51,013 bases of DNA from a virus (Duplodnaviria > Caudoviricetes). The translations under genes and the position numbers were made by a program. Below are positions 1 through 51,013 of this stretch, in pieces. The notes under the pieces are model-generated. The model searched no databases and was not told where the DNA came from. It was given only the letters and a program-made list of their open reading frames with translations. The stretch lies in the IMG/VR virus record IMGVR_UViG_3300045837_000026, positions 1 through 51,013 of that record. One strand, 5' to 3'. Position 1 is the stretch's first letter, and the number at the start of each line of letters is the position of its first letter.

Positions 1-233
1 ACTTCGCTTGGGCCGACCCGGCGAGCGTGAACACGAGTCAGGCGAGCCAATCCGGTTGGCAGATTGGTTTTGTCCACCGTGAAAACAATGCCATCATCAC
101 GCAGTTCCTTGCGGAATATGCGTACCTAATTCCGGGCGGATATCCGGTGACGTTGTTCTCTCAGGGCGATTTCTGGGCCAAGTTCCTGAGCGGTGCAGTG
201 CCCGGTCAGTCCGTGTATGCGGACAGCGTGACC
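1..233. repeat. Terminal direct repeat (circular assembly overlap), left copy
   Basis: Matches 50781-51013 except one base (A128 vs G50908; CTA/CTG, synonymous Leu). Confidence 0.97.
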
Positions 234-548
234 GGCGCCCCGATCGCGGCGGCGGCCGGCGTAGCGGGCGCGCAGGCGTTCACCGGTGCCATTGCTGGAA
301 CGACCCTCACGGTGTCGGCGGCGACCGGCCTTGTGCTGCCCGGCGCGTCCGTGGCTGGCACCGGCGTTGCGGCCGGTACCGTGATCCTGAAGCAGCTCAC
401 CGGCACCGCGAACGGCGCGGGTACCTATCAGGTGTCGGTATCTCAAACCGTCGCGAGTGAAGCTCTGACGAGCACGCTCGTTGCCACTCCGTGGCTGGCG
501 AACAGCAAAGCGGCGGCCGGCGAACTCGCCAAAATCTCGACTTGGTAA
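1..548 (+). CDS. Capsid decoration/cement protein paralog 2, 3' part (gene starts at ATG 50642 and crosses the junction; about 228 aa)
   Basis: ORF 27..548 is in frame with ATG 50642 across the overlap. GFVHREN, GDFW, GQxVYAD and ELAKISTW motifs are shared with the neighbouring paralogs. Confidence 0.85.
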   Translation, partial: FAWADPASVNTSQASQSGWQIGFVHRENNAIITQFLAEYAYLIPGGYPVTLFSQGDFWAKFLSGAVPGQSVYADSVTGAPIAAAAGVAGAQAFTGAIAGTTLTVSAATGLVLPGASVAGTGVAAGTVILKQLTGTANGAGTYQVSVSQTVASEALTSTLVATPWLANSKAAAGELAKISTW

Positions 549-559
549 GGTAGGCTCGC

Positions 560-1138
560 ATGGGTTTTCAGACGATCATCAATCGGCAGCCGGGGCTTGC
601 GGTTGAGGGCGATTTCGCCGACGCGAACGTGCGGGCCAACGTGCTCGCGCCCCCTTCGGTGCCGAATCAGGGGCCGAGCGGATATCCCGGCGCGGCCGGC
701 GTTGTCGCAATGATTGCGGCGCCGCTTGCCCTCACGTCTGGGCTCTTGCCCGTAATCGGGTATTTCGCGTGGCTCGACCAAGTGACCGGGTACGTGCAGC
801 TCTCGAACAACGTGCCGGGCGGCGACGGAGCGGCGAAAATCGGATTCGTGGGACGCCAAGGCAATCTGGCCAACGCGGCGATGTTGCAGCAGTTTCTCGC
901 GGATGACACTCTGCTTGTGCTGCCCGGCCGTGAAATCACGCTCTATGACCAGGGCTCATTTTGGGGCCGCTTCGCTGGCGGCGCGACAGTCGGTCAGAAA
1001 GTGTTTGCCGGCAATGGTGCGGCACAGCTCGCGTCGGCCGCAGCCGGGGCTGTCGTGCCCGGCTACATCGAAACCAATTTCTACGTGGACAGCCCGGCCG
1101 GCAACGGCGAGCTTGCCAAATTCTCAACCTGGGGTTAA
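560..1138 (+). CDS. Capsid decoration/cement protein paralog 3
   Basis: MGFQ..IN.QPG.AVEGDFA.AN start; GFVGR, GSFW, GQKVFA and ELAKFSTW motifs; immediately upstream of the major capsid gene. Confidence 0.8.
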   Translation: MGFQTIINRQPGLAVEGDFADANVRANVLAPPSVPNQGPSGYPGAAGVVAMIAAPLALTSGLLPVIGYFAWLDQVTGYVQLSNNVPGGDGAAKIGFVGRQGNLANAAMLQQFLADDTLLVLPGREITLYDQGSFWGRFAGGATVGQKVFAGNGAAQLASAAAGAVVPGYIETNFYVDSPAGNGELAKFSTWG

Positions 1139-1144
1139 TTGACA

Positions 1145-2251
1145 ATGCGTATCCGTAATGCTACCCGACTGGCGTTCGACGGCGCTCGTTTCAGCGAAGC
1201 CGTGAAGGCCGGTCACATTTCGGCGATTCTCCAAGCGCTGGAACAGCGTGCGGGTATCGTGTTTGACTCGCGGGCTCATGACATTCGCGGCGTTCTGCCG
1301 CGCGTCATTGATCCCGAAACGAAGGCGATCGGCGACCTTGACACGATCGCGATGGACGCCCAGCCGCAGCTCGTTACCGTGAGCAACGCGGGCATCCCGG
1401 CGTTTTTGACCAACTACCTTGATCCGAAACTTATCGAGGTGTTGGTTTCGCCGATGAAGGCGGCCGTGATTGCGGGAGAAACTAAAAAGGGCGACTGGAC
1501 TACCACGGTTGCAACCTTCCCGGTCATCGAGTCGGACGGTGAAGTTTCCAGCTACGGTGACTTCAACTCGAACGGCAGCGTGAACGCCAACGCGAACTTC
1601 CCGCAGCGCCAGAGCTACCACTACCAGACTTTCACGCAATGGGGCGAGAAAGAGCTGGCCGTTGCGGCGCTCGCGAAAATCGATTGGGCCTCCCGGCTCA
1701 ACATCGCGTCCGCGCTAGTGTTGAACAAGTATCAGAACCTGACGTACTTCTTCGGTGTGGCCGGGCTTCAGAATTACGGTCTCCTGAATGACCCCGCGTT
1801 GCCCGCGTCCATCGCGCCGACGACCACGTGGAACAACGCGACCGGCGATGTTATTTACACCGATTGGGTGCGCCTGTTCCAGCAGCTTCAGACGCAGGCG
1901 AACGGCACGATCGATGCCGAGACGCGCATGACGGCGGCAATGTCGCCGGTCAACGCGGTGAACCTGAACAAGACGAACCAGTACAACGTCAACGTGTACG
2001 ACCAGCTCAAGAAGAATTTTCCGAATCTGCGCATTGAGACTGCGCCGGAATATTCGACGACGAGCGGCGAGCTTGTGCAGCTCATCGTTGACGAGGTGGA
2101 CGGTCAAGAGACCCTCACGGCGGCGTTCACCGAGAAGATGCGCGCCCATGCGATGGTAACGGACACGTCCTCTTTCAAGCAGAAGAAGTCGCAGGGTACT
2201 TGGGGCACCGTGATTTTCCGCCCCGTGTACGTTGCGTCGATGCTCGGCTAA
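1145..2251 (+). CDS. Major capsid protein (DUF2184-type, HK97 fold)
   Basis: AMDAQPQLVT.SNAGIPAFLTNY, KKGDWTT, RQSYHYQT and YGLLNDP motifs typical of Bcep781-like capsids; position in head module. Confidence 0.92.
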   Translation: MRIRNATRLAFDGARFSEAVKAGHISAILQALEQRAGIVFDSRAHDIRGVLPRVIDPETKAIGDLDTIAMDAQPQLVTVSNAGIPAFLTNYLDPKLIEVLVSPMKAAVIAGETKKGDWTTTVATFPVIESDGEVSSYGDFNSNGSVNANANFPQRQSYHYQTFTQWGEKELAVAALAKIDWASRLNIASALVLNKYQNLTYFFGVAGLQNYGLLNDPALPASIAPTTTWNNATGDVIYTDWVRLFQQLQTQANGTIDAETRMTAAMSPVNAVNLNKTNQYNVNVYDQLKKNFPNLRIETAPEYSTTSGELVQLIVDEVDGQETLTAAFTEKMRAHAMVTDTSSFKQKKSQGTWGTVIFRPVYVASMLG

Positions 2252-2300
2252 AAGCCGGCGTTTCCTCGGGAACGGGCCAAGGACGGCCCACGGGGCGGGT

Positions 2301-2813
2301 ATGCTAGGCGCGTTCTACCGTTACAGTACCCCGCCCCGGCCGCCTCCGGTCGAAGGCGGGTTTGCCTCCTTCAATTCTCGATTCCAAGCCGTGGCCGGTG
2401 CTGGTGGGCTCGTATGCGGGCCGGCCGGCGTGACCGTTGCGCGCTTCGGTTGGGTAGACTTCAATTCGGGGCTGGTCTACAGTGCCCGTCAGGCCCCCTC
2501 GAACCGCTTGGGGTTCGTTCTACCCGTCAACGGCACATGGCAGAAAATATACCGCACAACGTCCGCCTCGGACGGAACCTGCATACGCGTACTCAGGGCC
2601 GGGCTTCCCGTGACCGTGTGTCTACGCGGCGACTTTTACGTGCGATTCTTAGGCGGCGCTTCGCCCGGACAGGCGGTTTATGCGAACCCGTTGGACGGCA
2701 CCCCTTCTGCGGGGGTAGTATCCGGCTTCGAGCTTACCCCGTGGACAGTCGTCGCGGGCTGTAATCCGGGCGGGCTCGGCATTATAAGCACGTGGGCGAC
2801 ATTCAGCCCGTAA
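2301..2813 (+). CDS. Capsid decoration/cement protein paralog 4 (divergent)
   Basis: VEGGFAS.N, VARFGW, LGFV, GDFYVRF.GGA.PGQAVYA and IISTW motifs match paralogs 1-3; ATG 2301 chosen as start. Confidence 0.75.
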   Translation: MLGAFYRYSTPPRPPPVEGGFASFNSRFQAVAGAGGLVCGPAGVTVARFGWVDFNSGLVYSARQAPSNRLGFVLPVNGTWQKIYRTTSASDGTCIRVLRAGLPVTVCLRGDFYVRFLGGASPGQAVYANPLDGTPSAGVVSGFELTPWTVVAGCNPGGLGIISTWATFSP

Positions 2814-2827
2814 CCATTGAGGCACGC

Positions 2828-3232
2828 ATGAGCGGTATTTGTGTTGTTGGTTGCAAGCTCCCGAACGGCTTGATTGTTGAGTTGGGCAAGCCGGGCACGT
2901 CGAGCTACAAGCGTATCACGCTTCAGGGCGCGAACGCATCTCGCATTGTTGGCGGGTACGGCCTCACGCCGAACGTTGACAAAGACGCGATGGAATCCTG
3001 GCTCAAACAGAACGCGGAACTCGCATACGTCAAAAACGGGTCCGTGTTCATCCAGGCCGACACGAAGTCGGCTGAAGCTCGCGCCAAGGAAGGACGCAAC
3101 GAGAAAACCGGGCTCGAACCGGTGAACCCGCTGGAGAAGCGCCCCGGTATCGTCGTTGACGAGGAAGCTGCGAAGGCGTACCGCAAGCAGGTTGCCGAGA
3201 ATCCGACTCGCAACCGTCAGATCATCGAGTAA
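2828..3232 (+). CDS. Conserved virion/head-completion region protein
   Basis: VGCKLPNGL, GGYGLT.NVDKD and KTGLEP motifs recalled from the post-capsid gene of this phage group; GAGG SD. Confidence 0.65.
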   Translation: MSGICVVGCKLPNGLIVELGKPGTSSYKRITLQGANASRIVGGYGLTPNVDKDAMESWLKQNAELAYVKNGSVFIQADTKSAEARAKEGRNEKTGLEPVNPLEKRPGIVVDEEAAKAYRKQVAENPTRNRQIIE

Positions 3233-3241
3233 AACCGTATC

Positions 3242-3769
3242 ATGACTGTCGTGGCGTGTCCCCCGTATCAGGCTCCGGTTCACGGTGTCGTTGAGTATTC
3301 CGACGCTGAATTTTTGCAGTCGTACCCGGAGTTTACCTCGAACGGGTCGCCCACGACACGACAGTCATGTTTTACGCTCGCGACGTTCATTCTCCGCAAT
3401 AGCTGCAACGACTGTTTCGGAATCGATGATGCGAACCAACGTCAGCTTTTGCTATATCTGCTGACGGCACATTTCATCCAACTTCGGTATGGAGTGAACG
3501 GCCAACCCGCCAGTGGCGTTGTTGGCCGTGTGAGTGATGCGACCGAAGGAAGCGTGAGTGTTGGGCTTGATTGGCCTGAGCAGCCCAACGCAGCTTGGTT
3601 TGCGCAAACACAGTACGGCGCCACATTCTGGCAGCTCACCGCACCGTTCCGCACCGCACGATACTTTCCCGCTCCGCAAGGATGTGACTGCGGCCCCCTC
3701 GAAGGGGCTGGCGCGTGGCTCGGTCCAACGGGGACCGGCTGGCCGGGATGGAATGGTGGAAGCTCCTGA
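3242..3769 (+). CDS. Head-tail adaptor (DUF4054-like)
   Basis: F...YPEF, LL.LLTAH, GRVS.ATEGSVSV and WF.QTQYGA.FW motifs. Confidence 0.85.
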   Translation: MTVVACPPYQAPVHGVVEYSDAEFLQSYPEFTSNGSPTTRQSCFTLATFILRNSCNDCFGIDDANQRQLLLYLLTAHFIQLRYGVNGQPASGVVGRVSDATEGSVSVGLDWPEQPNAAWFAQTQYGATFWQLTAPFRTARYFPAPQGCDCGPLEGAGAWLGPTGTGWPGWNGGSS

Positions 3770-3902
3770 CGAAACGTTCAGTATTCATTTTCCGGCGTTG
3801 CTCCGGTTTCGACTGTGGCTCGCCGCGTTGTTGGTCCGACTAGCTCAACGAATCCTCGGCGGTTTGGTTCCCGATATCCTAGACCTACATGGCGACTCGT
3901 AA
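3753..3902 (+). CDS. Small hydrophobic hypothetical protein (49 aa)
   Basis: ATG 3753 ORF fills the gap between two neck genes and overlaps both. Confidence 0.4.
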   Translation: MVEAPDETFSIHFPALLRFRLWLAALLVRLAQRILGGLVPDILDLHGDS

Positions 3903-4353
3903 TCTGAATTGGGGAAACGCGCGCTTCGTGCGGACGCTCGAAAACATGGCACAGCGCATGGGCACGGGGGGAACTGTTCGAGTTGGGTTTCTCGAAGGGG
4001 CCGCATATCCCGAAGACGAGTCAGGCAAGTCACTCTCGGTCGCAACCGTGGCGTTCTGGGACGAGTTTGGAACCAAAAACTCGCCGCCCCGCCCCTACTT
4101 CCGACGCATGGTTGCGAAGGAGTCGCCGAATTGGGGCCGCAAGCTCGCGGCCGTCGCGCGCCATGCGAACTACAACGTGAAAACGACGCTTACTCTCATG
4201 GGCGAAGGCATTAAAGACCAGCTCGTGACTAGCATCAATGAATTTTCCGACCCTCCCAACGCGCCCTCGACGATCGCCAAAAAGGGGTTCGACAAGCCGC
4301 TGATTCACACAGCGCTCATGATTCGCTCCGTCGATTACGAGGTGCGACTGTGA
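3889..4353 (+). CDS. Virion morphogenesis/neck protein
   Basis: VRVGFLEGA.YP, EFGT..SPPRPYFR and PPNAPSTIAKKGFDKPLI motifs. Confidence 0.85.
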   Translation: MATRNLNWGNARFVRTLENMAQRMGTGGTVRVGFLEGAAYPEDESGKSLSVATVAFWDEFGTKNSPPRPYFRRMVAKESPNWGRKLAAVARHANYNVKTTLTLMGEGIKDQLVTSINEFSDPPNAPSTIAKKGFDKPLIHTALMIRSVDYEVRL

Positions 4354-4757
4354 ACCTCCACGGCATTGTTCGCCCCGCGATCACGACCGTGAACCCGGAT
4401 ACGGCTGTACCGTGGCTGAAGTCTACCGGCTACACGACCAACGCGGCCGGCGACAGAATTCCGAGCTACGCGGCCCCTGTGACGATCCAGGCGCAGATAC
4501 AGGCCGCGACCAGTGACGATTTAGAGCACGTGGCGGGCATCAGTCAGCAAGGCGATTACCGCGCCGTATACTGTTATGGGAAGATCGCCGGCATTGATCG
4601 ACCGGACCAAACGGGCGGCGACGTGTTGCAGTTCCCCGAGATACCGGGCGGCACGGTGCGGGATTGGCTAGTGGTCAAGGGCGACGAACAATGGCCTGAT
4701 TGGTGCCGCGTCATCGTGAGGCTACAAACCTCGCCGCCAATTCCGGGGCAGCCGTAA
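4350..4757 (+). CDS. Head closure/head-tail connector protein
   Basis: MNLHGIV..AI..VNP, AQIQA, GGD.L.F and WLVV...EQWPDW motifs; position. Confidence 0.75.
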   Translation: MNLHGIVRPAITTVNPDTAVPWLKSTGYTTNAAGDRIPSYAAPVTIQAQIQAATSDDLEHVAGISQQGDYRAVYCYGKIAGIDRPDQTGGDVLQFPEIPGGTVRDWLVVKGDEQWPDWCRVIVRLQTSPPIPGQP

Positions 4758-5296
4758 TGCCGCAGACAATCACGCCGACACTCGACGATGTGAACACTGC
4801 GTTGCGCTCGTTCCTGCTGTCGATAGTTCCCGCAGGAACCGAGGTGTTTAAGGCCGCGCAGAATCGCGCGGGCGCTCCATTGCCGTCAAACGGGTACGTG
4901 ACGTTCATGGAAATGTTCGACAAGCGGCTTCGCACGTCGATTGATTCCTATGATTTTACGGCGGTGAATCCCACAACGTTGACCGTCGAGCAAGGCATAG
5001 AGTTGACGTATCAGCTCGACTTTTTCGGCCCGCTCGGGGGCAATTGGGCGGCAATGGTTACGACCCTGCTACGGGATGACTACGGCGCTCAAGCGCTCGC
5101 CCCCGCAGCGCAGCCGCTATACTGCGATGATGCCCGGCGCGATCCGACGTACGTGAACGATGAAGGGCAATATGAGGGGCGATGGATCGTGACGGCGGCC
5201 CTGCAATGGAACCCCCAGGTGACCCCGACGCAGCAGTTCGCCAATACGCTCGGGCCGGTCGGCATCGTGGACGTGGACGCCATCATTCCGCCCTGA
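4757..5296 (+). CDS. Tail completion/neck terminator protein
   Basis: TAATG-coupled start; QLDFFG, LRDDY, PLYCDD and QYE.RW...LQWNP motifs; precedes the sheath gene. Confidence 0.75.
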   Translation: MPQTITPTLDDVNTALRSFLLSIVPAGTEVFKAAQNRAGAPLPSNGYVTFMEMFDKRLRTSIDSYDFTAVNPTTLTVEQGIELTYQLDFFGPLGGNWAAMVTTLLRDDYGAQALAPAAQPLYCDDARRDPTYVNDEGQYEGRWIVTAALQWNPQVTPTQQFANTLGPVGIVDVDAIIPP

Positions 5297-5357
5297 TATT
5301 ATGTTGTGTGCGTGTAGCTAGGCAACGATTCTGCCAGCGTGGTCAGTATTCACCAGT

Positions 5358-5373
5358 TTGACGAGAGTGTCAA
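5358..5373. promoter_or_regulatory. Palindromic box TTGACGAGAGTGTCAA overlapping the sheath RBS
   Basis: Variant of the repeated TTGACG-N4-CGTCAA motif, 3 nt before ATG 5377. Confidence 0.55.
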
Positions 5374-5376
5374 CCC

Positions 5377-6915
5377 ATGACTTCGATCCCGGCAAGCCAA
5401 ATTGTCAACGTGATTCCCGGTGTGCTCGGGACCGGTGGCAATCCTCTTTCATTGAACGCGGTCTTTCTGACTCCTGACACGTCTATTCCGATCGGCACTG
5501 TCAAGTCGTTCGCGAGTTACGACGACGTAGCCGCATGGTTCGGTGCGGGCTCGAACGAAGCCGCATTGGCCCAGGTGTATTTCAATGGCTTCATTGGCTG
5601 CACCGCGCTCCCGTCCGCGCTGCTGTTCGCTCAGTACAACACTGCGAACGTCGCAGGATATCTGCGCGGTAGCACGTTCGGGGTCAACGCTCCGCTGTCG
5701 TCCATTACTTCCCTGTCAGGCACAATCGCCATTTCGATCGATGGTGGCGCCGTGCTCACGTCGGCAAACATCAACCTTGCGACCGCGACGAGTTTCACGA
5801 ACGCGGCGGCGTTGATTACGACCGGGTTCACGAGTGCAACTACGCCGATCCCGGCTACCTGCACATGGGACGCGCAGCGCAACGCGTTCGTCATCACTTC
5901 CAACACGACTGGCGCGAGCAGCTCCGTTGCGTTCCCAACGGTCGATTCGATCGTTACCGGACTCAAGCTGTCGGCGGCGACCGGCGCGGTACAATCGCCC
6001 GGTGCGGTCGCGGCGGTGGAAGCCACCCTCATGAACGGGATTGTTGCCCAGACTCAGAATTGGGCGACGTTCATGTGCGTGGCCGAGCCGACGCTCACGA
6101 AAAAGCTCGCGTTCGCGGTGTGGGTCAACGGTCAAAACGACCGCTACATGTATGTCGCCAACGACAGCTCGACCCTCGCCTACGACACGGCAAACGACAG
6201 TTTCGGGTATCAGGTGAAGGCTGCGGCGTACGACGGCGTATTCCCGCTCTACGACCCATTGACGGCCGTCACCAACACGTTGTCGCAGGCAAACGCGAGC
6301 CTCAAGGCGGCGTTCGTATGCGGTACCACAGCGTCTATCAATTTCAACGAGACCAACGGTCGCATCACGTTCGACTTCAAAGGCCAATCCGGCCTTGCCG
6401 CCGACGTTGTTGACGCGACCACGGCCGCGAATTTGACTGCGAACGGCTACAACTTCTATGCGGCGTATGCCACCGCCAATCAGCAGTTCGTGTTCCTCCA
6501 GCCCGGACAGGTACCGGGCCGCTGGCTGTGGGCTGACCCGTACGTAAATCAAATCTGGCTGAACTCGAATTTCCAGCTTGCGTTGATGACGCTTTTGACC
6601 AACGTCAAGAGCATTCCGTACACGACGCAGGGCTATGGGCTGGTGCGCGCCGCGTTGCGTGACACCATTGACGCTGCGTTGAACGCAGGCGTGATCCGCT
6701 CCGGCGTGAGCTTGAGCAGCTCTCAGGCGGCGCAGGTCAATGCAGCGGCCGGTGTCTCGATTTCCGACGCGCTGCAAAACACCGGCTGGTATCTGCAAGT
6801 GAAGGACCCCGGCGCGCTCGTGCGCGGCCAGCGTGGTACGCCCAATATGACGTTCTGGTACACCGATGGCGGCAGTATCCAAAAACTGACGCTCGCCTCA
6901 ATCGACATCGAGTAA
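5377..6915 (+). CDS. Tail sheath protein (DUF3383-like)
   Basis: SIPASQIVNVIPGV, QNWATF, GRITF.FKGQSGL, NGYNFY, SIPY...GY and FWYTDGGSIQK motifs; 512 aa. Confidence 0.92.
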   Translation: MTSIPASQIVNVIPGVLGTGGNPLSLNAVFLTPDTSIPIGTVKSFASYDDVAAWFGAGSNEAALAQVYFNGFIGCTALPSALLFAQYNTANVAGYLRGSTFGVNAPLSSITSLSGTIAISIDGGAVLTSANINLATATSFTNAAALITTGFTSATTPIPATCTWDAQRNAFVITSNTTGASSSVAFPTVDSIVTGLKLSAATGAVQSPGAVAAVEATLMNGIVAQTQNWATFMCVAEPTLTKKLAFAVWVNGQNDRYMYVANDSSTLAYDTANDSFGYQVKAAAYDGVFPLYDPLTAVTNTLSQANASLKAAFVCGTTASINFNETNGRITFDFKGQSGLAADVVDATTAANLTANGYNFYAAYATANQQFVFLQPGQVPGRWLWADPYVNQIWLNSNFQLALMTLLTNVKSIPYTTQGYGLVRAALRDTIDAALNAGVIRSGVSLSSSQAAQVNAAAGVSISDALQNTGWYLQVKDPGALVRGQRGTPNMTFWYTDGGSIQKLTLASIDIE

Positions 6916-6919
6916 GCAC

Positions 6920-7351
6920 ATGTCAACGATTACCTCGGCCAATAGTCAGTTCATCCTTCGTATTCCGAGCGTATTTCCGGCGCCGGTTCCGCTCCAGGGA
7001 TATGCGACAGACGACGCGTTTGCTGTCGAGCCGTTCGACATCGGCGAGGCGCAAATGGGCGTTGACGGCATCATGTCGGCGGGATTTGTGCCGGCCGTCA
7101 AACGCATGACCGTGACATTCCAGGCCGACAGCCCCTCACTTATCGTGATGGACGGCTGGGTTGGCGCCGAAGAGGCAGCTCGCGAGAAGTTTTTCGCAAG
7201 CGCGGTGATTCTCCTCCCGTCAGTCGGCAAGGAGTATCGATTCACGAAGGGCGCACTGATTCAGGCAAAGAAACTGCCCGACGCGCGCCGCGTGTTGCAG
7301 CCCGTTTCGTATGTCATCGCGTGGCAGGACATCGCACCGGTTCAAGTCTAA
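6920..7351 (+). CDS. Tail tube protein
   Basis: TITSAN, LQGYATDDAF, MGVDG.MSAG and FQADSPS motifs; follows the sheath gene. Confidence 0.85.
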   Translation: MSTITSANSQFILRIPSVFPAPVPLQGYATDDAFAVEPFDIGEAQMGVDGIMSAGFVPAVKRMTVTFQADSPSLIVMDGWVGAEEAAREKFFASAVILLPSVGKEYRFTKGALIQAKKLPDARRVLQPVSYVIAWQDIAPVQV

Positions 7352-7369
7352 CCTTCGAGGCTTCCGCAC

Positions 7370-7780
7370 ATGGCCCGCAAAGTTGAACGCATCACGATCA
7401 CGGACGAAGGACGCGACAAGGGCAAAGTCTTCGTCCTTACAGAAATGGCCGCCGACAAGGCCGAGCGCTGGGCTATCCGCGCATTGCTCGCGCTGACCAA
7501 CTCGGGCGTAGACATTCCAGCCGACGCGGCCAACGCGGGCATGGCGGGCATTGCGGCGGCTGGGTTCGAGGCGTTGGGTCGCATCAAGTTCGAGGATGTC
7601 GAGCCGTTGCTCGACGAGATGTTTGAATGCGTTCAGCATGAGCCCAGGCCCGGTGTGTGCATGCCGATCATCAAGGGCGAAGGCTCCCAAATCGAGGAAA
7701 TCAAGACGCGGTTTCGGTTGCGTAAGGAGCTGTTCCGGCTGCATACGGGTTTTTTCTCGGACGCCGCACCCCAGACTTAG
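7370..7780 (+). CDS. Tail assembly chaperone (gpG analogue)
   Basis: GRDKGKVF.LTEM.A..AE.WA.RA motif; between tube and tape measure; slippery site near the 3' end. Confidence 0.85.
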   Translation: MARKVERITITDEGRDKGKVFVLTEMAADKAERWAIRALLALTNSGVDIPADAANAGMAGIAAAGFEALGRIKFEDVEPLLDEMFECVQHEPRPGVCMPIIKGEGSQIEEIKTRFRLRKELFRLHTGFFSDAAPQT

Positions 7781-7989
7781 GGGTTGCGGCTACAGTCGGG
7801 CCGGACGTAAAGCTCATCGAGTATGTCAACCTTCCCCGTATCATCGGCACGCTAGTATCGAGTAAAATAGCCACGCTCGCGGAATTGCAAACCGTTTACG
7901 GCGTGGAAGATGCGTATAACCTGCTCGAAGTCGTTACGGTCGATTGTGTGAACCAGCGAATCTTAAACGCCCATGCCGACCGTAATTGA
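7747..7989 (+). CDS. -1 frameshift extension of the tail chaperone (gpGT analogue)
   Basis: G GGT TTT heptamer at 7747-7753; the -1 frame stays open to TGA 7987-7989 (..YVNLPRIIGTLVSSKIATLAELQTVYGVEDAYNLLEV..). Confidence 0.8.
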   Translation, partial: GFFLGRRTPDLGVAATVGPDVKLIEYVNLPRIIGTLVSSKIATLAELQTVYGVEDAYNLLEVVTVDCVNQRILNAHADRN

Positions 7990-9460
7990 CAGCCTCGCCG
8001 TTGAACTCGGCTTAGACCCGAAGAAATTCAAGAAGGGTTTACAGGAAGCCGCGAAAGACACGAAGGAAACGGAAAACGTTGTAGTAAAAGCGGCCGACCA
8101 TATGGTCGGAGCGCTTCACCGCGTCGCTACAGAATTCCTCGGGCTGTTCCTTGTCGTTCGGTCCGTCAGCGACGTTGTTGATTTCTTCGCGAACCTCAAC
8201 GAATCAACACGTCAGCTCGGAATCAACTCGCGAAATTTCGGCGTAGCCGCGAATGAGCTTCGCTCGTTGGGCAACGTCGCAGAGCTTGCAGGCGGCCAAG
8301 CGGATGATGCGCTCAAAACCGTTCAGGGGTTGACTCAGGCCGAGTTCAACCGTGAGCGCGGGTTTGGCGGCAATGACGAACGTTTGCAGACTCTCGCATA
8401 TCTGGGCGTTCCTTTCCAGGGCGAGCATGGCGGGCTCCGGGACATCAAGGGGATACTCCTTGATTTGAACCGTGTGTTGCAGCGGTTGCCTCAACCCGAG
8501 CGGTTACAGTTCGCGCAGAAAGCCGGCATACAGGGAGGGCTCGGGCTCGCCGTCGCAGAAGACCCCTCGAAGTTCCGTGCATATCTCGCGGAGCAGGAGC
8601 GGCAAATTGCGCTGCGCAAGCAGGATACCGACGCGGCCGAACGACTCGCGCGCGCATGGCTCTTGCTGCGTCAGGAAATGGAGCGGATTGCAACTCGCAT
8701 CCTGACGGATATTTCGCCAGCATTGGAGAAGCTGTTCCGACGCATTGGCGATTTTGTGACTACGCATCAAGGCGACATCACAAAAGGGTTTGACAAGGTA
8801 CTCGAATGGTTTAACGGCCCAGGACCGGGCCATGTCATTGACGCGTTGGTTCAAATAGGCGACGCGGCTATGAACGTCGCGAAGGCAATAAACGACATCG
8901 CTGAATTCTGGTTTGGAAAAACTGACAAGCCCGGCGAGGCGGCGATTGAGCCTGGAGTCAAACAAGGCTCTCTCCGTAGCCGCATCGAAGCCGCAATGGC
9001 CGTGCGGGGCGATATCAGCAAAATTGACGAGGTGCAGCTACGGGAATTATCCGGGCGTCATCGTGTTCCGGTCAATGTGTTGACTCAGGTACCGGGCGGA
9101 ATCAGCGGTGAGGAAGCCGCACGAGCGCTTGAGATTCTGCACGGCCGAGTCGGCGGCGACAAAGGCGACCCGGATTGGTCCAAGACTCTTGCCGAGTTCA
9201 AGCGTCGAACCGTGTTCACGGCCCCAAACCCGAACGCGTTGAATTCGGCACGCGGTGCCGTTCCTACCCCGAACGTGCCCCGCCGCCCCGCTGCGAACGA
9301 CTCAAAGCCAACGGCCATGAACTCGGGTACGAGCGTGCAAATCGACAACATGACGATCAATACTCGTGCGACGGATGCAAACGGTATCGCGGCAGATATG
9401 AATAGCGCGTTGCGTCGCAAACTCATGGTCGCACAAGCTGACGTTGGCATGGTGGCGTAA
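7973..9460 (+). CDS. Tape measure protein (495 aa)
   Basis: MPTVIDSL.VELGLD start, helical composition, C-terminal VQIDNMTINT.ATDANGIA.D motif; position. Confidence 0.85.
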   Translation: MPTVIDSLAVELGLDPKKFKKGLQEAAKDTKETENVVVKAADHMVGALHRVATEFLGLFLVVRSVSDVVDFFANLNESTRQLGINSRNFGVAANELRSLGNVAELAGGQADDALKTVQGLTQAEFNRERGFGGNDERLQTLAYLGVPFQGEHGGLRDIKGILLDLNRVLQRLPQPERLQFAQKAGIQGGLGLAVAEDPSKFRAYLAEQERQIALRKQDTDAAERLARAWLLLRQEMERIATRILTDISPALEKLFRRIGDFVTTHQGDITKGFDKVLEWFNGPGPGHVIDALVQIGDAAMNVAKAINDIAEFWFGKTDKPGEAAIEPGVKQGSLRSRIEAAMAVRGDISKIDEVQLRELSGRHRVPVNVLTQVPGGISGEEAARALEILHGRVGGDKGDPDWSKTLAEFKRRTVFTAPNPNALNSARGAVPTPNVPRRPAANDSKPTAMNSGTSVQIDNMTINTRATDANGIAADMNSALRRKLMVAQADVGMVA

Positions 9461-10152
9461 TGGCAATCCCGCCAGTCATCAAGGTTCCGCAATTCCCGAA
9501 CGTCCCGGCTTTGGCCGGTGTGCCGCAGCTCGCGCGGCTTCCGAACGTTCCACTGTCGTCCATTATTGCCTCAATTGGCAATGCGGCGATTCAGGGCCGA
9601 CTGTGGCACGCCGTCAAACAGGCTCCGAAATGGGGTGTGTTTGACGCGAGTAATAACCCCGTCGTCATTCCTGACAACATTGTTGATTTTCACAATTCGG
9701 ATGATTCGCGGGTTTCTAACTTCCCGGTACAAGACGGTCAGTTTGCGGCCTACAACAAGGTGGCGCTACCTTCGGAAACCGTTGTTAGGATGACGAAGGC
9801 GGGAACTCAGAGTGACAGGAAGGCGTTTCTTGACGCGCTCAAAGCGGCGAAAGATTCTCTCAACCTGTACACCATTCTGACACCCGAGCGTAGTTATCTG
9901 AAATGCAACTTGCAGCGGTTCGAGGTTATCCGTTCGGGTCCAATCGGTGCATACTTTCTCGCCGAAGTTGATTTGTTTTTCATCGAGATTAAACAGGTCA
10001 GCTCGACGTACTCGAACGCGGTGGCGAATACGCAGAACGCGCAGAATCCCGAAGCGCAGCCGTTCGGAAACTTGGGCAACGTGGCTCCGCAGGCGACTAG
10101 CACGTCAGACCAAGCGGCGGTTACGGCATCGGGCGTTACAGGGCAGCACTGA
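9460..10152 (+). CDS. Baseplate/tail tube initiator protein
   Basis: S.VSNFPVQDG.FAAYNKV and LYTILTPE..Y motifs; follows the tape measure gene. Confidence 0.75.
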   Translation: MAIPPVIKVPQFPNVPALAGVPQLARLPNVPLSSIIASIGNAAIQGRLWHAVKQAPKWGVFDASNNPVVIPDNIVDFHNSDDSRVSNFPVQDGQFAAYNKVALPSETVVRMTKAGTQSDRKAFLDALKAAKDSLNLYTILTPERSYLKCNLQRFEVIRSGPIGAYFLAEVDLFFIEIKQVSSTYSNAVANTQNAQNPEAQPFGNLGNVAPQATSTSDQAAVTASGVTGQH

Positions 10153-10454
10153 TGCAAACCATACCGGTTACTGCTGTTCCTTCTCAGTCATTCGCTGTCA
10201 CGTTGGCTAATCAGGCGTGCGCCATTTCGCTTACGACGCGCAACGGCAAACTGTATTTCAGCCTGAGCGTAGGAGGTGTTCCAATCGCGACAATGCGCGT
10301 GTGTCGCAACTCTCAACGGATATTGCTCGACTCGCAGTATCAGGGGTTTGTCGGCGACTTCACGTTTATCGACACGAAGGGCGACACGGACCCCACCTAC
10401 ACGGGTCTCGGCTCTCGCTACAAGCTGATTTACCTTGAGGCGGCCGACCTGTGA
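10152..10454 (+). CDS. Baseplate plug-like protein
   Basis: IP..AVPSQ...VTL.NQ.C.I and GF.GDF.F.DT.G..DP.YTGLGSRY motifs. Confidence 0.75.
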   Translation: MQTIPVTAVPSQSFAVTLANQACAISLTTRNGKLYFSLSVGGVPIATMRVCRNSQRILLDSQYQGFVGDFTFIDTKGDTDPTYTGLGSRYKLIYLEAADL

Positions 10455-11338
10455 ACAGTTTCGACGCGGTAAAGCGGCTGCGCGTGACGCTCACGCTCGG
10501 GCAAGACGGCGCGACATTCCCCGGCACGGATAACAACACTCTCATTCTGTCGGGACTCCGTACCCGTGTGAATATCGAAGGCACCGTGAACTATCCCGGT
10601 ACGGCAGCAGTTCAAATCTACGGCATGCGGCCGGATGATATGAACGCGCTTACAATCGCATGGTTCGCCGGGCTTCGGGTGCCGAATAATTCGATTTTGA
10701 TTGAAGCGAAAGACAACGCGCTTGCCGATCCTGCCGGCTGGTCAGAATTGTTTTTCGGCACGATGGTAGAAGCGCAGCCTGAGTATCGGGGGATTCCCGA
10801 CGCGTATTTCAACATCCTGGCGAACGTCGGTTATTTTGGGAAGCTCTCACCAAACGCGCCGTCGAGCTACGCGCAGCCTACGCCAATCGCTACGGTTGCC
10901 GCCGACCTTGCGTCGAAAATGGGTTTGGCGTTTGAGAATAACGGCGTAACCGGCTCACCAGTCGGACCGTACTTCGCCGGTTCCTACATGGAGCAGCTCA
11001 AAGCCGCGTGTTTACAGGCTGGCGTTGATTTCTACATCGTTTCAAACACGCTCATCATATGCCCCCACAATGGCGCGCGTACAAACTCGCCTGTTATCGA
11101 ACTCAACTCAAATTCGGGGCTCGTGGGCTATCCGGTCATTGATCGATCGGGGGTCACGCTGACTGCGTTGTTCAATCCGGCGTTTGTGGGTGGCGCTCGC
11201 ATCAACTTGACTGGCTCGGCGATTCCGGCCGCTAATCGGCTATGGTCGATTTTCACCGTGCAACACACCCTGGAATCGGTGCTACCGGGCGGCGCATGGT
11301 TTTCGACTTTGCATTGCGTGCCGCAGGGAACTGTATGA
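10451..11338 (+). CDS. Baseplate hub protein
   Basis: IYGM...DMN.LT, FENNGV, GLVGYP and H.LES..PGG.W motifs. Confidence 0.8.
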   Translation: MNSFDAVKRLRVTLTLGQDGATFPGTDNNTLILSGLRTRVNIEGTVNYPGTAAVQIYGMRPDDMNALTIAWFAGLRVPNNSILIEAKDNALADPAGWSELFFGTMVEAQPEYRGIPDAYFNILANVGYFGKLSPNAPSSYAQPTPIATVAADLASKMGLAFENNGVTGSPVGPYFAGSYMEQLKAACLQAGVDFYIVSNTLIICPHNGARTNSPVIELNSNSGLVGYPVIDRSGVTLTALFNPAFVGGARINLTGSAIPAANRLWSIFTVQHTLESVLPGGAWFSTLHCVPQGTV

Positions 11339-11982
11339 CAGCTTCAGCCCAGCAAACCCCCGTCTCGGTTGCTGCCGAATATCCGGCGCTCGCGTTTATC
11401 GTTCAGCAGCTTTTGTCTAAGGTACAAACCGCGTCGGTTGTCAAGGTCCTAGCGGTGCAGCCCGGCGCGGTCGGACCGGTCGGGTATGTGACAGTGCAAA
11501 TTCTGGTCAATCAAATGACCGGCGATCGAACAGCCGTGCCTCATGGGTCGATACCGAACATCCCCTATTTCCGGCTCCAGGGCGGTACCAATGCCGTGAT
11601 TATCGACCCCCAAGTAGGTGACCTGGGAATATGCCTGTTCTGCTCTCGCGATATTGCGAACGTCAAGGCGACGAAGGCGCAGGCGAACCCAAGCACGTTC
11701 CGCATGTTCGACTTCAACGACGGGCTGTACGTCGGCGGCATCTTGAACGGTACACCTCAGCAATACGTGCAGTTTGCGGCCGGGGGTATCACTATCGTGT
11801 CGCCGCAGCAGATTACGTTGCAGGCGCCAACGGTGAACATTCAGGGGTCGAGCGCGGTGAACATCGGAAGCCCCGCCACGGCCCTTACAGGCGGCAATAC
11901 GAGCATTGACGGGAAGGCATTTTTGCCGCATAAGCATAGCGGTGTGCAGCCCGGCAGCGGTCAATCCGGGGGTGTCGTCTGA
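11335..11982 (+). CDS. Baseplate central spike (Gp138-like)
   Basis: ATGA overlap; PYFRLQGG.NAVI.DP.VGD.G motif; C-terminal HxH (PHKHSGV). Confidence 0.88.
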   Translation: MTASAQQTPVSVAAEYPALAFIVQQLLSKVQTASVVKVLAVQPGAVGPVGYVTVQILVNQMTGDRTAVPHGSIPNIPYFRLQGGTNAVIIDPQVGDLGICLFCSRDIANVKATKAQANPSTFRMFDFNDGLYVGGILNGTPQQYVQFAAGGITIVSPQQITLQAPTVNIQGSSAVNIGSPATALTGGNTSIDGKAFLPHKHSGVQPGSGQSGGVV

Positions 11983-12338
11983 TGGACACGCTTTTGCTCG
12001 ACGTGGGCCTTTGGGACCTGTGCTTAGACGCCAACGGGAATATTGCGCTCGCCTCAGTGCCGTACGCCCGCGCCCAGGACGTGGCGAGCGCAATTCGGTT
12101 GTTCCTGGGGGAACTATGGTACGACTCAACCAAGGGGATTGACTATTTCGGTCAGATACTTGGCGACACTCCGCCCCTTACCCTATTTCAAGAATTCATG
12201 GTCACGGCCGCGTTGACCGTTCCGGGTGTCGTCACGGCTTCGTGCGTGGTAGAATCCTTCGATGACGCCGCGCGCACCGTGACCGGACAGGTGACTTTTA
12301 CGGACGTGGACGGCAACACGTCAACGGTGAGCATTTAG
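11982..12338 (+). CDS. Baseplate wedge/sheath initiator (gp25-like)
   Basis: WDL.LDA.GNIA and AQDVASAIRLF.GELWYD...GI.Y motifs. Confidence 0.8.
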   Translation: MDTLLLDVGLWDLCLDANGNIALASVPYARAQDVASAIRLFLGELWYDSTKGIDYFGQILGDTPPLTLFQEFMVTAALTVPGVVTASCVVESFDDAARTVTGQVTFTDVDGNTSTVSI

Positions 12339-12340
12339 CG

Positions 12341-13561
12341 ATGACGGACACGAACGTTCCCGGCCTTGAATTCACGAGTACCGGCCTGACGGTGCCCAGC
12401 GAGCCGGCCGTTCTCGCAGGCGTGCAAGCCGATTACAACTCCGCGTTCGGCGGAAATCTCAACCCGTCGCTCGAAACCCCCCAAGGTCAGCTCGCCAGCT
12501 CTACAGCGGCGATCATTTCAGACGCGAACAGTATTTTTGCCGAATTCGTTAACCAAGTCAATCCCGACACGGCCGACGGGTTCATGCAAGACGCTATTGC
12601 CCGTATCTACTTCCTGAATCGCAATGCGGGCGCTCCCACGTCGGTGCAGTGCGTGTGCGTGGGCCAAGCTGGTGTTCCGATCCCGACCGGCGCGCGGGCG
12701 CAGGACACGAGCGGCAACATGTACGTGTGTACCCAAGGCGGCACTATCCCGGCTGGGGGCTCCATTACGTTGTCGTTCGCGAACGTGGTGAACGGTCCAA
12801 TTGCTTGCCCGGCCAACACGCTAACGACCATTTTCACGGCTGTGAACGGCTGGGAGTCAATTAACAATCCGGCTCCTGGCATCGTCGGTACAAACGTCGA
12901 ATCGCGAGCAGCGTTCGAGTTCCGACGTTCCCAATCGGTCGCGTTGAATGCTCACGGTTCGTTGCCGTCGATTTATGCGGCTGTGTTTGCGGTCCCCAAC
13001 GTGCTCGACGTGTATGCGTACGAGAATACGACTAATAACCCGATCACGGTGGGCTCGACTTCCTACACGCTCGCGCCCCACTCATTGTATGTCGCGGCGG
13101 TCGGCGGCGATCCCAATGCCATCGCACAGGCGATATGGTCGAAGAAAGATGTTGGTTGCGACTACAACGGCAACACGTCCGTTATCGTTACGGATACCAG
13201 CGGTTACAGCATTCCGTATCCGTCGTACACGGTGAAGTTCAACGTGCCAACGACGCTTCCTATTTACTTCGCGGTACAAATCGCGAACAGTGCGAGTCTG
13301 CCGTCCAATATCGTGTCGTTGGTCCAAAACGCGGTCGTGAATGCGTTTACAGGGGCGGATGGCAGCACGCGCGTACGTATCGGCTCATTGCTGCTCGCGA
13401 GCAAGTTTTATGGACCAGTCGCAGCGATCGGTCCCGAGGTTTCGATTCTGTCAATTCTGCTCGGCACGAGCGCGGGCGGCGCGACGCTGAACAGCTTGCA
13501 AATTGGGATTGACCAAGCCCCGACCATTTCAGCCGCCAATGTAGCCGTGACGCTTGTATGA
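12341..13561 (+). CDS. Baseplate J-like wedge protein
   Basis: LETPQGQL, NPDTADG.MQDAI.RIYF and ESRA.FE.RR motifs. Confidence 0.9.
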   Translation: MTDTNVPGLEFTSTGLTVPSEPAVLAGVQADYNSAFGGNLNPSLETPQGQLASSTAAIISDANSIFAEFVNQVNPDTADGFMQDAIARIYFLNRNAGAPTSVQCVCVGQAGVPIPTGARAQDTSGNMYVCTQGGTIPAGGSITLSFANVVNGPIACPANTLTTIFTAVNGWESINNPAPGIVGTNVESRAAFEFRRSQSVALNAHGSLPSIYAAVFAVPNVLDVYAYENTTNNPITVGSTSYTLAPHSLYVAAVGGDPNAIAQAIWSKKDVGCDYNGNTSVIVTDTSGYSIPYPSYTVKFNVPTTLPIYFAVQIANSASLPSNIVSLVQNAVVNAFTGADGSTRVRIGSLLLASKFYGPVAAIGPEVSILSILLGTSAGGATLNSLQIGIDQAPTISAANVAVTLV

Positions 13562-14628
13562 CCGTTCAGGTTCCTAATCTTGTCGGGTTGGATACGACAA
13601 CGGCCACGGCCGTACTTGCAGGGTACGGCCTTGTGCTGGGCACGACTTCGCAGGTTTATAGCTCGACCGTTACGACTGGTCTGATTGTCTCGACGAGCCC
13701 TATTGCGGGAACAAACGTTGCGGCCGGCTCGGCTGTCAACATCGTACTGTCTCAAGGGCCGCAACCGGGGCTTGTCCCGAACATCGTGGGGCTTACTCAG
13801 GCGCAGGCGCAAATTGCGCTCGCAACGGTAGGACTCACAACGGGATCGGTCACGCCCGAGTTAAGCGATTCTATACAGCCCGGTTCGATTTCGAGCCAAC
13901 ACCCGACCCCCGGTACGCTGCTTGCGGTCGGATCGGCTGTCAATGTTGGCTTGTCCGTGTTCGACTTGCCGTTTGACTACAACAAAACGATTATAAGCCA
14001 GTACGCAAACAGTCCAACATTGCTTCGTCTCATTTCCAACATGTTGGCGTATATCGACCCGCGCGCGAACTTTCAGGCGTTCTATCAATTCGTCTGGAAT
14101 GTCGATACTGCTGTCGGGTTCGGGCTAGACATTTGGGGAAAAATCGTAGGCGTTTCGCGTCTGATTCAGCTCTCGTCGAATATCAAGACGTTCGGCTACC
14201 AAAATGCGGATGTTCCGCCCGATTGGCAACCGTTTGGTCAAGGTACGTTCACGAGTGGAGCGGCAAGCGCTCAGGCGTACTTACTACCGGATGACGCGTA
14301 TAGGACCCTGATACTTGCGAAGGCTCTAGCGAATATCAGCGCCACGACAGCCCCGGCGTTGAATCAACTTTTGCGCAACCTGTTTCCGGGGCGTGGACGT
14401 TGCTACGTTATCGACTCCGGCGCGATGACGATGCATTTCGTTTTCGAGTTCGCGCTCAGCAACGTCGAGTTCGCGATACTCTCTCAGTCGGGCGCGCTCC
14501 CGCACCCCGCAGGCGTCGGGTACAACGTCATCGTGATTCCCCCGGCGCAATACTTTGGATTCGCCGAACAGGGCTCGGCCGTTCTGCCGTGGGGCAGCGG
14601 CGTTTACTACTTGCCTCCACAGGTTTAA
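13558..14628 (+). CDS. DUF2612-type baseplate wedge protein with two N-terminal PASTA-like domains
   Basis: Two repeats VPN(L/I)VGL..G(L/S)I.S..P..GT....GSAVN...S, then TIISQYANSP, TAVGFGLDIWG.IVGVSR, L.DDAYR.LI..KA.ANI and LPHPAGV. Confidence 0.85.
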   Translation: MTVQVPNLVGLDTTTATAVLAGYGLVLGTTSQVYSSTVTTGLIVSTSPIAGTNVAAGSAVNIVLSQGPQPGLVPNIVGLTQAQAQIALATVGLTTGSVTPELSDSIQPGSISSQHPTPGTLLAVGSAVNVGLSVFDLPFDYNKTIISQYANSPTLLRLISNMLAYIDPRANFQAFYQFVWNVDTAVGFGLDIWGKIVGVSRLIQLSSNIKTFGYQNADVPPDWQPFGQGTFTSGAASAQAYLLPDDAYRTLILAKALANISATTAPALNQLLRNLFPGRGRCYVIDSGAMTMHFVFEFALSNVEFAILSQSGALPHPAGVGYNVIVIPPAQYFGFAEQGSAVLPWGSGVYYLPPQV

Positions 14629-14631
14629 GAC

Positions 14632-15945
14632 ATGGGCGCACCAAAACCGCCAGTAATACCGGAACCGTTTGCGAACAACGCAACGTCGAGTTACAAAAAC
14701 ACGATTCCCGATACGACCGTCGCGGCCGGCGCGGCTTCGTGGTCATTGGGATTCCCACCCGTCACGATGCAGCCCGAAGTGTCTGGCGGTGTGCCTCCGT
14801 TCGGTCAGGATTTCAACGGCGTTCTGTTTGCGCTGTCTGCTCACGACTACTACGTGCAGGCAGGACAGCTCTACACATGGGATGCGGGCGTTGTAGCTGA
14901 CATCGGCGGCTATGCGGTCGGGGCTGTGCTCGCAAGCACGGACGGAACGACGGTTTGGTACAACACTGTCGCAAACAACTCGACGAACCCGGATAATGAT
15001 TCAACGGCGGCCGGCTGGGTGCCGATCGCGGCGTACGGGTTTACAAACGTAACGGGGCTGACCGGTGGCAATGTTACGCTCGCGCCGTCGCAAACTCGCA
15101 AAAGCGTCATTGTGTTGACTGGTACGCTGACCAGTAACCTCAATCTGATTCTACCGACGACCAAACAGCAATGGTTGATTGTCAATCAGACATCGGGCAA
15201 TTTCGTTACGACGGCCAAAACGGCGGCCGGTTCGGGCGTAGTCATTCCGCAAGGCGGCTTTGGGTCACCGGTTGGCGTGTACGGGGACGGTACCAATATT
15301 TACCCGACCGTCGCGCCGCTGAGCGTGCCGATTGACCAAAACCCGAACCCGCTGACAATCGCGGAGCGTGACAACACGGGGCTTCTGCAAGCCAGCTATT
15401 TCCTCGCGACAAGCGGTTGGGAGAATCCTTCCCTACAGCCGTTTCAGGGTTTCATCGGCCTGGGGCCGGATGACGCGACGTACCGTAAGTACCACATTGC
15501 CGACGTGGAAGCCGCGATGTTGTTGCAGAACATTGGCGGTGCGGTTACTCCGTCGCAGGTGCCGCTTCTGTCGTCAATGCCCGGTGGCGTTACCCCGTCA
15601 CAGGTTCCGGCGCTCTCAGCTCTGCTCGGTTCCGTGTTGCCTGGGCAGGTTCCATCAGGCGCCGTGACTCAATTTTTCACTCAGTCGCTCGGTCAAACGG
15701 GCTGGTGTCAATTCCCGAACGGTCTGATTATCCAATGGGGATATGCAACGGGCGGTCAAAATATCAACGTCAGTTTCCCGAAAGTGTTTCCCAACGCTGC
15801 GTTCGCAGGTTTTTGTAATACAGCGAATCGTAACTTTATGGGCGGTCAGGGAACCAACTTCGTGTGGGGTCTCACTCAGTTTGGTATGGGAATCACGGTT
15901 GACCCGACTCCCGGCCAAGGCTATTGGCTTGCAATAGGTTATTAA
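14632..15945 (+). CDS. Tail fibre protein 1
   Basis: GFPP.TM.P...GG.PP.GQDFNG.L and IGGY..GAVL baseplate anchor; C-terminal GW..FPNGLIIQWG...FP..FPN tip domain. Confidence 0.85.
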   Translation: MGAPKPPVIPEPFANNATSSYKNTIPDTTVAAGAASWSLGFPPVTMQPEVSGGVPPFGQDFNGVLFALSAHDYYVQAGQLYTWDAGVVADIGGYAVGAVLASTDGTTVWYNTVANNSTNPDNDSTAAGWVPIAAYGFTNVTGLTGGNVTLAPSQTRKSVIVLTGTLTSNLNLILPTTKQQWLIVNQTSGNFVTTAKTAAGSGVVIPQGGFGSPVGVYGDGTNIYPTVAPLSVPIDQNPNPLTIAERDNTGLLQASYFLATSGWENPSLQPFQGFIGLGPDDATYRKYHIADVEAAMLLQNIGGAVTPSQVPLLSSMPGGVTPSQVPALSALLGSVLPGQVPSGAVTQFFTQSLGQTGWCQFPNGLIIQWGYATGGQNINVSFPKVFPNAAFAGFCNTANRNFMGGQGTNFVWGLTQFGMGITVDPTPGQGYWLAIGY

Positions 15946-15946
15946 C

Positions 15947-16681
15947 ATGCCCGGACAACCGAACCCTGTAAAAATGGTAGAGGCGTTTGGCGTCAACGCT
16001 GCGTCTGCCTACATTACAAAACCCTTCCCGGTTAGCTCGCAGATTGGGGTAACACCGGGTCGAGCGTCACTCAACGACGGTTTCGTGCCGTTGAATATGA
16101 CGCCACCCTCGGCCGGGGGCATCCCACCGTCGGGTGCGGACATGAACGGTATTTTGTACCTCATGTCTACCAACATCGCCGCGTTGTCTGCCGGTCAGGT
16201 GTTCAACGTTTTCGACGCGGCATACGCGGCGGCCATCGGCGGCTATGCTGTGGGAGCCGTATTGGCTCAATCTGTGGACGCTTCCGCGCGTTGGGTCAAT
16301 CTCATTGCCGGCAACACGACCAACCCGGACACGGGCGGCGCTGGGTGGATGTCCACAAAACCGCTGTACGCGTCGTTCACTGCTGCTTCGGGCAGCAACA
16401 ATAACGTAACGCTTGGAGGCGCCAGCGATTATGTGCTCGACGTGGATTGTACAGCCGGCAACGTGTCACTCACGGGGCTGGTAGCTCAGCGCGACGGCCA
16501 GCGTGTGACGATCGTTCGCAAAGACGCCACCGCAAACACGTTGACACTAACGTCAAACGACGCAAGCTCGACAGCGGCGAATCGTTTCCGTATCGTGTCC
16601 GGGGGGCTCGGGCTTCCGCTCCAGTATATGACCGTGACCCTTCAGTACAGCTCAACATTAGCTCTTTGGGTGCAAGCATGA
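15947..16681 (+). CDS. Short tail fibre/adaptor protein, paralog of the fibre 1 N-terminus
   Basis: GF.PLNM.P..AGG.PP.G.DMNG.L and IGGYAVGAVL shared with the preceding gene. Confidence 0.8.
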   Translation: MPGQPNPVKMVEAFGVNAASAYITKPFPVSSQIGVTPGRASLNDGFVPLNMTPPSAGGIPPSGADMNGILYLMSTNIAALSAGQVFNVFDAAYAAAIGGYAVGAVLAQSVDASARWVNLIAGNTTNPDTGGAGWMSTKPLYASFTAASGSNNNVTLGGASDYVLDVDCTAGNVSLTGLVAQRDGQRVTIVRKDATANTLTLTSNDASSTAANRFRIVSGGLGLPLQYMTVTLQYSSTLALWVQA

Positions 16682-18738
16682 TTCGTTCCGCTTTCGTTCG
16701 ACTTCTCGCGGCGGCATTGATCGCCGTTGCTCCGACCAGTTACGCGCAGCTCTATCCGTATTTCGGGCCATCCAATGGCATCATGAAGGGCTCGACAAGC
16801 ACGCCGCAAACTTCGGCGGCTACGAGTACGGATGTCATCGGCCTATTCTCGGGATCCTGTACCGCGTCTACGTTTGTGCGTGGGGACGGCTCGTGTCAGA
16901 TCGTAGCAGGCGGTATCACGGGGCTGGCGAATCCGACAGGAACTATCGGCCTGTCAGCGGTGAACGGCTCTGCTACGACGGCGTTGCGTTCTGACGGCGC
17001 TCCGGCACTGTCGCAGGGTATCAGCCCGACATGGACCGGAACGCACATGTTCGCAGGCGGGATTATCGGCGGAGTCACCACGGCCGGAGTCAATATCGGT
17101 CAAAGCGCAGGAGCCGCCGTGTTCCGATTCGTGGACACGACAGGTCCGGCCAACGGCAAAGCGTGGCAGTTCAACACCTCCACGACTGGCACCGTGTTCA
17201 ACATGGGTGCGATTTCGGATGATTTTTCCACTACGTTCCGAAACTTTTTAACAGCTACGCGCTCAGCGGGATCGATTGCTAACTTGTCGTTTGGGAATCC
17301 GACGGACAGCCCAACGTATAATTTCAACGGCACTGGAACAGCAACTTTTGGCGGTGCCGTGTCGGTAAGCGGCGGCGGAAGTTTGCTCAAAGGGCCGGTT
17401 ACTGTTTCGGTTCCGACTTCAGGAAATCCGTTGACGGTCGTCACAACGACCGGTGCGTTTGGCAGCTCCGCATCCACCGTATCAGACGGCGTGAACTATA
17501 CGATTGCGCTCGGTCGAAGCGGCACGACTGGAAGTGTTGGCTACGTCGGCGGCGCGAGCGGGTCTCAGCTCGACATCGGGGCGAGTGGCACGGCATGGGC
17601 TCGGCTCAACACATCAGGTAACTGGACATTCAACACGCCGTCTAGTGGCGCTGCCGTAACGGTCAATGCTTCTGGCGCCTCACCGGCTTTAACCCTAAAT
17701 GGGGCCGGAGCAACGCAGCTTACAGCGTTGCAGTTACAGCAGTCGGGGCAATCAGCTTGGCAGCTTTACCAAGCGGCTTCTAGCAGCACATTGCATTTGT
17801 GGAACGGTAGCAGCGGCGACGTAATGACCGTTACCAATGCTGGCAACGTAGGGGTCAACGCCGCCAGCAGCGGAAGCTCCTTGACTGTCAATCAGGCCAA
17901 CGGTAACGCGTCCCCAACTCTACAATTGTCCGGGCCGGCTAGTACCGCGGTGTCTCTGGGGATTTCACAGACTTCGGGCGGTAACTGGCAAATTTATAAC
18001 CCGGCTGGGTCTACGAGCTTGCGCTTGTACGATGGCTCCGGCGATAGAGTTATATTCAACACTGGAGGCGGCGCCACATTCAACGCTCCTACCAGCGGTA
18101 CGACTGTTACCGCAAACGGGCTTGCTGGACAGTACGGCGTCGTTGTGAACGGGTCTTCTACTGCCTCGCAGTCGTTGGGCGCCCGAGTATTCGCCGGTAC
18201 AAATTCGAGTGATTTCAATCTGGCGTTAACGAACCAAACCGGTACTACTAACTTCATGCTCGTTCACGGTGACGGCGGAATAGAAGTCGGTTCACCGACG
18301 GGCGGGGATAAAGGCGCCGGTACGATTAATGCGCAAAACCTGTATGTAAATGGTGTAGCGGTCGGCGGAGGCGGCGTAACGCAAACAAGCGGAAACACGT
18401 CTATTACAACTACGTCGGGCTGCACAGTTAATCAAAGTATGACGGTGAATTGGGTAGTCACCGGAAAACAGGTAACAGTTAGCTACCCCGGTGTTGCTTG
18501 CACTGCAAGCGGCACATCAGGGCTTGCATTCACACTTAACGGGCTGCCTGCGGCGATTAGGCCCACGACGCAAGGTACAAGCGTGGTTATGGTTGTGGAT
18601 AATGGGACGGCAAAAGCAGCAACGGGGGCTATAGATTCGGGCGGAACTCTGAATATTCTGACGGGTGCGGGCTCTTTTTCTGGTACCGGAACCTTCACTC
18701 TTAGCCGCGGCACCATTTCTTACGATACGGACAACTAA
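16678..18738 (+). CDS. Gly/Ser/Thr-rich fibre- or adhesin-like protein with predicted Sec signal peptide (686 aa)
   Basis: ATGA-coupled start; MIRSAFVRLLAAALIAVAPTSYA|Q leader; internal beta repeats; GSPTGGDKGAGTINA..LYVNG and GLPAAIRP fibre-like motifs. Confidence 0.75.
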   Translation: MIRSAFVRLLAAALIAVAPTSYAQLYPYFGPSNGIMKGSTSTPQTSAATSTDVIGLFSGSCTASTFVRGDGSCQIVAGGITGLANPTGTIGLSAVNGSATTALRSDGAPALSQGISPTWTGTHMFAGGIIGGVTTAGVNIGQSAGAAVFRFVDTTGPANGKAWQFNTSTTGTVFNMGAISDDFSTTFRNFLTATRSAGSIANLSFGNPTDSPTYNFNGTGTATFGGAVSVSGGGSLLKGPVTVSVPTSGNPLTVVTTTGAFGSSASTVSDGVNYTIALGRSGTTGSVGYVGGASGSQLDIGASGTAWARLNTSGNWTFNTPSSGAAVTVNASGASPALTLNGAGATQLTALQLQQSGQSAWQLYQAASSSTLHLWNGSSGDVMTVTNAGNVGVNAASSGSSLTVNQANGNASPTLQLSGPASTAVSLGISQTSGGNWQIYNPAGSTSLRLYDGSGDRVIFNTGGGATFNAPTSGTTVTANGLAGQYGVVVNGSSTASQSLGARVFAGTNSSDFNLALTNQTGTTNFMLVHGDGGIEVGSPTGGDKGAGTINAQNLYVNGVAVGGGGVTQTSGNTSITTTSGCTVNQSMTVNWVVTGKQVTVSYPGVACTASGTSGLAFTLNGLPAAIRPTTQGTSVVMVVDNGTAKAATGAIDSGGTLNILTGAGSFSGTGTFTLSRGTISYDTDN

Positions 18739-18744
18739 CACGAC

Positions 18745-18981
18745 ATGGACACGGAATACAAAGTTGGAGCGCTCGAAGCTCACGTGAAAGCCCTTCAGAC
18801 GGATGTCGCCGAAATCAAGGCGGACCAGAAGGAGCAAAACAAGATGCTCAAAGCGTTAGTTAGCGATATGGACCAACGCAAGGGTGTCAAAAAGGCCATC
18901 GCCGGTATGGTCACAACGGGAAGTATTTTCGGTGGGCTCGTCGGTTGGTTCCTTGAGCATTTCGTGTTGGGGAAACATTGA
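18745..18981 (+). CDS. Putative holin-like membrane protein
   Basis: Coiled-coil N-terminus plus C-terminal hydrophobic helix; directly upstream of the endolysin. Confidence 0.55.
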   Translation: MDTEYKVGALEAHVKALQTDVAEIKADQKEQNKMLKALVSDMDQRKGVKKAIAGMVTTGSIFGGLVGWFLEHFVLGKH

Positions 18982-19508
18982 TGGACCGCGCGCAGGCTAT
19001 CGCGTTGATGTTGCGGCTCGAAGGCGGCTACGTGGATCGTCCCGACGATCCGGGCGGCGCCACCAAGTACGGCATCACGCAAAAGCGACTCGACAGCCTG
19101 CGCGGAACGTTCCTGTCGTTACCTGCCAACGTGCGCGACCTGACGCCTGAGCAAGCAACGGGCATATACGGCGCCGTGCAATGGCGGCTGATTGCCGGCG
19201 ACCAGCTTGCGCCAGCCCTCGCGTGCCTGCTGCTCAACGCAGCCGTGAACTATGGCGAACCGACGGCTGTCATGCTGCTTCAGGAATGCGTCGGCGTGAA
19301 ACCTGACGGCGCAATGGGTCCGCGCACGCTCGCCGCCGTTGCCACGTGGCGTTCGGCCTATCTTCCCGAGCAGACACTACCGGAAGAGTTCGCCGCGCAC
19401 TGCGCCGTGCGGTATGCGCGCCTCGATGGACGACTTGACCAATTTGAGCTAGGATGGATGCGCCGACTTTTCCGCGTGTATACCTTAGCCATTTCGGAGC
19501 ATGCATGA
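18981..19508 (+). CDS. Endolysin, glycoside hydrolase family 108
   Basis: EGGYVD.PDDPGGATKYGIT motif; AVN.G, DG..GP.TLAA and F..GW..R motifs. Confidence 0.92.
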   Translation: MDRAQAIALMLRLEGGYVDRPDDPGGATKYGITQKRLDSLRGTFLSLPANVRDLTPEQATGIYGAVQWRLIAGDQLAPALACLLLNAAVNYGEPTAVMLLQECVGVKPDGAMGPRTLAAVATWRSAYLPEQTLPEEFAAHCAVRYARLDGRLDQFELGWMRRLFRVYTLAISEHA

Positions 19509-20182
19509 AATCCTTGACTCTACCTCACGCGCTTGCGTATCTGTTCGGGATTGGCGCCGCGGCGCTGCCCGTTGTTCAGCAGTTTGCACCCACTCTCGTG
19601 CCGGGGCCGACCGGGCTCGCTATCGCGGGCGGAGCCGGCGCGCTTCTCGCGTTCGGGCATCAGCTCTACACCATGTACCAGAGCAGCCAGAACGGCACCG
19701 TACCGGCGCCGAGTCCCGGCGCTGTCGTCAAAGTATTGCCGCTCTTGCTGACTGCCGCGCTCGTTGCGAGCCTGTGCGGGTCGCTTTCGGCATGCAAGAC
19801 GCTTCCGAGTGCCACTCAGCAGGCGGGCATTTCCGCAGCGGTGACTGTGGCGACCGGGGAGGCCATTCAGCAGGGCTCGACCGATTCTGTCACGTGGCGC
19901 AACCGGGCCGAGCAATTCCGAGCCATTGCGGTACAGGTCAAGGCGGTGAACGATGCGGGTAGCGCATCCCTGGCCACGCTGGCGGCCGATCTACAGCCGC
20001 AGCTCGCCAAGCTCGGGCCGGCCGACGTTATCGCCGCCAATGCGCTCGTAGCGGCTTTGACGCCCTACCTCGACGCGGAAATCAAGGCCCACCCGGAAGT
20101 CGGTAACGCGCAGGCGACCGTTGATCTGATTCTCGCGGCCGTCATTCAGGCGTGCGACGCGTACATTCCGATGACGGCCTGA
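19505..20182 (+). CDS. Lysis-region membrane protein with internal lipobox
   Basis: ATGA overlap; two N-terminal hydrophobic segments, a third ending in LSA-C (Cys97), then a helical domain. Confidence 0.6.
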   Translation: MKSLTLPHALAYLFGIGAAALPVVQQFAPTLVPGPTGLAIAGGAGALLAFGHQLYTMYQSSQNGTVPAPSPGAVVKVLPLLLTAALVASLCGSLSACKTLPSATQQAGISAAVTVATGEAIQQGSTDSVTWRNRAEQFRAIAVQVKAVNDAGSASLATLAADLQPQLAKLGPADVIAANALVAALTPYLDAEIKAHPEVGNAQATVDLILAAVIQACDAYIPMTA

Positions 20183-20619
20183 TGTTCCTGTCGCCTCTCA
20201 CGCTCCGCGCCGATCCGTTACCCGACAGGTGGATCGTCGCGGAGCCTTTGGTGTGGCAAGACCGTCTGTACGGTCGTATCGTCGTTCCAGTCGGCTTCCG
20301 TACCGACCTTGCCTCTACCCCCTTCCATGTTGACGACAACGGTCCGAGCCGGCGCCCTGCGGCCACGCACGACGCGCTGTACAAGCTCTATCGGCGCCTT
20401 GGGAAAGATTTCGCCGACCAGTTTCTACGGGACGCGATCCTCGCGGACGGCGGCGGCCGGTTCCGGGCTCAGGTGTACTATCGGGCGGTGCAATGGTTCG
20501 GCGGCCGGGCCTGGGCCGAAGACGGCGCACCGGTGACGGCGGCCGACTTCGATACTCCAGCCAATTTCGCCGCATGGCAGCTCGCCAGCGGATGGCGCAC
20601 AGGCCGCGCGGCGGGTTAA
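20182..20619 (+). CDS. DUF1353-family protein
   Basis: VP.GF.TDLAS.P, AA.HD.LY, AD..LR and YRAV..FG motifs. Confidence 0.85.
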   Translation: MFLSPLTLRADPLPDRWIVAEPLVWQDRLYGRIVVPVGFRTDLASTPFHVDDNGPSRRPAATHDALYKLYRRLGKDFADQFLRDAILADGGGRFRAQVYYRAVQWFGGRAWAEDGAPVTAADFDTPANFAAWQLASGWRTGRAAG

Positions 20620-20789
20620 TTAGTTCCCGCAGGAACCGCTTCAGCCTTGGGAAACACGGGTCGCGCCAACACGGTTTGCGCAGTGCCCTGATAGCTCGTG
20701 TGCTCTTTCACGGTGAACGTAGCCGTGACCTTCTTGCCGCGTTCCCCGAGCCAGCGCTTGCCGTGTGAACACTTATCAGGAAGGCTCAT
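20616..20789 (-). CDS. Small protein or gene fragment (57 aa)
   Basis: Hand-translated: MSLPDKCSHGKRWLGERGKKVTATFTVKEHTSYQGTAQTVLARPVFPKAEAVPAGTN. Confidence 0.45.
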   Translation of the reverse strand: MSLPDKCSHGKRWLGERGKKVTATFTVKEHTSYQGTAQTVLARPVFPKAEAVPAGTN

Positions 20790-20804
20790 GCTTCGCTTCC
20801 ACGG

Positions 20805-21011
20805 TTACTTGGCTTCTTCGGTCATGATGGCAGTGACCTTCGGCTCGCCCACAATGCGCACGTCCGTGGGTTGCAGAGCCCTGCGCAACCGATCGAGCGC
20901 TCCTTCTGTGGCCTGCTGGTGGACCTGATCCAGCGAAGCGCCACCGCCCCAGCATGAGCCAGAATCAACTTCGACTGTGATTTGTACGCGGGCTCTGCAT
21001 CGAATCGTCAT
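20805..21011 (-). CDS. Hypothetical protein
   Basis: Coupled ORF with GGAG SD. Confidence 0.6.
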   Translation of the reverse strand: MTIRCRARVQITVEVDSGSCWGGGASLDQVHQQATEGALDRLRRALQPTDVRIVGEPKVTAIMTEEAK

Positions 21012-21229
21012 TTACCTTCTCCTGCGCTGACAGGGATTCTTTCACGGAATTCTGGATCGTCCTTAGAGTGCTCATCGCACCACGTCCATCCGTCTGTCAT
21101 GTTGTTGCAGCCGATACTGCGCCATACAGCCGGCTTTTCACACGGAGGGCCGCCCCCAAATCTATTGTAGTAGCACGGGATATGACCAAAGCCGTATTTT
21201 TGCGACGTTTCAAGATCCATTGTCAGCAA
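21008..21229 (-). CDS. Hypothetical Cys-rich protein
   Basis: C..PA and WCDEH motifs; overlaps its neighbours; exact start uncertain. Confidence 0.55.
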   Translation of the reverse strand: MLTMDLETSQKYGFGHIPCYYNRFGGGPPCEKPAVWRSIGCNNMTDGWTWCDEHSKDDPEFRERIPVSAGEGK

Positions 21230-21422
21230 TCCACTGTTGGACGGACTTCGCGGCCTCGATGTAGGCCGGCGAAGGCGTCTTGGTGATCTCCTGGCCGGGG
21301 CGGTAGGTCGCCCAGATTCGATCCCGAAGCGCTTTGGGCAGCCGGAACCAGTGCGACTTGCAGCCCCACATCTTCGGCGGGACAGCGACCTTGCAACCGG
21401 GCCAGTGACAGGTATGCGTCAT
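21210..21422 (-). CDS. Small zinc-finger-like protein
   Basis: HTCHWPGC...VPP.MWGC..HW..LP..LR..IW motif, common in phages. Confidence 0.7.
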   Translation of the reverse strand: MTHTCHWPGCKVAVPPKMWGCKSHWFRLPKALRDRIWATYRPGQEITKTPSPAYIEAAKSVQQWIADNGS

Positions 21423-21634
21423 GACGCACTACGAGAACGTCGCTTCGGCTTCGGTGTCGGTATCGGCCATACGAGCCATGCCTCCCGTAGATCCTCGTAG
21501 GCCCCGCGCCCCTCCGCTCGCGTCGCGTACACCGCCACGACGCGTCGACCACCTTCATACGGGGAATCGTAGGTGTGTGGCTTTCCTTCGCTGAAACCAA
21601 CCCACACCGTTTTTATCTGGTTGCCTCTTCTCAC
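21419..21634 (-). CDS. Hypothetical protein
   Basis: ORF in the coupled leftward string. Confidence 0.55.
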   Translation of the reverse strand: MRRGNQIKTVWVGFSEGKPHTYDSPYEGGRRVVAVYATRAEGRGAYEDLREAWLVWPIPTPKPKRRSRSAS

Positions 21635-21652
21635 GGATGCTTACCCTCGTCT

Positions 21653-21786
21653 CTATGACCGCGCCACAACGCAGCAGCCGCCCGGCTTACGCGCTTCGGG
21701 GAACCCTGGCGGTGCGTACCAATTTTCTCGAACCGTAACGCAACGGAAAGGGGCTTTGCCAAGGCCGGAACGCTCGAACGGGTGCA
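21653..21786 (-). pseudogene. Short or truncated gene MHPFERSGLGKAPFRCV (44 aa)
   Basis: Strong AAGGAG SD and own promoter; the N-terminal motif is recalled from longer phage proteins. Confidence 0.45.
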
Positions 21787-21815
21787 TAACGGGCTCCTTA
21801 TGTGGAAGTGTGGCC

Positions 21816-21859
21816 AGTATGCACCCGTTTGACGGTTCCGTCAAATGACGTGCGTCACA
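21816..21859 (-). promoter_or_regulatory. Sigma70-like promoter TTGACG-N17-CATACT with palindromic box and CRP-like box
   Basis: Palindrome 21829-21844; TGTGA-N6-TCATT at 21844-21859 on the minus strand. Confidence 0.75.
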
Positions 21860-21861
21860 GT

Positions 21862-22338
21862 TCAGGGCCGCCCACACCGCGCGCCGAACGGCGTAGCTCC
21901 GCGCGAGAAATTGTTGGCCACGCTGGCCCCGGTCGCCAGGATGCTGACGGCATGCCATGCAATGCGCCCCGTATACCACGCGCCGACGTTCCCGTCATCG
22001 TCTTGTTCCGACCGATTAACGTGGTCATCGAACCAACGAGACACGTACGAGTGTACCGGCATAAGTAAAACGTTGATGGCCACGACTCTCGAACTCGACG
22101 GGTTCGGGCCGCCGTACATCGTACGCGCGAATGGGTCGGATTCGGAGTAGCACGTTGGCTTGCGCACGAACTGTGCAGTCTGCGCCGTGTCGATAGCGTC
22201 GAGTGTTTGCCAAACCGTCTCAGCTACACGGCTCGACGTGGCTGTAGGGAACGCAGCGCAACCGCTCGTCAAGATGGATATGGCCAGCACGACGAGAATC
22301 GCCACGATGAACGGCCAGTTTTCGCGTAGGGTTTTCAT
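21862..22338 (-). CDS. Putative lipoprotein/membrane protein
   Basis: Basic N-terminus, hydrophobic stretch, LTSG-C lipobox. Confidence 0.65.
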   Translation of the reverse strand: MKTLRENWPFIVAILVVLAISILTSGCAAFPTATSSRVAETVWQTLDAIDTAQTAQFVRKPTCYSESDPFARTMYGGPNPSSSRVVAINVLLMPVHSYVSRWFDDHVNRSEQDDDGNVGAWYTGRIAWHAVSILATGASVANNFSRGATPFGARCGRP

Positions 22339-22586
22339 GACTTGTCAGCCTCGTCCGGGGCCGACGCAACCTCGATAATCCATGAGGCGCCGCGAACGCT
22401 GACCATAAACACGTCGTTTGTGAGCTTCTCCGCTTCGGCCGGGAGCCCTGCTGCTTCCAGTGCGAACACCGCGCCACAAACCATGTTGATTGCGGCATCG
22501 TCCAGTTTCTTGCCCTTCATGTTGGGCTGTATCTGTTCGCACCGAGCCAGAATTTTTCGGGCGATTGTCTTTCGTATGCTGCTCAT
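22335..22586 (-). CDS. Hypothetical protein
   Basis: ATG 22586 with GAGG SD; coupled to both neighbours. Confidence 0.6.
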   Translation of the reverse strand: MSSIRKTIARKILARCEQIQPNMKGKKLDDAAINMVCGAVFALEAAGLPAEAEKLTNDVFMVSVRGASWIIEVASAPDEADKS

Positions 22587-22921
22587 GTTGATTTCCTCTT
22601 GTGCAGCCGATGGTTTCGGCCATTGTGACAAAGATTGCAATACTCACTATCAGGAATCATCGGGTTGGTTTCAAACAGGTGTGAGTGAGCCGCGAGAATA
22701 TGATTGATAGCGGTATCAATATTGCTGATTACCCAAGTGTTGTGATGCGCGCGAATTCGCTCGCGAATAAACTCAGTAACGTTCTCTTCCGTCACGAGTC
22801 GGCCATCGAAGAATCTTACGGGTCTAGTTCGGTCCCCGCATGGGTTTTCAAACTCAGCCTTTTCGAGCGTTGCGTATCCTCGGGCTTTTTCGAGTAGCCC
22901 GATAACGGTTTTGAATTTCAT
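22583..22921 (-). CDS. Hypothetical protein with C-terminal H..CxxC..H motif
   Basis: ATGA overlaps at both ends. Confidence 0.55.
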   Translation of the reverse strand: MKFKTVIGLLEKARGYATLEKAEFENPCGDRTRPVRFFDGRLVTEENVTEFIRERIRAHHNTWVISNIDTAINHILAAHSHLFETNPMIPDSEYCNLCHNGRNHRLHKRKST

Positions 22922-23175
22922 TTCAACACTTCCCGATGTACCTCGCGGCGTATCTCGCGGAGGATGACCATATACGTTTCGTGAGCTTCCCAAGCCTTAA
23001 ACATGGCATGATCGATCGCGCTGCGAAACTTACGCCGCCCGCGTTTCGTCAGTGCGCGAGCCTGCGATAGCCAAAGTTTGCGCTGTGTCCGATGGTATGC
23101 CGCACGTTTGACTTTACGAACGATGTTGTTCGTGAACTGACGTGCGTAATACTGTTTGATTGTTGAGCTACTCAT
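22918..23175 (-). CDS. Basic hypothetical protein
   Basis: ATG 23175 with GAGG SD. Confidence 0.55.
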   Translation of the reverse strand: MSSSTIKQYYARQFTNNIVRKVKRAAYHRTQRKLWLSQARALTKRGRRKFRSAIDHAMFKAWEAHETYMVILREIRREVHREVLK

Positions 23176-23203
23176 GACAGAGCCTCGAAGCTGCGGCGCC
23201 GCC

Positions 23204-23389
23204 CTAAAATGGGATTCCCGGCTGTCTGCACTGCCCCAAGGGGCGGCGCCGCAAACTTTCGTCCGTCGCCTCGAAGTCGTAGTGCTGCAAGGTTCTGTCT
23301 GAGACTGCCTCGTGCTCGGCCCCCGTATACAAGCCGCCCTTGTATTCGCACGGTACGGTTGTTGCAGGATCATAAGTATATTCCGGCAT
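23204..23389 (-). CDS. Hypothetical protein
   Basis: GGAG SD; first gene after a promoter. Confidence 0.55.
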   Translation of the reverse strand: MPEYTYDPATTVPCEYKGGLYTGAEHEAVSDRTLQHYDFEATDESLRRRPLGQCRQPGIPF

Positions 23390-23421
23390 ATCGGCGGCTC
23401 CAATTCGTTCAACGTGGCTTC

Positions 23422-23475
23422 ATGATGCCTTGATTTGACGGTACCGTCAAGTCTGGTTTTGTGACCCGCGTCAAT
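23422..23475 (-). promoter_or_regulatory. Promoter TTGACG-N17-CATCAT with perfect palindrome and CRP-like box
   Basis: TTGACGGTACCGTCAA at 23435-23450; TGTGA-N6-TCAAT at 23460-23475. Confidence 0.72.
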
Positions 23476-25738
23476 CTTTGCGATAGCGGAATCCGCGCCA
23501 GCCGCCTTTCGCCTTAATTGGCCACGGAAGCCCGTCAGGCGTGTACATCCAGGGCAACGTTGCGCTCATGATCGCCTCGAACTCTACGATTGACCCCCAC
23601 CCCTCGCGAACTTCGCCGGCTATCTCGTCGTGCGTGTGTAGCACCGGGGCATATCCGGCCCGCTCTAGTCTGACAAGAGCTTTGGCTTGAATGTCCCGTG
23701 CGACAGCCTGCACAACGTTTTCCGTGAGAATGCCACCGTACAGGAACATCCGAACCCAGCCAATTGCGCCTTTTTTCGGGTTAGAGTTCCAGCCTTCATA
23801 ACTCAGCTCGTATTCCCACGGTGAGGCATAGTCGCGGGAAGATGGCGTAAGCCTGGGCTTGTGATACGTGAGAAACCGGCCGCTTGGCAAACGGCAATAC
23901 AACACGTCGTCGAAAACTTGATACCAGATATCCCGAACCGGAAACGCCAAACCGGGATGCTTTACGGCTGATATGGCCGCCCCCTCTAGGCCGAACAACT
24001 CGGGACGCTCGGAAGGTCGGAACTTATCACGAGTCTGACCGCCCCAGAATTCAACGATGCTGGGCGACGCTTCACGCCATTTTAGAATCGCCTGTTTGAT
24101 TTCATCATCGCTCAGGAACTCATCGGCGCCGAAGTTTTTCCATGCCCCGATCCAACCGCCGAACCCTGATGCAAGCTCGGCGAACTTGCCAATTTTGGCT
24201 CGTAGCGGATGATGTTGGCCTGTTTGTTTTTTGTGTCGTACGAACTCGTCGAACGGCGTGCCGGTAATCATCGAGGCGGACGCCTCGTATATCATCCCGT
24301 GCGTGCGGAAGACTTCGAGGCGCCATTGTTCGCCAGCTAGTGCGGCCGTGACAACACCCTCAATCGCAGAATAATCCGAACAGATAAGTTCGTGACCTTT
24401 TTTCGCGATAATGAGACTGCGCAGGCATCCCGCTACAGCTTCGATCGGATCGCCGTAGAGATATTCGACCAGCTCAAGGCAACGTGTTGCGATGGCCGCT
24501 AGAGCTTTCTCTATCTCTTCGATCGTCTTAAACTGCCCCTTATACAAATTCTGCGGTTGCGGCCCGTTCCCGGTCCAACGGCCGGTTCGAGCGGCATAGT
24601 AGCTGTACAGCCAATGCAACCGACCCCACGGCGTGGCCTGGGCTCGGAATGACCACAATTTCTTGACACTCGCGGCGCCCAGCATGCGCCGAATTTCCAA
24701 CACCCGGATAACGTCTTTCGGGTAGCCTTCTTTGAGTGCAAGCGCCCCTGCTATAACGTCGTCGGACAACGCGCGGAAGCTGCAACCGCGACCGTTGCAC
24801 CACGCGCGAATTTTCTCAACTTCGGATGCTTCGTTTACGGTGCCGTTGGTCAGCGCGCGAATTTCAGCGTTGTATTTTTCGTATGCCTGTTCTACAATCG
24901 ATATACAATTTTCAACGGCTGTCAAATCGACTTGCAACCCTCGGTCATTTATCTTTTGGTCCGTGACCCAGATTTCTAACTCGTCGGGCGATAGGTCCGG
25001 GCAGCGCAATGACGCCTCGGCTTCGGCGCGTAGGTCCTGACGGTTATAGGCGTAGAGTTTTCCACCGTCTACGGGGTCTTCCTGTGGTCGTATGCGGCGG
25101 CGCGGGTCCGTCTTTGTAGGGTTGCGCGGTACGCTGAACTTTTTCAACAATCGGTCGCCGTCTGCATCCTTCTGATTGACCAATTGCATGACTTTGCCGG
25201 AGTTCGCCAGCTTGCCGGGGTAAGCGTTCGCGCGAGCTTTTGCCATCGCGCAAATAAGCTGTTCGGGTCGAAGGCGCGGCCATCGCCATTTGGGGACGCA
25301 GTAGTAATTCCACACGTCGAACTCGAACGAGCCGACATTCCAGCCGGACAATACACCCCCATCTTGGATATAACGGAGTAACTCCCACGGGTGGCGCGGG
25401 TCGCCATACGGGGGCGAGCCGATTGGGTGCGGGTTGACTTCGCAAAGGCCGATCGGCTGTAAATCAACCGGGGGTATCCACGTGATTTCACCGGCTCCCT
25501 GTCGCATGTCGTACGACAGTGAGAGAATTTCAAACGTCGGGTGCAACACGTAGTTTCGGGTGCCGACGACTTCAAGGCCCCTGTTTTGTTCGGCGATGCC
25601 TTCGAGACTGTGCAGGCGATCGTTTTCCCAACGATATCCGGCTTCGCTGAACGTCTCGAAATCGGCTGATGGATAGACAGTAGTAACAAATGGGCCGGCC
25701 GCATATTGCTGACCGGCCCTAATATCACTCAACTCCAC
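23471..25738 (-). CDS. DNA polymerase, family A-like phage type with 3'-5' exonuclease
   Basis: DFETFS (ExoI), YN.QD..AE (ExoIII), RTGRW.G.G.QPQNL, DYSAIE (motif A), R..GK..ELA.GFGG (motif B), ENVVQAVARD and HTHDE (motif C). Confidence 0.93.
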   Translation of the reverse strand: MELSDIRAGQQYAAGPFVTTVYPSADFETFSEAGYRWENDRLHSLEGIAEQNRGLEVVGTRNYVLHPTFEILSLSYDMRQGAGEITWIPPVDLQPIGLCEVNPHPIGSPPYGDPRHPWELLRYIQDGGVLSGWNVGSFEFDVWNYYCVPKWRWPRLRPEQLICAMAKARANAYPGKLANSGKVMQLVNQKDADGDRLLKKFSVPRNPTKTDPRRRIRPQEDPVDGGKLYAYNRQDLRAEAEASLRCPDLSPDELEIWVTDQKINDRGLQVDLTAVENCISIVEQAYEKYNAEIRALTNGTVNEASEVEKIRAWCNGRGCSFRALSDDVIAGALALKEGYPKDVIRVLEIRRMLGAASVKKLWSFRAQATPWGRLHWLYSYYAARTGRWTGNGPQPQNLYKGQFKTIEEIEKALAAIATRCLELVEYLYGDPIEAVAGCLRSLIIAKKGHELICSDYSAIEGVVTAALAGEQWRLEVFRTHGMIYEASASMITGTPFDEFVRHKKQTGQHHPLRAKIGKFAELASGFGGWIGAWKNFGADEFLSDDEIKQAILKWREASPSIVEFWGGQTRDKFRPSERPELFGLEGAAISAVKHPGLAFPVRDIWYQVFDDVLYCRLPSGRFLTYHKPRLTPSSRDYASPWEYELSYEGWNSNPKKGAIGWVRMFLYGGILTENVVQAVARDIQAKALVRLERAGYAPVLHTHDEIAGEVREGWGSIVEFEAIMSATLPWMYTPDGLPWPIKAKGGWRGFRYRKD

Positions 25739-25818
25739 AACATCCCCTATCCCGCTCGCGCCTCGCTTCGTACAAGCTCAACGAACCGTCACCAGCCGCA
25801 GGCGCGAGCGGGAATTAG

Positions 25819-26832
25819 TTACACCATGTACCCGTTGTCGCGCAACGCTTGGTCGGTCCAGCCAGCACTACGGAATGCGGCATACGTGGTGCCGTTCGCC
25901 TTGGCTGTCATTTGCGGGCCGGCCGGGGGTGTCGGAGCCGCAGGGGGCGCGGGCGGCGGCGTAATATTCGGGACCGGGACGCCCGGAGCACCCAGGAACC
26001 CCGCGTACGGCTGCACAGCGGCCGGCGCAGGGGCCGCACCGTTTGGCGGCGGTGGAAGGCCGGGCAGCGCTGGCGCGGCGCCTGGGACTCCTACGGACGG
26101 CACAGCCGCAGGAGGCGGAACGAATCCGGTTGATGGAGCCGGAGCTACGCCAGGAGCCGCAGGGGCAGCGCCCGGAAGCGCGCCAGCCGCGCCCATAGCT
26201 CCTACCGGGGTCGCAGACATGCCGGCCGGTGCTGGACCCTGGCCGAAGCCGACCGAGGCGAAATCCGGCCCCTGGACGATTTCCGGCCCATACCCCTGCA
26301 AGGCGATACCCGAATGATTCAGATACACTCCCGGAGTCTGCTGCGACTCGTTGCTGGCCACGTCGCCCAATACCTGTACGTAGTAGCCCGGCTTCACCGC
26401 GTTGGGTTCGAGAATGAACTGCGAGCCGTTGGAGTTCAGGATTTTCGGCGCGAAGGACGAGCCGAACGCAAGTACCCAATGGCCCGGATAGCCTTCGCGG
26501 GTGTTGGGGGCGCGGCCCTTACGGTTCGGTACCGGGCTGTCGCCGTCGGTAATCTTCCACGCGAACGTCGGGGCGTTGGCTTCCCCACGTGGCCACGATG
26601 CCATAGCCGCGTCGTAAATGATTTTGCCCCACGGCGTATGTGCCCAATGCTGTTCGCCGGCTTTGGGAATCGCGAGCCCAAACGGATAATCAACACGGGG
26701 TTTTCCTGCGTTGGGTCCGTTTTTGATGACGAGGGGGCGCCCCTCAGCGTCGGTTGTCTTGGGCTCATATAGATTGCCCCATACGATACGACCGGTAGGT
26801 GTGCGGAAACGTGTGACTTGCGGCGTGCTCAT
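25819..26832 (-). CDS. Single-stranded DNA-binding protein (DUF2815-like) with Pro/Ala-rich tail
   Basis: P.GR.VWG.L, FAWKI.DGD, VKPGYYV.V and PGVYLNH motifs; lies between polymerase and DUF2800 nuclease. Confidence 0.8.
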   Translation of the reverse strand: MSTPQVTRFRTPTGRIVWGNLYEPKTTDAEGRPLVIKNGPNAGKPRVDYPFGLAIPKAGEQHWAHTPWGKIIYDAAMASWPRGEANAPTFAWKITDGDSPVPNRKGRAPNTREGYPGHWVLAFGSSFAPKILNSNGSQFILEPNAVKPGYYVQVLGDVASNESQQTPGVYLNHSGIALQGYGPEIVQGPDFASVGFGQGPAPAGMSATPVGAMGAAGALPGAAPAAPGVAPAPSTGFVPPPAAVPSVGVPGAAPALPGLPPPPNGAAPAPAAVQPYAGFLGAPGVPVPNITPPPAPPAAPTPPAGPQMTAKANGTTYAAFRSAGWTDQALRDNGYMV

Positions 26833-27989
26833 GCGTTATCAGCTCCAAATACTTTAGAAAATTCGGTTGTTGAATTCGGCTTGAGATGAAGTTTTGCCGG
26901 GGAACGGTGCGCATATTGACCAACTATGACGTTTTCGTCAATACCGGCATCGATTGCTTGTCGTGGTGTTATGGGCTCCTGCGGTTTGACAAGGGGAATT
27001 TTGATGAACTCGCCGAATCGGCGCAGTTCCTCGACGGTCACGTCGTCGTTCCACTTCAGCGTAGAGCGGCCCGGCTGTAAGCTCCAGTGTGCTACACGCT
27101 GACCACTACGCGCAACCGCGTCAAGATGCGCATGCAACGCCTCGCGCCGAGCTTCCAACACTTCGGCCGCAGCTTCGAGAATACGCAGCTCGCGCCCCAT
27201 TGCGTCAACGGGCATGTTGAGCGGCTCGCCTGTCGTGGCGTACTCAACAACGTCATACGTCAGTGTTTGTAAGGCGGGACAAATCAGCCGCGCTTTACAA
27301 TCGAGGCAATGCCGTCCGGCCTTCAACGGCGGGTTCGGCTTCAATGCCTCGTGAGCAGCCGCGTGAAGCTCATTCACGTGTGTGCGGATATCAACCGCTC
27401 GAACGCGCCACGTTCTGACAGGTCCATTGCGGTGGAAGCTGCGAGGCTGGACAATCACGAGTTCCAACGTGATGTTCATGTCGGGCAAGTTCAACCGTTC
27501 GAGCACACCGGCCGCATAGGCAACGAGTTGAGAATTCTCGAATTCCTCGACATAGCGGTGACCGTATTTGAAGTCAACTATGCGGACTATCCCTGAAGGA
27601 TACGAATGGTCGCCGGCTGGGTTCGGCCAGTATTTCCATGCGTCGGGCGTACCCCAACAATCCGTTTCGTGAACGCGCTGAATGCTCACGGGGTCTTCGA
27701 GCCGCAAATACGTGTCTACCGGTCCGCAGGCTTTGGCGTACATCCGTGCCGCCGCCCACATGTCCGCGTCAATCGTCCATTCTCGGCCGCCGCAATTGAA
27801 CTTGTCGCCGATTTTATAGCTTTCTCCGTGGCCAGCCGCGTGCATCATAGCAACAAGGTGCGCGGCGGTTCCTTCGGCTTCCTCGTCGGTCGGAGGCACA
27901 GGCGGCGCGCGTTCCTGCATTTGAACGCTACCCGCGCAAATTTTGGTGAGATGAAGGCTACTCGGTGCGATGCGTGCGTGTGCGGTCAT
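26829..27989 (-). CDS. DUF2800/Cas4-like PD-(D/E)xK exonuclease
   Basis: HA..APSS, EGTAAH, WGTPD, DFKYG, N.QL..YA.G, IVQPR and G.HC..C motifs; start placed at ATG 27989. Confidence 0.88.
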   Translation of the reverse strand: MTAHARIAPSSLHLTKICAGSVQMQERAPPVPPTDEEAEGTAAHLVAMMHAAGHGESYKIGDKFNCGGREWTIDADMWAAARMYAKACGPVDTYLRLEDPVSIQRVHETDCWGTPDAWKYWPNPAGDHSYPSGIVRIVDFKYGHRYVEEFENSQLVAYAAGVLERLNLPDMNITLELVIVQPRSFHRNGPVRTWRVRAVDIRTHVNELHAAAHEALKPNPPLKAGRHCLDCKARLICPALQTLTYDVVEYATTGEPLNMPVDAMGRELRILEAAAEVLEARREALHAHLDAVARSGQRVAHWSLQPGRSTLKWNDDVTVEELRRFGEFIKIPLVKPQEPITPRQAIDAGIDENVIVGQYAHRSPAKLHLKPNSTTEFSKVFGADNA

Positions 27990-28159
27990 GATGCCTCGAT
28001 TTCGGCCAATGCCTCGAAGTATTCGGCTCTTACCTGATGGAGTCGGCGCGCATCTTCGCTTCCCGACCACAGATTGAGCGCAGCTTGCTCCTCCCGCTCT
28101 TGTTGACGATGGTAATCTGCGAGCGCTTGCAACTCGTCTTTCGTCAATTGGACGATCAT
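27986..28159 (-). CDS. Small hypothetical protein (57 aa)
   Basis: AGGAG SD; MIVQLTKDELQALADYHRQQ...; ATGA overlap with the nuclease; absent from the ORF track. Confidence 0.6.
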   Translation of the reverse strand: MIVQLTKDELQALADYHRQQEREEQAALNLWSGSEDARRLHQVRAEYFEALAEIEAS

Positions 28160-28210
28160 ACAAACTCCTAACCGGCACAGGGCGCCGAAGCGCCCCGACC
28201 GTGTTGATTG

Positions 28211-29164
28211 TCAGTGAGTCTGACCGTTCAGCGCGGCAGTGATGCCCGCGTACACTTGGGGAATCAGATTTGAGAGGCTGTTCAACATCATGATGTTGGG
28301 GCAGCCCGCAGCCTGACAAATAGCGTCAACCTGCTGGTTCGTAAGTTTACCCTCAGCCGTGGCATTCACGACAAGTTGCATGATTTCTCGGAAAGTAGGT
28401 ACATGCCCAACGGCGGGTTGGCCTTGAACGGGCACGCTTCCGGCCGCCCCAAGCTGTGGAGGCAATGTTCCCGGAACTGATGGCGCGGTATTTGTCTGGA
28501 CCGGGGGCACAGGCACCGAACCGGGAAGCGACACCGTTACCGACGGCGCGGCATTAGACAGCGCAGGCGGGGGCGGAGGCGGTGGGGGGTTCGATCCGAA
28601 CGCGACGGCGAAGTCCGAGTAGTTATCGAACGACTTGATAGCGCCGGTCGGAATGGCCGTGTTAGGAGCCAGAATAGCCGGTCCGGTAGGGGTCGGAGCA
28701 CATTTCCCCGACGCGCGCAACTCGGCGACGACGGCTTGCACCGTGGCGGTTTCGACGTTGCGTCGGAGCCTCCATGTGCCGTCTTTGTTCAGGCCCTTTC
28801 CGCCCGCGTGAATGCGTTCGTCCCACGGCAAACCCGACTTGTCGAACGCGGGAGCCGAAGCGCCGTAATTCGGTTCGGCATCACTCGCCGCATTGTCCCG
28901 TGACGCAGGCGCCGCAGCAATCTGTGTGGGTGCCGCCGCAGAAGATACAGCCGTTACATTCGCCGGGACGGGCGGCGGCGTAGGGGCGTCGGCTATCAAT
29001 AGCGTAGAATTTGTTTTGAGCGCTTCGGCCCCTGCGTTAGTTCCCGAAGGAACGTCGCTCGTAGCTTCGAGCTTGGTCTCATGCTGTTCGGCAAGCTGAG
29101 CGAGGAACGCGGACGCAAGCCGCAACTCGTAAGGCGTGTCGTGCGATTCAATGAGCAATTGCAT
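28211..29164 (-). CDS. Pro/Ala-rich replication-module protein
   Basis: D..GLPWDERIH......NKDGTWR.RR motif; GGAG SD before ATG 29164. Confidence 0.7.
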   Translation of the reverse strand: MQLLIESHDTPYELRLASAFLAQLAEQHETKLEATSDVPSGTNAGAEALKTNSTLLIADAPTPPPVPANVTAVSSAAAPTQIAAAPASRDNAASDAEPNYGASAPAFDKSGLPWDERIHAGGKGLNKDGTWRLRRNVETATVQAVVAELRASGKCAPTPTGPAILAPNTAIPTGAIKSFDNYSDFAVAFGSNPPPPPPPPALSNAAPSVTVSLPGSVPVPPVQTNTAPSVPGTLPPQLGAAGSVPVQGQPAVGHVPTFREIMQLVVNATAEGKLTNQQVDAICQAAGCPNIMMLNSLSNLIPQVYAGITAALNGQTH

Positions 29165-29208
29165 GTGTGCGGAACTCCAAAAGTGGGTGTGCTTGTAAGG
29201 CGGGACAG

Positions 29209-29240
29209 AGCTTGACGGTTCCGTCACAAGCTGTCAAGCT
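29209..29240. promoter_or_regulatory. Overlapping divergent promoters with internal palindromic box
   Basis: + strand TTGACG-N17-CAAGCT and - strand TTGACA-N17-CAAGCT within AGCTTGAC...GTCAAGCT. Confidence 0.65.
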
Positions 29241-29264
29241 TCGCACCATTCACTCGGGGCGCTC

Positions 29265-30950
29265 ATGGGTCTACGCGATTACCAGCTACAGGCAAAGGCC
29301 GACGTTTATTCAGCGTGGCAGCAGGGGGCGCAAAACGTAATGCTCACGCTGCCTACAGGTGGCGGGAAAACAAAACTCTTCTGTTCCATACTCGCGGAAA
29401 TTCAGCGGCCCGCGTGTGTCATTGCGCACCGTCAAGAGCTTATTGCCCAAGCTGCGCTCGCATTCAATCGCGATCGAATCCCGCACGGTGCAATTGTTCC
29501 CAACGAGCTACAACGGCAGATTGTCGCGCTCGAACACGACACACACGGTTATTCCTGCTTTCATCGTAAAGCCCCTATTCGAGTCTGCGGCGTTGACACG
29601 CTCAACGCTCGCGACGCTATAGATTCGTGGTTTGGTCAAGTTGAATACGTTGTTATAGACGAGGGTCACCATGTACTACGGGACAATTCTTGGGGCCGCG
29701 CTATGGGCCTGTTTCCTCGCGCTCGCGGGCTTTACCCTACCGCTCACGCTGTTCGTGCTGACGGGCGTGGTTTGGGCCGCGCTGCTGACGGGCTTGTTGA
29801 CGCGCTCGTGGTCGGTCCATTTGGCCGCGATCTTATCAACCGGGGTTACCTTTGCGACTATCGTGTACTGTGTCCGCCTACTGATATCGACTTTAGCGGG
29901 GTTAACATCGGCTCAACGGGCGACTTCAGTCTTCCCCAGCTTCGGGCAGTTACACATAAGTCGAGTCGTCTTGTCGGTGACGTTGTTGGCCATTATCTTA
30001 AGTACGCTGCGGGCAAATTGGGAATCACTTTCGCGGTTGATATCGAAGCTGCGCAGGAGCTAGTTGCAGCGTATCGGAAAGCGGGGGTCACAGCCGATGT
30101 CATCACGGGGAAAACGCCTATCGGGCATCGCGGCAAGCTCATGCGTGATTTTCGCAGTCGTCGTATTTTGCAGCTTGTTAGCGTTGATTGTCTTGGCGAA
30201 GGCGTCGATGTGCCTGCTGTCGAAGTCGTTTCGCTTGCTCGCAAAACTGCTTCGTTCCAACTCTTTGCGCAACAGATAGGCCGAGCGTTGCGAGTCATGG
30301 TCAACGATGAACTCATGGCCGTGTGGGACCAATTCACCGACGCGGAGCGGCTCCGCCACATAGCAGCATCCGACAAGCCCCGAGCCATCATCCTCGACCA
30401 CGTTGGAAATGTGCCGTACCACGGGTTCCCGGATTTGCCCCGTGAGTATAGCTTGGCGCGACGCGAGTCACGCTCACGCGGCAAACCGGACGGAATACCC
30501 CTGCGGACGTGCATCGCCTGTACGCAGCCGTACGAACGGGTTTACGTGTCTTGTCCATATTGTGGTGCGACTCCCGAGCCGGCCGGCCGTGGCTCCGTGG
30601 AACTCGTTGACGGTGACTTGTTCGACCTTGACCCCGCTGTTATGGCCGCGCTGCGTGGCGATCTTGCCAAGGTGAACTCGCCGGGGTGGAAGCCTAAGAG
30701 CGCCGCCGAAGTCGTACAGCTCCGGCACCACGACGCGCGCTATCTCGCTCAGTCGTCGTTGCGGCATGCGATGGCGCTATGGGGCGGTTGGCAAAAACTG
30801 AGAGACTTGCACGACCGTGAGCTACAGCGATTGTTTTACCATACGTTCGGTATCGATGTTGTTTCGGCTCAAGCATTGAGCGCAAAGGAAGCCGCAGCGC
30901 TTGAGCAACGCATACGAGCGCGACTAACACAAAATGGGGTGGCGGCATGA
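29265..30950 (+). CDS. Superfamily 2 (DExH) helicase
   Basis: LRDYQ, LPTGGGKT, DEGHH, EGVDVP and QQIGRALR motifs; C-terminal CxxC-CxxC. Confidence 0.93.
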   Translation: MGLRDYQLQAKADVYSAWQQGAQNVMLTLPTGGGKTKLFCSILAEIQRPACVIAHRQELIAQAALAFNRDRIPHGAIVPNELQRQIVALEHDTHGYSCFHRKAPIRVCGVDTLNARDAIDSWFGQVEYVVIDEGHHVLRDNSWGRAMGLFPRARGLYPTAHAVRADGRGLGRAADGLVDALVVGPFGRDLINRGYLCDYRVLCPPTDIDFSGVNIGSTGDFSLPQLRAVTHKSSRLVGDVVGHYLKYAAGKLGITFAVDIEAAQELVAAYRKAGVTADVITGKTPIGHRGKLMRDFRSRRILQLVSVDCLGEGVDVPAVEVVSLARKTASFQLFAQQIGRALRVMVNDELMAVWDQFTDAERLRHIAASDKPRAIILDHVGNVPYHGFPDLPREYSLARRESRSRGKPDGIPLRTCIACTQPYERVYVSCPYCGATPEPAGRGSVELVDGDLFDLDPAVMAALRGDLAKVNSPGWKPKSAAEVVQLRHHDARYLAQSSLRHAMALWGGWQKLRDLHDRELQRLFYHTFGIDVVSAQALSAKEAAALEQRIRARLTQNGVAA

Positions 30951-31414
30951 ATTTAGACGAATGGTGCAAACGTTGGAATGTTCCTCGCGCGGCGCTTGTC
31001 GAGCTGGCGCACGCAACGACTCACGCGAGCCCCGAACATACGGCCCGCTCCGAAGCATACGTGCAGTCACAAGTCAGGCTCGAAGGCGCGAAGCTCGGCG
31101 TGAAGCTATACCGAAACAACGTCGGCGCTGGCAAGCTCGAAAACGGCTCGTTCATTCGGTGGGGCCTGTGCAATGACACACCAGCGCTCAACGCCCGAGT
31201 CAAAAGCGGCGACCTTGTTGGATGGCGCCCCGTGGTCATTACTGCTGAGATGGTCGGCTCGCGGATTGCACAATTTGTCAGCCGCGAAGTGAAGCGCTCA
31301 GACTGGAAACCAGACAACTCACCAGAACTCAGGGCGCAACTCGCATGGGCCACGCTGGTCAATGCCGACGGCGGGGACGCTAAGATCGTGAATGGGCTCG
31401 GCTCGTTCGCTTGA
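30947..31414 (+). CDS. VRR-NUC-like nuclease
   Basis: SE..VQ, RNNVGA, SGDLVG, EVK and Q..W...V...GG.A motifs. Confidence 0.85.
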   Translation: MNLDEWCKRWNVPRAALVELAHATTHASPEHTARSEAYVQSQVRLEGAKLGVKLYRNNVGAGKLENGSFIRWGLCNDTPALNARVKSGDLVGWRPVVITAEMVGSRIAQFVSREVKRSDWKPDNSPELRAQLAWATLVNADGGDAKIVNGLGSFA

Positions 31415-31440
31415 CAACATCGTCAATATTACAGGAAACT
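31411..31440 (+). promoter_or_regulatory. Promoter TTGACA-N18-GAAACT with palindromic box, probably leaderless
   Basis: TTGACAACATCGTCAA at 31411-31426; ATG lies 7 nt after the -10 with no SD. Confidence 0.55.
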
Positions 31441-31447
31441 GCAAAGC

Positions 31448-31744
31448 ATGAGCACGACAGTAAACGGCTCGAAAGCCATGATCCTCGGGGCGGCGGTCAC
31501 ATTGGCTCGTAAAGTCGGCTATCGCAAGCTGACTCGCGAGGATGTAGCGCGCGAAGCTGAGACAGCGGCTGGAAGCGTCAACTACTACTTCGGGTCAACC
31601 GAAGGACTGCGGACAGCAGTCGTTGAGTACGCCATTGAGCATGAAATCGTGACGATTGTCGCGGAAGCGATCGTTGCGAAGCATACGGCGACCGACAAGA
31701 TAACTCCGACGAAACGCCGTAGCATTCTGTCCCAAGTCGTTTGA
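31448..31744 (+). CDS. TetR-family HTH regulator (98 aa)
   Basis: IL.AA..LA...GY..LT..DVA.EA..A.GSVNYYFGS...L signature. Confidence 0.88.
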   Translation: MSTTVNGSKAMILGAAVTLARKVGYRKLTREDVAREAETAAGSVNYYFGSTEGLRTAVVEYAIEHEIVTIVAEAIVAKHTATDKITPTKRRSILSQVV

Positions 31745-31814
31745 CGGACACCCCGGCCAAAGGCACCGGGGGCCGCCACCGCACGCACGCCCGTTCCGCA
31801 CAACGAGCATAATC

Positions 31815-32306
31815 ATGGTAAGCACAGTCACGCCCGGATTGCAACGGTTCCTCGATTCCTTCGGCGACCGGCGAGCCTTCGTCGTCTACGCGCTCTACCC
31901 GCGCGAAGATGGCGGCACGGACAAAATCCCCATTGACCCCCGCTCGGGCGTGTCGATAGACGCCCAGAACGCGGCGAATCGCATCACAGCCGCCGAGGCG
32001 CGTGCATGGGTCGAGCGCGGCATAGGAGCCGGCATCGGCCTTGTCATTACCGAAGATTCGGGACTTGCCTTCCTCGACTTGGATCACTGCCGCGCCCCGG
32101 ATGGCTCTTGGATGCCGCACGCGCTATATTTCGTCGGGCTGTTTCCCGGCGCGTACGTGGAAATCAGCCAATCCGGCGAGGGCTTGCACGTGATTTTCCC
32201 GTATCAGGGGCCGCGACCGACGCACCGTACTCGAAATCGTGACTACCGCATGGAGCTATACACAGGGTCTCGTTTCTGCGCGCTAACTGGAGTCGGCGCG
32301 CAATAA
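31815..32306 (+). CDS. Primase-polymerase (AEP, NrS-1-like) catalytic domain
   Basis: K.P, GIGLVI, FLDLDHC, Y.EISQSG.GLH and ELY...RF.ALTG motifs. Confidence 0.82.
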   Translation: MVSTVTPGLQRFLDSFGDRRAFVVYALYPREDGGTDKIPIDPRSGVSIDAQNAANRITAAEARAWVERGIGAGIGLVITEDSGLAFLDLDHCRAPDGSWMPHALYFVGLFPGAYVEISQSGEGLHVIFPYQGPRPTHRTRNRDYRMELYTGSRFCALTGVGAQ

Positions 32307-34210
32307 TGGACCAGCTTACGACCGCATTACACACGCTCATAGCGGCGTGCTTCCCACCCGCCCCCGAAGGTAGCCTCGACGGCGATTGGCGCACAGAGCC
32401 CGTATCCGGCTCAACGCCGATAGCCGACGACGACGAGCTTATCAACCGGGCGCTTCGATCACGCGGGGTGCAAGCTGGGTTTGGCGCCAAGGCGTCGTTC
32501 GCCGACTTGTGGTACAGCAACGTCGATGTGCTGGCCCGCGTGTTCCCTGCGAACATGCCGGGCAAAGATTTCGACCACAGCTCGGCTGACTTGGCCCTCG
32601 CTTCGCATCTCGCGTTTTGGTGCGGCGGTAATCACGAGCGGGTTGCGCAGCTCATGCGCCGTTCCGCGCTGGTTCGCTCGAAATGGGACCGCGACGACTA
32701 TTTCAACGGCACTATTCGGCAGGCTTGCGCCGGAACTCGCAATTGGTACAATCAGCCCCCCGCACGACATGAGGCGCCTTCAACGCCCGGTGACCAAGTG
32801 ACGAGTGGGGCCGCGGGCGCGGCGGCTGCGATGTCAATTCCCCCGACTCAGCCAGCCGCCGCGCCAGCAATCTCAGACGATCGCCGCGCCCCTTATGCTG
32901 ACGTAAACGCGGCTGCGGTTTCACTGCTGTCGCGTTACGTGTTTCTTCGCAGCGAAAACAAGTATTACGAGCGCTCAACCCGCACACTGATAACACCCGA
33001 GGCATTGAACCGCTCCGAGGCGTCCCGTATGCCGACGATCGATGACGGCTCGGGCCGACGTTGGAAAGCGGCTGACCTGTTCGACCGATGCCCGAATAAA
33101 ACCGAAGCCGTCGGCGAAGGGTACTACCCTGGCGCGGCGGATATTTACACGGACCCGACGGGCCGCGTGTTGGTGAACACATATAAAGCTCCTTCCTACC
33201 AGTTACTTGAGCCAACACCTTACGAACGACAGCTATTCAACGAGTTCCTAAAGCATTTGTTCCCTGAGCAAAACGAGTGGCTCGAAACGTTGTTGGATTC
33301 CTACGGGTGGCTACTACGCAACCGGGGCAAACGCGTTGCCTTCATGCAGATTCTAACGGGCGAGCAAAAGGGCACTGGTAAGTCGCTCCTGATGCAAGCT
33401 ATACCGCGCATCCTGTTTGGCATGTCCAATGTCAGCTCGCCGGATGCGAAGGCTACGGAATCGAGCTTCAGCGACTACCTGCATCAGAAGCAGATTGTTG
33501 TATTCGACGAACTTTTCGAGTCGGACGACATGCAAGCGGCTGAAGCACGTATGAACGCTCGAAGCGCATGGATCACTGACGACTTCAGCTTGCCTATACA
33601 CCCCAAGGGGAAACGCGCGTATGAACAGCGCCCAAATACTGTTAGCTTCTTTGCTACTAGCAACTACCCCGAAAAAGCCGTGTTTATGCCCGAAGACGAC
33701 CGACGGTACGCCATCGAGGAAACCAAGGCAGGACACTTACCGCGAGCCCTTATTGAGCGCTTCGCAATGGATTTCCTCAGTTCGGAAAGGGCGCCGGGCG
33801 TGTTGGCTAGCATTCTACTCGAACGTAATGTTAGTAGTTTCGATCCGCGCAAACGACCGGTTAGGACTGCCGCCCGTGAGAACGCTCGACGCGCATCGTT
33901 GTCGCCTGTGGCTCAAGAGATTGTCGAGGCGTGGGAGGAACAAGACGAAGCTTTCGTGTACGATTTCGCACCGCTAGCGACAGTGCGCAAAATGTTATTC
34001 GACAGGGGGTTACGCAATGTGCCGGGAAACTATCGATTGGCGCGTGAGCTTACTTCAGCGTTTCGGGCTATCAACGTTACGTGCGCCAAGTCGGCGGCGA
34101 AACCGCGCCTCTCCACGGGTCGGTCACACGTGTGGATATGGCGAAACGTTGATAAATGGAAGCTCGCGCAAGGTGCCGAACTTGAAAAAGCAATGAGTAT
34201 GCCCGCATGA
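32306..34210 (+). CDS. Primase helical-bundle domain plus SF3-type helicase (DUF5906-like)
   Basis: D.SSAD.ALA.HLAFW.G...R....MR.S.L.R.KW.R.DY...TI motif; Walker A GEQKGTGKS; FDE; TSN; DDRRY. Confidence 0.85.
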   Translation: MDQLTTALHTLIAACFPPAPEGSLDGDWRTEPVSGSTPIADDDELINRALRSRGVQAGFGAKASFADLWYSNVDVLARVFPANMPGKDFDHSSADLALASHLAFWCGGNHERVAQLMRRSALVRSKWDRDDYFNGTIRQACAGTRNWYNQPPARHEAPSTPGDQVTSGAAGAAAAMSIPPTQPAAAPAISDDRRAPYADVNAAAVSLLSRYVFLRSENKYYERSTRTLITPEALNRSEASRMPTIDDGSGRRWKAADLFDRCPNKTEAVGEGYYPGAADIYTDPTGRVLVNTYKAPSYQLLEPTPYERQLFNEFLKHLFPEQNEWLETLLDSYGWLLRNRGKRVAFMQILTGEQKGTGKSLLMQAIPRILFGMSNVSSPDAKATESSFSDYLHQKQIVVFDELFESDDMQAAEARMNARSAWITDDFSLPIHPKGKRAYEQRPNTVSFFATSNYPEKAVFMPEDDRRYAIEETKAGHLPRALIERFAMDFLSSERAPGVLASILLERNVSSFDPRKRPVRTAARENARRASLSPVAQEIVEAWEEQDEAFVYDFAPLATVRKMLFDRGLRNVPGNYRLARELTSAFRAINVTCAKSAAKPRLSTGRSHVWIWRNVDKWKLAQGAELEKAMSMPA

Positions 34211-34335
34211 CGAACGCAGGCGAAGTGTTGATGTTGTACTGGAAACTGCGCGTGCTGATACTCGCCGGCAAATGGCGTCAGGCGTACATCGTAGCAGACC
34301 AACTACAGGAGGCGCTCGACAATGAGAAAGCGTAA
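34207..34335 (+). CDS. Small hypothetical protein
   Basis: ATGA overlap with the helicase stop; MTNAGEVLMLYWKLRVL... Confidence 0.4.
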   Translation: MTNAGEVLMLYWKLRVLILAGKWRQAYIVADQLQEALDNEKA

Positions 34336-34451
34336 GCGCTGGCGCCCACCATTTCCGCTCAGGCCCGCTCCTAAACCGGTACGCCTCGAAGCTCAGCTCA
34401 AGCGATTGGGTGTGCCGCCCGAGTTGAATCCTGCCAGGAGGAACAAGCATC

Positions 34452-34640
34452 GTGAAGGCTAGATTTTGGGATATCCAGCGCCCAAGACGTTGGAACCCGA
34501 TGTACGACTTTTGGGGTAATCGTTTCCTGTATGAGCGGGGCCGACGTCGATTTGAAGAACAGTGGCGTGTTGGCTTAACCGAAGCTAGGAAACGTGGTCA
34601 GCCCATGTTACCGTCGTCGAGCGCGCCGAGTGGCGTTTGA
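34452..34640 (+). CDS. Hypothetical protein
   Basis: AGGAGG SD before GTG. Confidence 0.45.
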   Translation: MKARFWDIQRPRRWNPMYDFWGNRFLYERGRRRFEEQWRVGLTEARKRGQPMLPSSSAPSGV

Positions 34641-34920
34641 TCGCCACCATTCGGTTACGCTCGACGACGTTTGCGACGAACCTACCGATGTGTACGTTGC
34701 CGACGGCGTACGGCCCTTCGTCACCTCGACGCATCATGACATAGTAACCTTTTCGGTTTCCGCGTCGGCTCCATTTCCCTGACTGCTGCCAGATATCCCA
34801 CCACTCATCGAACGAGAGCAGAAACGCCACGCCTCGCCGCTTAGCGTTAGCCTTATGGCGGGTGTAGCAACCTTTGGGCGTTTGAGCGTACCGACGCTCG
34901 GCGAGACGCTGAGGGGTCAA
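34585..34920 (-). CDS. HNH-like endonuclease family protein
   Basis: Y..HK.NAKRRG..F.LSF.EWW.IW..SG.W..RG.....Y.M.R.GD.GPY..GNV.I....N motif. Confidence 0.65.
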   Translation of the reverse strand: MTPQRLAERRYAQTPKGCYTRHKANAKRRGVAFLLSFDEWWDIWQQSGKWSRRGNRKGYYVMMRRGDEGPYAVGNVHIGRFVANVVERNRMVAIKRHSARSTTVTWADHVS

Positions 34921-35184
34921 GCTATTTCCTGGCCTTCGTACTCAAGTATGGGATCATGACCGTACGGAGCTGAGCAGCGCAAAGTTTGTTCCGTCCAATG
35001 GTCTTGCCGACGAGCACGTCGGGCGTTAAGCGTGCGCTCATAATTTCCAACACCGTGCGTATTCTACAGCTTCGCGAGACGTGTCGCACCTATACGTTTG
35101 TCGAACGATGACACCGCCTTCAATCAACCGTACGAACCGAACCAACTTTGAGCCCTTTTAGTACGTGCAATCGGTAGTTCGGTT

Positions 35185-35466
35185 TCACAGGGACACCACG
35201 TTGCAAGCTTGAATCGCTCGGATAACTTGCGGGACGGAAGTATACCATTCCGTAGTTACCTCTCGTCCCTGATTACGCAATGCTCGACGCACTGCACGCC
35301 AGAACAGTAGTGTTGACCCGTTGTGCAGCTTGCACTGTTCAACGTGCAGCCGATAGTGGGGCTTACGCAGCTTTATGGCCCCGCACGCGTAACAGAACAG
35401 CATGGGGCCTCGGTAACGGTCTACGGCGTCTACCATATGGTCATACTGACATTCTGGGCATTTCAT
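35185..35466 (-). CDS. Zinc-ribbon hypothetical protein
   Basis: CPEC...CYAC. Confidence 0.6.
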   Translation of the reverse strand: MKCPECQYDHMVDAVDRYRGPMLFCYACGAIKLRKPHYRLHVEQCKLHNGSTLLFWRAVRRALRNQGREVTTEWYTSVPQVIRAIQACNVVSL

Positions 35467-35693
35467 GCCAGCACCAATCCGTCTGCTCGGAATCCTTCGC
35501 CGTACGACTCAACGACGTACTCATCGTGAATCTGCTCGGCGGCTCGGAACCCAGGCGCACCGAAAGCGGGCGCCAAAAACACCGGATCGGAGTTGCTCAG
35601 CAGCGCCGAGAACGGAGAGGGCCGGCCGCCATTGCCTTCGAGGGCGCGAGCGTTCCTAACGGCCAAAAGTACGTCGATACGGATCGTTTCCAT
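35463..35693 (-). CDS. Hypothetical protein
   Basis: GAGG SD; coupled to the next gene. Confidence 0.45.
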   Translation of the reverse strand: METIRIDVLLAVRNARALEGNGGRPSPFSALLSNSDPVFLAPAFGAPGFRAAEQIHDEYVVESYGEGFRADGLVLA

Positions 35694-35922
35694 GTTCGCA
35701 TACCTCGATGATGTTCGGATTGGACCAGTCTACAGCGTCAGCCTGAGTTTTCAGTTCCCAACGCTCGGCAGAGTTGTACGGGTCATAACCCGGCTCGAAC
35801 TGCTGTGAAACCTTACGACTCAGATTGTCCAACGCTACACATTTGACCGCAGCGTAAACCCTATCGCCGCGCTCGTCCGTGATGGAAATCTCACCCTGCG
35901 ATATATTCATGAACGTGGGCAT
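35656..35922 (-). CDS. Hypothetical protein
   Basis: Begins immediately after the upstream stop. Confidence 0.55.
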   Translation of the reverse strand: MPTFMNISQGEISITDERGDRVYAAVKCVALDNLSRKVSQQFEPGYDPYNSAERWELKTQADAVDWSNPNIIEVCEHGNDPYRRTFGR

Positions 35923-36090
35923 TTACTCTGCCTGCCTTTTTGACATAGTGCCCCGTGGAAACACGTAACCGCGAGTATCTACGTTGCCGGCGACCGATCC
36001 GGTGTTGTTCATGTGTCGGTTCAACGCCTCCAACATAGCTAGATTCACTTCGCGTTCCGTGCGGGGCTTAACTGTGGTGCTGATTTTCAT
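35923..36090 (-). CDS. Hypothetical protein, possibly leaderless
   Basis: ATG 36090 lies 7 nt downstream of a -10-like CAAAAT. Confidence 0.5.
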   Translation of the reverse strand: MKISTTVKPRTEREVNLAMLEALNRHMNNTGSVAGNVDTRGYVFPRGTMSKRQAE

Positions 36091-36097
36091 GGGTCTT

Positions 36098-36181
36098 ATT
36101 TTGTGCGCCATGTGACACCCCCGTCAAGCGACGCCCGTCACAGTTCAGCCCGTGCGAAGAGCCTTTGTGAACTGTGACGGG
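36098..36181 (-). promoter_or_regulatory. Promoter TTGACG-N18-CAAAAT with degenerate box, CRP-like box and 14-bp inverted repeat
   Basis: GTGACACCCCCGTCAA at 36112-36127; CCCGTCACAGTTCA at 36134-36147 pairs with TGAACTGTGACGGG at 36168-36181. Confidence 0.6.
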
Positions 36182-36195
36182 TACGCCCGATCAGG

Positions 36196-36426
36196 CTAAG
36201 CGCTACTTGTGGCTTGCTCCCACAGCCACTTCACGCCACGGCTGAGGCAGTCCATTTCCGATTGGGTTGCCTCGATTGGGGCCGCCGCGTATCGCGCGGG
36301 TAGGTGCTGAAGCCTTGTCATTTCGTCTTGTAGCTCCAGCAGCCTGCGCCGGGCGGCACGCAGCAGACAGGACCGTTCCTCGGCCTTGAGCGGCTCGGCA
36401 GGCGGCGGCGGTTTTGGCGTGCTCAT
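36196..36426 (-). CDS. Hypothetical protein
   Basis: Coupled ORF; helical composition. Confidence 0.6.
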   Translation of the reverse strand: MSTPKPPPPAEPLKAEERSCLLRAARRRLLELQDEMTRLQHLPARYAAAPIEATQSEMDCLSRGVKWLWEQATSSA

Positions 36427-36428
36427 AG

Positions 36429-37214
36429 CTACGCGCCCCTATGCAGCATCGGAGCGCGCTCGCCAGCGCCCGCCCCAGGCGGCCCCCCACCTCGGCGCCC
36501 TGCTACCGTTGTCGTTGCTCCGAAGTCTCGTGCGGGCTGTACCTGCGTGGCCGTGGGCTCGGGCTGGCCCTCGCCGGTCATTGCGTCCAGTTCCCGTTGG
36601 AACTCTTCGAGCAGTCGTTCGAGCTGGTCGGCGGCCATCTCGGGATTGGTCCGCGCCGTCCGTCGGAGCGCCCGAATCAACATACCCTCAGCTCGGGCAA
36701 TCTGCCGCTCGTTGCGGTCAGTCGATTCGGGAGGGGCGACCGCTTTGCGCAGACTGAACTTCGTTGCTTCCTTCACGTCGAGCGTGCGCATGTCGCCACC
36801 GTTCTCAACGTACCGCAAGAGTGTCGCCTTGGCGCTCCGTGCGAAGGTTGAGCGGCGGTTACGCTCCAGGGTGCGCCGCTGGCGCTCCGCGTCGTCGAGC
36901 CCCTCCTCGGGCGCGACATCGGGCGTTGTGATCCCGCGCAGCACCGCAGCGTAATACTTGGCGTGGACGCGCTCCAGCACCGCTGTCTGCGCTTCCTTCG
37001 TGGCGGGTGGGGGTGTGCGGCGCCGTCCGCGCGCCACGGCTGGCCCAAGCTCGGCTTGGCAGCCAACGATGATGACGCGCAGGTAGGTTTGATCCGTACG
37101 CCTCACTGCCGTGTCAGATACGTACCGCTCCGAGGCGGCCGTCTCAATCTGCTGTTCGGTGGCGACGTAGTTGTTCCGCTCAATGCGTTCGAGGGTGTTC
37201 ATCGGATTACTCAT
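36429..37214 (-). CDS. Hypothetical helical, Arg/Glu-rich protein (261 aa)
   Basis: AGGAG SD; long ORF; palindromic box upstream. Confidence 0.75.
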   Translation of the reverse strand: MSNPMNTLERIERNNYVATEQQIETAASERYVSDTAVRRTDQTYLRVIIVGCQAELGPAVARGRRRTPPPATKEAQTAVLERVHAKYYAAVLRGITTPDVAPEEGLDDAERQRRTLERNRRSTFARSAKATLLRYVENGGDMRTLDVKEATKFSLRKAVAPPESTDRNERQIARAEGMLIRALRRTARTNPEMAADQLERLLEEFQRELDAMTGEGQPEPTATQVQPARDFGATTTVAGRRGGGPPGAGAGERAPMLHRGA

Positions 37215-37246
37215 GGTTATGTGCTCCTAAGCGTTGGTTAAAAATG

Positions 37247-37262
37247 TTGACGTTGCCGTCAA
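37247..37262. promoter_or_regulatory. Palindromic box TTGACGTTGCCGTCAA
   Basis: Matches the repeated motif; adjacent to an AT-rich tract. Confidence 0.65.
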
Positions 37263-37422
37263 ACGCATAGTTGCAACCCCCGTGCCAGCCTCGAAAATCG
37301 CTAAATTATAATCATTTTGGCCGTAATTATGGGTTGTGCGTTCCCACAATTACAATGGGTTATAAAAATTACGCGTAAATTATACGTGCTGCGATGCACG
37401 TCTCATTTATAATTATGGAGGT

Positions 37423-37629
37423 TTACACACGAATGCCGAGGGTCTTGGCTCGCAGCACGACATCATTATAAGCCTGCTCGGCTTTATCGTGGCGGGCGCG
37501 GGCGGCGGCAAGATCACGCTTGGAGGCTTCCAGCTCGTTGCGAGCGTGGGCCAGCTCATCGAGTACCGCGACCCGACGAAGTAAATCCATTTCTGGCTTG
37601 GGCGTGTCCATAATTTCGATGAATTCTAT
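37423..37629 (-). CDS. Small coiled-coil hypothetical protein (start uncertain)
   Basis: 3' part of ORF 37423..37683. Confidence 0.45.
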   Translation of the reverse strand: MEFIEIMDTPKPEMDLLRRVAVLDELAHARNELEASKRDLAAARARHDKAEQAYNDVVLRAKTLGIRV

Positions 37630-37659
37630 AATTCGGATTATAGCTTGTCCAGACTTGAA

Positions 37660-37940
37660 TCGTGTCCCGAGTTCGGTCCGCAAAACTAACTCAGGACACA
37701 GGTCAGGACACGGTTTAGAATCAACGACTTAGACAGGGCTGTGTCCCGATGTCCCAACAAAACGCGTTTCGCGGTTCCCCCGGCTCTGCGCTCTTATGTA
37801 ATTACTGTAATTCTCCATATTTAAGATTTCCTTAGAGCTGTTTATTTCTCTAAACTCAGGACAAGAGGACAAGTTGTTGAAAGATAAAGGAATCTAGTCA
37901 TGTCCTGAGTTAGTTTTGTGTCCTGACCTTGGGACACCAT
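37660..37940. repeat. Non-coding AT-rich region with GGACA/TGTCC iterons, long inverted repeats and IHF-like sites (origin or pac candidate)
   Basis: 18-bp inverted repeat 37681-37698/37901-37918; 12-bp inverted repeat 37700-37711/37918-37929; AATCAACGACTTA at 37719-37731. Confidence 0.7.
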
Positions 37941-38095
37941 AATTACATCGATGCATCGTGATTATAAAGGCTCACGACTGAGCGTTGCGGGCACCGCGGA
38001 GCGGCTGGGCAGATTGGCGGCTGCGCCTTGCCAGTCGAGCGCATTTCGTGTAGATTCGGCCAACGTGTATATTTCAGAGCTTGTCGAATCAAAAT

Positions 38096-38431
38096 ATGAG
38101 TAATCCGCGGGGCAACCCGAATTGGAAGCCGGGCCAATCCGGTAATCCGGGCGGCCGTCCGCGCGAGAACGATCAAATACGTGCCGTCAAGGAAATGATG
38201 CGCGCCAATGCCGCGTGGTGTTACGCGCGGATGATCGAACTCGCGCAGTCGGGAGACGAGAAGGTTGCGGCGAAGATGATAGAGCTATTGGCGGGCTACA
38301 CGTTCGGACGGCCGGCTCAGACGGTCCACATTGACGACCAGACTGCGGACCCTGCTGCTATCGCCGCCCAGGCTGCGGCGGCTACGTCGGTCGAGGAAGC
38401 GTCGGCGGCGTACTCGCAGCTATTGCAGTAG
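38096..38431 (+). CDS. terS: Terminase small subunit-like protein (DUF5681-type N-terminus)
   Basis: WKPGQSGNPGGRP motif; LL..Y.FGRP.Q motif. Confidence 0.75.
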   Translation: MSNPRGNPNWKPGQSGNPGGRPRENDQIRAVKEMMRANAAWCYARMIELAQSGDEKVAAKMIELLAGYTFGRPAQTVHIDDQTADPAAIAAQAAAATSVEEASAAYSQLLQ

Positions 38432-38434
38432 CCG

Positions 38435-38680
38435 TCAGACGGGAAACCAGCGGCGCGTACGCGGGCCGCCTGAGTGTAGGGGGCTAACCGGTCGTAGCAC
38501 CGCGCCTCGGGCCGGATATGCAGTCTTGCAGGCTTCCTTGCTGTCGAACCCGGGTAATGCGCGCGGGCTAATGTCGGCTGCTGTCATTTGACAGAACAGC
38601 TTGAGTCCCCGCGCGTGACGCACGGCGCAGGGGGTTTGGTCTTGACAGGTGCAACCAGGGGCGCGTTGTAGAGAGGCCAT
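38435..38680 (-). CDS. Hypothetical protein
   Basis: TAATG-coupled start at 38680. Confidence 0.35.
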   Translation of the reverse strand: MASLQRAPGCTCQDQTPCAVRHARGLKLFCQMTAADISPRALPGFDSKEACKTAYPARGAVLRPVSPLHSGGPRTRRWFPV

Positions 38681-38931
38681 TACCGCACCCCAATCAGGTC
38701 GATAGTCACGCGCTGGGCAGTTACGCGTTCGCCGGGTCCGATACCGAGGTACCGTCGCATCATGGCCATAGCATGGCAAGCCTTCGGATGGGTCGTTCGA
38801 GTAGTCTCGACGATCTTGAGGGTTTGCGGATCGCGAACATAGTAATAGCCCCCGTGCTCATCGTAGACGCGACCGACGTTCAGCTTATGGCGAAGGGCGA
38901 ACTGACGGACCTTGACAGGGAGGGATTGCAT
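38680..38931 (-). CDS. Hypothetical protein
   Basis: GGAG SD before ATG 38931; follows a promoter. Confidence 0.6.
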   Translation of the reverse strand: MQSLPVKVRQFALRHKLNVGRVYDEHGGYYYVRDPQTLKIVETTRTTHPKACHAMAMMRRYLGIGPGERVTAQRVTIDLIGVR

Positions 38932-38962
38932 TGCTCTGGCTCCAGCGTTTGAACGTGGAGCC

Positions 38963-39009
38963 AGTTTGCCGCAATTTGACGCTATCGTCAAATGACGTGC
39001 GTCACAGTT
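38963..39009 (-). promoter_or_regulatory. Promoter TTGACG-N17-CAAACT with palindromic box and CRP-like box
   Basis: 38975-39009 is near-identical to 21828-21862. Confidence 0.75.
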
Positions 39010-39010
39010 T

Positions 39011-39277
39011 CTACCAAACTTTCCAGTGCAGCACGCCTTGCTTGGTGGCCGTTGCTGAATTGAGCTGGAACTTGGCCAGCTCGGGATATCCGGCAGCGCG
39101 GCTGTTCAGCCAATCGGCTACGGCCGTTGCATCGCGGCTGGTGTAGTCAGCGGCGTGCGGGCGTCGTTCTGGTTCTGCCTGCGGCCCATATCCCCAATAG
39201 CGCGTTTTAACGACACTGCGCCCGTCAGGGGTGCGGTTTTCAACAATATCAGGCCACTGTACCAAAAATCGTCTCAT
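39011..39277 (-). CDS. Hypothetical protein
   Basis: AGGAG SD. Confidence 0.6.
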   Translation of the reverse strand: MRRFLVQWPDIVENRTPDGRSVVKTRYWGYGPQAEPERRPHAADYTSRDATAVADWLNSRAAGYPELAKFQLNSATATKQGVLHWKVW

Positions 39278-39285
39278 GGTGACTC

Positions 39286-39645
39286 CTATAAAAAGTCGTC
39301 AACGTTGGGGCGTGTTCTGCGCAGATCTTCGTTGACGCGTTGTATTTCCTCGCGGAATGTCTCACAGAATTCAACGGCTGTCATGCCATGAATCACAAAT
39401 AACAGGTGCCGCTGAGCGGGCGTGGCCTCCTTGACGCGTTTGAAAATTGATACATCCTCCATATGTTGTAATTGATGCATCAATTCGAGGCGCTTGCGGC
39501 GCCAATCGCTCACCTCGGTTCGACGCCACGTTGCGTTGAGTTCGACTTGGCGGCGCTCCCAGGCACTAGTTGCCATTCGCTCCCACAACGCCCGAAGTAT
39601 GCGCCTGTCCGCGTCGGTCAGGCCGGCCGGTATCCTGCGGCTCAT
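39286..39645 (-). CDS. Hypothetical protein
   Basis: GGAG SD; ATGA overlap. Confidence 0.6.
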   Translation of the reverse strand: MSRRIPAGLTDADRRILRALWERMATSAWERRQVELNATWRRTEVSDWRRKRLELMHQLQHMEDVSIFKRVKEATPAQRHLLFVIHGMTAVEFCETFREEIQRVNEDLRRTRPNVDDFL

Positions 39646-40037
39646 GATGCGCTCCCGATGAACAGGCAGTGATTTGAGACGGCGACTCGAACGTATGTTT
39701 TTTCCCGTAGTGATTCGGGATATGCGTCCGTTAGGAATTTCAGCGCAGCTCGCTTCGTCACTTCGATATGGGCCGATGCACGATAACCGCGCCGCTTGTC
39801 GTTCGCCTCGTCGATGCCGCCGATTTTGTCGTAGGCAAACTGACCGACGGCTACGTAGATGTTGTATCCGCGCACAGTGCGGACAAGTCGCTCCGCTTCG
39901 GTCGCCTCGACCAGATACGACAGAATCAGGCTAGTCGAACCTTCGTACCGGTCAACGAGCTGGCCCTCAACGGCAAGTTTGGGGTGCGTAAGGACGTTCG
40001 CGGCGTGGGGAACGAGTTCGGCTGCATTGAGTGTCAT
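39642..40037 (-). CDS. Hypothetical protein
   Basis: AAGGAG SD. Confidence 0.65.
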   Translation of the reverse strand: MTLNAAELVPHAANVLTHPKLAVEGQLVDRYEGSTSLILSYLVEATEAERLVRTVRGYNIYVAVGQFAYDKIGGIDEANDKRRGYRASAHIEVTKRAALKFLTDAYPESLREKTYVRVAVSNHCLFIGSAS

Positions 40038-40050
40038 GATGCGATGCTCC

Positions 40051-40299
40051 TTAGATGACCGTCACGAATTCCAGCGCATTGAATTGGGCATCGAGAATAA
40101 CGATCTTGCCATCGGCCGGAACGCTGGCAACCTCTCTGGCATGCTCCAGGCTTTCAGCGTGGTAAAGCATGGGGATGTGCTCTGCCTTCTCCGTATCGTC
40201 AATAAACACGAAGTACGGAGCGGGCCAGTGAGCTACGAGGGTGTGCTTGCCACCGCTACGGGTGGAAACTTCGAGCTTGAAACCGTTGGCGCTGGGCAT
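40051..40299 (-). CDS. Hypothetical protein
   Basis: GGAG SD before ATG 40299; follows a promoter. Confidence 0.6.
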   Translation of the reverse strand: MPSANGFKLEVSTRSGGKHTLVAHWPAPYFVFIDDTEKAEHIPMLYHAESLEHAREVASVPADGKIVILDAQFNALEFVTVI

Positions 40300-40326
40300 T
40301 TGAGCAACTCCGTTCGATGTGGCGCT

Positions 40327-40380
40327 ATAGTGCCGCAGTTTGACGGTACCGTCAAATTTGATTTTGTGAGCCGCGTCGCA
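40327..40380 (-). promoter_or_regulatory. Promoter TTGACG-N17-CACTAT with perfect 18-bp palindrome and CRP-like box
   Basis: TTTGACGGTACCGTCAAA at 40339-40356; TGTGA-N6-TCGCA at 40365-40380. Confidence 0.72.
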
Positions 40381-40508
40381 TATTCTTGCGCGCGGTGCCT
40401 GGGGCGGCTGTCGGCTAGACTCCACTCTGTAACCACTCGCGGGACGTACAGCCCGCGAGTGGGCCAGATTTACCATAGTTCCCATTATGGTAAGCTCCTG
40501 CGGGAACT

Positions 40509-42113
40509 ATGTACGCCGTTGACTGGAAAAACCCCGATTACCTGCCTATTTGGCAGGAGCGCGCCCGCAGGCTAGCCAAGCTGCGCGCCGACCCGCTCCT
40601 ACTCCAGCGCGTCAGGGCGTATTATCGCGATCACATCGCCGACTTCATAAACGATTGGGGCGTAACGGTTGACCCCCGTAACGTCGAGCGCGGCATACCG
40701 GCCCTCATGCCGATGATGATATTCCCGAAGCAGCGGGAGTTCATCGATTGGGTTATTAGCCGCTGGCGTGGTTCCGAATCGGGCCTGTGCGAAAAGTCGC
40801 GCGACGTAGGCGCAACGTGGCTCGCCGCTGGGATTAGCGTCGGGCTGTGCGTGTTTTGGGACAACGTTGGGATTGGTTTCGGGTCTCGTAAAGAGGAACT
40901 CGTTGACAAGATCGGCGACCCGAAGTGTATTTTCCACAAGATACGCACGTTTGTTCGCTACCTGCCCCGTGAGTTTCGAGGCGGCTGTAACCTCGACAAA
41001 CACGCGCCGCACATGCGATGCATATTCCCGGAGCGTGACTCGCACATTGCAGGCGAGGCGGGAATGGACATCGGTCGCGGCGACCGTAAATCGATCTACT
41101 TCGTTGACGAAGCGGCTCACCTCGAACATCCGGAAGCAGCCGACGCGGCACTGAGCGCGACAACTAACTGTCGCATTGACATGTCGTCGGTCAACACGAT
41201 GAATAACCCGTTTGCGCACAAACGCCACTCGGGCCGAATCAAAGTGTTTACGTTCTCCTGGCGTGACGATCCGCGTAAAGACCAAGCATGGTACGACAAG
41301 AAGTGTAGCGAGTTAGACCCGATTACCGTAGCGCAAGAAATCGACCTGAATTATCACGCTGCGGCTGAAGGCATCATCATCCCGCAGCAATGGGTGCAAG
41401 CTGCGATCGATGCACACGTCAAACTCAACATTGATGTGTCGGGCGCGCGGTTTGGATCGATGGACGTGGCCGACCGAGGCAAGGATAAAAACTCGTTCGT
41501 CGTGCGTCACGGGATACTCGTCGAGCATGCCGAGTCATGGTCGGGCCAGAATTCCGATATCTACCACTCCGTTGAAAAAGCCTTCGGCCTGTGCGACCGG
41601 TTCGGACTGAGCGACTTTCTATACGACGAAGACGGATTGGGGGCTGGCGTGCGAGGCGACGCGCGCAAAGTCAACGAAGCGCGCCAGCTCGAAAAAATGC
41701 GGTTCATTGGCGCGCATCCGTTCCGGGGCTCGGCGGCTGTACACGAGCCCGAGCAGTTCGTACCGCGCACCGATCGTAAAAATAAGGACATGTTTCAAAA
41801 TCGCAAGGCGCAGGGTTGGTATGCGCTACATGAGCGATTCCGCAACACGTTTCGCGCGATCCGCGGTGAGGATTACGACCCGGATAGCATCATTTCGCTG
41901 TCGTCCAACATCCCCGAGCTAACACGGCTCACCGTCGAGTTGAGTCAACCGGTTTGGAAAACGTCCCAGACTGGAAAGATGATGGTAGACAAGACCCCTG
42001 ACGAGGCGTTGTCGCCAAACCTTGCGGACGGCGTGTATATCGCCTTCGCACCCCGGCGCACGGCTATGGTCATCGATCCGTCACTATTGGACGGGACCGA
42101 TCCAATCGATTAG
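40509..42113 (+). CDS. terL: Terminase large subunit
   Basis: EKSRDVGATW (Walker A variant), YFVDEAAH (Walker B), DVAD.G.D nuclease motif and SPNLAD. Confidence 0.93.
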   Translation: MYAVDWKNPDYLPIWQERARRLAKLRADPLLLQRVRAYYRDHIADFINDWGVTVDPRNVERGIPALMPMMIFPKQREFIDWVISRWRGSESGLCEKSRDVGATWLAAGISVGLCVFWDNVGIGFGSRKEELVDKIGDPKCIFHKIRTFVRYLPREFRGGCNLDKHAPHMRCIFPERDSHIAGEAGMDIGRGDRKSIYFVDEAAHLEHPEAADAALSATTNCRIDMSSVNTMNNPFAHKRHSGRIKVFTFSWRDDPRKDQAWYDKKCSELDPITVAQEIDLNYHAAAEGIIIPQQWVQAAIDAHVKLNIDVSGARFGSMDVADRGKDKNSFVVRHGILVEHAESWSGQNSDIYHSVEKAFGLCDRFGLSDFLYDEDGLGAGVRGDARKVNEARQLEKMRFIGAHPFRGSAAVHEPEQFVPRTDRKNKDMFQNRKAQGWYALHERFRNTFRAIRGEDYDPDSIISLSSNIPELTRLTVELSQPVWKTSQTGKMMVDKTPDEALSPNLADGVYIAFAPRRTAMVIDPSLLDGTDPID

Positions 42114-42153
42114 ACTTATTCCGTTCCTCTACCCCAATTTACGAGCTACGTCA

Positions 42154-42393
42154 ATGCCCCTCGAAAAATCTGCATCCAAAGCCGCGTTTCGGCACAACGT
42201 GAAAGCCGAGGTTTCAGCGGGGAAGCCGCAGAAACAAGCCGTTGCGATTGCCTATTCTGAGCGTCGCGCCGCTGGCGGGAAGGACGAGCTACGCAAAGCG
42301 GTAGCGGCTGGCGCGAAGGAAGCCGAACACCAGCGCAAGGCCGAAGCGCTCATGAGCGGCCGGCACGTCAGCGGGCGCGATCGGAAGCGATGA
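42154..42393 (+). CDS. Small conserved head-region protein
   Basis: MPL.KS.SK.AF..NVK.E..AGKPQKQAVAIAYS motif. Confidence 0.7.
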   Translation: MPLEKSASKAAFRHNVKAEVSAGKPQKQAVAIAYSERRAAGGKDELRKAVAAGAKEAEHQRKAEALMSGRHVSGRDRKR

Positions 42394-42596
42394 AAACCTG
42401 CGGGCACTGCGGGACGGTCAACCTGCACCCCGACACACGACTGACCAAGCGGCCGTTGTGCAGTCAGTGCGGGAAGCCGTTGCCTGAGCATGGCAGTGTC
42501 CGCCCGGCGTACTCCGAACCAATCCCCTCAATCAACATCGAAGGCGTGTCGCTCCCTGGCGGCAACTATCGAACCAAACCGCGAGCCGTAGAATGA
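42390..42596 (+). CDS. Zinc-ribbon protein
   Basis: CGHCGTVN...CSQCGKPL; ATGA overlaps on both sides. Confidence 0.6.
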   Translation: MKTCGHCGTVNLHPDTRLTKRPLCSQCGKPLPEHGSVRPAYSEPIPSINIEGVSLPGGNYRTKPRAVE

Positions 42597-44236
42597 ACTT
42601 CCTGAGACGTTTGTTTGGCATGGATTCCCCGGCCGTGATGCGTGTTGACGAGCGCGCTGCGCCCGGCCCGCTGTCGATGAAAGTTGACCCCGGCTTGCTC
42701 TCGATGCTCGACCAGAAGGCCGACAAGCTCGCCAACTATGGCGACTTGCCTGTCATCTCACGTCGGCTTGAACGGTACACGCCGCCGCCCGGTGTGGCGC
42801 CCCAAGGCTATGCGCCTCAGCTCGCAATGGACGACGCGACGAACGCGGCATTGTGGGAGTACGCGAACCAAACGTATTGCGGTGTTGGTTTTCCAGGGTA
42901 TGCATATCTCTCGCAGCTTACTACCGTCAGCGAATATCGCGCGCCGTCTGAGACGATCGCCAGCGAAATGACGCGCAAGTTCATCGAGTTGAAAGTTGCT
43001 GGCAAAGCGAAGAAGGACGCCAAAGACTCGGAAGACAAAATACAGAAGCTCAACGAGGCAATGGAACTGTTTGGCGTGCAAGAATCGTTCTATCGCATTG
43101 CCGAACAAGACGGCTTTTTTGGGCGTTCGCAACTCTTTATCGACATCGATCACGATGGCCGCGACGAGAACGACGCGCGCAAGCTCCCGCTCGTCATCAG
43201 TCGGGAAACGATCAAAAAGGGCTCGTTGCAAAAGCTCAAAGTGATAGAGCCCATATGGACAACGCCCGCGTCGTATGATGCGAGCGACCCAACTTCAACC
43301 CACTTCTTTCGGCCGAAAGCATGGTACGTGCAGGGCCGAGAGATTCACCACTCGCGGTTGCTGACGTTCGTTTCGCGCGAAGTACCCGACTTGCTCAAGC
43401 CGGCGTTTAACTTCGGCGGAATGTCAATGTCACAGCTCATGGAGCCATACATTAGGCAATGGCTGCGCACGCGTAATAGCGTGAGCGACCTTATTCACAA
43501 CTTCAGTATTATATTGCTGAAAACCAACATGTCGGCGGCGTTGGGTTACGGGGGCGGCTCCCCGACCGGCCCGCAAGGGGTGTTCGATCGCATACGGCTG
43601 TTCCTTAAGACCCGTGACAATCAGGGGATTATGACCCTTGATAAAGACACGGAAGAAATGGACCAAATAGCCGTGCCGCTGTCTGGGCTCGACGCGTTGC
43701 AAGCTCAGGCACAAGAGCATATGGCGAGTCCGAGTCATATTCCGCTCGTCAAATTGTTGGGCATCACGCCAACGGGGCTCAACGCGTCGAGTGAGGGCGA
43801 AATCCGAGTATTCTACGATTTCGTACACGCGATGCAGTCGCATTTGTTCCGCAAGCATTTGCGCACCGTATTGCAAGTGTTGCAGCTCCATTTGTTCGGT
43901 GAGATTGACGACGCCATTACGTTCGAGTTCGTGCCGTTGATGGAACTCGACGGCGAAGCGCTGGCCCGCAACCGCAAGAGTGATGCGGAAGCGGGGGCGA
44001 CTTACATTGCGTCGGGCGTTATCGATGCCGCCGAGGAACGCGAGCGGCTACGCGCCGATCCGAACAGCGGCTATAACAACCTCGACGGGCCGCCCCCGGA
44101 ACTCAGCCCCGATGAGGCGGCGGCCGAGGCGGATCGCATGCACCAATCGAGCGAGGCAGACAAGGCACGGGAGCACACCTCGCAGGAAGCAGCGAAGAAT
44201 CGCGAGGTTCCTTCGGGAACTAAAAAGCCGAGTTGA
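42593..44236 (+). CDS. Portal protein (DUF1073-type)
   Basis: F.GY..L..L, EMTRK, IH.SRL, F.G.S..QL, LSGLD.L..QAQE and IPLVKLLGITP.GLNASSEGE motifs. Confidence 0.92.
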   Translation: MNFLRRLFGMDSPAVMRVDERAAPGPLSMKVDPGLLSMLDQKADKLANYGDLPVISRRLERYTPPPGVAPQGYAPQLAMDDATNAALWEYANQTYCGVGFPGYAYLSQLTTVSEYRAPSETIASEMTRKFIELKVAGKAKKDAKDSEDKIQKLNEAMELFGVQESFYRIAEQDGFFGRSQLFIDIDHDGRDENDARKLPLVISRETIKKGSLQKLKVIEPIWTTPASYDASDPTSTHFFRPKAWYVQGREIHHSRLLTFVSREVPDLLKPAFNFGGMSMSQLMEPYIRQWLRTRNSVSDLIHNFSIILLKTNMSAALGYGGGSPTGPQGVFDRIRLFLKTRDNQGIMTLDKDTEEMDQIAVPLSGLDALQAQAQEHMASPSHIPLVKLLGITPTGLNASSEGEIRVFYDFVHAMQSHLFRKHLRTVLQVLQLHLFGEIDDAITFEFVPLMELDGEALARNRKSDAEAGATYIASGVIDAAEERERLRADPNSGYNNLDGPPPELSPDEAAAEADRMHQSSEADKAREHTSQEAAKNREVPSGTKKPS

Positions 44237-44373
44237 CGGCTACGGCAAAGCTGCGGTAACGTGGCGGCGCATTCAGACTTTGGGGGCCGTATGGGATGGG
44301 TGATAGCTGCCGCGTTCATTTTGGGAATTGTCATCGGCTTTCTCATCGCCGATAACGCGCCGGGTCCGTTCTG

Positions 44374-44631
44374 ATGGCTCATTGGTTTGCGGTTTTCGGC
44401 GCCTCGTTCCTATACGTGATGTTGCGGGCTTTTCAGCAGCGGAACGTGTCGTACGACAACTACGCCTGGATTGTCCCCACATCGTACAGTATGGCCATTG
44501 TTGACACGCTCGTCATGTCATGGGTTGCCAAGACAGGCTGGTCAACTCCCTTCGTGTTTATTTTTGGTACCGGCTCCGCGCTAGGTTGTATAGCCGCAAT
44601 GCAATTTCATAAACGCTACGTCAAGAGATAA
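44374..44631 (+). CDS. Small three-helix membrane protein
   Basis: Hydrophobic segments; F.YV.LRAFQQRNV and G.G...G...AM..H motifs. Confidence 0.7.
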   Translation: MAHWFAVFGASFLYVMLRAFQQRNVSYDNYAWIVPTSYSMAIVDTLVMSWVAKTGWSTPFVFIFGTGSALGCIAAMQFHKRYVKR

Positions 44632-44637
44632 CCGCAC

Positions 44638-44868
44638 ATGAACGTTCCTGCTATTGTTGTTGAGATTGTCGAAATCGGCCCCACTCCCGAAGAGAAGCGT
44701 CATCTTGCTGAACTCGCAGCGCGTGTTGCAGGCGGCATGATGGCGGATGCACAGCAGCTTCTCAGCCTGGGCGTGCTGTCCGAGGCGGGCGCGGTTGCGG
44801 GAGTGGCCGACGTGTCGGTATCTGTGGCGTTGGAAATCATCCGTAACATTGAGGGCCGGTTCCCATGA
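44638..44868 (+). CDS. Hypothetical protein
   Basis: ORF within the coupled string. Confidence 0.55.
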   Translation: MNVPAIVVEIVEIGPTPEEKRHLAELAARVAGGMMADAQQLLSLGVLSEAGAVAGVADVSVSVALEIIRNIEGRFP

Positions 44869-45035
44869 GCGACGCACAGACTCTTGCCGAGATTCAGCAG
44901 CGTATCGCGCGGTTGCCCGATCCGCAGCGCCAAGCCGTCGAAACGTGGGCGAAGTCATTTCGCGAAGCGACCAAACGAGACCCGAACGCGCTTTTGGCGT
45001 TTGCATTGGTCGGAGCGGAACTGTCCGCGTCGTGA
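44865..45035 (+). CDS. Small hypothetical protein (56 aa)
   Basis: ATGA and GTGA overlaps; MSDAQTLAEIQQRIARLPD... Confidence 0.55.
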   Translation: MSDAQTLAEIQQRIARLPDPQRQAVETWAKSFREATKRDPNALLAFALVGAELSAS

Positions 45036-45832
45036 AACTCCGCGCTCTTCAACCGACAACGCTCGACCCCGTACAGCCTAACATCGGGGTCGAGCGTTGG
45101 TATTACGCGCAGTTATCGCGCGAGCTTGAAACCATGTTCGCCGATGTGCTCGGCGATGTGTCGGTTGCGTGGCTCGAAACGCCCCCTATTCTCGCAGGCG
45201 ATGCCAGCCTATCGTTGACATTGCGCCGTCGTTTGGGCGCTTGGGGCGTGCGTTGGGTTAAGCGGTTTGATCGCATGTCGGAAGATATTGCCCGACAGTT
45301 TGTAACAAAGAGTTTCCAAGCGGCGCAAGTGTCGATGCAGGCGTCGCTAAAAAAGGCCGGATTCACGGTTGCGTTCAAACCAACAACTAAGAGTGTAGAA
45401 GCCTTTCGGGCGGCGCTCAGTGAAAACGTTAACCTGATCCGTTCTATTCCACAGCAGTTTTTGAAGGATGTCGAAACGCACGTTTGGCGCGGCGTAACGC
45501 AAGGCTCGAAGCTCGGCGAGGTGTCGCGCAAGCTGCGAGAATCCTACAACGTGAGCGTTAAGCGCGCGGCGCTCATTGCTCGCGACCAGAACGCGAAGGC
45601 GAAAGCTTCAATAGAGTCGGCACGGCGTTTAGAGCTTGGCGTCACGAAGGCGATTTGGCAGCATTCCCACGGGGGCAAAGAGCCCCGCCCGTCACACGTG
45701 GCGATGAACGGTAAAGTGTTCGACATCGCCAAAGGCATGTGGGATGCAGACGAAGGGGAATACGTATGGCCCGGAACGTTAATAAACTGCCGTTGCACAA
45801 GCCGCGCCGTCATACCCGGATTCAACGACTGA
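45032..45832 (+). CDS. Head morphogenesis protein (Mu gpF/SPP1 gp7-like)
   Basis: ENVNLIRSIP, RA.LIARDQ..K, W.HS, PR.SH and PG.LINCRC motifs; GTG start inferred from coupling. Confidence 0.88.
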   Translation: MKLRALQPTTLDPVQPNIGVERWYYAQLSRELETMFADVLGDVSVAWLETPPILAGDASLSLTLRRRLGAWGVRWVKRFDRMSEDIARQFVTKSFQAAQVSMQASLKKAGFTVAFKPTTKSVEAFRAALSENVNLIRSIPQQFLKDVETHVWRGVTQGSKLGEVSRKLRESYNVSVKRAALIARDQNAKAKASIESARRLELGVTKAIWQHSHGGKEPRPSHVAMNGKVFDIAKGMWDADEGEYVWPGTLINCRCTSRAVIPGFND

Positions 45833-46071
45833 AAAAACCTACCGTCACGAGTATCCGCCAACTTTACAACACGACTTGGGTCGCCGTCGGCGAATACGAG
45901 TACGACGTATGCTGCGGTTGTGGGCTGACACATCGGGTCCGCTACCGTTGGAATAGTCAGAAGCAATGTCTTGAGGAACGTTGGACCGTCGTTAAACCGT
46001 TAGAGGTTGTTTCAAATGGGAAGCGCAAAGACAGCTCGAAGCCTGGACACATTCCGCGCCGCGTACGATAA
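45828..46071 (+). CDS. Hypothetical protein with CC.CGL.H motif (start uncertain)
   Basis: 3' part of ORF 45739..46071 fills the gap after the head morphogenesis gene. Confidence 0.45.
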
Positions 46072-46333
46072 AGGCGTCATTGTACCGAACAAGATACGGG
46101 CAGCACTAGAGAAACTGGAGAAGGACGAAGGCCCGACCGCATGGCGCCACGATAACGAAATCCGCGAACTCGCCGGTATCAGCACAACGGAACTCGCTGA
46201 GTTTCGCGACCGGTTTCAAGACAACATCGTTGTCACGGCCGGAGGCAAGGGGAAAAATGTTTGGTTCGCCACGGTGAAGGCAGCGAAGGAAGCCGCCAAA
46301 ATACCGGGCATGAAATCGATGAAAGAGGTTTGA
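46016..46333 (+). CDS. Hypothetical protein
   Basis: GAGG SD before ATG 46016. Confidence 0.7.
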   Translation: MGSAKTARSLDTFRAAYDKGVIVPNKIRAALEKLEKDEGPTAWRHDNEIRELAGISTTELAEFRDRFQDNIVVTAGGKGKNVWFATVKAAKEAAKIPGMKSMKEV

Positions 46334-46336
46334 TTC

Positions 46337-47809
46337 ATGGGCGGCAAGACGTTAGACGAATTCAGGCGGTTGCATGACCCGATGTTCGGTATTCATGCGC
46401 CGACGCATGTTTACTCGCGCGAACTGCCGCCCTTCAGTAAAGCGATTGTCGTAGCGGCACAGAATGCCACACCCGTACACGCGGACTTTTGGGCCTGCCT
46501 GCTGACCGCAGCCAAGCGGCTCAAGGCCGAATTGTTCGTGATCCCGACGCGATACAAAAACCCAACGTCGCATTGGTCAGGCTCGCAGAAAAATGCCGAG
46601 TATTACGACCCGGCCGTGGTCCCGTACCTGTGGAATCAGCGGTTGAACCTCAACGCCAATCTGACATTGTTGGCTGACGTTCCGACACAGCCCACGGCCG
46701 CACAGCCGCTCGCTAGCCTTGACGGTATGAGCCATGCATCAAGCGGCATCGTCGGACACATGAAACTTCAGTACAAGACCGTGCCTACGCCCGGTAGCCG
46801 CATGGCGAAAATTCTGACTACAACGGGCGGTTGCACCGTTTCTAACTATACAGAAAGTCGTAACGGCAAGATTGGCGAGTTTCACCATTCGTTGTCGGCC
46901 GTACTCGTGGAACTCGACGGCGAGCGGTTCCACATGCGCCAACTTCATTTCAGCAAGCAACATGCAGCCGTGACCGATGGCGCCAAAGGCGTCGTGTACA
47001 AGGCGAACGGCAGGACGTGCAAAGCGCCCCGCCCTCTCGCGTTGGGCATGGGCGATACACATGTTGACGTTATCGACCCGGCTGTCGAGCGCGCGACATT
47101 CGCCGACGGGGGAATTATCGATACATTGCGCCCGGAGTATGTTGTTTACGCTGACCTACTCGATTGTCATGCTGTCAACCCGCACGACCTGAACGACCCT
47201 TTCATACAGGCGGCGAAGTACGATGCCGGCCGGAACGACATACGGGCCGAGGTCAACCGGGCTATTGAGTTCGTGCGTACTCGCACGTTTAGGGGCGTGA
47301 CCAACGTAATCCAGGCGGCGAATCACAACGACATGTTGCGCCGCTGGGTGTTACGTGACTTCAATTGGCGTCTGGACCATGTAAATTCAGACTTTGGCCT
47401 TGAGACTGCTTTACACATGCGCCGCAACGTTCGCATGGCGCCGACGGGGCCGGAGTACCCCGATCCGTTCAAATACTGGTTCGACAACGCGAAGGTACCG
47501 CAAGCCCGCGTGTTGGACCTTGACGAGTCGTTTATGCTCGCCAACGTGGAATTGGGGATGCACGGCGACATTGGTCCGAACGGATCGCGCGGGAGCCGCA
47601 AAAACCTCGCGCGCATCGGTACGAAGTCAATCATTTTCCACAGTCATAGCCCCGGAATCGAGGAAGGTTGCTATCAGGCGGGCACATCAACGTTGCTGCG
47701 GCTCGCTTATGTCAAAGGCCCGTCGTCGTGGCTCAACACTCATGTACTATTGCAACACGACGGCAAACGGCAGTTAATCAACATCATTGACGGAGTTTGG
47801 CACGCATGA
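46337..47809 (+). CDS. Calcineurin-like metallophosphoesterase family protein (490 aa)
   Basis: GDTH, ADLLD, ANHND, MHGD and HSHSP metal-binding motifs in the C-terminal half. Confidence 0.75.
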   Translation: MGGKTLDEFRRLHDPMFGIHAPTHVYSRELPPFSKAIVVAAQNATPVHADFWACLLTAAKRLKAELFVIPTRYKNPTSHWSGSQKNAEYYDPAVVPYLWNQRLNLNANLTLLADVPTQPTAAQPLASLDGMSHASSGIVGHMKLQYKTVPTPGSRMAKILTTTGGCTVSNYTESRNGKIGEFHHSLSAVLVELDGERFHMRQLHFSKQHAAVTDGAKGVVYKANGRTCKAPRPLALGMGDTHVDVIDPAVERATFADGGIIDTLRPEYVVYADLLDCHAVNPHDLNDPFIQAAKYDAGRNDIRAEVNRAIEFVRTRTFRGVTNVIQAANHNDMLRRWVLRDFNWRLDHVNSDFGLETALHMRRNVRMAPTGPEYPDPFKYWFDNAKVPQARVLDLDESFMLANVELGMHGDIGPNGSRGSRKNLARIGTKSIIFHSHSPGIEEGCYQAGTSTLLRLAYVKGPSSWLNTHVLLQHDGKRQLINIIDGVWHA

Positions 47810-48318
47810 CCGCACCGATTGATGACGGCAACGAGAGCATTCTGCAAGAGGCGCACCGATTGACCCACGGCAATCGCAATGCCGACTACGGGCATCCGCT
47901 CGACGACTACACGCGCACGGCGGCATTAGTGTCCGCCCTGTTCGCCCACAAGCTCACGGAGCCGCTCACGGCCGATGAAATGGCGTTGGCCATGGTGTGC
48001 GTGAAACTCTCGCGGCAAGCGCACAAGCCGAAACGTGACAATATGGTAGATGCGGCCGGTTATTGTTGGGTCGCTCATGCCTGTCTCGAAGAAGCGGCCC
48101 GACGTATGGCCGTGGCTGGTGAACCCGTCGCCTATACGCCCGCAGTTCTTCCGCCGCCAACTCCGGCGCCGATGGCTGTCGAACCCTGCCGAGACTGCAC
48201 CCCGGAGCGTGCGTGTAGAGTTCACCGAGCCGCATCGGGCGGAACGACACATGTATGCAAGGGCGGCAAGCCAGCCCCCGGTTACTCCGTTGAGTGCCCT
48301 ACCTGCCAAATCCGGTAA
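47806..48318 (+). CDS. DUF6378-like protein with Cys-rich tail
   Basis: IL.EA..L..G.R..DYG.P, M...KLSR and RDN.VD.AGY motifs. Confidence 0.75.
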   Translation: MTAPIDDGNESILQEAHRLTHGNRNADYGHPLDDYTRTAALVSALFAHKLTEPLTADEMALAMVCVKLSRQAHKPKRDNMVDAAGYCWVAHACLEEAARRMAVAGEPVAYTPAVLPPPTPAPMAVEPCRDCTPERACRVHRAASGGTTHVCKGGKPAPGYSVECPTCQIR

Positions 48319-48356
48319 TTTGCCATAACCTCGGCGCATGCTTTACCATATGAGGC

Positions 48357-49601
48357 ATGCGCCGAACTCTTGCCCGTGAAATTCTCGCGTTCGACAAGCT
48401 GTCGATGCGCTCCTACGACGTGGACGGGCGGTTGCACGTTGCTTCGTGCAACATCAGCAAGGCGACCGTAAACCCCTACCGGGGCCGGGAAATTCCCGGT
48501 CATGAACAGCTCGGACTCGACCCCGATCGTGTGTACCAGCTCTACCGGGACCCCGACGAACTCGCGCGCGCCGCGCCGACATTCACGAACCTGCAATTGT
48601 TGATGACCCACACGGCCGTCAACGCCGACGACCCAAAGTTACAAATAACCGTGGGAACTATCGGGAGTGACACCCGTTTCGAGTACCCCTATTTGAAGGC
48701 TTCCGTGGCCGTGTGGACGGCCGAGGCAATCAAGCTCATTGAGTCAAAAGCGCAGGCGCAGCTTTCTAGCTCGTATCGGTACACTGCCGATATGACTCCG
48801 GGCGTGACACCGCAGGGGGTTGCATATGACGGAGTAATGCGACATATTATAGGTAACCATGTTGCATTGGTTGAGGAAGGCCGAGCCGGCCCCGATGTCT
48901 GCGTATCCGATTCCCTACCATTGGAATTCCGAACCATGAAGTTTCCCAAGTTGCTTGCGCTGCTGAAACCTTATCTGAAGGCGAACAGCGACGCTGATTT
49001 GCTCGCCCTCGATTCCAAGCTCGAAGAGGCGATGGACGAGCGCGACGAGGAAGAGGAAAGCGCCGAAGACGAAGCGGAGCTGGAGCGCGAGACAAATGGC
49101 CGCCCGGACCCGGAGCATACGAACCGGAAGGCTAAGGACAAGAAGCGCGCGAAGGACAAGAAGCACGCCAAGGATGCGGGCTCTCTCGGCGCGAATCCCC
49201 ACGGTGCGGACGAAGCGCCCGAGTCGCCGGAAGGCGGCGCGCGCAAGCCGTCTGGCGCCAATGACTCGGCGGAGTTCATCACGAAGGCTGATGCCGACAA
49301 GATGGCGACCGATGCCGCCGACGCTGCGGTCAAGCGCGTGAACGCGCTGCACAAGGCGCGCAAGGATGTCGAGCCGCTGGTGGGCATCGTCGCATTCGAC
49401 AGCGCGGAGCAGGTGTACGAGTTCGCCCTCAAGCAGTGCGGCGTTGCGCTCGAAGGCGTGCCCGCAACTGCGTACGGCGCGCTCGTGGCGGCCGAACTGC
49501 GCGGCCGGTCCCGTGCCACCCCGGCGCCTCGGCTCGCCTCGGATGCAGCGCCGGGCGTCATGGCGGCGATTCCTGGCCTTGACCGCTTCGGGTTGATGTA
49601 A
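48357..49601 (+). CDS. Prohead protease/scaffold (DUF2213-type)
   Basis: NISKA.VNPY.G.EIP, LSSSYRY, YDGVMR.I.GNHVALV..GRAG motifs; charged scaffold-like C-terminus with A.D repeats. Confidence 0.9.
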   Translation: MRRTLAREILAFDKLSMRSYDVDGRLHVASCNISKATVNPYRGREIPGHEQLGLDPDRVYQLYRDPDELARAAPTFTNLQLLMTHTAVNADDPKLQITVGTIGSDTRFEYPYLKASVAVWTAEAIKLIESKAQAQLSSSYRYTADMTPGVTPQGVAYDGVMRHIIGNHVALVEEGRAGPDVCVSDSLPLEFRTMKFPKLLALLKPYLKANSDADLLALDSKLEEAMDERDEEEESAEDEAELERETNGRPDPEHTNRKAKDKKRAKDKKHAKDAGSLGANPHGADEAPESPEGGARKPSGANDSAEFITKADADKMATDAADAAVKRVNALHKARKDVEPLVGIVAFDSAEQVYEFALKQCGVALEGVPATAYGALVAAELRGRSRATPAPRLASDAAPGVMAAIPGLDRFGLM

Positions 49602-49612
49602 CCCGCAGTGTG

Positions 49613-49645
49613 CTGACGATACCGTCAAACTGACAAGAGCGTCAA
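49613..49645. promoter_or_regulatory. Tandem palindromic boxes abutting the start of decoration gene 1
   Basis: CTGACGATACCGTCAA at 49613-49628 and CTGACAAGAGCGTCAA at 49630-49645. Confidence 0.55.
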
Positions 49646-50638
49646 ATGGGCTTTCAGCAATTCGTCAATTTGCAGCCGGTGCCGGGCGTTTCGGGCGACT
49701 TCGCGGGCTCCAACCCGCGCATGTCCGCCAGTGCCCCGGTCGGCGGGTACGTGGCGGCCCCTAACGTCACGGTCAACGGCGTGGCCGTCCCGGCGTTCGT
49801 CGTTGGCCGCTTCGCGTGGGGTGTGCCGAACAACGGTGACCCGACTCTCGGGCCGGCGCAGGCGGCGAACTACTACCAGCCCAAAGCGGTGCTTGGGTTC
49901 GTCCATCGCGAGAATCAAGCGATTATCACGGCGTTCCTGGGCGACGATGTGTTGGCCGTGCCGGCCGGCTACCAAGTCGGCATGATGTCGCGCGGCGACT
50001 TCTGGTGTGACTTTAGCGCTTCCAAATTCGGCATGGGGCCGGGCGCAACCGTCGGACAGAAAGTCTACGCCGATCCGTTAACCGGTCAGGCGTATGCGGC
50101 GGCGGCCGGCGCCGGCGTATCGATTGCCATTACTGCATCGCTCGCGTCCACTGGTGTGCTCACCGTGACCGCTACGGCCGGCACGCTCGCGGCCGGTCAG
50201 GTCATTACCGGTGCGGGTGTTCCGGCCGGTTCGTACATCCAATCGCAGCTCACCGGTACAGCGGGCTCGACGGGCACATACCAGCTCAACAATGGCGCGA
50301 CCGTCGCGTCGGAGTCGATGACTGCGACCGGGCCAATCGAAACCCCGTGGTACGTGACGCAGGCGACGCCCGCCCCGGCCGCCTTTACGGGCGCCGTCGC
50401 AGCGAATACCGGCGTGCTCACCGTTTCGGCGGTCGCCTCCGGCGCGCTAGCGGTGGGCCAGCGCGTCAGCGGAACCGGGCTCGACCCGCATACAGCAGTC
50501 ATTACGCGCCAGCTCACCGGTACGGCGGGCTCGACGGGCACGTATCAGCTCTCCTACTTCGGGGCGGCCGTCGCGTCGGAATCGATGACGGCGAGCGCGG
50601 GCATGGTCGGCAAAATCTCGACTTGGCAGGCGGCGTAA
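49646..50638 (+). CDS. Capsid decoration/cement protein paralog 1 with two inserted modules
   Basis: MGFQ..VN.QP.PG..GDFA..NPR, GRFAW, GFVHRENQA, GDFW, GQKVYAD and KISTW motifs. Confidence 0.85.
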   Translation: MGFQQFVNLQPVPGVSGDFAGSNPRMSASAPVGGYVAAPNVTVNGVAVPAFVVGRFAWGVPNNGDPTLGPAQAANYYQPKAVLGFVHRENQAIITAFLGDDVLAVPAGYQVGMMSRGDFWCDFSASKFGMGPGATVGQKVYADPLTGQAYAAAAGAGVSIAITASLASTGVLTVTATAGTLAAGQVITGAGVPAGSYIQSQLTGTAGSTGTYQLNNGATVASESMTATGPIETPWYVTQATPAPAAFTGAVAANTGVLTVSAVASGALAVGQRVSGTGLDPHTAVITRQLTGTAGSTGTYQLSYFGAAVASESMTASAGMVGKISTWQAA

Positions 50639-50641
50639 CCC

Positions 50642-51013
50642 ATGAGTTTCCAGACGAAAATCAACATCGTTCCCGGCCCTGCGGAACCCGGCGATTTCAT
50701 TGGCGTGAACCCGCGCGCTGTCGTGCTGGCCGGTCCGGGCCAGTACGTGGCCGACCCGGCCAACGGCCTGATTGTGGGCAACTTCGCTTGGGCCGACCCG
50801 GCGAGCGTGAACACGAGTCAGGCGAGCCAATCCGGTTGGCAGATTGGTTTTGTCCACCGTGAAAACAATGCCATCATCACGCAGTTCCTTGCGGAATATG
50901 CGTACCTGATTCCGGGCGGATATCCGGTGACGTTGTTCTCTCAGGGCGATTTCTGGGCCAAGTTCCTGAGCGGTGCAGTGCCCGGTCAGTCCGTGTATGC
51001 GGACAGCGTGACC
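50642..51013 (+). CDS. Capsid decoration paralog 2, 5' part (continues at 234-548)
   Basis: MSFQTKINIVPGPAEPGDFIGVNPR...GNFAW; open to the window end. Confidence 0.85.
   Translation, partial: MSFQTKINIVPGPAEPGDFIGVNPRAVVLAGPGQYVADPANGLIVGNFAWADPASVNTSQASQSGWQIGFVHRENNAIITQFLAEYAYLIPGGYPVTLFSQGDFWAKFLSGAVPGQSVYADSVT
50781..51013. repeat. Terminal direct repeat, right copy
   Basis: Matches 1-233 with one mismatch. Confidence 0.97.

What the first reader, a model, noticed from the sequence alone, without database searches (positions are those of the whole stretch)
13558..13965. Two PASTA-like domains fused to a baseplate wedge protein
Seen: the first ~135 aa form two repeats (VPNLVGLDTTTATAVLAGYGL...GLIVSTSPIAGTNVAAGSAVNIVLS and VPNIVGLTQAQAQIALATVGL...GSISSQHPTPGTLLAVGSAVNVGLS), in frame with a typical DUF2612 body starting near TIISQYANSP. 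Established: PASTA domains occur in PknB/StkP kinases and penicillin-binding proteins, where some bind muropeptides or lipid II. Inference: the baseplate may display a ring of cell-wall-binding modules. I do not recall this fusion in characterised relatives.
Basis: partly seen in the sequence, partly recalled or inferred. Interest (0 to 1): 0.75.

Follow-up and report, generated by a model that had tools for sequence, protein, structure and literature searches.

The report
PASTA-armed phage baseplate wedge protein
An uncultivated contractile-tailed phage carries two PASTA domains, best known from bacterial cell-wall-sensing kinases, on the front of a conserved baseplate wedge protein, most likely as a short outward arm for contacting the cell surface, not as a proven cell-wall binder.

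Summary
ORF 13558..14628 (356 aa) encodes two PASTA domains (Pfam E 5e-26; AF2 pLDDT 93-98; best fold match S. aureus PrkC) in frame with a DUF2612 body. That body matches the single-copy wedge "triplex" subunit of simple myovirus baseplates (XM1 gp17, Pam3, E217 gp45). The ATG overlaps the stop of the upstream Baseplate_J gene.

The window is a complete 51-kb IMG/VR virus of the E217/XM1/Pam3 type. None of 268 deposited phage records with a DUF2612 gene has the PASTA part. The fusion is frequent in metagenomes: 35 of 119 top protein hits and 27 of the best 80 IMG/VR loci carry 1-4 PASTA units. Many of these have a ConA-like lectin or a propeller-like region further N-terminal.

On a tree of the DUF2612 bodies the extension was gained or lost at least 4-6 times. 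The nearest PASTA relatives scanned are multi-PASTA surface-type proteins, none with a kinase or PBP domain.

Cultured and prophage relatives are almost all from Gram-negative hosts. Every PASTA unit has the published "non-binder" proline.

Best reading: a modular arm or stalk on the wedge, headless in this phage. Peptidoglycan binding is unsupported but not excluded.

The parts
13558..14628 (+). Whole gene: PASTA x2 + DUF2612 wedge (triplex) subunit, 356 aa
   Evidence: ORF list; Pfam PASTA E 5.2e-26 and DUF2612 E 8.1e-60; phrog_587 E 2.5e-71; AF2 mean pLDDT 83.7
13564..13755 (+). PASTA unit 1 (aa 3-66)
   Evidence: PF03793 six-frame match E 1.1e-16; pLDDT 95-98; Foldseek 3m9g E 8.2e-12; Pro6 at the signature position
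13774..13956 (+). PASTA unit 2 (aa 73-133), the unit next to the body that is present in all aligned fused relatives
   Evidence: PF03793 E 1.5e-13; P74 invariant in 22 aligned fusion proteins
13978..14526 (+). DUF2612 body (aa 141-323), gp7-like triplex subunit
   Evidence: PF11041 E 8.1e-60; 7kh1 gp17 E 5.6e-6; Foldseek XM1 7kh1_A2, Pam3 7yfz_C, E217 8env_K, Pa193 9b45_1
12341..13561 (+). Upstream Baseplate_J (gp6-like) gene; its stop overlaps the target's ATG (ATGA)
   Evidence: PF04865 E 4e-8; phrog_6 baseplate wedge subunit E 1.7e-56; sequence
11982..12338 (+). Small baseplate wedge subunit; from its position I take it to be the gp25-like sheath initiator (position-based inference)
   Evidence: phrog_120 baseplate wedge subunit E 2.6e-28
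14632..15945 (+). Tail fibre gene immediately downstream, the expected partner of the wedge subunit
   Evidence: phrog_12796 tail fiber E 3.7e-66; Gp53-like_C E 4e-10
15947..16681 (+). Second, shorter fibre-like gene that matches the same fibre family over its N-terminal part
   Evidence: phrog_12796 E 2.8e-29 over aa 6-156

Best explanation
The gene encodes the single-copy subunit of the baseplate wedge triplex: the gp7-like partner of two Baseplate_J subunits, six copies per baseplate. It has acquired an N-terminal arm of two PASTA domains.

The DUF2612 body builds the wedge and anchors the tail fibre. The PASTA pair starts at residue 3 and is predicted to form a straight two-bead rod like the ectodomain of PASTA kinases, projecting from the wedge. 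In many related uncultivated phages the same position carries 1-4 PASTA beads that link the wedge to a distal lectin-like or propeller-like head. The PASTA array is therefore best read as a modular stalk or adhesion arm, a built-in accessory side fibre.

This phage has the headless form. Its six short arms most likely make weak, multivalent contacts with surface polysaccharide of a Gram-negative host, or simply act as spacers, when the fibres bring the baseplate down. They are unlikely to sense peptidoglycan.

Shown: the domains, the reading frame, the overlapping start, the homology of the body, and the recurrence and modularity of the fusion. Inferred: copy number, outward projection, host type, ligand.
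For: - Domains and frame.
- ATGA overlap with the Baseplate_J gene.
- AF2 model with PASTA pLDDT 93-98. Foldseek's best hit is S. aureus PrkC PASTA 3m9g (E 8.2e-12, rmsd 2.8 over 133 columns, the linear kinase-type arrangement), while PBP2x/PBP1 pairs superpose at rmsd ~16.
- Body matches XM1 gp17, Pam3, E217, Pa193, Mu, pyocin R2 and diffocin triplex chains.
- XM1 paper, passages read: one gp17 with two gp16 per wedge, N-terminal helix-turn-helix in the core bundle, spikes attached through gp17. E217 paper, passages read: triplex of 2 gp44 + 1 gp45, fibre gp46 bound to a gp45 loop.
- Recurrence: 35 of 119 non-self top hits carry PF11041+PF03793. All 35 were confirmed with up to 4 separately scored PASTA stretches, and 7 also have Laminin_G_3 further N-terminal. 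27 of the best 80 IMG/VR loci have 1-4 PASTA units by my HMM. Pfam confirmed 21 of 22 tested, 6 with Laminin_G_3.
- One relative's 345-aa N-terminus resembles BNR/Ycf48-type propellers (TM 0.66-0.75; a lead only).
- Tree of 73 DUF2612 bodies needs 6 changes of the PASTA label, at least 4 forced by well-supported branches.
- The top scorers for the PASTA pair among 1.84 billion representatives are multi-PASTA proteins. 0 of the 29 I scanned has a kinase or transpeptidase domain; partners include Laminin_G_3, Ig-like, PKD, cohesin, propellers and beta-helix.
- An Omnitrophota-MAG ORF has DUF2612 + polysaccharide lyase + PASTA + fn3 + beta-helix, with PASTA as an interdomain module.
- A DUF2612 protein can act in receptor binding: phage K8 GP075 variants bind LPS core (passages of PMC9887876).
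- Gram-negative host context.
Against: - No ligand was tested, and no solved baseplate has an N-terminal extension on this subunit, so outward projection of the arm is an inference. The AF2 pTM of 0.47 means the position of the PASTA pair relative to the body is not predicted.
- This phage's protein has no distal head, so "stalk" describes its relatives better than the protein itself.
- The host is unknown. The nearest cultured phages are under 50% identical, and no fused form was found in any of the 61 genome loci whose organism is named.
- PASTA domains of S. aureus PBP1 bind peptidoglycan despite having the "non-binder" proline, so PG binding is not excluded.
- The ranking favours proteins with many repeats, and I scanned only 29 of the 150 listed.
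Confidence: 0.55

Rival explanations
1. One reading: the six PASTA pairs form a ring of peptidoglycan-, muropeptide- or lipid II-binding modules that anchor or trigger the baseplate on the cell wall.
For: Sequence and fold are closest, among solved structures, to kinase PASTAs that bind muropeptides (review passages). S. aureus PBP1 PASTAs bind PG even with the 'non-binder' proline. The host is not known.
Against: Relatives are overwhelmingly from Gram-negative hosts (57 of 61 genome loci are Pseudomonadota; sheath hits), and the endolysin is GH108+PG_binding_3. On such hosts the wedge periphery stays outside the outer membrane. Pro occupies the Arg/Glu signature position in both units, and in 136 of 141 units of 64 fusion proteins (5 gaps, 0 Arg/Glu) (rule). 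The variable repeat number and distal lectin or propeller heads point to a stalk. The best-scoring PASTA relatives scanned lack kinase and PBP domains.
Confidence: 0.12
2. The PASTA pair is a purely structural strut within the virion. It docks on the neighbouring wedge, on Baseplate_J or on the folded tail fibres, for example holding fibres in a stowed position, and has no host ligand.
For: PASTA domains of B. subtilis PBP2B act by strengthening a protein-protein interaction (title, abstract and passages). Conservation in the PASTA units is limited to fold-defining residues: 3 invariant columns in the body-proximal unit against about 40 in the body. K8 GP075 interacts with the fibre.
Against: The extension is dispensable: the closest DUF2612-only proteins are 64-72% identical over the body and the label changes at least 4-6 times on the tree. 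Repeat number varies from 1 to 4, and distal lectin-type heads are hard to reconcile with an internal strut.
Confidence: 0.2
3. The two PASTA units are a leftover stalk after loss of a distal head, and now do little.
For: The nearest bodies on the tree (L064 with 3 PASTA, L080 with 2) carry 246-325 aa further N-terminal.
Against: Headless forms recur in several distinct clusters: 356-aa forms P0031, P0068, P0103, P0115, and 285-294-aa one-PASTA forms P0023, P0030, P0035, P0045, P0119. The units keep strong HMM scores and a confident fold. The start codon sits exactly at the first unit and is coupled to the upstream gene.
Confidence: 0.1
4. The PASTA region is not part of the mature protein, and translation starts internally near 13960.
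For: In-frame GTG and TTG codons lie at about 13958 and 13967. DUF2612-only relatives start a few residues before the conserved ISQYANSP motif.
Against: This would leave about 400 nt of open, strongly PASTA-scoring sequence (E 1e-16 and 1e-13) untranslated in a tightly packed operon. The same in-frame architecture appears in dozens of relatives. By eye I see no Shine-Dalgarno-like motif before the internal codons. The ATG overlaps the upstream stop. A minor short isoform cannot be excluded.
Confidence: 0.03

Closest known systems
XM1 gp17, Pam3 wedge chain 7yfz_C, E217 gp45 / K8 GP075 (DUF2612; gp7-like subunit of the wedge triplex in simple myovirus baseplates)
   Same: The body (aa ~141-340) matches by sequence (7kh1 E 5.6e-6) and by fold. 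The gene order is the same: Baseplate_J, this gene, tail fibre. Expected role: one copy per wedge, and the fibre anchor.
   Different: None of these has an N-terminal extension. XM1 gp17 begins directly with the core-bundle helix. None of 268 deposited phage records with this gene has the PASTA part.
PASTA ectodomains of Ser/Thr kinases (S. aureus PrkC/Stk1 3m9g and 3py9; M. tuberculosis PknB)
   Same: Pfam PASTA is well above the cut-off. The fold matches and a linear two-domain arrangement is predicted (rmsd 2.8 over 133 columns to 3m9g).
   Different: There is no kinase, no membrane anchor and no PBP domain. Pro occupies the position where PG-binding kinase PASTAs have Arg or Glu. The domains sit on a virion, and the host is probably Gram-negative.
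Multi-PASTA proteins with adhesin-type domains from metagenomes (unnamed; 442-5204 aa among the top 150)
   Same: These are the highest-scoring relatives of the PASTA pair, 28-54% identical over the best stretch. Here PASTA is used as a repeated bead next to lectin, Ig-like, PKD, cohesin, propeller or beta-helix domains, as in the longer phage fusions.
   Different: They have no DUF2612 and are not known to be viral. Their function and taxa are unknown.
Carbohydrate-binding or Ig-like decorations on phage baseplate and tail proteins ('evolved' Dit/Tal of lactococcal siphophages; Ig-like domains on phage structural proteins). Recalled from memory; no call checked this.
   Same: The principle is the same: an accessory, exchangeable binding or spacer module grafted onto a conserved structural protein, gained and lost among close relatives.
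   Different: The host protein differs (myovirus wedge triplex subunit) and so does the domain type (PASTA). I found no paper describing PASTA in this role.

Membership tests
PASTA domain (PF03793) | Profile match above the curated cut-off | tested here: met
   90.8 bits against a cut-off of 23.2, two stretches; 56.7 and 46.8 bits for the single units
PASTA domain (PF03793) | Small alpha/beta fold (one helix packed on a beta-sheet) matching solved PASTA structures | tested here: met
   AF2 pLDDT 93-98 with a strand-helix-strands pattern; Foldseek 3m9g E 8.2e-12, 5e10 TM(target) 0.74, 3ouv rmsd 1.1 over 67 columns
PASTA kinase / PBP sensor module | Attached to a Ser/Thr kinase or a transpeptidase domain through a membrane anchor | tested here: not met
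   The only other domain is DUF2612. 0 of the 29 best-scoring PASTA relatives scanned has a kinase or transpeptidase domain.
PG-binding PASTA (rule attributed to reference 15 of PMC7654742, as summarised there) | Arg or Glu at the signature position; Pro marks non-binders | tested here: not met
   Pro6 and Pro74 in the window. 136 of 141 units in 64 fusion proteins have Pro, 5 have a gap, 0 have Arg or Glu. I mapped the position through the S. aureus PBP1 linker motif and Pro603/Pro661 quoted in PMC9426605, not through a structural superposition. The same paper shows the rule fails for PBP1.
DUF2612 / gp7-like wedge triplex subunit | Profile match and fold match to solved triplex subunits | tested here: met
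   PF11041 E 8.1e-60; 7kh1 gp17; Foldseek 7kh1_A2, 7yfz_C, 8env_K, 9b45_1, 8v3w_4
DUF2612 / gp7-like wedge triplex subunit | Gene placed between Baseplate_J and the tail fibre gene | tested here: met
   12341..13561 Baseplate_J; 14632..15945 fibre
DUF2612 / gp7-like wedge triplex subunit | One copy with two Baseplate_J copies per wedge; fibre bound through its loops | not testable with these tools
   Inferred from XM1 and E217 structures (passages)
Accessory receptor-binding arm on a baseplate protein | Distal carbohydrate-binding head carried on the extension | tested here: not met
   The window's protein starts with PASTA at aa 3 and has no head. Heads are present in relatives: Laminin_G_3 in 7 of 35 and 6 of 22, plus one propeller-like lead.

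The most novel reading that the evidence does not exclude
The PASTA arms are true cell-wall sensors on a virion. Domains borrowed from bacterial wall-sensing proteins would bind peptidoglycan, lipid II or released muropeptides, either on a host whose wall is exposed or after local outer-membrane breach. They would lock or trigger the baseplate, making this a virion that reads the same signal as the host's PASTA kinases.
Probability: 0.1. Interest if true: 0.8.

Novelty: new variant of a known kind. Interest (0 to 1): 0.45.

Why it matters
The N-terminus of the conserved gp7-like wedge subunit turns out to be an exchange point where soil-type myoviruses plug in arms of PASTA beads, with or without lectin-like heads. 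This adds a domain type to the known set of phage surface decorations. It also adds a receptor-binding candidate beside the tail fibres, which matters for host-range prediction and for engineering E217/PB1-like therapeutic phages, where DUF2612 variants already change host range (PMC9887876). More broadly, PASTA appears to be used well beyond kinases and PBPs as a generic extracellular bead.

Tried and rejected
- Single-protein scan of genome contigs found no relative. I repeated it with alignment A1.
- I looked for the fusion in species-representative genomes and found 0 of 61 DUF2612 loci with an N-terminal PASTA. Apparent long N-terminal matches in Achromobacter loci (L007, L012) were open non-coding frame upstream of an ordinary start.
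- Long open frames upstream of DUF2612 in L115, L123, L132 and L134 gave no further Pfam domain and may not be coding.
- Cluster look-up of the NCBI-sourced fusion proteins gave no names or accessions, so no host clue.
- Earlier-findings look-up by sequence returned nothing.
- The careful tree search did not finish in the time limit, so I used the quick tree (SH-aLRT support only).
- The PG-binder signature test depends on my mapping of the position and on a rule that has a published counter-example, so I give it little weight.
- I did not run a complex prediction. The full triplex exceeds the size limit, and the report makes no specific binding claim that a score would settle.
- Literature searches for PASTA on phage baseplates or tails and for DUF2612 listed no paper describing this fusion. 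I saw only the listings and abstract starts, plus passages of PMC2907695. Subscription journals are not covered.
Full report
**What is there**

The window is a whole IMG/VR virus record of 51,013 bp, estimated complete, with 58.5% G+C.

Pfam finds two PASTA units (PF03793; whole-protein E 5.2e-26, 90.8 bits against a cut-off of 23.2) and DUF2612 (PF11041; aa 141-323, E 8.1e-60). A six-frame scan places the units at 13564-13755 and 13774-13956, with no stop inside. The two units share 27 of 65 residues.

The ATG at 13558 overlaps the TGA of the upstream Baseplate_J gene (ATGA). The next gene starts 3 nt after the stop. This is a tightly coupled operon, and the PASTA part is not an untranslated leader.

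By eye I see no ribosome-binding motif before the in-frame GTG/TTG near 13960. The same in-frame architecture recurs in dozens of relatives (see "How common is the fusion" below). An internal start as the only start is therefore very unlikely, although a minor short isoform cannot be excluded.

**Context**

The neighbouring genes, in order, are:
- tape measure, 7973..9460
- a Pam3 gp18-like plug, 10152..10454
- an E217 gp41-like hub, 10451..11338
- a spike with a spike-type N-terminal domain and a gpV apex motif, both below Pfam's curated cut-offs, 11335..11982
- a small baseplate wedge subunit (phrog_120), which from its position I take to be the gp25-like sheath initiator, 11982..12338
- Baseplate_J, 12341..13561
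- the target gene
- a tail fibre, 14632..15945
- a second, fibre-like gene, 15947..16681
- a large unassigned protein ending at 18738
- a lysis block with a GH108+PG_binding_3 endolysin.

Capsid, neck and sheath genes match E217, XM1 and Pam3 families. This is a simple-baseplate myovirus of that type.

**What the body is**

By sequence, aa 144-338 match XM1 gp17, annotated "baseplate wedge protein" (7kh1, E 5.6e-6). I built an AlphaFold2 model from 120 aligned sequences; its mean pLDDT is 83.7. The body of that model matches XM1 7kh1_A2, Pam3 7yfz_C, E217 8env_K, Pa193 9b45_1, Mu, pyocin R2 and diffocin triplex chains.

In XM1 each wedge holds one gp17 and two gp16. The N-terminal helix-turn-helix of gp17 (residues 1-48) sits in the core bundle, and the tail spikes hang on gp17 (PMC10457771, passages). 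In E217 the triplex is two gp44 plus one gp45, and the fibre gp46 grips a gp45 loop (PMC10329688, passages).

By homology, the window's protein is present six times per baseplate and anchors the fibre. Its PASTA pair is attached directly to the start of the core-bundle helix.

**What the front part is**

The PASTA region is modelled with pLDDT 93-98. Its best solved matches are the three-PASTA region of S. aureus PrkC (3m9g: E 8.2e-12, rmsd 2.8 over 133 columns) and M. tuberculosis PknB PASTA 1-2. The compact PASTA pairs of PBP2x and PBP1 superpose at rmsd about 16.

The prediction is therefore the straight, end-to-end arrangement described for the kinase ectodomains (PMC3601408, passages). 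How the pair sits relative to the body is not predicted (pTM 0.47).

**How common is the fusion**

In deposited phage genomes it is absent:
- 268 of 50,697 records have a DUF2612 relative, and none covers 80% or more of the query.
- Only 3 records match the PASTA pair at all. One is a 386-kb Staphylococcus record and two are faecal fragments.

In metagenomic data it is frequent:
- 35 of the 119 non-self top protein hits carry both families, at lengths of 285-621 aa.
- Pfam confirmed all 35. Up to 4 PASTA stretches score separately, always N-terminal to DUF2612, and 7 have a ConA-like Laminin_G_3 domain still further N-terminal.
- Of 498 IMG/VR relatives the best 80 were kept. 27 of these have 1-4 PASTA units in the same frame by my own HMM: 53 have none, 5 have one, 11 have two, 9 have three and 2 have four.
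- I passed 22 of the 27 to Pfam, leaving out five near-duplicates. 21 were confirmed, 6 with Laminin_G_3 and one with weak BNR/sortilin hits.
- The 345-aa N-terminus of one relative resembles BNR/Ycf48-type beta-propellers in the ESM Atlas (TM 0.66-0.75). This is a lead only.

BFVD holds a few auto-named "PASTA_pknB domain containing protein" entries from uncultured phages, and JGI already labels some hits "DUF2612/PASTA domain". The architecture is therefore visible in databases. I found no paper on it (listings only).

**Modularity**

DUF2612-only proteins of about 217 aa are 64-72% identical to the window's body.

A quick maximum-likelihood tree of 73 distinct bodies (81 rows before removing identical sequences) needs 6 changes of the PASTA label. 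At least 4 of these are forced by well-supported branches. The window groups with L064 (three PASTA units) and L080 (two).

In an alignment of 22 fusion proteins, the unit next to the body is always present. Its invariant residues are few (P74, A84, Q114), against about 40 invariant columns in the body. The extension is thus an accessory, exchangeable module.

**Where the PASTA type comes from**

Against 1.84 billion representatives, the PASTA pair has 21,359 hits at E 0.001 or better. The top 150 are proteins of 442-5204 aa with many PASTA stretches.

Of the 29 I scanned (my own pick across that length range), none has a kinase or transpeptidase domain. Their partners are Laminin_G_3, Ig-like, PKD, cohesin, PQQ/WD40 propellers, beta-helix and InlB B-repeat domains. 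The ranking by summed score favours proteins with many repeats.

An Omnitrophota-MAG ORF of 1644 aa combines DUF2612, a polysaccharide lyase, one PASTA unit, fn3 and a beta-helix. In all of these, PASTA looks like a general extracellular bead.

**Host and the cell-wall idea**

Fifty-seven of the 61 genome loci with a related DUF2612 gene are from Pseudomonadota. The others are Omnitrophota, Syntrophobacteraceae, Phycisphaeraceae and one Corynebacterium MAG. None of these 61 has the N-terminal fusion.

The sheath protein matches 553 phage records. None of the host genera tallied or listed for them is Gram-positive. The best matches are Burkholderia phages at 47.5% identity. The endolysin type fits a Gram-negative host. 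On such a host the wedge periphery stays outside the outer membrane, away from peptidoglycan.

A published rule says PG-binding PASTAs have Arg or Glu at a signature position where non-binders have Pro (PMC7654742, passages). I mapped this position onto the proline of the V-P-x-x-x-G motif that opens each unit, using the S. aureus PBP1 linker and Pro603/Pro661 given in PMC9426605. By that mapping:
- the window has Pro6 and Pro74;
- 136 of 141 units in 64 fusion proteins have Pro, 5 have gaps, and none has Arg or Glu.

The same paper shows that PBP1 PASTAs do bind peptidoglycan, so the rule is weak. PG binding is unsupported but not excluded.

**Most likely mechanism**

The body assembles into the triplex and holds the fibre (homology). 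The PASTA pair forms a short rigid arm at the body's N-terminus (prediction). In relatives, longer arms carry lectin-like or propeller-like heads, a built-in accessory side fibre.

In this phage the arm is headless. It probably gives weak multivalent contact with surface glycans, or acts as a spacer, when the fibres pull the baseplate down (inference).

That a DUF2612 protein can take part in receptor recognition is shown for Pseudomonas phage K8, where GP075 variants bind LPS core oligosaccharide (PMC9887876, passages).

The rival readings are:
- a peptidoglycan-binding ring (0.12);
- an internal strut or fibre dock (0.2);
- a leftover stalk (0.1);
- an untranslated region (0.03).

**Verdict**

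The finding is real and correctly described. The fusion is new relative to characterised phages but common among uncultivated relatives. The cell-wall-binding interpretation is not supported. I rate it a new variant of a known kind (a decorated baseplate protein), of moderate interest.

Noticed in passing
window 27..548, 560..1138, 49646..50638: Three paralogous genes match the XM1 gp53 minor capsid family. The first two also match the E217 gp24 / Pam3 gp6 cement family. They sit at both ends of the linear record, which suggests the record is a permuted copy of a circular or terminally redundant genome.
   Followed up: no
window 14632..15945, 15947..16681, 16678..18738: Two consecutive fibre genes match the same fibre family (phrog_12796), the second over its N-terminal part. 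They are followed by a protein of at least 686 aa, rich in Gly/Ser/Thr, with no Pfam or PHROG match. The phage may carry more than one receptor-binding protein.
   Followed up: partly
window 18745..20619: Lysis block: an XhlA-like small membrane protein; a GH108+PG_binding_3 endolysin; then a 225-aa protein (19505..20182, ATG overlapping the endolysin stop) with hydrophobic segments and an internal lipobox-like motif; then DUF1353. No PHROG matches the 225-aa protein. It could be an unusual spanin or holin.
   Followed up: partly
L020:5224-10155: An Omnitrophota-MAG contig holds a 1644-aa ORF joining DUF2612 (aa 264-442) to a polysaccharide lyase, one PASTA unit, fn3 and a beta-helix. This looks like a wedge subunit fused to a depolymerase-type tailspike.
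   Followed up: partly
proteins P0123-P0272 (representative library): There are very large proteins with up to 32 PASTA repeats and adhesin-type partner domains, and no kinase or PBP domain in the 29 scanned. PASTA seems widely used as a generic extracellular repeat.
   Followed up: partly
window 23474..25738, 26832..28319, 29265..30950, 32306..34210: Replication module on both strands: a weak family-A DNA polymerase match below the cut-off, a DUF2800/PD-(D/E)XK nuclease, a ResIII/helicase, and an NrS-1-like primase-polymerase helix-bundle domain with DUF5906. No integrase was seen among the ORFs scanned.
   Followed up: no
phage records PhiXhv-1, -2, -5, -7, -18, -28 (hits H10, H12-H16): In Xanthomonas phages the tblastn match to the target begins at query residue 103 and spans two annotated features. 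It is probably read-through of the upstream frame and not a PASTA remnant. Not examined further.
   Followed up: no

Follow-up and report, generated by a model that had tools for sequence, protein, structure and literature searches.

Organization of the locus

The window, i.e., the whole analysed stretch of 51,013 nucleotides, derives from an uncultured contractile-tailed phage. The phage record carries a 233-nt terminal repeat as well as its own replication genes and represents a complete virus; no integrase was found among the 50 ORFs scanned against PHROGs. The gene under study (16678-18738, plus strand) encodes a fibre of 686 aa and is situated inside the tail module, past the baseplate genes, the gene order being sheath, tape measure, hub, baseplate J, DUF2612, a first fibre (fibre 14632), a short adaptor (15947, hereafter the stub), the leader-bearing fibre (16678), and the lysis genes. 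The region contains the following features:

14632..15945, plus strand: second tail fibre, complete and leaderless, 437 aa, with a stub-type anchor domain and its own Gp53-like C-terminal domain
15947..16681, plus strand: leaderless 244-aa adaptor (stub); residues 1-144 form a baseplate-anchor domain also found in fibre 14632
16379-16678, plus strand: predicted portable beta-sandwich docking domain of the stub, residues 145-244
16678..16746, plus strand: Sec/SPase I-type leader of the 686-aa fibre, residues 1-23 (MIRSAFVRLLAAALIAVAPTSYA), called by rule; its ATG overlaps the stub stop codon
16747..16902, plus strand: conserved N-domain of the mature fibre, residues 24-75, with near-invariant C61/C73; predicted docking end
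16927..17055, plus strand: linker motif ANPTGTIGLSAVNGSATTALRSDGAPALSQ...PTW, residues 84-126, common to many leaderless phage fibres
17485..18159, plus strand: three tandem beta-rich shaft repeats of 75 aa, residues 270-494
18370..18738, plus strand: C-terminal receptor-binding head domain, residues 565-686, with C582/C608, plus stop codon
18745..20182, plus strand: lysis cassette directly 3' of the fibre gene, assigned from Pfam/PHROGs matches and hydrophobic segments
18745-18981, plus strand: XhlA-like small membrane protein of the lysis cassette
18978-19508, plus strand: leaderless GH108 endolysin of the lysis cassette
19454-20182, plus strand: protein with two hydrophobic segments, lysis cassette

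The start codon ATG 16678 overlaps the stop codon TGA 16679-16681 of the stub gene (15947-16681) as ATGA, and the reading frame opened by it yields 686 aa, beginning with MIRSAFVRLLAAALIAVAPTSYA and continuing after the predicted cleavage site with QLYPYF. The translationally coupled start on which the original prediction relied is fixed by the conservation of this overlap. In relatives, the fibre frame opens just a few codons 5' of the leader-initiating Met, such that the hydrophobic segment must be N-terminal. A longer ORF starting at TTG 16447 was rejected: its additional 77 residues are Arg-rich, stem from a different frame over the stub gene, and have no counterpart in the relatives. Concerning the lysis cassette, the endolysin possesses neither a leader nor a SAR-type segment, which points to a hole-forming holin. 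A separate lipoprotein-like gene is located at 21862-22338 on the minus strand.

Leader sequence

Leaders were called by a home-made rule, not by SignalP, the criteria being positive charge in the n-region, a hydrophobic core devoid of charges, and small side chains at positions -3 and -1. In the 686-aa fibre, these parts are MIRSAFVR, LLAAALIAVA, and PTSYA, followed by Q; the c-region exhibits a helix-breaking Pro and S-Y-A ahead of the predicted cut, and residues 5-15 form a helix in the structure model. The rule calls the leader with cleavage after residue 23, in agreement with the Sec signal peptide predicted earlier. Across the window, four of the 53 genes were called, the 686-aa fibre being the sole call within the structural module. 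Homologs of five structural proteins from related loci served as controls, and none was called (0/80 in total; adaptor 0/21, fibre-437 0/21, DUF2612 0/17, baseplate-J 0/17, sheath 0/4).

Retention of the leader in homologs, a check named together with the original prediction, is found in all 25 fibres situated behind the adaptor and in 135 of 204 homologs overall. Among the adaptor-linked fibres its length varies from about 18 to 28 residues, and the mean pairwise identity among 23 aligned fibres amounts to 25% in the leader versus 53% in residues 24-75. Such drift of the leader beside a conserved mature N-terminus is more easily reconciled with a targeting signal than with a structural helix. 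A lipoprotein was rejected, as there is no lipobox and the cleavage site has no Cys in its vicinity, the first one being residue 61; with 686 aa and a fibre architecture, the protein likewise shows no lipobox Cys at +1 and no small size as in receptor-blocking or exclusion lipoproteins of the T5 Llp/Cor type.

Architecture of the fibre

The 686-aa protein is a real fibre, with shaft repeats and a receptor-binding head fold. In its N-domain, F29, P31, G34, G38, C61, and C73 are near-invariant. The adjoining linker motif (mean pairwise identity 63%) is the only stretch in common with most leaderless matches. About three beta-rich repeats had been noticed before; they correspond to three units of 75 aa, the motifs of which lie at residues 307, 382, and 457, i.e., at a spacing of exactly 75. 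Pairwise alignments of the units gave z values of 5.8, 6.0, and 10.7, and none of 300 shuffles reached the observed score. The repeats are visible only by such direct unit-versus-unit alignment, and self-BLAST of the fibre gave no internal repeat at E 1 or better. Residues from about 400 to 500 exhibit a weak likeness to fibre beta-helix shafts (Z about 5).

The monomer model of the whole protein is poor (pLDDT 62) and can be relied on for the head and some shaft sections alone; within the head, ten-residue blocks mostly have a pLDDT of 80-90. The C-terminus, previously described as fibre-like, models as a viral receptor-binding head, with its best match to Zamilon Zav_19 (Z 15.0, rmsd 1.9, 115 aligned) and further matches to the reovirus sigma1 head (Z 10.4), the RBP heads of TP901-1 (9.7) and p2 (9.0), Listeria phage PSA gp15 (8.2), and adenovirus knobs (about 8). 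Pfam and PHROGs searches with the fibre returned no family at E 0.01 or better, and there was no Pfam match to the Peptidase_S74 intramolecular chaperone (PF13884). Its homologs are fibre-like, and some leader-bearing ones (P0011, P0014, P0036) carry a C-terminal PF13884. As stated originally, the fibre is devoid of the baseplate anchor: the anchor-domain profile finds homologs of the two upstream genes, and its 40 match rows include no fibre ORF that follows an adaptor.

Cysteines

The cysteines of the 686-aa fibre are situated at residues 61, 73, 582, and 608, i.e., as the two pairs near both ends that had been pointed out before, and the pattern proved to be a family-wide trait linked to the leader. 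Among the 135 leader-bearing homologs (of 204), the mature part contains an even number of cysteines in 127, an odd number in 6, and none in 2 (median 8), whereas the 69 leaderless homologs comprise 27 with even numbers, 29 with odd numbers, and 13 without cysteines (median 2). Cysteine density differs accordingly between the two groups (Mann-Whitney p = 1.4e-23), and a regular expression for the Cys-pair motif of the N-domain found 77/135 leader-bearing versus 0/69 leaderless homologs. A bias towards even cysteine numbers is a mark of exported disulfide proteins.

Pairing with the stub and docking model

The N-terminal part of the stub matches phrog_12796 tail fibre (E 2.8e-29), and its C-terminal domain is conserved even behind unrelated N-terminal parts. 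In the structure model of the stub, pLDDT averages 75 and exceeds 85 beyond about residue 100. In Foldseek, it matched best the N-terminus of CBA120 TSP4 (E 3.3e-4, probability 1.00, but with TM-scores of only about 0.3); further PDB matches were the KP1 baseplate, T4 gp9 (E 0.02), and T4 gp10 (E 0.2). By these matches, the stub may be likened to a branching, gp10-like adaptor. Of the two upstream genes originally considered adaptor-like, only 15947 retains this description; the product of 14632 is a complete short fibre (PF21882, E 4e-10; phrog_12796 tail fibre, E 3.7e-66).

In related viral contigs, 25 proteins (23 distinct sequences) contain the C-terminal domain of the stub, as defined by strong profile matches (E 5.7e-12 or better), and in all of them a fibre with a called leader follows directly next to it; stub and fibre overlap as ATGA in 17 of the 25 pairs. 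Judged from these sequences, the leader appears to be obligate in the stub-paired fibre family. The cassette of stub and fibre is portable: it can be preceded by unrelated N-terminal parts, and other phage backbones carry it as well. Neither the stretch of leader plus N-domain nor the stub C-terminal domain occurs in any of 50,697 deposited phage records. A tblastn search of these records with the entire fibre and with its first 141 residues gave one match, confined to the shared linker motif, and megablast with 16 kb of the window gave none. A contig search with an alignment of seven sequences yielded only three loci, all in metagenome-assembled genomes.

The complex was modelled from three copies each of stub residues 140-244 and fibre residues 24-135, using our own alignments and three controls. 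The 3:3 models reached ipSAE values of 0.82, 0.85, and 0.85, as against 0.00 for the best of the three controls; the mark applied to this score was attained in 116 of 157 solved complexes, as compared with 2 of 215 mismatched pairs, counts that apply here only approximately, as own alignments and three copies per chain are unlike the calibration set-up. Contacts agree in at least 87% among the runs, and the partners have a pLDDT of at least 88. On the fibre side, the modelled interface comprises residues 24-28, 30, and 41-44, and on the stub side residues 198, 200, and 217-230, such that the first residues past the predicted cleavage site (24-28) take part in the contact. Docking on adaptor domains, as proposed originally for both upstream products, is hence supported for the 15947 product (0.85 versus 0.00) and dropped for the 14632 product, which is not an adaptor. 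The modelling supports docking of the fibre N-terminus on the C-terminal domain of the stub.

Further comparisons are less favourable. The stub C-terminal domain shares its fold with repeat units inside long proteins (P0205, P0207) which themselves begin with a hydrophobic leader, so that this fold is not exclusively a docking socket, which counts against the docking interpretation. Co-variation between stub C-terminal domain and fibre N-domain, assessed from distance matrices (Mantel-type test), gave no specific signal (r = 0.19, with 10% of permutations as high); between anchor domain and fibre N-domain the same test gave r = 0.53. A search for fusions of stub and fibre yielded three longer proteins with the stub C-terminal domain, none of them joined to the fibre N-domain, a blank that is weak evidence.

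Interpretation

Particles of tailed phages are taught to be built wholly in the cytoplasm, and a fibre that folds elsewhere would depart from this textbook account. From the results above we infer, with good support, export followed by docking, one of the options proposed originally, and the host-binding fibre probably folds outside the cytoplasm. All of the originally named refuting conditions that were examined came out in favour of the proposal. The leader and its conservation, the pairing of the genes, the cysteine pattern, the folds, and the modelled interface are computational results, from which export, cleavage, disulfide formation, and the time and place of docking are deduced. In its full form, i.e., a fibre in two pieces, of which the distal one undergoes export, acquires its disulfides in the periplasm, and docks at lysis, this interpretation stands at about an even chance of being correct. 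The genes 15947-16681 and 16678-18738 would then each supply one half of a single tail fibre. The leaderless stub of 244 aa would sit on the cytoplasm-built baseplate through its N-terminal anchor domain, while the 686-aa distal fibre, made off the same late mRNA through translational coupling, would be directed to the Sec translocon and relieved of its 23-residue leader by signal peptidase I. In the periplasm, the mature fibre would trimerise and form the disulfides C61-C73 and C582-C608. Once the holin opens the inner membrane, or upon lysis, its new N-terminus (Q24 onward) could plug into the C-terminal domain of the stub and so arm the virion with a receptor-binding head. It counts against this sequence of events that a periplasmic trimer would need to meet a cytoplasmic particle fast enough.

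It is unlikely, in our judgement, that the hydrophobic N-terminus is not used for export and that folding of the fibre and its union with the stub both take place in the cytoplasm, with the segment retained or serving another role, e.g., delaying folding or tethering to a membrane. To our knowledge, all characterised tailed-phage fibres do assemble in the cytoplasm, and the translational coupling of stub and fibre would favour immediate pairing there. The excerpts consulted of an assembly review (PMC3185693) also agree with a cytoplasmic route in mentioning signal peptidase only in a reference on filamentous phages. However, all three regions of a signal peptide are present and vary freely in sequence and length, whereas the residues just after them are conserved; the strong bias towards even cysteine numbers is tied to the leader; and the modelled interface begins at residue 24, exactly where an uncleaved hydrophobic extension of 23 residues would sit.

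More doubtful still is an exported fibre that acts off the virion, either as a host adhesin or as a free receptor-binding trimer in the periplasm or at the surface, which would mask or sequester the receptor and thereby exclude superinfection or shield progeny from debris. Leader and cysteines speak for it in the same way as for the two-piece fibre, the head has a receptor-binding fold, and phage T5 reportedly carries a gene for a receptor-blocking lipoprotein beside its receptor-binding gene. Nevertheless, obligate pairing and translational coupling tie the fibre to a stub that is anchored on the baseplate and itself lacks any receptor-binding part, and the complex model scores high, so that the adhesin or receptor-blocker alternative of the original prediction has lost ground. 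Moreover, the gene is part of the late structural operon, the phage yielded no integrase in the scan, Sec alone leads only to the periplasm in a diderm host, and the lipoprotein-like gene on the minus strand is a better candidate for exclusion. A lysogenic-conversion gene was rejected, as a complete virus with terminal repeat and own replication genes, and with no integrase among the scanned ORFs, renders it unlikely.

Returning to the exported two-piece fibre, a wider reading is conceivable, though we hold it slightly short of an even prospect: uncultured phages of a widespread group, which seems to comprise more than one tail type, may complete their virions outside the cytoplasm by means of the Sec and disulfide machinery. 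In these phages, the fibre would mature in the periplasm and snap by its newly cut N-terminus onto a socket of the particle after the holin breach.

If true, the last step of tailed-phage morphogenesis would be compartmentalised, and the phages would rely for their infectivity on export and oxidative folding by the host; with a fibre exported and added late, host range and infectivity would hinge on the Sec, signal peptidase, and Dsb systems of the host. Fibres could then bear disulfides or other modifications available only in the envelope, heterologous or cell-free production and fibre engineering would fail unless a periplasmic step is supplied, and receptor-binding proteins would escape those annotation pipelines in which a leader is reason enough to dismiss a protein as non-structural. 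As the cassette is compact (stub, leader, and a docking end of 50 residues), it is directly testable in the laboratory.

Comparison with known systems

Our literature search brought up no account of a Sec leader on the fibre of a tailed phage. The organization proposed here would be similar to that of the branched receptor-binding complexes built on gp10-like adaptors, CBA120 TSP4 with TSP1-3 and T4 gp10/gp9, in which a small baseplate-bound beta domain takes the N-terminus of a separate fibre or spike. There are, however, clear differences: The partners in the CBA120 and T4 systems assemble in the cytoplasm and are not known to carry leaders, whereas here the predicted docking partner always possesses a Sec-type leader and paired cysteines. 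The stub and these adaptors have little sequence in common (14-21% identity; TM-scores about 0.3).

The nearest cultured relatives, Burkholderia phages PE067 (gp25, 678 aa) and phiE131 and Pseudomonas phage Orisa, possess a single-piece tail fibre. They share the tail module (sheath 42-47% identical; baseplate J and DUF2612-type genes before the fibre), and their fibres share the N-terminal anchor, with 40-49% identity over stub residues 4-156. In PE067, anchor and distal fibre form one annotated gene of 678 aa, whereas here they are distributed over two genes.

Substrates of Sec and signal peptidase I in diderm bacteria that receive disulfides from DsbA exhibit a similar n-region, core, Pro, and S-Y-A and even cysteine numbers in the mature part; the cargo here differs in being a predicted appendage of a phage virion instead of a host envelope protein. 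In the parts of the phage literature consulted, signal peptides and signal peptidase refer to lysis proteins, a pilin, the filamentous-phage reference, or bare counts per genome. That reference (203 in the excerpts of PMC3185693) concerns the coat of filamentous phages, e.g., the f1 pre-coat, a virion protein with a leader that is processed by the host signal peptidase. Filamentous phages assemble in the membrane and extrude without lysis, whereas the phage studied here is contractile-tailed and lysis-dependent, with a particle built in the cytoplasm.

Leader-bearing fibre and its gene pair

The fibre is encoded together with two further fibre-type genes:

14632-15945, +, complete leaderless tail fibre of 437 aa (fibre-437)
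15947-16681, +, leaderless adaptor product of 244 aa with an N-terminal anchor domain and a C-domain at residues 145-244 (the stub)
16678-18738, +, fibre product P0001

The start codon of the P0001 gene (ATG 16678) overlaps the stop codon of the stub gene as ATGA, and the product of 686 aa begins with MIRSAFVRLLAAALIAVAPTSYA|QLYPYF. A rule-based search (basic n-region, uncharged hydrophobic core, small residues at -3 and -1) predicts a leader here, with cleavage after residue 23. This rule calls four of the 53 genes in the window; besides P0001 these are a membrane protein of the lysis cassette, an ORF with lipoprotein-like features and a probable false call. In the related loci no homolog of five further structural proteins is called (0/80: stub 0/21, fibre-437 0/21, DUF2612 0/17, baseplate J 0/17, sheath 0/4). 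The three repeat motifs are spaced by exactly 75 residues, and the relatedness of these 75-aa units is real (z 5.8-10.7; 0/300 shuffles reach the observed score). The analysis confirms and strengthens the original observation of a leader-bearing fibre starting at ATG 16678. P0001 possesses cysteines at positions 61, 73, 582 and 608 and matches no Pfam or PHROG family.

Concerning relatives, a word-indexed search yielded 65 proteins and a full HMMER scan 2,908 proteins at E <= 0.001 (best 150 used); in IMG/VR, 299 stretches matched, 216 of which encode relatives, and the best 80 of these 216 loci were kept. A profile of the last 100 residues of the stub, run on all ORFs of the fetched related loci (from the best 80 of 216), gave 25 strong matches (E 5.7e-12 or better), corresponding to 23 distinct sequences, since L006 equals L007 and L037 equals L038. 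The stub C-domain protein is directly followed by an ORF with a rule-called leader in 25/25, the motif (A/Q)x(F/Y)xxFxPxxG(I/V)LxG continues after the leader in all 25 downstream fibres, and 17 pairs exhibit the ATGA stop/start overlap. A weak extra match (L047, E 2.9e-5) is the C-terminal domain of a 731-aa fibre and is followed by a leaderless ORF. As the fibre reading frame in relatives opens only a few codons 5' of the leader methionine, the hydrophobic segment cannot be internal. Across the 23 aligned fibres the leader shows 25% identity, residues 24-75 show 53% and the linker motif 63%. Judged from these sequences, both the leader and the stub-fibre gene pair are family traits.

Two of the fibre leaders (L029:3297, ..ARRAYIALG..; L056:9986, ..TRRAYVALG..) contain twin arginines in a Tat-like n-region; the n-regions of the other related leaders carry single or paired K/R.

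Cysteine content

Cysteines were counted in 204 homologs, a query-biased set drawn from clusters at 50-90% identity, of which 135 carry a rule-called leader.

Cysteine number in homologs with and without a leader
Leader-bearing (mature part), n=135: even 127, odd 6, none 2; median 8; Cys-pair module in 77
Leaderless, n=69: even 27, odd 29, none 13; median 2; Cys-pair module in 0

Cysteine density differs between the two groups (Mann-Whitney p = 1.4e-23). An even cysteine number tied to a leader is a mark of disulfide-bonded exported proteins, such that the bias constitutes an independent argument for the leader being used. It thereby speaks against the reading that the leader is unused and the fibre assembled in the cytoplasm, which we consider improbable.

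Predicted folds

Overall, the P0001 monomer model is of low quality (pLDDT 62), with a good part at residues 565-686. Structural matches of this modelled C-terminal part are receptor-binding heads of viruses: Zamilon Zav_19 (Z 15.0, rmsd 1.9, 115 aligned), reovirus sigma1 (Z 10.4), the lactococcal RBP heads of TP901-1 (Z 9.7) and p2 (Z 9.0), Listeria phage PSA gp15 (Z 8.2) and adenovirus knobs (Z about 8).

The N-terminal 150 residues of the stub are an anchor domain also present in fibre-437 and in cultured-phage fibres (Burkholderia, Pseudomonas). The model of the stub (pLDDT 75; >85 from about residue 100) most closely resembles the adaptor region at the N-terminus of CBA120 TSP4 (E 3.3e-4), followed by a Klebsiella phage baseplate and then T4 gp9/gp10; because the TM-scores are low (about 0.3), the adaptor-type fold is suggestive rather than firm. 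The C-domain is conserved behind unrelated N parts in L003, L015, L021, L037/38 and L057, whose backbones also differ (adjacent head genes, or another baseplate set); stub C-domain and leader-bearing fibre accordingly act as a portable cassette.

Modelled docking on the stub

In a complex model of three copies each of stub residues 140-244 and fibre residues 24-135, with an alignment for each, ipSAE reached 0.82, 0.85 and 0.85, and the highest-scoring of three controls gave 0.00; the same score mark is reached by 116/157 solved complexes and 2/215 mismatched pairs, a calibration that is rough for custom alignments and the multi-copy set-up. Contact agreement among runs was at least 87% and partner pLDDT at least 88. 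Fibre residues 24-28, 30 and 41-44 face stub residues 198, 200 and 217-230, such that the modelled contact starts at the first residue past the predicted cleavage site. Of the two docking partners originally proposed, the model thus supports the 15947 product, whereas docking on the 14632 product was not borne out. The original interpretation of an exported, docking fibre is hence supported in part.

A distance-matrix test showed no specific co-variation of the stub C-domain with the fibre N-domain (r = 0.19, a value reached in 10% of permutations; anchor versus fibre N-domain, r = 0.53), and the stub-type C-domain recurs internally in two other proteins, P0205 (1009 aa; four copies) and P0207 (607 aa). 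Neither result supports a dedicated socket. P0205 and P0207 each start with a hydrophobic leader and contain many cysteines.

Proposed mechanism

For a fibre in two pieces, the distal one being exported and docking at lysis, we see roughly an even chance. The distal piece would be Sec-exported with cleavage of its leader, would undergo oxidation and trimerisation in the periplasm, and would dock on the cytoplasm-built particle upon breach of the inner membrane. The lysis cassette lies directly 3' of the P0001 gene, and its GH108 endolysin possesses neither a leader nor a hydrophobic N-terminus, which implies a hole-forming holin. Such holes would allow cytoplasm and periplasm to mix ahead of outer-membrane failure, and fibres can join particles after lysis, as in T4 in vitro complementation. 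That the exported fibre acts off the virion appears less probable still than an unused leader; the rest of the probability is assigned to no reading.

Genome organization

The window of 51,013 bases is an entire virus record. Its first 233 bases recur exactly as a direct repeat at the end (1-233 and 50781-51013), and the collection rates completeness at 100%; it represents a complete genome that has either circular permutation or terminal redundancy, with about 50.8 kb of unique sequence. It contains a contractile-tail structural module (major head, DUF3383 sheath, tape measure, hub, baseplate J, DUF2612) and replication genes (DNA polymerase, helicase, primase, Gp2.5-like SSB, exonuclease); no integrase was seen among the scanned ORFs. 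Judged by the sheath, Burkholderia phages PE067 and phiE131 and Pseudomonas phage Orisa are its closest relatives in culture (42-47% identity). Further features are:

27-548, 560-1138 and 49646-50638, +, three PHROG 2122 ('minor head protein') paralogues
13558-14628, +, DUF2612 baseplate protein with two N-terminal PASTA domains (E 5.2e-26)
20152-20619, +, DUF1353 protein after the lysis genes, PHROG 1158 (labelled tail assembly chaperone)
21803-21862 / 38950-39009, repeat pair 1
23406-23472 / 40311-40377, repeat pair 2 (repeats of 60-67 nt with 78-80% identity in both pairs)
21862-22338, -, ORF of 158 aa with a lipoprotein-like leader (MKTLRENWPFIVAILVVLAISILTSGC...), just past the lysis genes on the opposite strand

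Two of the three PHROG 2122 genes share a 42-nt repeat. PASTA domains occur in bacterial penicillin-binding proteins and Ser/Thr kinases; for most DUF2612 homologs of related loci the alignment begins at query residue 140, apparently without the PASTA part, and for those of L016 and L052 at residues 3-4, within longer proteins. In L029 and L036, too, a DUF1353 gene lies downstream of the fibre. Both repeat pairs are centred on palindromes of the TTTGACGG-N-CCGTCAAA type, lie at transcription-unit borders and are candidate promoter/operator sites. The 158-aa ORF has no PHROG family; its product may be a spanin or an exclusion lipoprotein.

Comparison with known systems

In Burkholderia phage PE067 the fibre is annotated as a single gene (678 aa), whereas here it comprises two. 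The leader-plus-N-domain stretch is absent from 50,697 deposited phage records and is found at three loci in 185,579 species genomes, all in metagenome-assembled genomes. No tailed-phage fibre with a Sec leader was found in the literature searched, which comprises non-subscription journals; in the portions covered, signal peptides or signal peptidase come up only in connection with lysis proteins, a pilin and a reference on a filamentous phage, or as per-genome counts.

We know of no described tailed-phage fibre combining gp10-type docking with Sec/Dsb-type export. The proposed working mode of stub and fibre resembles that of gp10-type branched receptor-binding complexes, and the predicted leader and paired-cysteine features of the fibre are like those of ordinary Sec/Dsb substrates.
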